A stretch of 64,000 nucleotides of DNA, taken from Eledone cirrhosa (Eukaryota). The number at the start of each line of letters is the position of its first letter. Position 1 is the first letter of the stretch. Made by a program: the position numbers and the translations under genes. Shown here in pieces: positions 1 through 64,000 of this stretch. The notes under the pieces were generated by a model. That model was not told where the DNA came from. It worked only from the letters and a program-made list of their open reading frames with translations, and did not search any database. The stretch is taken from contig OZ024742.1 of assembly GCA_964016885.1 (NCBI GenBank), positions 33,480,001 to 33,544,000 of the forward strand, read 5' to 3'.

Positions 1-696
1 TATTGTCCTTTTTTTTTTACTTCAATGAAGTAAACCTTTGTATATAAACCAAAAAGCCATTCTTGTTATTTCAACAACAACTATTATCTGTACTAATACC
101 ATTCTTCTAAATGATCAATTAGTTCTGAAAATTATCAAGAATTTAGAGAGATTTGGAAATATAACTGAATCTGACATAATTATGCTGAGGTTTGAAACCA
201 ACATTTGTCCTTATTAGGATGGTGTTTAGAACTTTCCATCCTAAATTTATGCAAGAATTTGGTCTTGAATAAATTATAATAGAAGCTCTTGACCTTTTTT
301 ATACCAAACTGCATGAAACCGTTTCTGGTTCTATGATACAAAACTGTGATGATTTACAGAGTTTATATTTATTTTTAAAAACTTCCACCATAATTTTATA
401 TAAAAACCTTTAAGTTACGTTCCAAACACCAACTTAATAATGAAAAAGTGATTGATATTACTAAATCTTTCTGAATTCTTGATTATTTTCAATATGAAAT
501 GAAAAATCACATGCAGTGTCTTTCCTTACAAATATGGTAACCAAACAGTTAATTTAACTATAATCACTTTATAACAAAAGGTTTTGTATTGTAGAACAAA
601 AGGCAGTCTCAGGTGGGTTAGCATCAAAGGGTTTATTAAGCCCTCCCTATAAACTACCACAGACACACAGTAATCCTAATATTAATGATAATGACT

Positions 697-882
697 GATG
701 GATTGGCAGTATCGGTAGAGGGTCGGACGCCATGCTTTCCAGCATAGTTACATCCCTTTACGATCTGAGTTCAAATCCCGCCAAGGTTGACTTTGCCTTT
801 CATCCTTACGGGGTCGATAAAATAAAGTACCAGTAATGCACTGGGTAATTGCTGGCTTTGTGCCTAAAGTAGAAACAATTAA
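697..882 (+). mobile_element. tRNA-derived SINE (further copies at ~4335-4556 -, 16700-16905 -, 22360-22525 -, 23833-23903 +, 52740-52840 +, 54470-54645 +)
   Basis: Same A/B boxes and body as 57039-57224. Confidence 0.85.
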
Positions 883-1859
883 TGATAATGACTGAAACAT
901 TTCCTCACTCTAAGATAATACATACCTTAACAAGATCTGAATCTTCCTTGGCACATGGTAACATCAGGGTAAAACCTAAACCAGAAGTTGACTGAAGTCC
1001 CTAATTGAATGTAAATGAAGAAAAGCTGAGTACAGTTATTAAAAGATCAAAATTTAGTAACCATTGTATCAAATATTGTTGTTCACTTTTACTATACACA
1101 AGGAAGCTGCAACATGGGCAGTTCTTCTTATCGTGTCCACAAGAGTGTCAGCTGAAAACATTGCTGTCCTTTCTCATTAAACTCTGCCAAGTCCAATGCT
1201 GTGTAGGGGTGTTCCAGCAGGGGCATATTAGGAGCTGCTGCGTAGTCTGTGGCTTGATGCTGCAGTCATATACAACTTCTCCATCCTTTAAATATCCCCA
1301 TTTTGCCAGACTGACTTTTGACCACCAACACCAGATCTTAGTCTGTTAAGGCAAGATCTTAATGCCTTTGAATATAAGTCTGCTTGAACAGGGCTGACCT
1401 GTGGCTAAACATGCTGTCAGGATTATATTATGGTAGTTGTCATTGTTTATACTCCCAAATTACCAAAACACCATTTCAATGCAGTGTAGTATGCAACATA
1501 GCTATTCATAGTGTTAATGCACTGGTAGAGCACAGTAGACTATACATCGTTCTACAGTTGAAGTCAATGAGGTGACATCTATATGGTTGCTTGTCCTTTT
1601 AGAAATAGAACTAAATCTCCCTTAAATTGCACCTTACAACCAATAAACATGGACGTAATGTCCCATGTACGTCAATGCTCATCCTTTTTCCATTCAGAGG
1701 ATTTTTAAAAATCCTAACTAATAAACTAATTTATCTAGTCAAATATGGCAAATATAAGCACATATTACTAGCTATTTTTCAAATATTTGCTGTTTATAAA
1801 TAAAGCCTGTTTTGTATCTTTCTATATATAAAAAATAAATTATCAAAATAGAAACCAAC

Positions 1860-1949
1860 CTTGTAGATTATATTTTCTTTGAGACTAATTGGAATTCCAT
1901 GAAGAGGCTTGGTCACAGATGGCAAAGAATCACACTTCAGTGCTAATTC
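1860..1949 (-). CDS. FAAH: FAAH-like amidase, coding exon 4 (gene continues left of the window)
   Basis: tttctag|ELALKCDSLPSVTKPLHGIPISLKENIIYK|gt. PLHGIPISLKE is the amidase motif carrying the catalytic Lys. Confidence 0.9.
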
Positions 1950-2497
1950 CTAGAAAAAGAATCAAAATCATTAACATATATTTTACATCCAAGTTACAAG
2001 TTCTTACAGATTAAGGACACATTTACATTGCTGTATAAGATAAATTCCAGAATTGAAGGAAACTAATGTAGGTCTGTATTGGGAAAATATAATCTGAAAA
2101 TCATGCCTCCTCATCGATAAGACTGTCCAAATTAATATAAATGTATGTCAAGACCTACCAAAACAATTCAGTAAGTACAAAGATCTTGAAACAGAAATTA
2201 GCTAAATATGGAAAATCAAGACTAGAACAACACCCATGGTTGAAGATGCCTTAGGAACAATAGCAAAATGAGCTGATCCTATTTCAAATCCCAGGAAAAC
2301 TAAAATGGAAAAAAATTCAGAAAATAGTTCGCATAGTAGCTGTCATATCATATTGTATATTTAACAGCAAAACAATCTTTTCACATATTATCAAAAGGAC
2401 TTTTAAAATATATAATAAAAAATACCTTTAATCATTATTTTATAGTCATAGTATCATTTAGTACCAAATTACTTTTAAACACTTATGATTTTCTTAT

Positions 2498-4075
2498 AAT
2501 AATAAAATAATAATAATGAAATTATTGTGTAAAGTGCTCAGGTGCATTACAACTCGTCAAAGGTGCATGTATAGTACATAGAATAATACACAAATGTCAG
2601 GGAAGTGAACAGTGTATGAGTCATGATATACATGTGTGTTTGTGTATGGAGAGGGAACATTAGGTGTAGTGTTGGCGAATCTCAGGAAGCATGGAGGTTT
2701 TAAAGGATGCAGTGTTTCGATAGCTAACAAATGATGCAGGTAGTTTGTTCCATGCTTCAGCAACTCTGAGCGTGAAAAAATGTTTCCGAAAGTCATGGGA
2801 GCTGCGCTGTTTTCTGACTTTGTAGGCATGCCCACGTGTGTTAGACACATGGAAATCAAAAAGGTACTCAGGGTTGTTGTTGGCGAGATGGGTGTTTACC
2901 AAGTCCATTGCCAGGTGTCAGAGCTTCAATGTATCCATGCCCAGGGAAGCAAGGTGCTCAGAGTATGGTAGATGCCTGATGGAGGGTATTCGCTTGGTTG
3001 CACATCTCTGAACAGTTTCCACGAGGTCAATGGCCCGAGCAAGATAGGGGTTCCAGACTGGTGATGCAAATTCTAAGTGTGGTCGCACCATAGCTGTATA
3101 CAGCCTTAAATAGATATCTGGAGAGCGGCTGACAAAGGTCTTGCTGAATGATGCTAAGGCACCCTCAGCCTTCTTGACAATTTTAGAGACGTGCTTCGTC
3201 CAACGCAAATCGCTGCTGACCATAATGCCCAGGTCATGTTCACAAGAAGACTTCTTGATATTAATGTTGTGGGGGGAGTATGTGGACGCTGGGTTTTTAC
3301 TCCCAAAATGCATGGTGGTGCACTTGTCCACAGCTAGCTTGAGTTACCAGTCTGTGATCCATTGTTGCATTGTGTCCAGGTCAGATTGCAGGCAAGATCA
3401 ATAGTGTTCAGGATCTGTCCTTTTTATCTCAAGGTACGGCTTGATGTTATCTGCATATTTCAGTACTGTGGCATTCTTTAAGTTGGCATCAATGTCATTA
3501 ATATATGCCACAAACAAAAGGGGGCCAAAAACAGATCCCTGTGGTACACCAGATGACATCTCATATGGTGAGGCATGCTGTCCTAGAACCGTGACTACCT
3601 CTCTTCGACTGAGAATGAAGGACTTCAACCAGTTAAAAAGATCATCTTTCACACCCAATGCAGAGAGTTTTGTCATAAGCCTTTTGTGTGGCACAGAATT
3701 GAAAGCTTTAGCAAAGTCAAGGTAAACAACATCCACCCATGAGCCGCCATCAGTGATCCGGGTGATGTCTTCAAGAAACTTGATAAGTTGATCACAGCAG
3801 CTGGAGTTGGGGATAAATCCAAATTGCGAGGGGCCGGATAAGACTGTGAGAGTTCCAGAAGTTCCAAAGTGTTACAGGATTCCATCAGTTTGGCAATGCA
3901 GCTAGTAAGACTGACTGGACGATAGTTCACAGGTGATGTGCGGTTACCCTTTTTGAACAGAGGAATGACACTGGCAGTTTTCCACTGTTCAGGAGTAGCA
4001 CTGTTGTTCAGACAGAATTGGAAGAAGTGTGATAACTGGTGCAGAAGGAATTACCCACCACGTTTGAGAAGCAGG
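2498..4075 (-). mobile_element. CR1-clade LINE 3' fragment, degenerate
   Basis: NYRPVSLTS, VVYLDFAKAFNSVPH, SGVPQGSV, YADN, VRPHLEFAS...WNP across frameshifts. (ATT)n tail. Confidence 0.9.
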
Positions 4076-4689
4076 TATGTAACACTATCAAGACCAGGAG
4101 AGGCATGGTTGCATTTATTTTTAAGGTGACATCGCAGCATTATGTTTTGACAGTAATAGTGACAAACTAATCACTATCACTGAACTACATTTCCCCACTA
4201 AAATATGGCAGTTATCAACCAGCTTAGTCATAATGCTTGCTTGAACTTATAATTTGCTGTCTTTTGAGGTCTCTGGGTGAGACTGGAAGTCAGCTCGTTG
4301 AAATACAAAGCAAAATCCAAACATCAAAATAATAATAATTGTTTCTACTTTAGCCACAAGGCCAGCAATTTGAAAGGAAGGGGAAACTCGATTAAATCGA
4401 CCCCAGTGCATTACTGGTACTTTATTTTATCGACCCCCGTAAGGATGAAAGGCAAAGATAACCTTGGCGGAATTTGAACACAGAATGTAAAGGGCCATAA
4501 CTATGCTTCCAAGCATGGTGTCTGACGCTCTACTCATACTGCCAATCTACCGCCCTCAATAAGAATCATGATTTCTGATTTAGGCACAAGGCCAGCAAAT
4601 TGAAGGGAAGGGAAAAGTCGATTAGCACTTATATGACATAATAAATCCATCAAAATGTAAAAATGTTTGTTCATAGGTGCTCATATGTA

Positions 4690-5060
4690 TAATCCTAAGA
4701 TTTTAAAGACCGTTCATTGCTCACATTTCCTGAAAAGACAAATCTTCTGCTTTGATCTGAAAGCAAAATAGAGGAAGTTCATTCCAAAGAGCTGGTTCTG
4801 ACTTTCTGAATGCTCAATCACCAGAGCTCTTCATTTTCATGCTTGATACCATGAGGAGGCCACTGTCACATGATCTCAAATACACTGGTGACTATCACAA
4901 GCAATGTGAGGAGCAAGCCCATACACAGCTTTGGATGTAAACAATAGGATTTTAAATATTTGGTCTTTTACAGGAAGCCAATGCAGATCCCTAATATGCT
5001 CAGAGATATGGTGACATTTCTTTCTACTTACAATTATTCTAGCTACAGTTGTCTGATCTG
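4690..5060 (-). mobile_element. Degenerate L2-like LINE 3' fragment
   Basis: Reverse complement encodes RDLHWLPVK, a typical L2/Crack C-terminal motif. Confidence 0.5.
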
Positions 5061-5101
5061 ATGTCCAGGTAGTCCAGATGGTGCTTACAATTTTTAAGAT
5101 A

Positions 5102-6812
5102 TCATCATCATCATCATCTTCGTTTAATGTCCATCTTCCACGCTAGCATGGGTTAGACGGGAGTTGTCCCACTTGAGGCAAGGTTGGTCGGGTGACCGTG
5201 TCTTGCTCATATAGGACTATCTGGCAGGTTTTCTACGGTTGGATGCCCTTCCTAACACCAACCACATTCACAGTGTGGAACTGGGAACTTTTTACCGTGT
5301 TACCTGCACGGCCACATTACAGCGTGGACTGTGTGTTTTTTTGTTGTGACACCTACATGATCTCGATCTCGTTATCTCATGTATTTGGACTGGATGTTGT
5401 GCTACCAACTTTACAGAGAGAGGGTGGTGTTGGTGGGAGTGGGAGGATAGGGTAGGGGTAGTGGGTTAGGGTGTATATTTGGTTAAGAGGTGCCTACTGA
5501 CTGTTGGTTTCACTTTGTACATAAGCAAGGCGGGTCTTCTGTATTACTGTGTAGCGCCAAAGATCTCGGTCCAGTGACATTGTCTTAGAGAGGTGCAAGT
5601 GTGTAAGGTCGGAATTTATCAGATCGTCCCAGGTTTTTCTGGGTCTACCTACTCCGTAACTACCATCAATTTTGATCGCCCTGCACTTTTTTATACAGCT
5701 GTCATCTTTCATGCGCATCACGTGGCCATACCAACATAGTCTTCTCTCAAGTAAACAGCATCTGGTCCCTCTTATTCCTAATTTCTCACTTAGTTCATTT
5801 ATGCTTTGCTGTTCACATATATTACTATTACACATCCAATGGAGCATGTATGCTTCATTCCTTTCCAGTCTGCGCAGGTCCTCAGCACATAATGTTCATG
5901 TCTCACTGCCATGTAGCATTGCTGTTCGTATACAGGCATCATACAATCTACCTTTCATTTTTAGGGAGAAACCTTCTGTGGCCAACAGCGGTATAAGCTC
6001 TCTGAACTTTTTCCCTCACGTTCTGACTCTGGCTACTGTACTTTCAGAACACCCTCCACCACTGCTGATTTCATCACCCAGGTAACGGAAAGTCTCTACT
6101 ATTTCTATAGAACCATCTGGGCAATAGAAGGAGCTAGTATCCTGTGGACACTTGTTACTTATTGCACCTGATCATCAGCCACATATAAAGTCTACGTTCT
6201 TAGATAGTTTACCTGTGATCCCACTACATCTTTTATGTGCCCATACTTTGGGACATAAAATGGAATTTCTGCCTACTCCTTCCCTACACACTGAGCATGG
6301 CCATTTCCTTGAGGGCACCTGTGCCCTATTTTCCTTTCTACAAACTAGAACTTTAGTCTTAGACAAGTTAACTTTAAGGCCTTTTGATTCTAGGCCATGC
6401 TTCCATGTTTGGAATTTCTTCTCTAGTTCAGCCATTAATTCAGCTATGAGCGTTAGATCATCTGTGTATAGGAGTTCCCATGGGCAGCCGGTCTTGAACT
6501 CCTCTGTTATAGCCTGAAGGGTAATAATAAATAGGAGGGGGCTAAGGACAGAACCTTGATAAACAACTTTTACACTAAATTCTTCACAATATTCATTGTT
6601 AATTCTAACCTTACTGACTGTTTTTCTATACATAGCTTGTATAGCTCTCACAAGCCATTCATCTACACCTAGTTTTCTAAGAGCCCACCAGATAATGGAG
6701 CGGGGAACTCTGTCAAAGGCTTTCTCCAGGTCTACAAAAACTAAATAGAGGGGTTTACCTTTAGCTATGTAATTCTCCTGTAGTTGTCGTACAAGGAAAA
6801 GAGCGTCTGTGG
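5102..6812 (-). mobile_element. RTE-clade LINE, 5'-truncated
   Basis: FVDLEKAFDRVP, QGSVLSP, LLYTDD, RLCWYGHV, GRPRKTW. (GAT)n tail. Confidence 0.92.
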
Positions 6813-7387
6813 TTAGGTCTGCTCCAGCCACAGATTTCATCCGTTGCTTTCAGCAGGTTCACTTTCAAGAATTGCCACTGTTCCTCTATATCCTAAATTA
6901 TATTCTAGTTAACAACTGAGATGGAGTTTACCATGAATAGTTTTTTCTTACAGATAATACTCTATATGCAATGTTCTCAAGTAGATTGGTCACTTGCACA
7001 GAAGTGTTTTTTTATTGATAGCTAAATGATAGAGATGACTTAACTCTTCGTACAGAGACCATACTTACAATCTCACACAACTTATGCTCATACTGCTTTC
7101 ATGTTTCAAAACCTGGTTTTACAGATATTACACAAACTCTGCATGCCTGTAGAAGGAAGCACTATATTAAGGGAAAGTAAACATTGAAATCATCATTTAA
7201 CATCTGCTTTCCCAGCTAGTAAGGGTTGGATAGGTCTACATAGACCAAGTCAGTGCGCAAACAATACATATAACATAAATAATATAAATAGAGCAACAGA
7301 GAACAGTACATAGAATAATACATAGTATTTATATATATATATAGGTCAACTTAGAGAACAAACACTGAATAGATAATAACTTATTAC

Positions 7388-7444
7388 CTCAGCATCAGGG
7401 ATTATTTCAACTACGCAATTGGTTTTCTCTTGTGCTTCAAGTGC
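7388..7444 (-). CDS. FAAH: FAAH-like amidase, coding exon 3
   Basis: tgtag|ALEAQEKTNCVVEIIPDAE|gtaat, 57 bp, phase 0. TNCV motif as in FAAH1. Confidence 0.85.
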
Positions 7445-8016
7445 CTACAGTAGAAAATTAAAGGTTAAAAACAAATTAAATAATGATGAATGTAACAGAC
7501 ATATTTTGAACAGGAGGTATGTACAGTCACTTAACTTAAATCCTCTGTATATTACTGGTGCTTATTTTGAGCATACATATATAGGGCATTCTCACTCCTG
7601 TTGGAGGAATGCCTCCTTAGTTGACCTCCACACTGCTTTCTATTTAATTTTGGTCATGTCATGGGTGTAGCTGTATTCATCATGGTTGGCCAATTGCAGG
7701 TTGGTAAGGCTATTTATATATATATTAACTATTATGGCATATCTGCACTCTGGCGAATCCTTCATTCTTTCACACCAATATTTCGAGGTGGTGATATGTC
7801 AGTTTTTGTCCATTGTATTTCTCAGTTTTGCCACAATTTAATTCTGTTAAATAACCAGCAGTTATTGCAAAATACCCCTTCATTAGGATGCTAACATGTA
7901 GTGGCTGAAGGGTCTTATGTATGAGAGATTCTAAGTTTTAGTACTTCATCTTTTAAACTACAAAATATATTTAAAAATAAATAAACAGAAAAATTAAACA
8001 ATAAAAGTTCAATAAC

Positions 8017-8130
8017 CTTGTATTGATAAGCATGAAGAACATCAATGGCCTTTAATGAACGCTCTTTGAGTTGCTTCTGAAGTTGAACAATATCTAGTGA
8101 TAGAATTCTGTTTCTCAATTCTTCAGTTAG
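8017..8130 (-). CDS. FAAH: FAAH-like amidase, coding exon 2
   Basis: tttttcag|LTEELRNRILSLDIVQLQKQLKERSLKAIDVLHAYQYK|gt, 114 bp, phase 0. Resembles the amidase N-terminal helices. Confidence 0.85.
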
Positions 8131-10038
8131 CTGAAAAACAAAGAAGTAAACAACATTGTATCAACGAAAAATATGAATTTTTTTTATGGTGGTTTACATA
8201 TTTTTCATTGTATTCCCGAATTTACAAGTTTGATTTTGATATTATCAGCTCCAACCAAGTACTTAATGAACTGTGACCTCTCCTGAAAATTCACATCCTT
8301 GTGTCAATGTTTGAAATCTCTTTTTCCAGAAATGAACAGCAAGATCTCGGACCTCACTCACCAAGTCAGGTGGAACTCGTCAGATCAAACCAAGGAAACA
8401 GCATTTCCATTGGTCTTTCTAATTGCTCATTCTATCTTCCTAGTGAAACTCCAGGCAGAATATGCAATGTGAAATAAAGTGTCTTGCTCAATGACAAAAA
8501 TGCATTGCCCAGCCCAAAAATTAAACTCACAATTTCATGATTGTGTATCTGATTCTCTAACCACTAACCCTTCAGAATCTTTCTTATTTATGATTAAATG
8601 GGCTTAAGATTTACTTCTTAAGAGAGCTAGTTTTCTTAACTACAATAAAAGGGAAGAAAGAAGTGAAAAGGAGACAAAAGAAAAACAATAAGTGGGGAAT
8701 GAAGAAAGAAAAAACAAATAGGAATAAGGAAAAAAAAATTGGATATTTCATTCTCTATCTGGTAGTTAGAACATACTGGAAGGCTCCATTTTTTTGTAGT
8801 GACTCAATGGATGATTGTCATCGCTTGGCCATAGGTCTGTATTGATGAACCAAATCTATGATCAACAACATTACAGCTACATATCCCTGCATTGCATTTA
8901 AACTTTAACACACTAAACATTTTTATGAATTGCTTCCCTTGACACTGTTCCATGTATTAAAGCAAGATTACTCTATTGGCGACATAATGCCCTATAGTGT
9001 CCAGAAGATTAAGACATGTGTTGTCATAACTTAATCCTCAGGCAGTATCAGTACCACATATGTGACCATGGTGACCCATTGATTGACAGGCACGATCTAT
9101 CTAACAGGCTTATCACGATCTATCTATCAGAAGTATCTGTCTCCAAATGATCTAGTTTGATCCCCAAGCAAGTTCTGCTGTGCTCAAAGATATTATCGAA
9201 CCATCTTGCTCATGCTCTAATTTGGGGTCTCCTGCTGGTTGGCTTCGCTTGTAAAATCTGTCCAGCTATTTTTTCCTTAGACATTCTAATCATATGTGTG
9301 TAGTACTGCTGCTGTGATATCTCAATATGGAAAAGTAGCAGGTCCCTGATCTCCAAGCTATGCACCCTATCAAAGTAACATTACACCAAAGACCCTTTGG
9401 AGGAACCACATTTCAGATGCTTATATTCACAATTGTATTCTTTCAGTCATTACCCTAAGTTCATGATCATATGGAAGGGTAAGCACAAATACTGAACTGA
9501 AGATAGTGTGTTTGGATTTTACACATACCTCCTCCCTTCTGATGATCAAGTGCTGAAGTTAGTGCATTACTGCACTAGCTCCAGCCATTCTTGCATTTAA
9601 TTCAACCTCATGCCTTCCATTACAATGCAATTTCCCCCACAAGGTTTGTCATGCAATAGGATCAAGTCAAAGATTGCATGATTACAAACTGAATGTTTTA
9701 ACTACTTTACCATGCTTGTACCCTTTGTTGCTGTTTATGATATCTACTTTAAATCAAGTGAACTGGGTCATTGAATGCTGAGAGATTTTGTGGACGTAGT
9801 TATAGAGAATTCCAATGACAAAGAAACTGAATACAAATATGATAAAATAAGAATGAGAAATAGACTATCAGTTATTTGCTTAGTAGGGAAGATACCCTAT
9901 ATGGATTAAAAGAGAGATGGAGAGGGGAGAACTTGAAAAGGGGGAGTGGTGGAATGAAAGAGAGAAAGCAAGGTACGAAAGAGGGATAGGTAGCATGAGT
10001 GAAAAATGACTATAGATAGCTTTATTTCAAATACTTAC

Positions 10039-10266
10039 ACTTGACTTCTCTAACCTTTCTTTCAGAGATTTAATCTGCTCACTACGTTTTCTGCGAGCAT
10101 CCTTTATAGCTGCTTTGACTTTCAGATGCATGCGGACTTTGTTTATTAAACAGATTAAAATGGCACTACCTGATGCCAACAAGGTCACATAAAAACAGGG
10201 CTTTATGTAAGAGTACATCTCTTCAGGTATATAAGTTTCGCAGTATTTACGAAGTGTGTCTTCCAT
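10039..10266 (-). CDS. FAAH: FAAH-like amidase (fatty acid amide hydrolase family), first coding exon
   Basis: Acceptor ctttcag|tataagATG. Encodes 76 codons MEDTLRKYCE...RLEKSS with a hydrophobic anchor (FYVTLLASGSAILICLI) followed by basic residues. GTAAGT donor at 10038, phase 0. Confidence 0.8.
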
Positions 10267-10476
10267 CTTATACTGAAAGTGAAGAAACATTAATAAACAC
10301 ACATATATGATGCTCTTCAAGGATAAAGGATGAATGCCCTTTGCAACAGAATAGCAAAACACTACCTGATGCAAACATGGCTTTATGTAAAAGTATATCT
10401 TTTGAGGTAAATAAGACTCATAATATTTACGAAGCATATCTTCCATCCTCATTGAAAATGAACAGATATATATTAA

Positions 10477-10732
10477 CCCCTTTGATACCAAACCACCTAA
10501 ATCAGGCCCTGGATCTATAATACAAAACTGTTTGTTCCAAAATGTTTATATTTATCTAGAATGCTTCCATCATAGTTTTATGTAAAAATGTTTGTTAGAT
10601 CAGGTTCTAAACACTAGCTAAATAATGAAAAATTTAGTTATGTCACTAAGCCCCAGTAAATTCTTGATTATTTTCCAAATGATTTAAAAATCATTGACAA
10701 TGTCTTTCATTAGAAATATGACAATCGAAGGG
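10477..10732. mobile_element. TTAA-flanked (piggyBac-like) MITE
   Basis: ttaa|ccc...ggg|ttaa. Related sequence at ~290-553 and ~17414-17610. Confidence 0.65.
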
Positions 10733-11519
10733 TTAATCTAATGACTGACAATTTGCAACATTTAAGTTTGATATTCAAAACTAAGAGATATTTATAAGAA
10801 AAGGGCTATGTTATAATGTAATGTAATGTGATGTTAACAGCTTTTTCATGAACATTAGCAAGTTTAAGAAAATAAAATGAAACACCAACTCATTTTGTTC
10901 AGCGTTTATATTTAACTGCATTTTTCTGTGTATAGGATGTACTTTTACCAAAATGTTTATGCCAAAACCCTTCTTCATCTTATTCACCAAATAAAATATT
11001 AGATATTACAATAATTTGTTTTAAAAACTATTTTCTCCAAAATAAGAACGTGTCTTATATTCTGAAAAATAACAACAACAAAAAAAAAAAAACGTTATAT
11101 ACCTTTTTTTTTTCTATAGCCTCAGAGACTGTTTGGAGGGTGGGAAAAAATTAACCTGAAAATGGGGACCTAGTCTAAATGTTTGAAATAGAGTGAACTA
11201 TTACATATATATTCAAGAACCAGGTGCTTGTGTTAAACCAACCATGAAGACAAAGAGTTTGAACAAATACTGCAAGGTAACTCAACCAAAGTTCTAACAA
11301 TTCTGCTAATCCACTTTCACCATATTGTGTTGGAAAGAGGGAATGATTTTAGTGACATGGATACTAGTGGGATATTGTAAATTGTGCATCTGTTTGGTCA
11401 GATGAGTCTTATGTTAATAAAAGTTAATAGTATTGGTTGGTGTTGGTGGTAAAAAATTGCACGCTGGTACTTTAACTACGTGTATATACCATATTATAAT
11501 GTACAAATTGTGTAAAGTA

Positions 11520-11880
11520 ACTTACTCGATCAAGCGACTGACTATCACCGGAAATTTTGACAGTAGAAATTGTAGCTATAAAATTAATTCTAAATAAATA
11601 AATGCTTGCAGTTTTTGTTTACATAAATAGTTGAAATTTTCAGGTCACGTTTCTACTTGAATATGCATAGAGATCGCCCTAGGTCAGAACGATATGTGAG
11701 AACTGGTAACCCTGGAGGAAAGCGAGCTGTGGGCGTTGAGATAGTCATTCTAACTCAGGTGCGTGCTTCTGCAAGTGCTCGTTGACAATAGAGCTGCCAG
11801 CCAAGGGAAATAAATCCAATTTACTGATCGTGGTAGGTAGCCAGGGGAGATAAATCTAATTTACGAACCGTGGTGAGTTT
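11520..11880. promoter_or_regulatory. Putative bidirectional promoter and non-coding first exons of FAAH (-) and ECHDC1 (+)
   Basis: Relatively CpG-rich stretch between two divergent genes whose first coding exons both begin with splice acceptors. Outward-facing consensus donors: GTAAGT (- strand, 11525-11520) and GTGAGT (+ strand, 11873-11878). GGTCACGT E-box-like motif at ~11643. Confidence 0.6.
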
Positions 11881-12249
11881 ATACCAGTTTCGTTGCTTTT
11901 ATGAAATTTATTTGTTGATGATCGCAACGCGCCTATTTAATAATTTTAATAAGGATGTTAATAACAATAAATTGAACCTTTCTAGTGAATGTTGCTGATA
12001 TAAATTTTCAAGATTAGCTTATTCCCCCCTCTGCCGATTCGAAATTAAAATCCCACCTAATTTAAGTTAACCTTTCATCCTTTATCGATAAAATAACGCC
12101 TGATATGTTTTGGAATCGACCTCTGTAGAAGACAACGAAGCTATTTTAGGGTGATTAATTTGTTTAATACATTTTAATGTTAAAAAATATATATATTTAA
12201 ATATATTTTTAGTTTTAATTCTGAAATAAGAATATAACTAATTACGACA

Positions 12250-12999
12250 TTTCCCAACAATATCTATCAAACCACAAACACTGTAATGAGCGATCTTACT
12301 AATTTTATTCACAGTCGTATAAATAACATTACAAATCGTTTGCAATTCTTTCAGAATGAAAATATAAACAGAGCATATAAATATATTTACAGTAGAATAA
12401 CATAACAAATATGTTTTAAATGTATTACAAATGCTCAGATAACATTATAAATTGCTCGCGATTCTTTCAGAAAGATATATTCTTTTAATGTTACAATATT
12501 AAAGAAAATGTAAAGGGAGGGGTGAACAACCGAGCCAACACCAGAGCAAAAGGCAGCAGCGAGGGATACTGGGCAACCTCTCTAATGATTTTTGAGGCAA
12601 GTCAGCACACTTGCAGCGTTGCTTCGGGTGATGGCGTGACTAATGCACTGGAACAACCAAGCGCCCTCGCGAGATTCGCCAGTTACCTCTATTAGGCGAG
12701 CCGCCAGTGAAGAGAGGAACCTCGCAGTCAGCGGCCCGATTCCCCCAAACGTCTCGAAAGCCACAGGCTGAAAAATGTAGTTTGCCGACAGATTTGAATG
12801 TCTTACTCCGCTCGGCTGCGGAAGCTGTGGCTCTCGTCCTAACCGCAGCATCCAGGATTTGGGAAAGAGCAAAAAAGTCACTAACAGTGACGTCCCAGAC
12901 AAGGCACCTGCCTCTCGACCAGTAGCTGTCAGGTCTTTTGCCGTCACTTCTGGACAACCCAGATGTTTCTAAGATTGAGGGGATGTTTGCCCGGGCCAA
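12250..12999 (-). mobile_element. CRE-like (restriction-like endonuclease) non-LTR element 3' fragment
   Basis: LSRSDGKRPD...GRCLVWDVT...FQPVAFETFG, followed by an AT-rich 3' UTR. The left boundary is uncertain. Confidence 0.75.
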
Positions 13000-13129
13000 A
13001 TTAAACAGTTTCTATTTGCTACATTCCACTGCATTTTATTAAGCATATACATAGAATTTATACCCTGACTACGGAAAAAGTAATATAGCTTTTATAAAAG
13101 AAACAAATCAATAAAAACGAAGTCAGAAA

Positions 13130-14160
13130 GAAGACATGCATTCTTAATTGCATACTACAACATTATTAAATATCTCCATGTCATCTTTGAAAAAAAATAA
13201 CAAAAGCAATTATTTACAAATAATATTACACGTACACTGTTGACAATGACGTTCAGTGCAAGTCATCAATGGTTTTTTTAATGATATAATTTGTTTTATT
13301 CACAGTTGTATGAAAATCTAATAATATAACGTTTACAGAACAAAGGCACAAACAAATATAATATATACAAAAGAAAGGGAAAGGAAAAAAGAAAGAGAAA
13401 GCAGGAAATACACACATCTAGGATCACATACACTGGCACGCAAAAGGGGATGGACAACCGAGACGCTACCAGAGCAAAAGATAACAACATTACTAGGAGC
13501 ACTAAGAAACCTCTAATAATTATTGCCTAAAAAATTATAATTTTTTAGGCAAACCAGCATGCTCACAGCATTACCTCGGGTGATGGCGAGGCTGATGCTC
13601 TGGAACAACCAAGCGCCCTCATGAGCATCACCAGTTACTTCTGTTAGGTGGGCTGCCAGTGAAGATAAGAATCTCACAGTCAGTAGTTCAACTTCCCCAA
13701 ACGTCTCAACTGCCACAGGCTGGAAAATGTAGTTGGGCAACAGATCACGGTATTTGCTGCAGATGCTGTAGCTCTCACCCTTACTGCTGCATCCAGGATG
13801 TGTGAAGAAGCAAAAACTGTCACAACCGAGATAAGGCATCTGCCTTTTGATCAGGGGCACAGGGCAAGAACGTCAGTTCTTTTCCCATTAATTCTGGACA
13901 ACCCAGATGGTTCCAAGATTGAGGGGATGTTTGCCTGGGCCAAAGCTCTCTTGAAGATGAGGTTTAGCTCTGTGTAACGCACGAGGTGACTGGTATTCAG
14001 GCGGCAAGAATGACTGTGAAGTTGAGGAGTTTGCCACATCGAGACCTCAAACCCATACAGACGTCGGCTCCCACTCTGAGGGCAATGGAGATGTGAAGCT
14101 TGTCCAAGCTGAGTAGGTCACCAATGTTAGCCACGGGTAGGGCATCAACCCAGTCACCTG
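13130..14160 (-). mobile_element. CRE-like non-LTR fragment, second degenerate copy (duplicated at ~28600-29765)
   Basis: ELNLIFKRAL...LEPSGLSRINGKRTD...FQPVAVETFG. Confidence 0.72.
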
Positions 14161-14612
14161 AGTATTAACTTGGTCATACCCTGTTCATCTGTGGGGAAAC
14201 TCTGAACACCATATGTGTTTCTCTTGGCTATACCTTGGCTTTTTAGTAGCCTACCTGGATTTGTTTTTCCTTTTTGGAGTCTTTTAAGAGGGAGTGTCTT
14301 TTGGGGTTGACTAATTCCTTGCTAGTGGAATTTAATAAATAGAGACTGCAGAAGCCTATTGTGTGAGTATGTGTGTTTATGCTTGTGGCTGTGTCTTGTA
14401 AAGTAATAGTTCAACAAAAAGAGATCAATAAAATAAGTACCAGGCTTGAGAAATAAGTACTGGGGTCAGCATTATTGACTAAAAGAGTAAAAGGCAGTGT
14501 CCCAGTATAGCCAGTCTGATGACTGAAACCAGTAGAAGAAGAATAGAACTTGTTTTTTTTGCTGTTGTTGATCAATTTTTTTTAATGTATTTTATTTGAT
14601 AGATCTGTTACT

Positions 14613-14700
14613 ATGTTGAAATCAGTCATCTTCCGTGGAAAGACAGCAGGAATTCATGGTTTATGGAATTATGGAGTGATAAAACCAATGATATATAATG
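14613..14700 (+). CDS. ECHDC1: Ethylmalonyl-CoA decarboxylase copy 1, coding exon 1
   Basis: tttgatag|atctgttactATG, MLKSVIFRGKTAG...IYN+G|gt, phase 1 matching the next exon. Spliced length 305 aa. Confidence 0.7.
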
Positions 14701-15800
14701 GTATCAAATATCAACAATACTTCATTTATTGTATGTGTATGTGTGTGTTGAGCTTCCAGTGCCAGATGTTTCAGTTGTTTGATCAATAAAGTAGCCTACT
14801 CATGAAATTAATGTACAAATGACAGAGCATTCCACAGATTCAGAAAGACACACTGTGTGACATGGCTGGCTCTTTGAATTCCAAGTACAATTCATTTTCT
14901 CCAGCTGAGTGGACTAGAGCAATGTGAAATAAAGTGTCTAGCTGAAGGACACTATGTACTGCCAGAAATAGAACTCATGATCGTTAGTTGAACACTCTAA
15001 TCACATATTTTCATATTGATTACACCTACTGTATATATTCAAATATATCTTATATCATTTTCCATGAATAGTCTAACCCATGTTAGAGTGGAAGATGGAC
15101 GTTAAACGATGATGATGATGATGATGCAATGTGAAAAGCTAGCATGCGACTTATCTACTGCACCTACAAAACCCAATTAAATATATGGCAGACTGTAAAT
15201 GTACATAAAAGGAAGATGTGACTTGTGCATGAGGATACACAGCATAAATATATTATAATGTATATATATTATAATAAATGCTCGGATTTATTCCTTAGAA
15301 TCTTTCTTTGAGCTTCTTATACAGATGATATTGCACATGTTTGAGATTTTCTCAAACATGACATCTATACTTTTGAATGTAATATATATATATAGTCATG
15401 GGCATCTCATCTTTTTCTCTGGCATTGTTGTACCAAATGATATCATGATGGTTGGATGTTCAGCATCCTGAGATCAGCTTTCAGGACTTCTGCCCATATC
15501 TACTTCTTTCATTAGGATTTCTATTCTCTTAGATAACTCTGTGAATATATATATGTATAGGAGTAGGCATTGCCTTGTTAAGTAGTTTTCTTTGCAATTA
15601 TGTGATTCCAGATTCTCGGTACTCTGGCCAGTCTCTTCTAATACAACCTTGAGTGTGTCCAAAAAAATGTGCAGAAGACTGTCAGAGACCTTAAAAATGG
15701 TATGGGGAGGAGTCGTGGGTGTTATCCGGCCCTCTCTGACTATGTCATATAAATTTATAAATGTGTGCATATTTTGAAATCTTTTTAATTTGGTTTATAG

Positions 15801-15956
15801 GCTGCCATCACCTGTTTGAATCAGATTCTATCCCTGAAAATATTAGAATTAAATTTTCAAAATTGAGTGGAGGGTCAGTTGATTTGACAAAAGATGAACA
15901 CTCTGGGATTGCCCAAATTACTTTGAATCAGCCCCACCATAAAAATGCTTTATCAG
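15801..15956 (+). CDS. ECHDC1: Ethylmalonyl-CoA decarboxylase copy 1, coding exon 2
   Basis: ttatag|...GGSVDLTKDEHSGIAQITLNQPHHKNALS G|gtgagt. Crotonase N-terminus, phase 1/1. Confidence 0.9.
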
Positions 15957-16091
15957 GTGAGTGGATAAACTATCACTTTGCTTTTATCAATACAAATGAA
16001 ATTCAGGTATATCACTATTTTTTGGCACTCTTAGTTCTAGACCCATGCCAGATTATTTCTTCTGCCGGACTGAATAATAGTTCACTACAGG

Positions 16092-16368
16092 CAAAGGCCT
16101 TGTTTCAGGGAGGTAGCAGGGGACAAGTCCCCACCTCTTTTTCAAACGTCTATATTTTACTTTTTGTCTATTTGATATAATAAATTCTTTTTAAGCTTAT
16201 TTTTTTATATCTGAACTTCATTTGAATATATAAAATTTAATTAGCGTAAAATTTTGCTTATGTGATAGGGTCCCAGAAAGGCACCATAAGCAATACTAAC
16301 ATGCTCCTTTAAGAATCAACAAATGTTGGTTTGTCCCCCTCACATTTTTAAGGTAAACGAGGCTCCTG
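16092..16368. mobile_element. hAT-type MITE (duplicated at 31697-31973)
   Basis: 8-bp TSD actacagg and imperfect TIR caaaggccttgttt/aaacgaggctcctg. Confidence 0.8.
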
Positions 16369-17671
16369 ACTACAGGTATACTATGATGTTGAAAACGTTC
16401 TCCCTGCTCTGCAACTATTATATGAAGGCGTAAATGTTTAAAACTAAATCATATACCACACGCTAACTGCTGAATGTAAATTAACTAGTCTGTTGGGTTG
16501 CAGAATAGCATCTGCTCATAATCATGTCTAAATTAAAAGATGTGCCAGGTCATCAGCTGCTGGGAAATCAGAGAGCGTGAATCGAGAGATATGTACCTAG
16601 AGAGAAAAGGAACATCATTTGTTTAGAGAGAAAGAGAGAGAGAATGTGTGTGACAGAAAGAGGGAAAAGATAAGATCACTCTCATCTAGTAACAATAATA
16701 ATGATTTCTACTATAGGCACCAAGCCAGCAATTTTGGAGGAAGGGAAATCTATTAAATTGACTCCAGTGCATTACTGGTACTTTATTTTATTGATCCTGT
16801 AAGGAGGAAAGGCAAAGCTAACCTTGGCGAGATTTGAACTCAGAATGTAACTTTATACCTCACAGCACGTTGTCCGACGCTCTACTTATTCTGTCAATCA
16901 ACCAATAATAATGATGATTTATAACTTAGGCTCAAAGCCACATATTTATAAGGGAGAAAACTGTCTATTTCATCAATCCAGTATTTGACTGGTATTTATT
17001 TTTGAGCTGAACAGAGTTAACTCCAATGGAGTTTGAATTCAGAACATAAAAAGATGTATTTAAATATTGCAAAGCACTTAATCCAGCAATAGATTATGTG
17101 CTTTACAATAGATTGTGTTTAATCTATTACTAACCTTTAAGCCATATAATTTCGACATTATAAGTATGATTGTGAAACATAAAAAGAACAACAGGTTTAT
17201 TTTGGAGTGGCAGATAGTTGATTTCTTTCAACTCTTCTTTAATAACCTCAGAAAGTCTAAATGGTACTTCCCCTAAAATTATAAACTTTTTGTATCTTGT
17301 GAAAAGAAAAACCAGTCTATTCTTCTGTAATATATTTATAAATGAAAACATTTTTCACTTAATTGTGAAAAAAAAAAGAAGAAAAATCAGACAATATCTT
17401 GTTCAGTAGGCATTAACACTTTTAAAATGAATCAGCCCCAACTGCCTTTGTTTCTATGTAGGAATTAACACTTTTAATATGAACCAGCCCCAAACTGCCT
17501 CTGTTTCTATGAAACAAAACTACCCAATTTAAAGAATTCTTACTTTAAATTAAGACTTTCCACATAGTTTTATATAGGAACTTTTTCTCATGTTACAAAG
17601 ATCATCTTAACCCTTTAGCATTTAAATTGGCCATATCAAGCCAGAATTCTCTCCCCTCTTTCTGTTCAAAC

Positions 17672-18712
17672 TGTGTTTGTGGAAGGAAGGGGAGTTGGTG
17701 TTAATGTGTTCTTTAATTCAGAGATGCAATGGTCGCACTTGTCACATTCTAACCTGTATACCATGTAGGCAACAATTAGTGTTGTAGATAGGGCAATTGG
17801 CTAGGGTGCATCCGTTAGCTTCACTGGCAGGTTGTCTTGTGGATAGGGATCTCCACAGGGAAGGTCCTAAGTGAGCAAGTCTGATATTGAGGCCCTCTCT
17901 CCTGATGGCTTTGCATATGGCATTGGTGGTGTCTTCGCTGAGATGTGGGATCAAGAGGAAGCAACTATTGTTTGCGTTGGTCCGGTCTCTGGGTCTGGCG
18001 TTTCACTGTGGGGTGGAGAAGGAAGCTGAGCAACCATTGATCTCCAACATCCTGTGGAAGTGTCTAAAATGGGTGGCTCTATTTGTAAAGTCGCTGCATC
18101 GGTTGCATATGTGAGCCATTTTGTTAAAGATGTACCCTCTTTTAGAGCTGTTGGAGAGGGCAGATTTGTAGTGGACAAACAGGTCCTTGCTGGCTGCTTT
18201 GAGGTAGAAATCTGTGTGGATTTGACTGCTTTCAGAGATGCTTGCTGAAAGATTAAAAAATCCTGTTGCCATTCTCCTTGGAGGATGTGGGGATGAGCAT
18301 ATCGTCCACATATCTAGTGAAAAAAGCACAGGTATTGCAGAAGTTGAGTACTCGGCATTCAAGTCTGTTCATGTAGAAAATGGCCAGTAAACCTGACAGG
18401 CTGGATCCCATGGGAAGTCCAGAAGTCTGTTGGTAGGTTTAGCCCAGGAAGCTGAAGAAGGCGTTGTTGACAATGATGGATAGGAGCTACTGGATGTCAG
18501 TGGTGGTGAGGCCGAAACAATCCAGGTTGTTGGAACTGACACATTCAATGAGTATGTCCACAGCCGGGAGTGCAGGTACCAATGTTTAGAGGGATATTAT
18601 GTCTAGGCTGAAGGCACACCTGTTGAATTTGAGGGTGTTAGGTTCAAGTTGGTTGAATCACTGGATGACTTCATTCAAGCTGTAGATGTGGCCTGTGAAG
18701 GTTGTCAACATG
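17672..18712 (-). mobile_element. Penelope-like element RT fragment in the ECHDC1 intron (partly deleted copy at 32943-33715)
   Basis: Degenerate FSLD, YQQTSGLPMGS, RYVDD-like and YLKAASKDLFVHYKSA motifs, then a C-x4-C motif. Confidence 0.75.
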
Positions 18713-19731
18713 TATATAAATATATATATATACTGTATATATATATATCATCACTGTTTAACATCCATTTTTCTATGCTAGCATGGGTTGGATGAGCTGT
18801 CATATTGTGGGCAATGCCAGTTCAGGTGACCATACAGAACTTTTGGCTTCGTTTCTACAGTTGGATGCCCTTCCTCATGCCAGCTTCATTTACAGTGTGG
18901 GCTGGGTGCTTTTTGCCGTGTCGCCATCATGACCACTTTATAGTGTGGGCTGGGTGCTTTTTGCTGTGTCGCCATCATGACCACTTTATAGTGTGGGCTG
19001 CATGCTTTTTGCCATGTCGCCATCACGACCACTTTATAGTGTGGGCTGCATGCTTTTTGCCGTGTCGCCATCACGACCATTTTATAGTGTGGGCTGGAAG
19101 CTTCACTGCATGCATACTTCAGCCTGTCCTCATGAGAGATGTATGGGGGTGGGTGATGTGGCATGGTGCATGCTATATATATATGCTTCAGATTCAGCCT
19201 GTGGGAAGTTGGGTTTTCTGTATTTCTGTGTAATTGTCTCTGAAAATCAATTAAAGTTGTTTATTATTTTTCCAATTTACAGGGAAATTCGTATTTTCTG
19301 ACATGTTTACAAACCTACATATTAAATATGTATATATTTATATACACATTCGTTCAGTCTCAGTTACCCACTCTATATGAATACAGATATAATTTTATTT
19401 ACACTTCAGCTGCTAGCACACTTCTTTATATATATATATATTGACAGTAGCACTAGTAAAATGTTTAAGCATTATGGTGGTGTATATGAGAGCAGGTACT
19501 ATATATATACTGTAAACATATGAGAGCCTTACTATGAAAGAATTTTTTTTTGTAACGAAAAATGATTTATCTCTATTTTTCTCTGTAAACACATCATAGA
19601 TTTGCCAGTAGCCATCAAGAATGCCAGATAGTGCTGTTTCAAGATTCGTTAATCTTCCACCAGTGACATTCACTCAACCAGTACTCACACACAGTATATG
19701 TTTTCACATACAGCCCAATTATATATATATA

Positions 19732-20081
19732 CAGTTGTCCCCTGGTATTCGCGGGGTTACGTTCGTAGAGCACCCACAAAGAGTGAAAAACTGCGAATAT
19801 TGGATGTGATCCATAAAAATGCCTATAAACGTCAAAATATAATGTAAAATATAATAAAAAAAGAGGGAGCATCTTATGTGAAAGGGCATCCAATAGGCTG
19901 GCAAATATGGTATATTGCTATTAACAATTTAGTGTTAAAAAATTTATATCTTGCCACGAAAAAAATCGTGCAAGTTATTTACAATTCTGCAAATATGCAG
20001 TGGTTTCCACAAACAATTATTAGTTGGGTTCTAAGGAAAATTCTACAAATAACCGGCACCGCGAATGCCGGAGATACACTG
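19732..20081. mobile_element. Tc1/pogo-type MITE (duplicated at 34790-35139)
   Basis: TA TSD. TIR cagttgtcccctggtattcgcgg/ccgcgaatgccggagatacactg. Confidence 0.8.
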
Positions 20082-20215
20082 TATAAATCAAACAATTGAC
20101 TGATGCTAAATATTATAATAGGTAAAAGATTCTGTTAATGATTGCTGTCTCCTTAATAATTCACAAATATTTTAGGGAAACAAAAGATGTTTTATTTGTT
20201 TGTTTTTTCTTTTAG

Positions 20216-20889
20216 GAAAGATGATGTTAGACCTTTTTGACATCATTAATGAATTAGAAAACTGGAAATCTGGTAAAGGAGTGCTGCTAGCTGGTGCTGC
20301 AAATACTTTCTGTTCTGGTGGGGATTTAAAGACAGTTGCAATGATTGCTGATTGGGGTGAAGAAATGTCATCTATGATGCAAAAGGCTCTCACTAAATTT
20401 AGTAGACTTCCAATTATTAGTGTAGCATTAATTGAAGGACTTGCTTTAGGAGGTGGTGCTGAGCTAACCACTGCTTGTGACTTTCGAATTATGTCAAAGA
20501 ATGCAAAGATTGGATTCGTTCAAGTTCACATGGGTGTGGTAAGTGGATGGGGTGGAGGTACCCGATTAGTCAAACTTGTTGGGCCCACTTCTGCATTAGA
20601 TTTATTCAGCACTGGGAAGGTAATTAATTCCACAACTGCATTGGAAATTGGTCTTGTTAACCATATTGTTGAAGAAGGTGAAAATGTCATGGAAACAGCT
20701 ATGGAATGGTTAAGTAAGAGATGCCATGGCCATGTTTCTGTTACAAGATCAATCAAATCAATGGTGAGCTATGCTGATACAGAACATCTTCAGTCGTCTT
20801 TAAATCATGAAAGGAAACTGTTTTCAAATCTATGGGGAGGCCCATTATTCCTCGAAGCTCTAAAGAAAAATATAAAACATAAATCCTAA
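20216..20889 (+). CDS. ECHDC1: Ethylmalonyl-CoA decarboxylase copy 1, last coding exon
   Basis: ttttag|GKMMLDL...FCSGGDL...ALGGGAELTTACDFR...GWGGGTRL...LWGGP. Enoyl-CoA hydratase fold, ECHDC1-type motifs. Confidence 0.92.
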
Positions 20890-23800
20890 TGATATTTTTT
20901 AAAATGTTCATTGATTTTCATTTTTATTTAATTTATTATTTCTGAATGGACATTTTAAGAGAGAGACGATTTCATATATAGAAGGGAAACTGTTACAAAA
21001 AATTGTGTACAGCAGATAATGTATATATGTAGTTGTTTCTTGGTATGAAATTGGGTTGAAATATATTGTTGCATTTTGGGAGGTTCTTACTACCAACACC
21101 TCACCCACCAAAGTCCCAAGCCCACACTGTAGTGTGGTCATAATGGCAACATGACAAAAAGCTCCCAGTCCACACTGTAAAGTGATCATGTAGGTGTCAT
21201 GACAAAAAGCACCAAGTCCACACTGTAAAGTGGTCGTGTAGGAGTCACAAAAAAAGCACCCAGTCGACACTGTAAAGTGGTCATGTAGGTGTCACGAGAA
21301 AAAGCACCCTGTAGTCACTGTAAAAGTACATTCATATTGAAAATTGTCTGTTTTATAGAGTTTATAATATTTATAGATTTTGTAGAATATTTGAAGCAGA
21401 AATAGAAAAAAAGTGCATACATTGTGTACACTGAATAAACACATGATGTATACATGCATGAACAAATGTACAAGTGTATATCAACGGTATAGCAGAGGTA
21501 TTTTTACTCTTTTACTAGTTTCACTCATACTAAAGGGTTGTCATTTATGTCTATCCCTGTAACATTGTCATCATTTTTTAACATCGTTAACATCTATTTT
21601 TCCACATTTGCATGGGTTAGACACACACACACTCATATATGAGGTGATAAAGCTGACCTTGCACAATTGCACCTTTCAACGGTGATGATACAGGACCAAG
21701 ATCTCTGGCGTTATGCAGTAATACAGAAGACCCACTTTCCAATGAGCACAGGCTGAAGCATATATCTAGTATGCACCACCTTCACCTCCATCCCCCATCC
21801 ATACACCTCCCACGTCCTACCACACCGTCTCTCTCACGTCCATATACCCACCTCCTCAATCCCCACACACCTCTCCCACCAAAGTCCCCAGTCCACACTG
21901 TATAGTGTTTGTGATGGTAACACAACAAAAAGCACCCAGTCCACACTGTAAAGTGGTCATGTAAGTGTCACAACAAAAAGCACCCAGTCCACACTGTAGA
22001 TGTGGTTGGCATTAGGAAGAGCATCCAGCTGTAGAAACCAAACCAAAATCAGTTTTGTTTGAACAAGACATTGTCACCTGACCTGGCCTATCTCACAATG
22101 GGACAACTCGTCTAACCCATGCTAGTGTTGAATAATGGATGTTAAATGGTGATGATAATGATATTTGAAAATTGAATTGAATTGAGTTAATTAGCAGCTT
22201 TTATTGGGTCTTTTCACTAATAACGAGGCATAAAAAAGGATAAAGATCCGCTAATCCTTGTGGAGTCGTAGAGGTGCCGTCAAATGGCATGTCTAGGGCA
22301 CTTTTAAACCTGGTGGAGCCCAACCTTCTCCAGGTCTGAACACTGCCAACTTTTTTCTATAGAGGAAGAATCGACCTCAGTAGTGGACTGGTACTTTTTT
22401 TTATCAACCTCGAAAGGATGAAAGGCAAAGTTGACCCCAACGGGATTTGAACTCAGAGTGTGCAGTGAGGTGGGATGAGTAAGCGTTCTATCCGAGGTCT
22501 TAACAACTCTGCCAATTCACCGCCTATAACAGACAAAATGGGTATCCATTCTTTTTCTGCTATGTGGGCTTTATTAACTATTTTCTGTCATAAAAATTAG
22601 GGGGAAAGCTGCTGATTCAATTCAATTTTCAAATTCCAATCCCCACTGTCTTCTAAACAACATGTGATTTGTTTAAACAAAGACATACGCTCATGTATGT
22701 GTGTATGTTCTAGCAGAACTGGTCAGATCTAGAGGAGTAAACCTCAATAAATATCCAGCTTGTCTCATAGTTACTAATAGTTCATGCAACAACCATCAGT
22801 TTAATTGGATGACCTCAGCATCATGAAGACCAGTGGCTTCGCTGATGATGGGCAATTATTTCAACAATGGGTTGGCACAACTGCTCCAGTTAGTAGAGAA
22901 ATCTATGATTATGCAGGTGTGGCAAGCCACATATATTCTAGACATTAGAGAAAACAATGCTTCACCTTTGATGGATAGATGGCTTAAGAAGAAGAGAAGA
23001 AGTGTTTATGATGGGCTTCCACTCAGTTTGCGTCCACCAGTTTACCTGCCCAATGTGTCATGAAAAAGGACTGAACATGGAACCACATAGTTGTGAAGTG
23101 AGCATCTTACCCCCACAGCAATGCTTGCAAGGGTAAACTATATTGAATATCACATTATACCATCTATTGTATGGCTGGCTTGGAGGTTTACTGCAAAGAA
23201 GTAAGTCAAATGTAAGCATTCCTGATGAAGAACCTGGTTTGGAATGACAAGGTCAAGAACATCATCCTCATCATCATCATGTCTGCTTTCATGCTGGCAT
23301 AGGTTTGACAGGTCATCAAGCCAATTTTGCTGATATATTCCAACAACTTTACAGAGTGTATTGGGTGCACTTTATCGTGACACCAACAATACCACTTTAC
23401 AGAATGTACTGTGGGCATTTTATCATGGCACCAGCATGATAATATACACCCACTACATTCTGTAAGATGGTAGTGATGGATAAAATGCACTCAGTACACT
23501 TTAAAAAAGCCAAATTCCTCAAAATGGAAGAGATATTGATGTAGCAAAACCCCTTCTGGCTCAAGCATATAAAAAAATAGAGCATCTTTATTTAACAAGA
23601 CAAATACTCTACTCACAGCTGCCAGTATAACTTTAGGTTAACATTCAGATAAATTGAAAAAGAAAAGACAAGTGAGAGAAAAAAGGTATGGAATTTTATC
23701 TAAATTTCTGAAATGAAAAGTTATTACTAGTACATAACATGGTGATTTACAGAGAGAAGAGGTAATACTGTATGGTGGTAAAAGGGGATGTGTAGGTGTC

Positions 23801-23903
23801 TAAGTTGAGTTGAAGAGGAGGAGTAGGATAGTCCGGTGGATTGGCAGTATTGGTAGAGGGTCAGACGCTATGCACGGCCCTTTCCATTCTGAGTTCAAAT
23901 CCC

Positions 23904-25675
23904 GTTATCTGAGCATTTGTAATGTTATTTATGTATATATTTAAAACATATTTGTTATGTTATTCTACTGTAAATTTATTTATATGCTCTGTTTATATTT
24001 TCATTCTGAAAGAATTGCAAACGATTTGTAATGTTATTTATACGACTGTGAATAAAATTAGTAAGATCGCTCATTACAGTGTTTGTGGTTTGATAGATAT
24101 TGTTGGGAAATGTCGTAATCTATATATATAAAACTGTGGTTGTCTGTCTGTCTGTCTATCGATTTTTGGCACACATCTCCTCTTAGAATCTCTCACGGAA
24201 TTGCACCGAAATTGCTATACTTGTACATTGAGCCCTAGCGAAGACATCGGAAAAAAAAAATTTCAAATTGACCCACCCTATGTGACGAAATCGAATATAA
24301 TGTATCGATTTTTGAGCGTAAGTGATCAGTTATTTCCCTTTGTTCTGTTTACATTGAGCGTCTGCGTGCAAAAATTAAAAAAATTACGCTGGCTTTCTCA
24401 GCGTTTAAAATGACATTAACACAATACACGATTTAAAGACTACGTAAAACAAGCCTTTTAAAACAATATTTTTACTTGAAAATAAGTCTATTTAAAAACT
24501 ACTTAAAACAAGCAAATATTTCGTAAAAAAAAGCAAAAATTATATAAGTTTATATAAAATATATGTATCTGTAAATTTCGTTAGGCGTGCAGACAGACAG
24601 TCGTGCAGAGAGGTGATATAGGCGTGCAGACAGACAGTCGTGCAGAGAGGTGATATAGGCGTGCAGACAGACATAACTGATAATTTGGTTACGCTAATGT
24701 TTTTCTCTGCGTTGCAGTGTTTACATTTTCGATCTTTGTTAATAAATAACCAGTGCAGTTTTTATCCCCAGCATCCTCTTTTGTTATAACATTCGGGTTA
24801 TCGTTATGTTTTCTTAACTTCATAAGGCATATTGTTGGTTGAGGGAATATTAATCAAAAACACCACATGCAAGTCTGCACAGTAGACATTACAGTTTTTA
24901 AGCCAAAAAAGAAACTTAACATTGTAACTTTAACACAGCTACTGAGCGACCCCGAGCAACGCCGGGCTTTACTGCTAGTTAGTTATATTCTTATTTCAGA
25001 ATTAAAAACTAAAAATATATTTAAATATATATATTTTTTAACATTAAAATGTATTAAACAAATTATTCACCCCAAAATAGCTTCGTTGTCTTCAACAGAG
25101 GTCGATTCCAAAACATCGATAAAGAATGAAAGGTTAACTTAAATTAGGTGTGATTTTACTTTTGAATCGGCCGAGGGGAGAATAAGCTAATCTTGAAAAT
25201 TTATATCAGCAACATTCACTAGAAAGGTTCAATTTATTGTTATTAACATCCTTATTAAAATTATTAAATAGGCGCGTTGCGATCATCAACAAATAAATTT
25301 CATAAAAGCAACGAAACTGGTATAAACTCACCACGGTTCGTAAATTAGATTTATCTTACCTGGATCTTACCACGATCAGTAAATTGTATTTATCTCTCTT
25401 GGCTGGCAGCTCTATTGTCAACGAGCACTTGCAGAAGCACGCACCTGAGTTAGAATGACTATCTCAACGCCCCGAGCTCGCTTTCCTCCAGAGTTACTGG
25501 TTCTCTTCTATTGTCCTGGACATTCAAGTAGAAACGTGACCTGAAAATTTCAACTATTTATGTAAACAAAAACTGCAAACATGTATCTATTTCAAATTAA
25601 TTGTCAATGCACATAAACATTTCTGGTGATAGTCAGTCGCTTGATCGAGTAAGTTACTTTACACAATTTATACAT
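23904..25675 (-). repeat. Inverted copy of ~11499-12443 (putative promoter region), interrupted by a Helitron
   Basis: 23904-24118 is the reverse complement of ~12241-12443, and 24979-25675 is the reverse complement of ~11499-12240. Confidence 0.92.
24119..24978 (+). mobile_element. Non-autonomous Helitron
   Basis: 5' TC, 3' hairpin cccgagcaacgccggg then CTAG. Inserted between A and T with no TSD, compared with the empty site at ~12240. Internal ~37-bp tandem repeat at 24582-24673. Confidence 0.9.
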
Positions 25676-25677
25676 CA

Positions 25678-26210
25678 CTAGCAGTGGTACCCAGCGTTGC
25701 ACGGTATAAGGTATTTTGGAACGCGGGCCGCTAACAGACCTAATCGTGGAAAAACTGCATACCTGGACAATATGTAATGAAAATAAACTGAATACTCTGA
25801 TGGCTGGATAATCTTTAAGATTTTCCTCGATGAAGCAGGAAAAATGCAGGTTTTCACCTAATGCAGGCCCTAGGGGATCAAGAAAATGAGTTTTTTTTAT
25901 GTGCATAATATGCCTTGAAATTTCGGGAAAATCGGCTAGACGTAACGCCTCCAAAAAGCCCTAAAAGCTGAAAATATGAAGGTTTTCACCTAAAGTGGGT
26001 CCTAGGGGATCAAAAAGTTGAATTTTTTTGTGCATAACTGAAATATGAGTAATACACATGTAAAGTTTGAAAAAAGTTGGTTGGGTACTTCTCGAGTTTT
26101 AGGGATTCAAACTCACAGACACACAGACAGACATCCTCAGGGAAGTGACGTAATGCAGACAGCCAGACATACAGACAAATATTATAAGGGCGCGACGTTA
26201 TATGTATGCA
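25678..26210 (-). mobile_element. Helitron-like element, 3' end at left
   Basis: Reverse complement ends ccgtgcaacgctgggtaccactgCTAG|t. (CAGA)-like microsatellite near the other end, and an internal ~60-bp duplication. Confidence 0.7.
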
Positions 26211-26212
26211 TC

Positions 26213-28590
26213 TGTGGCGACGTGGTTAGTCAGTCTAGTCACTACTTCTGATCAGATCCGAGAATAGCCCTTAGAAGGACTGTTATCGCATACGGTCTGA
26301 TCAGATCTGAAGATAGCCCTTAAAAGGATTGTTGTCGCATATAGCCCTTAAAAGAACTGTTGGGGATGGACAGACGAAAGCACAAGTTGAAAGGACGAAG
26401 CAAGGCGAGATGTAAATTCGATCAGCTATTTATTTCCACATGAAGCGACGATACGAGATACAAGGCGTGTGAGTGACAAAGCGTGGCAGAGTAAAGGAAC
26501 AACGATACGCTAGCTGACTCTGCCAAAAGTCGACTGGCGAAAGTGTTAGGAACCATTCTATTTATACAGGAACAATCCTTTGTTGTTTAGTCGATGTATA
26601 GGCGTTTATCCTGGTAGGTTCTTATTCTGGTAGGTTCTAATTCTGGTAGGTTCTAAGGGTTCTTTTGTTTCACGTTGAAGTAGCTAGCTAACAGGTAGAT
26701 GGCGCTGTATATTTCACAGCTGTTATTTCCGGTGGCTGTACATTAGCCCCTGCCAGTTCTTTTGTACAACAAAAGAGCGAAATATCGTATAGTAATGGGC
26801 CAGTGGTGCATTCGTCATGACAATAGCCCCAGGAGTGTCCAGCACGTTGTGAAATTTTGTGATAATCGAGTACAGGACAGAGTCGATGTAGAGATGATAT
26901 GGCAAGATGTGTGTGTCAGGAAGAGAAAAAAGAAATAAACTATAAAATGACTTTGACCAGATTTATGCAGGCGTGATGAATGAGCCTGTTGCAATTTCGG
27001 TTGAGCTGCCTGTGAATTGCGTGACAAAAAGTCTAACTGTGCAGTGAAGATAACCGTAATGTGTGAACTGAATGGCCGTAAGCATGCTGCCTAAAAGTAA
27101 CAGTTTGCTCCACAGCATATGACTTGAGCGAATGCATGTGGTAAAAAAATAGCGAGGCATTCTCGAGCTATTGAGTGAATGTGTGCGTGAAAAAAAAAGG
27201 CCAGTGTTTTGAGGATGCGATTTGTGAAATGCGTGATCAAAGAGAAAACATTTTGTAGTATAAGAGTTAGAGGGACACAAATATCTATTGCTCAGTGTAT
27301 GAACCAAAAGGTGAAACAAACGTGGTTTTGAAGTGTGCATGAAAAACAGGATATGTACACGCCTTGTATGTATATAAAAATTATGGTAATTACACAATCA
27401 ATGTTACAGAACATGAAAAATACAAATTTTGCAAAACAAGAGAGAGAAGAAAGAAAAAAATGTTATACACAATGATATACACAATGTTTGTTCTTAAATA
27501 GAGTTTGTAATAAATAATGTTCATAATAAATAATGTTCTTCGTGACATGAGCACATGGTCACTAAAAATTGCAATTGTTCAAGCAGAAAGTTCATTGTAT
27601 TTGAAACTGGAAATAGTAAACACAAGAAAAATGGAAATGTTTTGCACGAAGAATGATTAAGAAACTCACTTGAGGTTAACGGTAATTCACATATTGTGCC
27701 AACTTGGCGGGCCAATGGACGCGTCGTCTGCTTCTCGTGACTGGAGATGAAACAGGTGGCTCGCTGGGACAGCAATCTGTTGGAGTTTCTGGTGTAGAGA
27801 CTGTAACAGTATCCATGATGGCTTTTTTTTAATCTGTCCACGCTGACAGAATTCTGTTTACCATCTAGATCGAGAATAAAATATTTCGGATATTTTTTTA
27901 GAACACGATAAGGGCCAGGATATGGAGGTCGAAGATGAGCTGAGATGGTGTCGTTTCGCACGAAAACGTGTGTCCAATCATCAATGTCTGAAGGTACGTG
28001 TGTGGCCGTGTTCTGTTGACAGGTGTGTAGCAGGAGTTGCCTCCCTTGTTGTGACACTCACAACCCCAATAAACAGGAAGTAGAACCCTTTGTAACTTCC
28101 GGTCAGAACCCTATAAAACTAACAACGTTAAGCTCTCTATCTCTCAATTCGCCTTTTCGGTCAGGCGCCTCCTGGCTTTTGCCAGGAGTCTTCACTCAGG
28201 CGTGTGTAACCCTGGCAACCAAGCAGTAACTAATAACTTTGTTTCATTCTTTCATCTACTCATTGACATGTCAACTATACTGTTCTAAATATTCACAAAT
28301 TGTTTATAAAATATTATACACACAAACCATGTCTCCTTGTTACATTCATACACACTAGTATTTTGTTATAGGTGCTTGCAGGAGCAAGGTGAGACATATA
28401 TTGTCGAAGACGGTGCACGTATGATCCTGGGTCTGGAACATCCTGAGGAGAGATGGGAGCAACCATCTGACCAGGTAGAACCAGGGTGGTGCCGTACACT
28501 AATTCTGCAGGTGTGTGTCCGAATTCCTCTTTAACGGTGGATCGAATGCCCAGAAGGATGAGTGGTAGGTATTCAAACCAGTGGGTCTTG
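26213..28590 (-). mobile_element. Gypsy LTR retrotransposon remnant (integrase C-terminus, 3' UTR, 3' LTR ~26213-26742)
   Basis: WFEYLPLILLGIRST...TPAELVYGTTLVLPG...HVFVR...LRPPYPGPYRVL...VSVDRLK (GPY/F domain). PPT ctggcaggggctaa precedes a TG...CA LTR with TATA and AATAAA. Truncated at the start of unit B. Confidence 0.88.
28026..28370 (+). mobile_element. Solo LTR nested in the Gypsy integrase
   Basis: TGTAGCA...TGTTATA with GGTG TSD. Removing it restores the frame HLAPASTCQQNTATH. Confidence 0.88.
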
Positions 28591-28795
28591 TGAGAAAGAA
28601 GACATGCACTCTTAATTGCATACTACAACATTATTACATATCTCCATGTCATCTTTGAAATAAAATAACAAAAGCAATTATTTACAAATAATATTACACG
28701 TACACTGTTGACAATGACGTTCAGTGCAAGTCATCAATGGTTTTTTTTTAATGATATAATTTGTTTTATTCACAGTTGTATGAAAATGTAATAAT

Positions 28796-28914
28796 TGTTT
28801 CTACTTTAGGCACAAGGCCAGCAATTACCCAGTGCATTACTGGTACTTTATTTTATCTACCCCGTAAGGATGAAAGGCAAAGTCAACCTCGGCGGGATTT
28901 GAACTCAGATCGTA
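28796..28914 (-). mobile_element. 5'-truncated SINE, specific to unit B
   Basis: 16-bp TSD atgaaaatgtaataat. Empty site at ~13310. Confidence 0.9.
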
Positions 28915-30217
28915 ATGAAAATGTAATAATATAACGTTTACAGAACAAAGGCACAAACAAATATAATATATACAAAAGAAAGGGAAAGGAAGAAAGAAAG
29001 AGAAAGCAGGAAATACACACATCTAGGATCACATACACTGGCAGGCAAAAGGGGATGGACAACCGAGACGCTACCAGAGCAAAAGATAACAACATTACTA
29101 GGAGCACTAAGAAACCTCTAATAATTATTGCCTAAAAAATTATAATTTTTTAGGCAAACCAGCATGCTCACAGCATTACCTCGGGTGATGGCGAGGCTGA
29201 TGCTCTGGAACAACCAAGCGCCCTCATGAGCATCACCAGTTACTTCTGTTAGGTGGGCTGCCAGTGAAGATAAGAATCTCACAGTCAGTAGTTCAACTTC
29301 CCCAAACGTCTCAACTGCCACAGGCTGGAAAATGTAGTTGGGCAACAGATCACGGTATTTGCTGCAGATGCTGTAGCTCTCACCCTTACTGCCGCATCCA
29401 GGATGTGTGAAGAAGCAAAAACTGTCACAACCGAGATAAGGCATCTGCCTTTTGATCAGGGACACAGGGCAAGAACGTCAGTTCTTTTCCCATTAATTCT
29501 GGACAACCCAGATGGTTCCAAGATTGAGGGGATGTTTGCCTGGGCCAAAGCTCTCTTGAAGATGAGGTTTAGCTCTGTGTAACGCACGAGGTGACTGGCA
29601 TTCAGGTGGCAAGAGTGACTGTGAAGTTGAGGAGTTTGCCACATCGAGACCTCAAACCCATACAGACGTCGGCTCCCACTCTGAGGGCAATGGAGATGTG
29701 AAGCTTGTCCAAGCTGAGTAGGTCACCAATGTTAGCCACGGGTAGGGCATCAACCCAGTCACCTGAGTATTAACTTGGTCATACCCTGTTCATCTGTGGG
29801 GAAACTCTGAACACCATATGTGTTTCTCTTGGCTATACCTTGGCTTTTTAGTAGCCTACCTGGATTTGTTTTTCCTTTTTGGAGTCTTTTAAGAGGGAGT
29901 GTCTTTTGGGGTTGACTAATTCCTTGCTAGTGGAATTTAATAAATAGAGACTGCAGAAGCCTATTGTGTGAGTATGTGTGTTTATGCTTGTGGCTGTGTC
30001 TTGTAAAGTAATAGTTCAACAAAAAGAGATCAATAAAATAAGTACCAGGCTTGAGAAATAAGTACTGGGGTCAGCATTATTGACTAAAAGAGTAAAAGGC
30101 AGTGTCCCAGTATAGCCAGTCTGATGACTGAAACCAGTAGAAGAAGAATAGAACTTGTTTTTTTTGCTGTTGTTGATCAATTTTTTTTAATGTATTTTAT
30201 TTGATAGATCTGTTACT

Positions 30218-30305
30218 ATGTTGAAATCAGTCATCTTCCGTGGAAAGACAGCAGGAATTCATGGTTTATGGAATTATGGAGTGATAAAACCAATGATATA
30301 TAATG
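30218..30305 (+). CDS. ECHDC1: Ethylmalonyl-CoA decarboxylase copy 2, coding exon 1
   Basis: Identical to 14613-14700, including splice sites. Confidence 0.68.
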
Positions 30306-31405
30306 GTATCAAATATCAACAATACTTCATTTATTGTATGTGTATGTGTGTGTTGAGCTTCCAGTGCCAGATGTTTCAGTTGTTTGATCAATAAAGTAGC
30401 CTACTCATGAAATTAATGTACAAATGACAGAGCATTCCACAGATTCAGAAAGACACACTGTGTGACATGGCTGGCTCTTTGAATTCCAAGTACAATTCAT
30501 TTTCTCCAGCTGAGTGGACTAGAGCAATGTGAAATAAAGTGTCTAGCTGAAGGACACTATGTACTGCCAGAAATAGAACTCATGATCGTTAGTTGAACAC
30601 TCTAATCACATATTTTCATATTGATTACACCTACTGTATATATTCAAATATATCTTATATCATTTTCCATGAATAGTCTAACCCATGTTAGAGTGGAAGA
30701 TGGACGTTAAACGATGATGATGATGATGATGCAATGTGAAAAGCTAGCATGCGACTTATCTACTGCACCTACAAAACCCAATTAAATATATGGCAGACTG
30801 TAAATGTACATAAAAGGAAGATGTGACTTGTGCATGAGGATACACAGCATAAATATATTATAATGTATATATATTATAATAAATGCTCGGATTTATTCCT
30901 TAGAATCTTTCTTTGAGCTTCTTATACAGATGATATTGCACATGTTTGAGATTTTCTCAAACATGACATCTATACTTTTGAATGTAATATATATATATAG
31001 TCATGGGCATCTCATCTTTTTCTCTGGCATTGTTGTACCAAATGATATCATGATGGTTGGATGTTCAGCATCCTGAGATCAGCTTTCAGGACTTCTGCCC
31101 ATATCTACTTCTTTCATTAGGATTTCTATTCTCTTAGATAACTCTGTGAATATATATATGTATAGGAGTAGGCATTGCCTTGTTAAGTAGTTTTCTTTGC
31201 AATTATGTGATTCCAGATTCTCGGTACTCTGGCCAGTCTCTTCTAATACAACCTTGAGTGTGTCCAAAAAAATGTGCAGAAGACTGTCAGAGACCTTAAA
31301 AATGGTATGGGGAGGAGTCGTGGGTGTTATCCGGCCCTCTCTGACTATGTCATATAAATTTATAAATGTGTGCATATTTTGAAATCTTTTTAATTTGGTT
31401 TATAG

Positions 31406-31561
31406 GCTGCCATCACCTGTTTGAATCAGATTCTATCCCTGAAAATATTAGAATTAAATTTTCAAAATTGAGTGGAGGGTCAGTTGATTTGACAAAAGAT
31501 GAACACTCTGGGATTGCCCAAATTACTTTGAATCAGCCCCACCATAAAAATGCTTTTACAG
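31406..31561 (+). CDS. ECHDC1: Ethylmalonyl-CoA decarboxylase copy 2, coding exon 2
   Basis: Same as copy 1 except it ends KNAFT-G rather than KNALS-G. AG/GTGAGT intact. Confidence 0.88.
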
Positions 31562-34500
31562 GTGAGTGGATAAACTATCACTTTGCTTTTATCAATACAA
31601 ATGAAATTCAGGTATATCACTATTTTTTGACACTCTTAGTTCTAGACCCATGCCAGATTATTTCTCCTGCCGGACTGAATAATAGTTCACTACAGGCAAA
31701 GGCCTTGTTTCAGGGAGGTAGCAGGGAACCAGTCCCCACCTCTTTTTCAAACGTCTATATTTTATTTTTTGTCTATTTGATATAATAAATTCTTTTTAAG
31801 CTTATTTTTTTATATCTGAACTTCATTTGAATATATAAAATTTAATTAGCGTAAAATTTTGCTTATGTGATAGGGTCCCAGAAAGGCACCATAAGCAATA
31901 CTAACATGCTCCTTTAAGAATCAACAAATGTTGGTTTGTCCCCCTCACATTTTTAAGGTAAACGAGGCCCCTGACTACAGGTATACTATGATGTTGAAAA
32001 CGTTCTCCCTGCTCTGCAACTATTATATGAACGCGTAAATGTTTAAAACTAAATCATATACCACACGCTAACTGCTGAATGTAAATTAACTAGTCTGTTG
32101 GGTTGCAGAATAACATCTGCTCATAATCATGTCTAAATTAAAAGATGTGCCAGGTCATCAGCTGCTGGGAAATCAGAGAGCGTGAATCGAGAAATATGTA
32201 CCTAGAGAGAAAAGGAACATCATTTGTTTAGAGAGAAAGAGAGAGAGAATGTGTGTGACAGAAAGAGGGAAAAGATAAGATCACTCTCATCTAGTAACAA
32301 TAATAATGATTTCTACTATAGGCACCAAGCCAGCAATTTTGGAGGAAGGGAAAGTCTATTAAATTGACTCCAGTGCATTACTGGTATTTTATTTTATTGA
32401 TCCTGTAAGGAGGAAAGGCAAAGCTAACCTTGGCGAGATTTGAACTCAGAATGTAACTTTATACCTCACAGCACGTTGTCCCACGCTCTACTTATTTTGT
32501 CAATCAACCAATAATAATGATGATTTATAACTTAGGCTCAAAGCCACATATTTATAAGGGAGAAAACTGTCTATTTCATCAATCCAGTATTTGACTGGTA
32601 TTTATTTTTGAGCTGAACAGAGTTAACTCCAATGGAGTTTGAATTCAGAACATAAAAAGATGTATTTAAATATTGCAAAGCACTTAATCCAGCAATAGAT
32701 TATGTGCTTTACAATAGATTGTGTTTAATCTATTACTAACCTTTAAGCCATATAATTTCGACATTATAAGTATGATTGTGAAACATAAAAAGAACAACAG
32801 GTTTATTTTGGAGTGGCAGATAGTTGATTTCTTTCAACTCTTCTTTAATAACCTCAGAAAGTCTAAATGGTACTTCCCCTAAAATTATAAACTTTTTGTT
32901 TCTTGTGAAAAGAAAAACCAGTCTATTCTTCTGTAATATATTTGGTGGTGGCTTCGCTGAGATGTGGGATCAAGAGGAAGCAAGTATTGTTTGCATGGGT
33001 CTGGCGTTTCAATGTGGGGTCAAGAAGGAAGCTGGGCAACCATTGATCTCCAACATCCTGTGGAAGTGTCTAAAATGGGTGGCTCTATTCGTAATGTCGC
33101 TGCATCGGTTGCATATGTGAGCCATTTTGTTAAAGATGTACCCTCTTTTAGAGCTGTTGGGGAGGGCAGATTTGTAGTGGACAAACAGGTCCTTGCTGGC
33201 TGCTTTGAGGTAGAAATCTGTGTGGATTTGACTGCTTTCAGAGATGCTTGCTGAAAGATTAAAAAATCCTGTTGCCATTCTCCTTGGAGGATGTGAGGAT
33301 GAGCATATCGTCCATATATCTAGTGAAAAAAGCACAGGTATTGCAGAAGTTGAGTACTCGGCATTCAAGTCTGTTCATGTAGAAAATGGCCAGTAAACCT
33401 GACAGGCTGGATCCCATGGGAAGTCCAGAAGTCTGTTGGTAGGTTTAGCCCAGGAAGCTGAAGAAGGCGTTGTTGACAATGATGGATAGGAGCTACTGGA
33501 TGTCAGTGGTGGTGAGGCCGAAACAATCCAGGTTGTTGGAACTGACACATTCAATGAGTATGTCCACAGCCGGGAGTGCAGGTACCAATGTTTAGAGGGA
33601 TACTATGTCTAGGCTGAAGGCACACCTGTTGAATTTGAGGGTGTTAGGTTCAAGTTGGTTGAATCACTGGATGACTTCATTCAAGCTGTAGATGTGGCCT
33701 GTGAAGGTTGTCAACATGTATATAAATATATATATATATACTGTATATATATATATATCATCACTGTTTAACATCCATTTTTCTATGCTAGCATGGGTTG
33801 GATGAGCTGTCATATTGTGGGCAATGCCAGTTCAGGTGACCATACAGAACTTTTGGCTTCGTTTCTACAGTTGGATGCCCTTCCTAATGCCAGCTTCATT
33901 TACAGTGTGGACTGGGTGCTTTTTGCCGTGTCGCCATCAAAACCACTTTATAGTGTGGGCTGGGTGCTTTTTGCCGTGTCGCCATCATGACCACTTTATA
34001 GTGTGGGCTGGGTGCTTTTTGCTGTGTCGCCATCACGACCACTTTATAGTGTGGGCTGCATGCTTTTTGCCATGTCGCCATCACGACCACTTTATAGTGT
34101 GGGCTGCATGCTTTTTGCCGTGTCGCCATCACGACCATTTTATAGTGTGGGCTGGAAGCTTCACTGCATGCATACTTCAGCCTGTCCTCATGAGAGATGT
34201 ATGGGGGTGGGTGATGTGGCATGGTGCATGCTATATATATATGCTTCAGCTTCAGCCTGTGGGAAGTTGGGTTTTCTGTATTTCTGTGTAATTGTCTCTG
34301 AAAATCAATTAAAGTTGTTTATTATTTTTCCAATTTACAGGGAAATTCGTATTTTCTGACATGTTTACAAACCTACATATTAAATATGTATATATTTATA
34401 TACACATTCGTTCAGTCTCAGTTACCCACTCTATATGAATACAGATATAATTTTATTTACACTTCAGCTGCTAGCACACTTCTTTATATATATATATATT

Positions 34501-35273
34501 GACAGTAGCACTAGTAAAATGTTTAAGCATTATGGTGGTGTATATGAGAGCAGGTACTATATATATACTGTAAACATATGAGAGCCTTACTATGAAAGAA
34601 TTTTTTTTTGTAACGAAAAATGATTTATCTCTATTTTTCTCTGTAAACACATCATAGATTTGCCAGTAGCCATCAAGAATGCCAGATAGTGCTGTTTCAA
34701 GATTCGTTAATCTTCCACCAGTGACATTCACTCAACCAGTACTCACACACAGTATATGTTTTCACATACAGCCCAATTATATATATATACAGTTGTCCCC
34801 TGGTATTCGCGGGGTTACGTTCGTAGAGCACCCACAAAGAGTGAAAAACTGCGAATATTGGATGTGATCCATAAAAATGCCTATAAACGTCAAAATATAA
34901 TGTAAAATATAATAAAAAAAGAGGGAGCATCTTATGTGAAAGGGCATCCAATAGGCTGGCAAATATGGTATATTGCTATTAACAATTTAGTGTTAAAAAA
35001 TTTATATCTTGCCACGAAAAAAATCGTGCAAGTTATTTACAATTCTGCAAATATGCAGTGGTTTCCACAAACAATTATTAGTTGGGTTCTAAGGAAAATT
35101 CTACAAATAACCGGCACCGCGAATGCCGGAGATACACTGTATAAATCAAACAATTGACTGATGCTAAATATTATAATAGGTAAAAGATTCTGTTAATGAT
35201 TGCTGTCTCCTTAATAATTCACAAATATTTTAGGGAAACAAAAGATGTTTTATTTGTTTGTTTTTTCTTTTAG

Positions 35274-35947
35274 GAAAGATGATGTTAGACCTTTTTGACA
35301 TCATTAATGAATTAGAAAACTGGAAATCTGGTAAAGGAGTGCTGCTAGCTGGTGCTGCAAATACTTTCTGTTCTGGTGGGGATTTAAAGACAGTTGCAAT
35401 GATTGCTGATTGGGGTGAAGAAATGTCATCTATGATGCAAAAGGCTCTCACTAAATTTAGTAGACTTCCAATTATTAGTGTAGCATTAATTGAAGGACTT
35501 GCTTTAGGAGGTGGTGCTGAGCTAACCACTGCTTGTGACTTTCGAATTATGTCAAAGAATGCAAAGATTGGATTCGTTCAAGTTCACATGGGTGTGGTAA
35601 GTGGATGGGGTGGAGGTACCCGATTAGTCAAACTTGTTGGGCCCACTTCTGCATTAGATTTATTCAGCACTGGGAAGGTAATTAATTCCACAACTGCATT
35701 GGAAATTGGTCTTGTTAACCATATTGTTGAAGAAGGTGAAAATGTCATGGAAACAGCTATGGAATGGTTAAGTAAGAGATGTCATGGCCATGTTTCTGTT
35801 ACAAGATCAATCAAATCAATGGTGAGCTATGCTGATACAGAACAACTTCAGTCGTCTTTAAATCATGAAAGGAAACTGTTTTCAAATCTATGGGGAGGCC
35901 CATTATTCCTCGAAGCTCTAAAGAAAAATATAAAACATAAATCCTAA
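35274..35947 (+). CDS. ECHDC1: Ethylmalonyl-CoA decarboxylase copy 2, last coding exon
   Basis: Intact ORF, with DTEQL in place of DTEHL in copy 1. Confidence 0.9.
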
Positions 35948-36104
35948 TGATATTTTTTTAAATGTTCATTGATTTTCATTTTTATTTAATTTATTATTTC
36001 TGAATGGACATTTTAAGAGAGAGACGATTTCATATATAGAAGGGAAACTGTTACAAAGAATTTTGCACAGCAGATAATGTATATATGTAGTTGTTTCTTG
36101 GTAT

Positions 36105-36513
36105 TGTAGCAAGATTTGCCTGCCTTGTTACGATTACATCACCAGTAGCGCTCTCTAGACAGGAAGTAGCTGGAGTTACTTCCCGTTGAGGTTGCAGAGC
36201 CTTCTTTGTCACTTCCTGGGACTTCCTTTGTCACTTCCTGGGACCCTATAAAGGAGACAGCTTTCAGCTGTCTCCCTCTCTTTTAACCTGCCTGGCCCCT
36301 CGACCAGGCGCGTTCGCCGAGGCTATACTCTCTGGCAACCTGAACATGGTAATGTAAAGACCTCTTGTTCTAATGTGCGCTGACCAGTCAAAACGGTAAT
36401 ACAACTAACTTTAATTCATTCTTTCACCTCTCTTGGCATGTCAACTATTCTGCTCTACATAGCTCAATCTTGTTAAATAAACATCGTACATACAACCCAG
36501 TGTCCCTGTTATA
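36105..36513 (+). mobile_element. Solo LTR, specific to unit B, downstream of the ECHDC1 copy 2 stop codon
   Basis: TGTAGCA...TGTTATA with GTAT TSD. Empty site at ~21043 in unit A. Contains TATAAAA and AATAAA. Confidence 0.9.
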
Positions 36514-36584
36514 GTATGAAATTGTGTTGAAATATATTGTATTTTGGGAGGGTTTTACTACCAACTCCTCACCTACCAAAGTCC

Positions 36585-36890
36585 CAAGCCCACACTGTAG
36601 TGTGGTCTTGATGGCAACATGACAAAAAGCTCCCAGCCCACACTGTAAAGTGGTCATGTAGGTGTCATGACAAAAAGCACCAAGTCCACACTGTAAAGTG
36701 GTCATATAGGTGTCACGAGAAAAAGCACCAAGTCCACACTGTAAAGTGGTCATGTAGGTGTCATGACAAAAAAGCACCCAGGTCACACTGTAAAGTGGTC
36801 ATGTAGATGTCATGACAAAAAGCACCCAGTCCACACTGTAAAGTGGTCATGTAGGTGTCACGAGAAAAAGCACCCTGTAGTCACTGTAAA
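36585..36890 (+). repeat. ~42-bp minisatellite in an RTE-tail-derived repeat (also 21120-21323, 18890-19095, 33900-34153)
   Basis: Unit ccagtccacactgtaaagtggtcatgtaggtgtcatgacaaaaagcac-like. Copy number differs between units A and B. Confidence 0.85.
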
Positions 36891-38354
36891 TGTGGTTGGC
36901 TTTAGGAAGGACATCCAGCTGTAGAAATGAAGCCAAAATCTGTTCTGTATGAGCAAGACATGGTCACCTGACTCAGCATTTCTCACAACAGAACAAATTG
37001 TCTAACCCATGCTAGTGTGGAAAAATGGACGTTAAATGGAGATGATGGTGATGATGCTGATTTCATTTCACTTCAGTTATATCTATCAATTAGTTCCTAA
37101 GTCAGTTGATTAAATATAATCAATGCATCTGTTTTAAATTGGCATTATGATCCTACCAAAGTACATTCATATTGAAAATTGTCTTTTATGTCTATCCCAG
37201 TAACATCGTCATCATTTTTTAACATCGTTAACATCTATTTTTCCACATTTGCATGGGTTAGACACACACACACACACATATATGAGGTGATAAAGCTGAC
37301 CTTGCACAATTGCACCTTTCAACGGTGATGATACAGGACCAAGATCTCTGGCGTTATGCAGTAATACAGAAGACCCACTTTCCCATGAGCACAGGCTGAA
37401 GCATATATCTAGTATGCACCACCTTCACCTCCATCCCCCATCCATACACCGCCCACGTCCTACCACACCGTCTTTCTCACGTCCATATACCCACCTCCTC
37501 AATCCCCACACACCTCTCCCACCAAAGTCCCCAGTCCACACTGTATAGTGTTTGTGATGGTAACACAACAAAAAGCACCCAGTCCACACAGTAATGTGGT
37601 CATGTAGGTGTCACAACAAAAAGCACCCAGCCCACACTAGATGTGGTTGGCATTAGGAAGAGCATCCAGCTGTAGAAACCAAACCCAAATCAGTTTTGTT
37701 TGAACAAGACATTGTCACTTGACCTGGCCTATCTCACAATGGGACAACTCGTCTAACCCATGCTAGTGTTGAATAATGGATGTTAAATGGTGATGATAAT
37801 GATATTTGAAAATTGAATTGAATTGAGTTAATTAGCAGCTTTTATTGGATCTTTTCACTAATAACGAGGCATAAAAAAGGATAAAGATCCGCTAATCCTT
37901 GTGGAGTCGTAGAGGTGCCGTCAAATGGCATGTCTAGGGCACTTTTAAACCTGGTGGAGCCCAACCTTCTCCAGGTCTGAACACTGCCAATTTTTTTCTA
38001 TAGAGGAAGAATCGACTTCAGTAGTGGACTGGTACTTTTTTTTATCAACCTCGAAAGGATGAAAGGCAAAGTTGACCCCAATGGGATTTGAACTCAGAGT
38101 GTGCAGTGAGGTGGGATGAGTAAGCGTTCTATCCGAGGTCTTAACAACTCTGCCAATTCACCGCCTATAACAGAAAAAATGGGTATCCATTCTTTTTCTG
38201 CTATGTGGGCTTTATTAACTATTTTCTGTCATAAAAATTAGGGGGAAAGCTGCTGATTCAATTCAATTTTCAAATTCCAATCCCCACTGTCTTCTAAACA
38301 ACATGTGATTTGTTTAAACACAGACATACACTCATGCATGTGTGCATGTGTGTG

Positions 38355-39172
38355 TATAGCGAGATCTGTCCATGCCTTGAACCTTGGGTGACACCTAAAG
38401 GTCAAACTCTAGGTCATCACCCTCTTGGTGTGAAGAGGTTCATGCGTGGGCTATCCCCTAAAGGTGGGAGACAGAAAGTGACAGGTATATAAAGCCTATA
38501 TTTTCCCACCACAGAAACAGAGATCGGAGCACCACGATACAGACCAGCCATGTGAAAGATTCACCGCTATCTTCAGGCCCCAGAGGTCTACAGACATACA
38601 GAGCGATCGGAGCAGTACGCTATTACAAGCTATGTGAAAGATTCACCGCTACCTTCAGGCCCCAGAGGTCTACAGACATACAGAGCAATCGGAGCAGTAC
38701 GCTATTACAAGCTATGTGAAAGATTCACCGCTACCTTCAGGCCCCAGAGGTCTACAGACATACAGAGCAATCGGAGCAGTACGCAATTACAAGCTATGTG
38801 AAAGATTCACCGCTACCTTCAGGCCCCAGAGGTCTACAGACATACAGAGCAATCGGAGCAGTACGCTATTACAAGCTATGTGAAAGATTCACCGCTATCT
38901 ACAGGCCACAGTGGTCTACAGTCAACTATAGACCATTCAGAGGTCTACATACCATTACTCTCTCTCTCTCTTGGTCTCAGACTACACCAGCCTCATGAAC
39001 CAACAACAAAATAACATTGTCAACCTTCGCAACTAATGGTAATATTTTATTGTTCTTTTTGACTGAAGTGAAGTAAACCTTTATATATAAACTAAATCAG
39101 CCATTCTTGTTATTACATTAACAACCATGTTATAATCATTCTAATAACAACTACTAATACCTCTTCGTTAAA
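38355..39172 (+). mobile_element. Solo-LTR-like insertion with an internal 82-bp tandem array, specific to unit B
   Basis: Absent at ~22700 in unit A. TGTG flanks, TATATAAA at ~38486, repeat units starting at 38551, 38633, 38715, 38797 and 38879. The 3' part resembles window positions 1-112. Confidence 0.75.
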
Positions 39173-39986
39173 TGTGTGTGTATGTTCTAGCAGAACAGGT
39201 CAGATCTAGAGGAGTAAACCTCAATAAATATCCAGCTTGTCTCATAGTTAGTAATAGTTCATGCAACAACCATCAGTTTAATTAGATGACCTGAGCATCA
39301 TGAAGACCAGAGGCTTCGCTGATGATGGGCAATTATTTCAACAATGGGTTGGCACAACTGCTCCAGTTAGCAGAGAAATCTATGATTATGCAGGTGTGGC
39401 AAGCCACATATATTCTAGAACATCATCATCATGTCTGCTTCCATGCTGGCATAGGTTTAACAGATCATCAAGCCAATTTTGCTGATATATTCCATATTTC
39501 AGCATGATTCCTAATGCTGGATGCTCTTCCTAAAGCCAACCACTCTACAGAGTGTATTGGGTGCACTTTATTGTAACACCAACAATACCACTTTACAGAA
39601 TGTACTGTGGATATTTTATCATGGCACCAGCATGATAATATACACCCACTACATTCTGTAAGATGGTAGTGATGGATAAAAGCACTCAGTACACTTTAAA
39701 AAAGCCAAATTCCTCAAAATGGAAGAGATATTGATGTAGCAAAACCTCTTCTGGCGCAAGCATATAAAAAAATTTATTTAACAAGACAAATACTCTACTC
39801 ACAGCTGCCAGTATGACTTTAGGTTAAAATTCAGATAAATTGAAAAAGAAAAGATAAGTGAGAGAAAAAAGGTATGGAATTTTATCTAAATTTCTGAGAT
39901 GAAAAGTTATTACTAGTACATAACATGGTGATTTACAGAGAGAAGAGGTAATACTGTATGTTAGTAAAAGGGGATGCGTAGGTGTC

Positions 39987-41020
39987 GATTTCTCCAATGC
40001 ATTCGATAGCATTCATCGACCGTCGCTCTGGAGCATCATGCATGAGTATGGTCTGCCCCAGAAAGTCATTTCGGCAATCAAACAGATTTACGCAAACTCC
40101 AAGTGCTGCATACGGACAGAGGATGGTTACAGTGACTGGTTTGAGGTGGTTACTGGCGTGCGTCAAGGTTGCTTGCTCTCTCCAATTCTCTTTGGCATAG
40201 CCATTGACTGGGTACTAAGAAGAGCGTCTAAAGACCAGGATATATCTTGGGTGGGAGAGCAAGAGTTGTCTGACCTGGACTTTGCAGACGATATTGCTGC
40301 ACTTGCAGAGAGCACAGCTGACCTGCAAATCATTGTGAACAATATCAATGTCGAAGCAGGAAGCTTAGGTCTCAATATCAGTGCCAAGAAGACCAAAAGC
40401 ATGTTATCTAGGACACACCCACCACCAACCAGTGTCTTCATTGAACAGGGGGAGGTGGAGATAGTGGACAACTTCACCTACCTAGGATGCTCCATTAACA
40501 ATGAGGGTACCATGGACAGTGAACTGCAATGTAGAATGGGAAAGGCTTCAGCAGCATTTAACCAGCTTGACAAGATCTGGAAGAGCAGCAAGTTCACCCT
40601 CAAAACAAAGATGAGATTCTACAACAGCAACGTGCTGTCCACACTCTTGTACGGATGTGAAACATGGCACCTTAAGACCAGCCAAGAGAAAAAGTTGGAC
40701 GCATTCGATTCCAGATGTCTGCGAAAGATCCTGGGGATTAAATGGAGTGACCATGTAACAAACTAGGAAGTCAGGAACCGCACCAGCTGGCAGCTAGTCT
40801 CTTCAACCATCTGCAAGCGACACCTGGGCTGGTTAGGACACGCTTTGAGACTTCCTCCGGAGAGACTGGCGAACCAAGTACTTAAATGGAGCCCGCAGGG
40901 AAGTAGACAGAGAGGGCGACCCAAAATGAACTGGTGCCAGACAGTTGAGAGGGACCTGTGAGCGACAAACAGACAATGGCGACAAACGCGATGGAACACT
41001 ATGATTGCCTCATGCGTCGC
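39987..41020 (+). mobile_element. Second RTE-clade LINE RT fragment at the right breakpoint of unit B
   Basis: DFSNAFDSI, GVRQGCLLSP, DLDFADD, FTYLG, LLYGCETW. Confidence 0.9.
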
Positions 41021-41278
41021 AAGGGTGGGACGGGAACTGATTCTGGCTTGATTTCTACAGCTGGATGCCCTTCCTAACACAAACCTCATTTACAGTGAGT
41101 GCTGGGTGCTTTTTTGCCGTGGCACCTCCACAATCACTTTGCGGTGGAATGATAGGGACCCCAGTCCCTATCATCTCATTTCTACAGCTGAGTAAACTGG
41201 AGCAATGTGAAATAAAGTGTCTTGCTCAAGGAAACAACACATATATATATATATATACATTTTATTTATTACATGTAC

Positions 41279-41334
<56 letters not shown>

Positions 41335-41361
41335 TTTTATATATATATATATATATATGTG

Positions 41362-42397
41362 CAATAAGTAGCAGCAAGTGCCCACAGAATACTAGCTCAT
41401 TCCATTGCACAGATGGTTCTATAGAAATAGTGGACACCTTCCGTTACTTGGGTGACAAAATCAGCAGTGGGGGAGGGTGCTCTGAAAGTACAGTAGCTAG
41501 AGTCAGAACTGGATGGAAAAAGTTCAGAGAGTTTATACCACTATTAGCCGCTAAAGGGTTCTCTCTAAAAATGAAAGGCAGGCTGTATGATGCCTGCATA
41601 CGAACAGCAATGTTACATGGCAGTGAGACTTGGGCATTGTGTGCAGAGGATATACACAGACTAGAGAGGAACGAAGCTTGCATGCTCCGTTGGATGTGTA
41701 ATAGTAATATACGTGAACGGTAAAGCATAAATGAACTAAGGGAGAAATTAGGAATAAGAGGAATCAGATGTTGTTTACTCAAGAGAAGACTACGTTGGTA
41801 TGGTCACGTGATGAGCATGAAAGACGACAGCTGTATAAAAAAGTGCAGGGCGATGAAAATAGACGGTAGCCACGGAGTAGGCAGACCCAGAAAAACCTGG
41901 ACGACTTGATAAATTCCGACCTCACACACTTACACCTCTCCAAGACAATGTCACTGCACCGAGATCTTTGGCGCTACACAGTAATACAGAAGACCCGCCT
42001 TGCCTAAGTACAAAGCGAAACCTACAGTCAGTAGGCACCTCTAACAAAATTACACCCCGCCGAACCACCCCCACCCTATCCACACCACCCCTTTCGATGT
42101 AAAGTTATGTTGGTACCACAACATCCAGTCCGAAATAAATGAGGTTGTGTAGGTGTCACGAAAAAAAACCACACAGTCCACGCTGTAATGTGGCCGTGTA
42201 GGTAACACGGTAAAAACCTCCCAGTCCACACTGTAAACGTGGTTGGTGTTAGGAAGGGCATCCAGCCGTAGAAAACCTGCCAGACAGTCCTATACGAGCA
42301 AGACAACCAATCTTGCCTGAAGTGGGAAAACTCCCGTCCAAACCCATGCAAGCGTGGAACACGGACGTTAAACGATGATGATGATGATGATGATGAT
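41362..42397 (+). mobile_element. RTE LINE 3' fragment (same family as 5102-6812)
   Basis: FRYLGDKIS...MLHGSETW...MLRWMC, followed by the 3' UTR and (GAT)n. Confidence 0.9.
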
Positions 42398-43029
42398 ACA
42401 TACTAAAAGCCTAATACCAAGAATACTAAAGCAAAAATACCACTAAGAATTTTATAAAGCCATCTTTACAGGGTGTCAAACACCACTGCAATAGTTAGTA
42501 ATAATCAGCCAATGCTATCTTACAATGACAGGTTAATAAGTTGAGGGCAAACATACTAAAAAACTAATACGAAATATTAATTCAGAATACTAATACAATA
42601 AATGCTAATACAAGAATACCAATGCCGAAATACCACTAAGAAATTTAGACATCACGGAAATGGAGCAGCAACCAGAAAGAAGGCAATTATCTGCTATAAA
42701 AAGCGTGATCGGCCAATTCTATCTTAAAATTAGGGGGAGGGGGGGCTAAGGCTACAGAGGACCGATGGGCTGCATCGGGGTGGGCGAAAAGTTGAAAAAA
42801 AAAAAAAGACGACAAGGAAGGAGATCTGGGGTGGAAGGACTAGGAAGAGATGGGAAGAAGAAGGAACTATTGAGGAAAAGATAAAAATATAAAAAATATA
42901 AAAAAGTGTTACGTCTACCTTTGTAAGCAGGGGTTACCCCATACAAAGTCGGCAAGTGGGGTGTTTCAGCCCTTGTCTAACCCCCCCCCCCCGGTCATTA
43001 TGAGGTTTGAGGGCGACGTAAGTCCTACG

Positions 43030-43760
43030 CAATCTGTGTTTGCATGCAGTTACCAGTTCGTCTTGTTTAGGAGTTGGTCCTTCGAAACAGCATTTGTAAT
43101 GTTTCCTCCGAACATAAGTTAGACGGACAGCGTCCTCCCGTGAAGGAGTTAGCTCTGGACAGTAAGCTCCAAGTGAGATTGTATGTTATATTATTATCTT
43201 TGAGGTCCCAGATGTGGCCCGAGAGTGTAGTGGTGTGACGCCGGGCCGGGTTTCGGAAAGTATGTCTGTGTAGGTAGAGCCGGGTCTTGAAGTCACAAGT
43301 GGTTAATCCTATATAAGCTTTGTTGGAGGTGTCCGTCCTCACGTTGCACTGGTAGATCACATTACGATCTCGGCATCTGTTGTTGAGGGGGCAAAGGGAT
43401 CTATCAGGACAGTTGCACCTCCTGGTCGGCTCTCCACTGCTGTCTCGGTTATTTCTTCCATAGGGGTTGAGTTTTTTGTTGTTAGAGGAGACGATGTTTT
43501 GTGCAAAGTTAGGTGCGGTGCTGTAGGAGAGTTTGATGGTGTTTTTGTTGATTATGTTGTGGTAGCGGTGTTATAGTGGGAAGTGTTTTTCGATGAGTCT
43601 AAAGAAGATTTTCCCGATAGGTGTTGTCACCTCGGCATTGTGGGGAGGATTGAACCATGTTACGTTGCGTGAGTGGCGGTGTCGCCTGCTGGTTCCGCTA
43701 ATGGAAGCCACTCCACTTGAGGGCCTGGTTGTAATAAGGCGCATGTTCATCGAATATCTG

Positions 43761-43762
<2 letters not shown>
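43030..43762 (-). mobile_element. Penelope-like element GIY-YIG endonuclease fragment
   Basis: VTWFNPP, IYQCNV...AYIGLTTCDFKTR...TTLSGHIWDLK...LCSEE. Confidence 0.88.
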
Positions 43763-43837
<75 letters not shown>

Positions 43838-44156
43838 ATATGTGTATGCATATATATATGCATATATATATGCACATAGATATATGTATATCATATATAT
43901 ATATATATAATATATGCATGTATATATATAAATATATATGCATATATATATATGCATATATGTATATATATATATATCATCATCATCATCATCATCATCA
44001 TCTTCGTTTAACGTCCATTTTCCATGCTAGCATGGGTTAGACGGGAGTTGTTCCACTTGAGGCAAATATATATATATATGCATATATGTATATATATATA
44101 TAGAAATATATATATATATATATATGCATATATATATATATATATATATGCATATA

Positions 44157-44255
<99 letters not shown>

Positions 44256-44268
44256 GCATATATGTATA

Positions 44269-44346
<78 letters not shown>

Positions 44347-44348
44347 CA

Positions 44349-44388
<40 letters not shown>
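43763..44388. repeat. (TA)n/(TATGCA)n microsatellite field with an embedded RTE tail
   Basis: Seen directly. Similar tracts at 41240-41360, 45500-45540, 46025-46073, 56817-56878 and 57225-57480. Confidence 0.95.
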
Positions 44389-45347
44389 AAGTAATTCCGT
44401 TGGAAAGGTCCAGGAAAAAAGAGTGCTCTATGTAGGTTACAGAGCTTATTAGTTATGTAATAAACAACATAAGATAATTATTTCATTTACCAGTGGTTTC
44501 TTGAAAGCAAACAAATCTGTTTTCAGTCGTCAGAATGAAAAAATCCTGGTGTTTTTATTGAATTTGGATTTGAAAACAAAAGTATAAGAAATATGAAAGT
44601 GAGGCTGAAGGAAGAAGAAAAAAGATAATAAATATATAAGTATATAAACACACACACACATAAATATACATACACATACACATAAATACACAAACACATA
44701 TATATATACACACATATACACACACATACTTATAAAAATAAATAAACAAATATATACACACTCGACCATGCGCATATACTAAAGTAAGTAGTCACATGGT
44801 AAGCAAATGTACAAAATAAAATAAATATATATATATATACATATACACATACACATATATATATATATAAAGCGTTGAAATACCAATGAAAGTCGGAAAA
44901 TCACTGATGAAGGACTAATTTTATTCATATGTAACCCATGTGCAACCACGCAGCACTCAATTCTTCTCATATTTATTTATATATATATATAGCTGGATGC
45001 CCTTCCTAACACCAACCTCATTTACAGTGAGTGCTGGGTGCTTTTTTTCCGTGGCACCTACACATCCACTTTACAGTGTGGGCTGGGTGCTTTTTTGCCG
45101 TGACACCTCCACGACCACTTTACAGAGGAATGATAGGGACCCCAGTGCTATCAACTCATTTCTACAGCTGAGTAAACTGGAGCAATGTGAAATAAAGTGT
45201 CTTGCTCAAGGAAGCAACACATCACTCGGTCTGAGAATTGAACTCACAACCTTTCGATTGCAAGCCCAATGCTCTAACCACTAAGCCATGTGCCTCCATA
45301 TACATATACATATACATACACACACACATACATACATAGAAAAATAT

Positions 45348-45378
<31 letters not shown>

Positions 45379-45498
45379 CAGTACAAACATATACACAGAT
45401 AAGTATATACATACAAATACATATACACACACATATATATCATCATCATCATCATCATTTCATTTTACGTCCGCTTTTCCCTGCTTGCAAGGGTGGGA

Positions 45499-45544
<46 letters not shown>

Positions 45545-46034
45545 GTCGTGTAGGTGTCACGACAAAAAAATACACACAGTCCACGCTGGAATGTGGCCAT
45601 GTAGGTAACACGGTAAAAACCTCCCAGTCCACACTGTAAACGTGGTTGGTGTTAGGAAGGGCATCCAGCCGTAGAAAACCCGCCAGACAGTCCTATATGA
45701 GCAAGACAACCAATCTTGCCCCAAGTGGGAAAATTCCCATCCAAACCCACGCAAGCGTGGAAGATTGACGTTAAATGATGATGACACACACACACACATA
45801 TACATACTCACATGCATACACACACATACGCATGCATATACTCTCAACCACACGTATAGGTAAATATACACAAATGTAGGTGTATATACATATATCAAAA
45901 AATATAAATACATTCACACACACATATACATGAGAAAAAATACATACAACCACATACACATATATATATAAATAATTACTTATATATACAAATCTACACA
46001 CATACACACATACTAATATGTACACATACATACG

Positions 46035-46076
<42 letters not shown>

Positions 46077-46203
46077 AAAGTTTTATTTAAATTGCTGGGA
46101 TAAAACAAGCAAATATTTTTATAACTGATATAAAGCACTCGACAAATATTTGGAGTAGATATACGATATTAATAAATGGAAACTATATTTATAAAACCAT
46201 ATT

Positions 46204-46268
46204 TATTTCATTATATATATTTCAAGGATACCAAGTTACATTATGGTATGCCTTCATCAGACAAAATA
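46204..46268 (-). ncRNA. Minimal hammerhead ribozyme motif, inverted copy
   Basis: Reverse complement of 56712-56776. Confidence 0.7.
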
Positions 46269-46341
46269 CAATATATAACAGTTTTATAAATAGACATTGA
46301 CGTACCCCTCCTTGTTTTTAAGTTATATTGATATAATATTT

Positions 46342-49300
46342 AAATCTAGCTGTCGTCTGTTCTACAGTGTGGATGTCATTCACTTCGCACAGAAGTTTTG
46401 TTCAAATTTATTGAGGAAATTTTGTGAGTTCAAACTTAATTTTGATACAATTGTGTAGCTTGACCCTCCGTCTGAACTGTCAGGCGGTGGGTCAGCTCAT
46501 CTTTACCCCTCCTAGAGGTGAAAAACCTGTTTTAAAAAATTTTGTGTAAAAAATTTCAATCGTCTAACAGAAATGTTAAACGCAGCGAACGAAAATAGTG
46601 GTGGGGGGACAGCGGTAAGAGTTGTAAGCTCGCACGCTTTAGTCCTCCCTTCCTTCCCAACTAACGTCATAGAGAAGGAAGGAAAAATGAAAATAAAAAC
46701 GGACGAATCTGCGGAGAAAAAATTAAATGACGAAAACATAAGTGAAAGTGCGGCCTTGAGACTGGTCGCCGTCTACTCCCCTTTCGGAGCTGAACGGCCC
46801 GACTTCTTCCAGCGTTTGGAGACTTTTCTGGGAACGTCGCGTTCCCTGCTTCTAGCGGGGGATTGGAATGACATCCTGGATGCACGTTGGGACTATGCAG
46901 GAGCATGTCCTAATAGAGGGGGGTGTAACAGCCTCAAGGGGTTACTCGACCGTTTTAACTTGGTCGATAGATATCGACTAGATTTTCCAACTGTGCCTAC
47001 CTGGACTTGGAGAAACCACAGTGGTCAATCTAGATCGTACTTAGATAGATTCTTAGTTAGAAGTAAGGATAGGGACATATTAAGCTCTCCAGAAATGCGC
47101 ACGGTTGGCTACACGGATCACAAATTAGTGACCTGCGTGGTCAATCTCGAGAAAACACATAGACAGGGTCCCGGTTACTGGAAACTTAATTTGTCTTTAC
47201 CGGCAAAAGAGACTTACAGAAACCGGATTAGCAGATTAGTTAAGGAGAGGTTGACGGGTGCAATCGTCAACAACCGATGGTGGGCATCTCTCAAAAGAGA
47301 GATTAGAACAGAATCAATAAGTTATAGCAAGATGTTAGCTGCCGATAGGAATAGAAACGAGAAAGAATTAACAGGTAAATTAGAAGAGGCAATCAAGAGC
47401 GAAGATGTGGCCAGAGTGCTGGCATCGAGGACGGCCTTGAACCAGTTTTTCGATGCAAAGCATGAAGGCTGCGTCATTCGAAGTAAAATACGTGCTCTAG
47501 GTAATGAGGGGGCCAAAGCCGTTGGATGGGCCCGCGTGACAGAAGCTAAGAGTGGAAATCGATCCACCATCCGGTCGTTGCAAGACGAAGATGGACGAGT
47601 GATCCGGGAGCCTAAGCAGATGTGCGAGGCCTTTCAAAAGCACTTTGCCCGATTGTTCGGGGGAGGCGAGGGTCCGGGCCGGGGCGTGGATTTCGGTCCA
47701 TACCTCGACGGCCTGCCGCGTCTCTCGAACAAAGAGGCAGAGTCCTGCAAGGGACCAATCTCGGCTGATGAGATCGGAGATGCGCTGAGCCAATGCAGCA
47801 GACGCAAATCTCCAGGTCTCGATGGTATACCTTACGAACTTTATTTAGCAATGCCGGTCTTCTTCTCCGAACTCCTCGAAGCGGTCTACTGCAATTGGCA
47901 GCAGAACGGGAGAATTCCTTGTTCTGTAGCCAAGGGCGTAGTCACGCTGGTGAGGAAGGACGAGAACAAGGGGGATAGTATAAATAATTTTCGGCCCATA
48001 ACCCTGCTAAACACAGAGTTAAAGATTTTGGCCAAGGTGTTAGCAAAGAGGTTGGCGCTTGTCGTGGGTGGCCTGGTGGGAGATGCGCAGACATGTGCTA
48101 TCCCATCCAGGTCCATTCACGATAACCTCCACCTCATGCGATACATCATAGAGAGGGTTGGCAACAAACCCGGCTTCGGTGGGGCCCTGATCAACTTGGA
48201 TCAGTCTAAGGCCTTCGATAGGGTCGACCATGGTTACCTGGATGCGGTGCTAGCGGCGGCTGGATTCGGTCCTGTTTTCAGAGGCTGGATCACTGCCCTA
48301 CATAGCAACCACATCTGTTCTAGGATCAAGGTGAACGGCTACCTTTCGAAGCCGTTCGAAATCACACGATCCATTCGACAGGGGTGCCCTCTCTCCTCCC
48401 TTCTGTACGTATTGACTCTCGAGCCTTTACTGAGGAAGTTGGAGTTGTTGCAGGGTATCCCCCTGGAACCAGGATTGAGCAAAGCGGTGTCGGCCTACGC
48501 CGATGACGTAACAGTAATGGTATCAACCGACTCGGAGATCGAGGCGATCGGTACCTTACTGGAGGAGTACGAAAGGTTGTCAGGAGCGAAACTGAACCGG
48601 GAAAAATCCATCGGGTTGCAACTCGGAACGTGGAGAGGCAAACCGATGCCTCCTGACGGTGTCGTCGGACACTGGACGGAGGGCCCGGTAAAGTTGCTTG
48701 GGGTCTGGTTTGGACCGGACCTCCAGGTGGAAAAGAACTGGAACGAGGTTACGAACAAGGTGTTTGCACTAACCCAGAAATGGGCCAAGTGTAAGCTGTC
48801 CCTAAAAGGCCGGGCGGAGGTGGCGAACATTTACATAGCGTCCGTCACTTACTACCGCCTGACTGTCGTGCCTTGCCCTAAGGAAACACTCACCACCATG
48901 GAACGCATGCTCTTCCAATTTCTTTGGAAGAAGCGTCCTCCTATGGTGAGAAGATCCATCTGCTGCCAACAACCTTCGAAAGGAGGGCTGGGGATGCCGT
49001 GGTTGATGATGCGTAGGCACGCATTAAGGCTACGGCTCCTACAGGTATTCCTCACTGGTCAACCGGTGTGGGCTCCGTTCGGGAAACGAGCCTTTCCGAG
49101 ACTCGTCTCACTCACCGAGCTACAGTCCTGGGTCAAGCAAAGATCCGGAAAACTGGGAGACTGGCACACTGAGTGTGCTCAGGCGCTCAGGGCTCTCTGG
49201 CAAGCGGGCCAGGCCATCGGTGGAGAATCCACCTCATCATTCTATAGAGGGCAGGTGGCTAGCAGGGGCGATGACACCCTTGGAGAGTCGCTGGACATGG

Positions 49301-50095
49301 AAGAAGACGAACTGGCCAGCCTGTTCGGTAGGACTTTCGGCCCAGGACCAATGGACAACTTCCAGAAGTCACTGGCCTGGCAGTGCTACCGGGGGGCTCT
49401 ACCCGTTCGAGAGAGGCTCTACAGACACGGGCGCCCGGGCAGGGATCCCTCAAAAAAGATTTGCCCTAGATGCGTGCGTCACGAAGAAACCGTAGCGCAC
49501 GCATTGGTGCAATGTCCGGGCGTGGCTGATCTGTGGGGCTACGCCGAACAACTGCTCTCGCGGGTGGCGCCGATTAAATTGACCGCCGAGTCCGTGATGA
49601 CAATCAAACCGCCTCCCCTCTTCACAAAGGAAGCAAAGGCGGTTTTTCTGTGCGTAATAGCCATGTTGAAAGAGGTTGTTTGGTGGACACGATTGAAAGG
49701 TCTGAGGTCAGGCAACTTCCTCTCTGGCCATAGTCTGGTCTACTTCTTCCGATATCACTTCGGAAGAAGGATAAGAATGGAGAGAGAGGTGCTTGGCCAC
49801 AGGCAGTTTTATGAAAGGTGGGTGATAGTGGTGAGAATGGCTCGTGTAAATGGGCCTTCTCTGTATACCATCCTGTAGGTAAAGAAGTAAAGGAGAGGGG
49901 AGCACCTTCTCCATGTGCTCCCCGGGCAAAGGATTGCACACTTTTTCGGGGGTGTGTGCAACCCCCATCACGTCCCCTCCCTTTTGAGGTTATTTTCGAT
50001 TATTTTCATGTTACACCCTTTTTACTCGATTATATGTAAACTCCCCCTTTGTATTTGTCCCTTCTTTTTATGCCTTTATGGTAAATAAAGAAATC
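46342..50095 (+). mobile_element. Tx1/L1-clade LINE insertion bounded by an 18-bp TSD
   Basis: TSD tatattgatataatattt at 46324-46341 and 50096-50113. GC-rich body, 3' UTR ending aataaagaaatc. Confidence 0.9.
46573..49878 (+). CDS. LINE ORF2-like protein: N-truncated AP endonuclease, reverse transcriptase and C-terminal zinc knuckle
   Basis: 1101 aa with no stop. Motifs GDWN, YLDR, TDH (APE); KSPGLDG, FRPITLLN, KAFDRV, RQGCPLS, YADD (RT); CPRC...ETVAHALVQC. Confidence 0.9.
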   Translation: MLNAANENSGGGTAVRVVSSHALVLPSFPTNVIEKEGKMKIKTDESAEKKLNDENISESAALRLVAVYSPFGAERPDFFQRLETFLGTSRSLLLAGDWNDILDARWDYAGACPNRGGCNSLKGLLDRFNLVDRYRLDFPTVPTWTWRNHSGQSRSYLDRFLVRSKDRDILSSPEMRTVGYTDHKLVTCVVNLEKTHRQGPGYWKLNLSLPAKETYRNRISRLVKERLTGAIVNNRWWASLKREIRTESISYSKMLAADRNRNEKELTGKLEEAIKSEDVARVLASRTALNQFFDAKHEGCVIRSKIRALGNEGAKAVGWARVTEAKSGNRSTIRSLQDEDGRVIREPKQMCEAFQKHFARLFGGGEGPGRGVDFGPYLDGLPRLSNKEAESCKGPISADEIGDALSQCSRRKSPGLDGIPYELYLAMPVFFSELLEAVYCNWQQNGRIPCSVAKGVVTLVRKDENKGDSINNFRPITLLNTELKILAKVLAKRLALVVGGLVGDAQTCAIPSRSIHDNLHLMRYIIERVGNKPGFGGALINLDQSKAFDRVDHGYLDAVLAAAGFGPVFRGWITALHSNHICSRIKVNGYLSKPFEITRSIRQGCPLSSLLYVLTLEPLLRKLELLQGIPLEPGLSKAVSAYADDVTVMVSTDSEIEAIGTLLEEYERLSGAKLNREKSIGLQLGTWRGKPMPPDGVVGHWTEGPVKLLGVWFGPDLQVEKNWNEVTNKVFALTQKWAKCKLSLKGRAEVANIYIASVTYYRLTVVPCPKETLTTMERMLFQFLWKKRPPMVRRSICCQQPSKGGLGMPWLMMRRHALRLRLLQVFLTGQPVWAPFGKRAFPRLVSLTELQSWVKQRSGKLGDWHTECAQALRALWQAGQAIGGESTSSFYRGQVASRGDDTLGESLDMEEDELASLFGRTFGPGPMDNFQKSLAWQCYRGALPVRERLYRHGRPGRDPSKKICPRCVRHEETVAHALVQCPGVADLWGYAEQLLSRVAPIKLTAESVMTIKPPPLFTKEAKAVFLCVIAMLKEVVWWTRLKGLRSGNFLSGHSLVYFFRYHFGRRIRMEREVLGHRQFYERWVIVVRMARVNGPSLYTIL

Positions 50096-52381
50096 TATAT
50101 TGATATAATATTTTATTTTTTATTAGATTCTTTTTATTTTTTTATTAGATTCATTTCATTTTTTATTTTTATTAGATTTGTTTTTATTCTGATAGCTTTT
50201 CATAATTTTCAAAAGTTTGTCCTTTCAATATCTTGATTAAAATATACGTAAGATTAATTTCTATACTAAATATATTAAACATATCATTTTAACTTAAAAT
50301 ATTCTATAATATTTTGGGATATTTTAGTATTTTGATATTTGTAGAATTCGTTTGCCTTTTAAGTTATATAATTATATTTCCAAATTATAATCCTTTTGTA
50401 TTTTATATACTCAATTGTACTATGTTATATGTTGATGTATACTTGTGTCTATATACGGCTTATGTATCTATATGTGCGTGTTGACATACATATACATATG
50501 TTATATGCTTTTTTATGATTATATGTCTGTCTGTATATATGTATATATGCATGAGTGACGCGTGTATACCAATCGAAGATGCACACACATATCTATTCAT
50601 GTATAGCTAAGAATTATGGATGTGAATGTACAGGCTTACACATGCAGTTTTTGATTGCAGATATGCATAACTTAACAGCCATAAATGCATGAAAGTTAAT
50701 CCTATATATTTATATATATATACTAAAAACTTTTAATTTTCAATTAATAACACAGGGAATGTATGGCAATAAATAAAAAATCACTTATGCTTTGTATATA
50801 TATATTAAATGCGGGAGTAGATATAATGTGTATTTTCTGAGTGAGTGTGTATCTGTTAGAACACGAAAAGTATGAAACAATAGAATGTTCACTTTTCGTG
50901 TTCTAACATATATATGCCTCGCTTCTTCATAAATTTTTCGGGGATAGCCGTGGTGGTGGTGATCGTATGTCATTGGCTAATTTTCAACCAATCAGAGTAA
51001 GTGTTGATATATATATATATATATATACTATTCCCCCTCTCTCTATATATATCTTACGCTTTCGCTTTACACTCCTCCCCTTCAATAACATATATCTCTT
51101 ATACTGTTACACTTATATTTCCATTTATTTATTACCCCCTCTCTCTATATCTCTTTCACTGTTACTTACGCCTGTTTCTCTCTATCTGTTCCGTCTCTAT
51201 ATATATCTCTCTTACTCTTTCGCTTTGCACTCCTCCCCTTCAATACCATCTCTCCCCCTCTCTATATATTTGTTACTCTATCGCTGCACGCGCCTCTCCT
51301 TCAATATATCAATTACACACGCTTTACACTCCTTTATCCCCAGCGCCCTCGCATCTATATTTTAATGTTCCGTTGCACCGTGAATATATGTGTCTATATA
51401 TATATACATATATATTGTATATACACATTCATGTATGTGTATACACACTCATGTATGTATATACACTGGTTTTATGTGTGTATTGTAAATTTGTACTGTT
51501 AAAACACGAAACTAACATTCGATTGACACTTTGATTACCTGTACAGGCAATAGTTATTAGAATGCTGTTGAAGTGTGTATATATTTTTGGGGGACATCCT
51601 GTATATACACACATTATATATAATACAATAAACAGATAAATACACACATATATATATGAGCTTATTTAATTATAAATATTGTGAATTTTTAACTCAGTTC
51701 AATTATATATATAAATGGCTTCTACAGGACTAGAACTGTTTCATTCGAAAGAAATCATCATAATATTGAGAGTGGGGACTAGATAAAATATTTCAAATCA
51801 AATGTGTATAAGTTATAAGTTAAAATGTATAAATAGAGACGATAGTGGAGGTATATCTGTTTAGTGGAACAGTAGACGATAGAATTAAATACAGACGAGA
51901 ATCTCCCTTTAATGAAACAGCAGACGATAGAATTAAGGCAATTTAAATTTTAAGCATTTGCATTTTGCCTTTCATCGTTACGGCGTCGATAAAATAAAGT
52001 ACCAGTAATACACTGTCACTATAAGTAGACGACTTTCAAATTGAATTGTTGGTTCCATTTCTTTAGTATTTTCAATTGTAGTTATCTACTTAAAAAGCGT
52101 TACACGGTTAGAGACATAATTGGTAAGTTATATCTTCCCTATTAAACCATTGAATTATTTCGCCTTCAATAGAACAAAAATGAAATGTTCTTTAAAGAAA
52201 CAGGAATATAACTTTATAAAAAAAAAAGTTGCATCCGCTTCTTTTATCATTGATAATTTTTTCGTTTTAATATTAATTGTTTTTTGTAGTTGTTTATATT
52301 AAAAATCTTACTGTAATATTTACTTAAACGAAGGCAGACATCTAAACTTATAGATTAATCTTGAGCGAAGGACTAGATAAA

Positions 52382-52419
<38 letters not shown>

Positions 52420-52880
52420 AACGAAGAATGATAAAATTTCAAGCAAAGAGTTTAATTAGGTAATGACTTACAAATTTGTTTCAGTATATATTTAATATAA
52501 TATTAATATATTTTGTAATATTATTAACTAATTATTATAATTAGCGCTTCAGGCTTTGTCTATATATATCACTCTTCGTTTTGAATTTCTCCTAAGTATT
52601 CAATACTCTGTTGAGAAATACATTTTACATAAACAGTCTTTGTACCATTTATACGGTATTAATTACTTATATTTATATATATATATATATATAGCGTATG
52701 ATTAGAACTGTGTTTATTATTAATATTTTAATGATGAAAGGCGAGGTTGACTTTGCCTTTCATCCTTACAGGGTCGATAAAATAAAGTACCAGTAATGCA
52801 CTGGGTAATTGCTGGCCTTGTGCCTAAAGTAGAAACAATTATTAATATTTTAATGGATTTAATGAAAAATTTTAGGTGTT

Positions 52881-53247
52881 TATAGCGAGGATACTGGGTT
52901 GTATGAATGTAACAAGGAATACATGGTTTGGTGTATAATATTTAATTAACAATGGTAGATAGTATACTTGACATGTCAAAGATAAATGTTAGAATGAAAC
53001 AAAGTTAGTAGTTACCGTTTTGATTGCCAGGCAAACGCGGCTGGCAGAGGACGCCTGGCTAAGGCCAGGCGCCTGTTGGCCAAATTAATGGCAGAGCCAA
53101 ATGAGAGGCTCTTGACCTGGTGCCGAAAAGGCAAAGAGAGTTAGAAAGCTTAAAGTTGTTAGTTTTATAGGGCTCTGACCGGAAGTTGCAGAAAGGGTTC
53201 TACTTCCCGTCTAGATCCCAATCAAAACAAGGGAGACAACCGCTACA
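52881..53247 (-). mobile_element. Solo LTR of the same family as 28026-28370
   Basis: Reverse complement reads TGTAGC...GCTATA, with TGTT TSD. Confidence 0.85.
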
Positions 53248-53459
53248 TGTTCATATATATATTCTAAAAATGCGCGAAATCGTGAATCCGGGATAGTTGA
53301 ACCGCCAAGTAGCGAGGTATCACTGTATATATGTTTAAATATATAGTGTAGCTGTGATGTATCTCGCGAGTGAATCGAGACCTGTCACTGATTTTGGTGT
53401 CCCCACTGCCGATGTGAATGAGCAACGCTGCACTTGTGAATTGGGTCTTGATGTTGCAG

Positions 53460-54008
53460 GAACCCCTATCTTGCTCAGAACATTGACCTCCTGGAAACTG
53501 TTCAGAGACATGCAACCAAGCGCATACCCTCCATCAGACACCTACCATACCCTGAATATTTTGCTTCCCTCTGGCAATGGACTTGGTAAACACCCACAAA
53601 GTTATTAACCATCCGACCAACAACAACCCCGAACACCTTTTTGATCTCCATGTGTCTAACACGTGGACATGCCTACAAAGTCAGAAAACAACACAGCTCC
53701 CATGACTTTAGGAAATATTTCTTCATGCTCAGAGTTGCTGAAGGATGGAACAAACTTCCTGCATCAGTTGTTAGCTGATGACACACTGCATCCTTTAAAA
53801 CCATCATACATTCCGAAATACACCAAAACTACACCTGATGTCCCCCTTCCATACACATGCACATATGTGTATATCATGACTCATGCACTGTTCTTTTTTC
53901 CTGACGTTTTTATATTACCCTATGTATTATATATGCACTTTTGATGAGTTGTAGTGCACCTCAGCATTGTACACAATATTTTCATTATTATTATCATTAT
54001 TATTATTA
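53460..54008 (+). mobile_element. 3' end of the same CR1 family
   Basis: NPYLAQNIDLLETVQRHATKRIPS followed by a 3' UTR matching the reverse complement of 2500-3050, and an (ATT)n tail. Confidence 0.85.
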
Positions 54009-55197
54009 CACTCATTGATCCATTTTGCACTAACTCTGCATCAAGCACCCTCACCTAAATATTAACCAATCAAGGATCCAATACAGTTATCTGTTGGATG
54101 AGTATTGTATAGTGCCAAAAACGAAACCAATCAGTTTAGCAGAAAGTTTCCAGACAAGAAACACGCATATTTTGCTATCCTCAAACACGTTTACACATGG
54201 CATGAAATATAACTAATCCAAGATGGCTAGGTTTCATCTTCTAACTGGATATACGAAATCCATTGTCTTGACAACAACATGAGGTAACATTATGTTATTC
54301 ACAGACACACGTTGTACACTGTTCCATATCAGAATGTATTTCCTTCGTCACATTCACAAACAGTATTGAAAATATGTTCTTCGGCAAATAAAAATGTTTT
54401 GTTCATAATATTTCAACTAGCGATTGCTCTACTCCACGCACGACCACCATAAATTAATGACCAGCTCAACACAAGTATTGGTAGAGCGTCAGACACCATG
54501 CTTTGCAGTATTGTTATGGTCTTTTGCATTCTAAGTTCAAATCCTGCCGAGGTTAACTTCGACTTTCATACTTACTAATTCGATAAAATAAAGTACCTGT
54601 AATGGACTGCCGTAATGGATTTGTGCCGAAAAATAGAAACACTATTAATGTGCAATAAGAGCAAAATATAACGACATTTCTCAATTATTTTATCTAATGT
54701 TGTAATAACACAAGGAAATGTTGTTTGTGTATTTTTTTTTATATTTGCTCATAGGCTTTTACAATTTCGCTCAGCCAACAACTATTAAAAAGTGAGTTGC
54801 TTAAGATAACAATTTAATCACAAATTGTTGCTATCTTTTAATACACTCCAACAAGTCATCAAATTATGTACAATAAAAACAAATCTTATTAATTTGCTCA
54901 GGGAATATAAAGAAAATGTATATACACTGCTAATTGCAATTGTATGTAAATATTTTGTTTTTGTATTGTTTATTTTATGTTTTCTATTATGTATAATATA
55001 TTGATTTAATATTGATTGTTTTTTGTAGTTGTTTATATTAAAAGTCTGAAAATATTTTTATACATCTTACACTAATATTTATAAGATAATTTATAATAAC
55101 AATTACATAATCTAATTACATTACAACGATAATTTATTATTAATATATATCCTGTTTAACTAAAGTTATTACAAGCGTTGCCTTAAAAAAATATTAA

Positions 55198-56154
55198 ACT
55201 AGACATGAAAAATGCGCAAGCTCAAAAGTGCCACAGAATGTTATAATAAACCTTCAAAAGTGTGGGACTAGAGTTGTTGCTAAAAAATATTGTAATCATT
55301 ATATATCGTACATTCTGTGGCATCCTTTATAAAAATAGCTTAAACCAACGAAGCCTTTATTTTTACGCTATTTCACTTAGTTAATTCTTAGAGTGTAACA
55401 TATAAAAATAAATACATCTATGTTTAATGTAATAACAGCTATACATAATTACGTAATATTATTATCATATACTCATAGTAACAAAATAATTGTGTTGAAA
55501 ATTAATATGATGCTTATATGAACGATCAAATCTATAATGATAATTTCTTAAATATACTAATAGTAAAATAATTTAGTTATCTATTGTTACATTTTCATAG
55601 AACTATAATATTAACAATCGTATTGCATTATCAAATTTTTATCACTACAAACTTTCATATTGGAATTACCTTAAGCCACTTATTATTACTTCGCTTTCGT
55701 ACTTTTACAGCTGTAGATATTGCGCTGTATCTTATATCTAATATCAATATCTCATGGTAATTTGCATGCAGTGTAAAATAGGTTTATTAATAACTTTAAT
55801 ATGAAATGTATTATACAGGGCTGCGGAGTCGGCCAAAAATTGACTGGCTCCAACTCAGGATCCGATACTCCATTATTTCCTAAATTTCAGCTCCGCAGCT
55901 CTGTTATTATATTAATTAATTTATTTTATAGTTGTAAATGATATTTTTATATGTTACACTCTAAGAATTAACTAAGTGAAATAGCGTAAAAATAAAGGCT
56001 TCGTTGGTTTAAGCTATTTTTATAAAGGATGCCACAGAATGTACGATATATAATGATTACAATATTTTTTAGCAACAACTCTAGTCCCACACTTTTGAAG
56101 GTTTATTATAACATTCTGTGGTACTTTTGAGCTTGCGCATTTTTCATGTCTAGT
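55198..56154. repeat. Long inverted repeat (arms 55198-55410 and 55942-56154)
   Basis: ~213-bp arms with one mismatch seen, separated by a ~530-bp spacer. Confidence 0.92.
55816..55903. mobile_element. Tiny hAT-type MITE
   Basis: TIR cagggctgcggag/ctccgcagctctg with flanks gtattata/ttattata. Confidence 0.7.
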
Positions 56155-56711
56155 ATATATATATTTATGTACCTTTGCCTATGTGTATGTAATATGCGAT
56201 AGATAATCTCTCTAGCAATATATATATTTTATAATGTTTAAATTCCAATTTTTAATATATTGATCTCAATTTTAAACTAAATATCTAATCATAATTAAAC
56301 AATGTGTAATTTCTCATATTATATATCTATATTCCTTTCATAAATATTAATATTTTAAATTTTATTTATGCTTTTCATCCCAACTGTTAACTCAACTTAA
56401 TATGACATAACTTAAGGTTTTCGTTCTCTCCCCCCTCTCTCTATCTCTATGTATCTCTCTCTGGATTTTTTTCTCTGTCTGATGGTTTGATATCTCCCCG
56501 TTATTTTTCCTATGTTCTCTTTTCTTTTTGCTTTCTTCTTTTTCTTTATCTATCTCTCCCTTTCTTTTCTCCACCTTTCTCTCTCTCTCTCTCTCCATCT
56601 TTTTACTTACTCTTAACACTATGACTTACTAAAGTAAACAAATCACTATCCTGCAACGGTCAATTTTTAAAGGGGTACGTCAATGTCTATTTATAAAACT
56701 GTTATATATTG

Positions 56712-56776
56712 TATTTTGTCTGATGAAGGCATACCATAATGTAACTTGGTATCCTTGAAATATATATAATGAAATA
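56712..56776 (+). ncRNA. Minimal type I hammerhead ribozyme motif (Penelope-type)
   Basis: Stem I tattttgt/atgaaata, CTGATGA core, stem II aggcatacca/tggtatcctt, GAAA, 1-bp stem III with palindromic ATAT loop, AUA cleavage triplet. Confidence 0.7.
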
Positions 56777-56815
56777 AATATGGTTTTATAAATATAGTTC
56801 CCATTTATTAATATC

Positions 56816-56882
<67 letters not shown>

Positions 56883-57038
56883 TGGAAGGAGTATTCAATT
56901 AGTTGGAAATACGACAAATATAAATAAAAATATAAATGTTTATAACTGATTTAGAGCACTCAACAAGTTCCTGGAGTAAATATTCAATAATATTAAATAT
57001 TTAATATCGTTGTATATAATTATATATATATACACATA

Positions 57039-57224
57039 GGGCGGTGGATTGGCAGTATCGGTAGAGGGTCGGACGCCATGCTTTACAACATAGTTACGTC
57101 CCTTTACGATCTGAGTTCAAATCCCGCTGAGGTTGACTTTGCCTTTCATCCTTACGGGGTCGATAAAATAAAGTACCAGTAATGCACTGGGTAATTGCTG
57201 GCCTTGTGCCTAAAGTAGAAACAT
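57039..57224 (+). mobile_element. tRNA-derived SINE, full length
   Basis: A box tggcagtatcggt, B box gagttcaaatcc, body ctttgcctttcatcc...gtcgataaaataaagtaccag. Confidence 0.85.
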
Positions 57225-57244
57225 TTATATATATATACATATAC

Positions 57245-57287
<43 letters not shown>

Positions 57288-57699
57288 CACACACACACAC
57301 ATATATATATACACACACACACATATATATATACACACATATATATATATATACATATACAAACATATATACATAAACGTGCATATACACGCACAATAAT
57401 TACACACTCACATAAGCACATATATATATATACATATACATATACACATACATGCACATATATAGATACATATACTTACATACACACAGAAATAAATATC
57501 TATATATAAAAGAGGTGGGTGTGTAAAGGGTAAGTAGGGGTGGAATATAAGTCAACAGAATTATAAATAACATAGGAAAAAAATATAAATATAAGAGATG
57601 AGGGGAAAAAAAGGATATATGGGTACAGAATGTGAGTTCAGAGAGTAATAATAATTGTAGTGGATGTAAGGCGTAATGAGTAAAGAAGAAGTTCAAGGT

Positions 57700-58277
57700 G
57701 GGTGAGTCATCGTAGGAAGTCAATCCAGTTACAAAGTAGATGTGATTTCAGCTGAGGACAACATCTGAAGATCTTGGTCTTGGAGTTAAGGCAAGTGGAA
57801 GTGGCTTTCAAATTTTGGAGAATTCTAAATTTTTCCGTGGTGCACAAAGAACAATTCTTTGTGCCCCTTTGGTATTCTCTTGAATGGTCTAAAATAGACC
57901 AATCGATAGTGTACGGGATGTTTTTGTCTTTGAATTCCCACACTTTATTTGCGAGAGCCGTTGCTGTTCTTTTATCAGGGTGTTTAAAAGAAGCGACATG
58001 TGCATAAAACCAGGTTTTGAACCTCTCCTGAGTCATGCCAACATATCGTTCACTCCTGGCTGGCTGGTTGTTAATCAACGGTGTCAATTTGGCCGCATAC
58101 ACAACGGATTTAGTATTACATTTGCCCTGTAATGGGCATTCTTCCGGCTTCCTGCAACTGCATCCTGGATTTATTCTCGTACGATTAGAGTTGGTAATTT
58201 TAGTCTTCATTGATGGACAGCAAGAGTAACTGATTTTGACTACATTTCTATTAAATATCTTATAATATCTATGTTGA
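57700..58277 (-). mobile_element. Penelope-like element GIY-YIG endonuclease fragment
   Basis: IFNRNVVKISYSC, CPLQGKC, VVYAA...YVGMT...CSLCTTEK...LNSKTKI. Confidence 0.88.
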
Positions 58278-59744
58278 CACACGGAAAAAATCACCCAGCA
58301 CTCATTGTAAATGAGGTTGGTGTTAGGAAGGGCATCCAGCTGTAGAAATCAAGCCAGAATCAGTTCCCGTATGAGCAAGGCATGGTCAGCCGACTGGACA
58401 TTGCCCACAACAGGACAACCCGTGTAACCTATGCTAGCATGGAAGAACGGACGTAAAACGGTGATGATGATGATATATGGTTCAGTAGATTCGTGGTTTA
58501 CTGAGGAAGGTACCAACCAGGAAAGTACCGCAGTCAGTACTGAAACAGTAGCTACTGATCTCCCAGACAAGCCCCCCCCCCACAAGTGGACACAGTACAC
58601 ACGCAACCTCAACTCTACCACATAAACCTATTCACATACAATGCCACATAAACACATAAACACACATACGCTCACAACATTTTTATGCACATGCAATGCA
58701 AACACCCATCTTACATACCGCAACAAGTACACATAACACTGCAATACATATCAATCACATCACACAGGTGCACACACACACAAGTACATGTAAATATACA
58801 CATACACCGGTGAAACAACACAAATATAATTTAGTACAGCAACACTCACTCCCACAACTCGCAACAAAAACAATCAACATAAATTTACAGTGTGGAATCA
58901 AGGGGCCTAGAAGTAAGTTTTGTGAAGACTAACGTCTTGATAGGTAGGAAGAAAGACAGAACCTGATACCATTAGGGAGGTGACTATGATTGATTTGCTG
59001 AAGAAAGAAGGGCAGAAGTTCCATAAGGTACACACAATGTAATCTATGAATTCACAGATGTTGTGGGATTACATGTGGGCTGATGGAGAAGATAGATTTT
59101 GTATGTGAGAGAAATATGCACTTGGAGCAAGCGTCAAATAGATTCCCTCAATTTCCCAGGAGGCTCTTCAAGCATTGTTAACATTTCTTGCTGCCTGGGT
59201 GACCTAGTTGACAGTGGGGTAGCAGGAGTGAGAATGGGCTAGAGAAGGTTTAGGTAGCTGGTATCTCTGATGATAATGGTGGGATTCTTTCTTGAAGTTA
59301 AGGGTAGGCTGAGTGATGCCTATGTGTGAGTGGTCATGGTGGTAAGCCATATGCCTTGACTTGCAAGAGCTGGAGAGAGGCAGAGGAAATTATGCATTGG
59401 TAGGTGTGTGGTGATGATGTGCATAAGTGATATAGTATGGGCAAGCTGAGAGAGGGATTGTGTGGAAGGAATCTTAGGTAATGTGTAAAAGGGACAATTG
59501 TAATAGTATGGACATGTGATAAACATAAGGAGGTGCAAACAAATCTCAGTTGGTGGGACTCATTGAATTGTCCTTTTTCACTGCTTCCCATCACTCCTTT
59601 GAGCCCCACTATACCTGTCATATACCCATGACATTATACTGTACCCCTATGTACTGTCACATACCCATGGAATCATACTTATAATCCATCCTATTCCCCC
59701 TATAAGTAGAGAAGGCTCTTTAGTTGAGTCAATGACTGACAACA

Positions 59745-60200
59745 TCCCTAGTGCAGGTGCCATGATAAAATGCATCCAGTGCACTCTGTAAAGTGGTTAC
59801 TATTAGGAAGAGCTTCCAACCATAGAAACCATGCCAAAAAGAGCTGAAAGCATCCTTCAGCCATGACACAACATCTTTAGTACTGGTGCCATGAAAAATG
59901 AACCCAATATACTCTATAAGGTGGTTGATAGTAGGACGTATATCCAGCTGTAGAAACCATGCCAAAAAAGGTTTGAGAAGATTCTTCAGAAGTGTCAAAG
60001 GACCAACGACCTCTCTAATGTTGGTGACATGATAAAATGCATCCAGTACACCCAGTAAAGTGGTTGATGACAGGAAGGCCATCCAACTTTAGAAAACTTG
60101 CCAAGCAAATGTAGAGAACCTTTCTGTTGTGCCAAAGATATGACAATCTTCCCAATGTTGGCGCCATGATAAAATGCACAGTACATTGGGTAAAGTGTGG
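59745..60200 (+). repeat. Degenerate ~130-bp tandem repeat of an RTE-tail-like unit
   Basis: gtgccatgataaaatgcatccagt...gtaaagtggtt...tagaaaccatgccaaa recurs at ~59757, 59887, 60025 and 60161. Confidence 0.7.
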
Positions 60201-60536
60201 GAATGTATGTAAGTAATATGTGGCTCTTCTGAGAGATCAATTTCTCTGATTAAGTATTGAGACTTGGTCTGTGATGACCTGTTGAATCCTTGCTAGCAAG
60301 GAAAACCTGTTGTTAAATGATCATGATGATGATTATGATTGTGTGTCTGCTTGAACTTTTACTGTTTATGCCCTATAAATTAGTAGGTCGTTAAAAGGGG
60401 ATTAATAAAATAAGAACTAGTCTTGAAAAAATAAGTACTGGGGTCAGTATGATTGGCTAAATCCCTTCAAAGCAACACACTAGCTTAGCTGCAGTCTATT
60501 GACAGAAGCCATTAAAACAAATAAAAGAATAGAAGT

Positions 60537-60948
60537 CATCATCATTTAACGTCCATCTTCCACGCTTGCATGGGTTTGGACGGGAGTTTTCCCACTTCAG
60601 GCAAGATTGGTTGTCTTACTCATATAGGACTGTCTGGCGGGTTTTCTATGGCTGGATGCCCTTCCTAACACCAACCACGTTTACAGTGTGGACTGGGAGG
60701 TTTTTACCGTGTTATCTACATGGCCACATTACAGCGTGGACTGTGTGCTTTTTTTTCATGACACCTACACCACATTTATTTTGGACTAGATGTTGTGGTA
60801 CGGGTGTGTATTTTTGTTAGAGGTGCCTACGGGTGCCTATTTTTGTTAGAGGTGCTTTGTACTTAGGCAAGGCGGGTCTTCTTTATTACTGTATAGCGTC
60901 AAAGATCTCAGTCCAGTGACATTGTCTTGGAGAGGTGTAAGTGTGTAA
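60537..60948 (-). mobile_element. RTE LINE 3' end
   Basis: Reverse complement of the 3' UTR seen at 41930-42390. Confidence 0.85.
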
Positions 60949-61649
60949 CAAAATATTTTTGTATAAGAAAAAAAGAAAAGAAAATTAGTCTTGGAACATC
61001 ACTGATTTAAACACAAATTTGTGGAGTGGGACCTATATATACGAATGTGTTTACATCTATTTTACCACACCACATTAACTGTATATTAGAAAGTTTACTT
61101 TACTAAAACTTGTTGCTCTTTGATTGGTCAACTTATATAGTGTTTTAATGAATACTTAACTTTGTTCTTTCTTTATCAATTTTGTTGTTTAAACCATATC
61201 AGCTTTTATCAAGCAGAACTCATCATCATCATCACCGTTTTACGTCCGTTCTTCCATGCTAACATGGGTTAGATGGGTTGTCCTGTTGTGGGCAGTGTCT
61301 GGTCGGCTGACCATGCCTTGCTCATACAGGAACTGATTTTGGCTTGATTTCTACAGCTGGATGCCCTTCCTAAGTGTAACAAACATTATGTATGTAGACA
61401 CATAGAGTGAGATTGAGGGTCATGTTGGTAGGTGATTGTGTTGTGGTGTTGATTCATTTGTTGCATGTGTACTCACTTGTAGATTGCTGTGTGGTCACTG
61501 TTGTGTGAGTTTAGGCGAGAGAAGATTAATGCGCCTGATACAGTGTGACCAGAGATTGCATGTGTGCAAATAAGTGAGTAAGTGTTCATTAAGATGATGA
61601 TATGATAGTTCCTTGATCACACAGAAAATGAATATATATAAATGATGCT

Positions 61650-62685
61650 CAGGTGCAAGTGCCCACAGGATACTAGCTCCATATATTGCCCAGAAGGTAC
61701 TATAGAAATAGTGGACACTTTCCGTTACCTGGGTGACAAAATCAGCAGTGGTGGAGGGTGCTCTGAAAGTACAGTAGCCAGAGTCAGAACTGGATGGAAA
61801 ATGTTCAGAGCTTATACCGCTGTTGGCCACAAAAGGTTTCTGTCTAAAAATGAAAGGCAGATTATATGATGCTTATATACGAACAGCAATGTTACATGGC
61901 ATTGAGACATGGGCATGGGTGCAGAGGACCTGCACAGACTGGAAAGGAACGAAGCATGCATGCTCCGTTGGATGTGTAATAGTAATATACGTGAACGGCA
62001 AAGCATAAATGAACTAAGTGAGAAATTAGGAATAAGAGGGACCAGATGCTGTTTACTTGAGAGAAGACTATGTTGGTATGGTCACGTGATGCGCATGAAA
62101 GACGACAGCTGTATAAAAATGTGCAGGACGATCAAAATTGATGGAAGTTACGGAGTAGGTAGACCCAGAAAAACCTGGGACGATTTGATAAATTCCGACC
62201 TTACACACTTACACCTCTCTAAGACAATGTCACTGACCGAGATCTTTGGCGCTACGCAGTAATACAGAAGACCCGCCTTGCCTATGTACAAAGTGAAACC
62301 TACAGTCAGTAGGCACCTCCTAACCAAATATACACCCCAATCCACTACCCCTACCCTCTCTCTGTAAAGTTGGTACCACAACATCCAGTCCAAATAAATG
62401 AGATAATGAGATCGAGATCGTGTAGGTGTCACGACATAAAAACACACAGTCCATGCTGTAATGTGGTCGTGTAGGTAGCACAGTAAAAAGTTCCCAGTTC
62501 CACACTGTAAAGGTGGTTGATGTTAGAAAGGGCATCCAGCCGTAGAAAACCTGCCAGATAGTCCTATATGAGTGAGACACGGTCACCTGACCAACCTTGC
62601 CTTAAGTGGGACAACTCCCGTCTAACCCATGCTAGTGTGAAAGATGAACGGTAAACGAAGATGATGATGATGATGATGATGATGA
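61650..62685 (+). mobile_element. RTE LINE 3' fragment (same family)
   Basis: Frameshifted RT C-terminus, 3' UTR and (GAT)n tail. Confidence 0.9.
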
Positions 62686-64000
62686 ACCACGATAATACTA
62701 AACTGCTATATTATTAATTTATTAAAAATAGCCTACGCTGAAGCTATACGAAAAATACAAGAATCATGGACTTTGTTTGTAAAAGTAGAATTAAAGTTGT
62801 ATTTACCAAAGAAACTTGGTGAACTTCACTGGCTTCGTCGAGAGATCAAGAGACCGTGAAGAAATGTAATCACCTAGTTTTTGTTCTTATGTTGGAAGAA
62901 TTTGAGATACTGGTAGTTGTTGAATTACAATGTCATTAGTGCTGTGTGCTATCCATTTTCTTCAATGATGTTCATGTTGATGATGATGATGATGATGATA
63001 TACTCTTTACACCCAAACTTAAGTTTTCCTACAATATAGTCATGAAATGAATATGCTGACCTCAAGTATGCAACTCATCATCATAGATATATGAACTGTA
63101 CATAACATTATTGAATGCACAACACTAAACATTTAATTTTATGACATATGAGCTGACAGCTGAATAACAATAATACAAGTTCATTGACTTCTAAAAGTAG
63201 CAACATAGAATTGAGAGCATATTGGCTTAGTCGGCCATGTGCAACAAAGTGTGACAATTTGTGCAATATGATATATTTAACATCAATTTTCTGTGCTTGT
63301 ATGTGTTAGATAGGCTGTTGTGTTATGAGGCTAGATGAGTCAAGTGACAACGTTGTGACCATACAATCTGTTTTGAGGTTGGTTTTATATAGCTGGATGC
63401 CCTTCCTAACACCAACCACATTTATAGTTGGTACTGGGAGATTTTTTTGTGGTTCCACTATTATGATCTTACAGGGTGGACTGAGTTGGAAAAAGAAGGT
63501 GTATTGGTGATGTGGAAGAGAGTTCAAGAAGAGTATATCATCATCATCATCAAATGCCTATTTTTCATACCTACCTGGGTTAGTTGGACTGTCATGTTCT
63601 GAGATTAGGCCAGACACATGGGCACATCTAATTCATAAGTTTTGTTTTAGCATGGCTTCTATGACTGGATGCCTTTGCAATCTATCAAAGCATTTTATCA
63701 TGGTATATAATGGGGTGTGCTCAGCTTTCCAAGAAGGCAAGAGGTTGAATTAAGTGCAAGAATTGCAGGAGCTGGTGCAGTAATGCGCCAACTTCAGCAT
63801 TCGGTAATGAGAAGGGAGGTTTATATTTTCATTCTGAAAGAATTGCAAACGATTTGTAATGTTATTATGAAATAAATATTGTAATGCATCTGACATGTGT
63901 CAAGAGGGTTGTTTTCGGAGATAATATTATGTTTAGATAGGAGAGCCGTTCCTCTATTTATCACTTATTGAATCTAATGATAAACACTAGCTGTACAATT

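Follow-up and report, generated by a model that had tools for sequence, protein, structure and literature searches.

The described systems closest to the locus analysed here each resemble it in part. Excerpts of the report on human HYDIN2 describe how a promoter brought next to an incomplete duplicate rescued it (PMC5345166), passages of a study of cephalopod protocadherin clusters describe lineage-specific duplication homogenised by gene conversion (PMC9068888), and A-to-I hyper-editing of inverted-repeat double-stranded RNA is, in parts of two accounts, very high in octopus (PMC5625713; PMC9068888). On the locus itself, which lies in a stretch of 64,000 nt of the Eledone cirrhosa genome (hereafter the window; contig OZ024742.1, positions 33,480,001 to 33,544,000), a literature search found nothing. 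The window holds one ECHDC1 gene with its promoter region (P), a second ECHDC1 copy without one and, between the two, an inverted copy of that region (P'). We read it as a new example of duplication mechanisms already known, and as a compact case of a promoterless duplicate that would sit within another gene's intron and compete for its promoter, in a lineage-specific octopod FAAH cluster that by homology would degrade endocannabinoids.

As in the HYDIN2 excerpts, the duplicate is promoterless, about 99% identical to its source and inserted between repeats downstream of a duplicated promoter block that is likely older. Unlike HYDIN2 as described there, copy 2 of ECHDC1 keeps a whole open reading frame, its insertion is local (5-15 kb), and P' is a copy of ECHDC1's own two-way promoter with an intact candidate host gene; the locus offers the exon and acceptor geometry for a candidate fusion transcript, the feature that defines the HYDIN2 type, and we do not class it with that type. 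Like the cephalopod clusters in the passages cited, the FAAH trio groups together and shows exon-wise mosaic identity, whereas, compared with those protocadherins, the cluster is small, metabolic and in inverted orientations, and its conversion-like tracts take in a promoter. The likeness to octopus hyper-editing, so far as the cited parts describe it, lies in intronic RNA whose clustered changes are dense and all A>G, and which has a long, nearly perfect complement close by; the difference is that the repeat is a two-copy promoter and intron duplication rather than a transposon, with the complement 13 kb off or on the opposite strand.

Table 1. Features in and around the window, numbered from its first letter; window-equivalent positions extend that numbering beyond its ends.
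Feature	Position	Strand	Remark
FAAH2	window-equivalent -70685 to -34945; contig positions 33409309-33445055	+	tail-to-tail with FAAH1
FAAH1 coding exons 2-6	926..10272	-	gene runs on left of window, 10266 to about -27219
Degenerate partial copy of FAAH exon 2 in FAAH1 intron 1	10373..10462	-	
P: head-to-head promoter region and start of ECHDC1 intron 1	11499..12443		promoter role predicted from position
Unit A: ECHDC1 copy 1 body	13122..23800	+	coding exons 14613-14700, 15801-15956, 20216-20889; 305 aa
Inverted copy of 12242-12443 (distal ECHDC1 intron-1 stub)	23904..24119	-	
High-copy insert	24120..24979	+	TC...CTAG ends, subterminal hairpin
P': inverted copy of 11499-12241	24980..25675		
Hyper-edited contig, run X3	25114..25317	-	24 letters differ; the 18 listed ones all read T>C on the plus strand, A>G on the minus strand
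Putative FAAH3 intron 1	25649..64000, continuing to window-equivalent 80495	+	splice predicted
Young multi-copy repeat	26247..28591	-	interrupted 28037-28370; cut off at unit B junction
Unit B: promoterless ECHDC1 copy 2	28590..39986	+	coding exons 30218-30305, 31406-31561, 35274-35947; 305 aa, intact
FAAH3 coding exons	window-equivalent 80502-119080	+	all GT-AG

P carries two opposed splice donors 347 nt apart, FAAH-type on the minus strand (exon end 11526) and ECHDC1-type on the plus strand (11872/11873), in a CpG-rich stretch (CpG observed/expected 1.13, with 1.11 in P'), and its head-to-head reading comes from these donors rather than from mapped starts. Self-BLAST of the window aligns 11499-12244 with 25675-24976 (88% over 747 columns) and 12232-12443 with 24129-23904 (92%), both inverted, the copy being broken by a high-copy insert of about 850 bp (about 24120-24979), which we take to be Helitron-like. 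Both donors of P' are intact, the ECHDC1-type one on the minus strand (~25331) and the FAAH-type one, ATCGA/GTAAGT, at 25648/25649 on the plus strand. The original prediction placed such an inverted promoter region upstream of an ECHDC1 copy that itself starts without promoter or first exon, and in these structural respects it holds: the inverted copy spans 25675-23904; unit B, which lacks exon 1 and the ancestral promoter, opens at 28590-28592, equivalent to 13122-13124 of unit A, and closes at 39986, equivalent to 23800; the donor at 25649 stands 4.5 kb before the copy-2 acceptor (TTTGATAG, then 30207/30208); the core indels noted near 25505-25525 and 25600-25620 are found as 20 nt at ~25522 and 10 nt at ~25614; and the peptides KNAFT and DTEQL do mark copy 2.

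The ECHDC1 protein has a crotonase domain (PF00378, E 6.5e-35) and matches O. bimaculoides ECHDC1 at 82%; its best matches bear the name ECHDC1 (ethylmalonyl-CoA decarboxylase), and its ATG sits in exon 2. Four codons differ between the copies, three with amino-acid changes (L80F, S81T, H272Q) and one silently, and units A and B differ by 92 substitutions in 9243, or 0.6-3.5% by block. Zero substitutions fall within 14011-15951 (1.9 kb) and 19193-20723 (1.5 kb), possibly through conversion between the copies; distal blocks differ by 1.7-3.5%, and about 585 bp of copy 1 intron 3 (17338-17922) is missing from copy 2.

Copy number in the genome bears out the duplication. The segment 11500-12240, which the original prediction allowed might turn out to be a high-copy repeat, is not one: among eight candidates, all of them scored, two are full-length and the other six span 50-70 nt (E about 1e-5), a 20-nt donor pattern occurs exactly twice with at most one mismatch allowed, and only 12300-12460 of the P region is repetitive. 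The last ECHDC1 exon likewise occurs only twice. In DNA runs X1, X2 and X4, which are one sample and may be the source of the assembly, contig depth is 15.5-22.4 where A and B share sequence vs 8.6-13.7 over FAAH1, an approximate doubling that argues against a haplotype artefact or false duplication, which we reject; one X1 contig with copy-2 letters has a depth of 10.7.

A genome-wide amidase search gave three matches near the window, and exon mapping in the flanking sequence identified three FAAH1-like genes, FAAH1, FAAH2 and FAAH3, all intact with 584 aa and 17 coding exons each; relatives of FAAH1 in Octopus and Argonauta are named fatty acid amide hydrolase 1. FAAH3 scores above the PF01425 cut-off, and its 584-aa frame contains the motifs SLKE, GGSSGG and GTDxGGSIR, whose Lys and two Ser we take to be the catalytic triad. 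In the tree, the three genes cluster apart from the Octopus and Argonauta paralogs with moderate support (86/99), and their exons form a mosaic of 0-49% difference (dS 0.21-0.32, with 0.32 between FAAH1 and FAAH3) in which FAAH1 and FAAH2 share 653 bp at 100%. The 123-nt last coding exon is identical in all three genes, and exon 7 is identical between FAAH2 and FAAH3. There is a hint in O. bimaculoides and Argonauta hians that a FAAH paralog is linked to ECHDC1 there as well, a linkage that is perhaps old.

FAAH3 begins 55 kb downstream of P', outside the window, with an acceptor at window-equivalent 80495 (contig position 33560495) that matches FAAH1's at all but 1 of 26 nt and an ATG 6 nt into the exon; so close a match at the start of the first coding exon calls for an upstream non-coding exon. 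P' is most likely FAAH3's, since it is the sole homolog of FAAH1 exon 1 and is correctly oriented; no third copy of P was found in the 384 kb around FAAH3 (nhmmer) or elsewhere in the genome. FAAH3 is further tied to P because a partial exon-2 copy is common to intron 1 of FAAH1 and of FAAH3 (E 3e-16 and 4e-21); a search of the 6 kb upstream of FAAH2 did not find it. We therefore favour, with modest confidence, a reading in which FAAH3 takes its promoter and its non-coding first exon from P', by way of a predicted splice from 25648 to 80496, ECHDC1 copy 2 is a low or silent passenger in FAAH3 intron 1, and a leftward stub RNA takes part in an edited duplex. The proposal that P' drives copy 2 stands as to geometry, as a sense FAAH-type exon 1 lies upstream and capture is possible, but not as to the owner, for which FAAH3, intact and on the plus strand, is more natural. 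Weighing against FAAH3, a P' transcript must skip the acceptor at 30208, pass nine AATAAA before the acceptor, and pass two AATAAA and one ATTAAA after the copy-2 stop. Moreover, FAAH2 is just as intact, yet a search of the 170 kb upstream of it recognised neither a P copy nor an ECHDC1 remnant; a paralog can thus dispense with P, and FAAH3 could too, which leaves a gap in the argument from need.

Expression was approached through X3, a single run from a sample other than that of the DNA runs, which we take to be RNA from its 88 Mb assembly, a spliced-looking contig and an edited contig; the spliced-looking one enters the last ECHDC1 exon carrying 155 letters from elsewhere, exon 3 being 156 nt. 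X3 covers 14 of the 16 A/B diagnostic sites listed, with the copy-1 letter at every one of them and the copy-2 letter at none, as read from Logan contigs, which drop minor variants; at the same 16 sites, DNA run X2 has copy-2 letters at 16. In this one run, copy 2 would accordingly account for no more than a minor transcript. Contigs of copy-1 type extend to 23863, at the border with the inverted copy, and may derive from either strand. On P', X3 holds two records, an unspliced P-derived contig of FAAH1 intron 1 and the edited contig of 207 nt. No join or spliced loose end was seen at 25648, nor were the FAAH1 and copy-1 exon-1 joins that served as positive controls; among 15 joints listed at 86% likeness, in a repeat-flooded search, none ran exon to exon; and X3 lacks cover at 25330-25605 and an unedited P-type contig over 11873-12240, positive controls again missing.

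The absence of copy-2 letters at the 14 covered sites among those listed counts against the first alternative, which we regard as unlikely: that P' is FAAH3's by descent and that the nearer acceptor and polyA sites of copy 2 now take much of its output. FAAH3 without decay speaks against it too, as does a P'-specific ATG at 25607 which, if transcribed from upstream, would open a 45-codon out-of-frame ORF across the ECHDC1 start. What gives such a capture its appeal is that donor 25649 and acceptor 30207 are both intact only 4.5 kb apart, that the ATG in exon 2 would allow a complete protein, that AATAAA signals follow the copy-2 stop at 36476 and 39223 while a FAAH3 transcript must pass polyA signals, and that HYDIN2, in the excerpted report, offers a precedent (PMC5345166). 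If true, copy 2 would come under FAAH-type regulation and FAAH3 would be reduced, a metabolite-repair enzyme and one FAAH paralog being coupled through splicing choice. ATGs at 25581 and 25607 occur in P' and are absent from P; given a transcription start upstream of it, the one at 25607 would, in a FAAH3 transcript, run for 14 codons and stop at the junction.

The edited contig begins 14 nt beyond the donor of ECHDC1 type in P' and comes from P' rather than P, with P' letters at 4 of 4 discriminating sites (25159, 25163, 25172, 25179). Changes affect 18 of 45 T vs 0 of 80 non-T in this one contig of depth 3.1; none of the T>C changes is present in DNA run X2, another sample, and G precedes 2 of the 18 edited A and 4 of the 27 unedited ones, so that depletion is not evident. 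The pattern of this single contig is that of A-to-I-type hyper-editing of minus-strand RNA, with this stretch of P' transcribed leftwards. A local hairpin is rejected as the cause, the edited strand folding into no stable one (z +0.89), and the only long complement of that strand in 264 kb is P (97%). The RNA could originate in P' or in the repeats to its right (25676-28590). In the reading in which FAAH3 owns P', the half that faces ECHDC1 would continue to drive leftward transcription into the intron stub, and ADAR would edit the stub RNA in a duplex with either read-through from ECHDC1 copy 1 or the antisense of P. The contig suggests that a two-copy promoter duplication, beyond transposons, feeds cephalopod hyper-editing; if neither capture nor duplex editing holds, this is an ordinary young duplicate heading to silence.

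We find it doubtful that capture and editing combine in a switch, in which exon 1 of P' splices either over 4.5 kb to copy 2 or over 55 kb to FAAH3, so that one promoter yields one or the other of two lipid enzymes, and antisense from the other half, in an ADAR-edited duplex, damps ECHDC1 copy 1. We hold as just as doubtful that the FAAH-facing half of P' is dead, with FAAH3 on an unrelated nearer promoter, copy 2 silent and the minus-strand RNA arising from the ECHDC1-facing half or the repeats at 25676-28590. FAAH2 does manage without a P copy, six indels mark the core and 55 kb of repeats offer alternative promoters, but the donor is preserved along with its flank (26 of 27 intronic nt), CpGs are kept (20 in one region vs 23 in the other), and the intron-1 feature common to FAAH1 and FAAH3 links FAAH3 to P.

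Divergence between P and P' is patchy: the core differs by 19 substitutions in 173 (11%) plus those six indels, the start of the FAAH intron by 1 in 27, the ECHDC1-type exon by 7 in 141 and the ECHDC1 intron side by 11 in 553 (2.0%), all unpolarised in this two-copy comparison, as the runs tried for an outgroup gave no match (X5) or one chance piece of 35 nt (X6), and identical runs of 227 and 177 nt are matched by none of 10000 shuffles. Divergence in the promoter core is about 11-fold that between the ECHDC1 copies (p=1e-13) and exceeds that of the most diverged A/B block (p=0.002, from approximate counts); the intron side at 2.0% compares with 1.0% for A/B (p=0.048). Because its core is far more diverged than the ECHDC1 copies, P' likely predates copy 2; against this, the intron side lies near the A/B range and would fit a joint origin with B. 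Identical tracts beyond chance inside diverged paralogs, in P/P' as in the 653 bp of FAAH1 and FAAH2, are a sign of interlocus conversion, and old paralogy with conversion would explain the patchy divergence of P/P', A/B and the FAAH genes. That P' and unit B arose together, by duplication then inversion or by one template switch, with a fast-diverging core and with P' facing FAAH3 by chance, is very improbable: P' does start about 100 nt past the end of unit A, and the intron side alone would fit (2.0%, with 1.7-3.5% in distal A/B blocks), but the core, at 11% and six indels vs 1% (p=1e-13), would need about tenfold faster change, the multi-copy repeat between P' and B is severed by B's junction, and FAAH3 would be left without a homologous first exon.

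With P' assigned to FAAH3, we infer that an older duplication would have carried FAAH, together with the two-way promoter and ~570 nt from the start of ECHDC1 intron 1, into an orientation inverted relative to FAAH1; that conversion between the inverted repeats would have held parts near-identical while the core drifted; that FAAH3 intron 1 would then have grown by repeats; and that the ECHDC1 body (13122-23800) would finally have been copied into it, its ends within repeats. The junctions of unit B fit such a later insertion into an existing intron. The left one, with 2 nt of microhomology, cuts the young multi-copy repeat between P' and B, the right one adjoins a fragment at 39987, and both ends lie inside repeats. 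By eye, we take the repeat (26247-28591) to be LTR-retroelement-like and the fragment to be LINE-like; the former has no Pfam family, and its missing remainder was not found elsewhere in 264 kb. Pfam returned nothing for 7 of 10 ORFs, both integrase-like pieces among them. At 46522-49875, an open frame of 1118 aa, in which Pfam recognises endonuclease, reverse transcriptase and zf-RVT domains, reads as a young LINE within the putative FAAH3 intron 1, and self-BLAST gives inverted-repeat pairs of 98-99% identity at 55187-55410/56166-55942 and 46156-46309/56824-56671. P and P' (11499-12443 and 23904-25675) themselves form inverted repeats flanking ECHDC1 copy 1, and a crossover between them would flip that gene and swap its outer promoter half.
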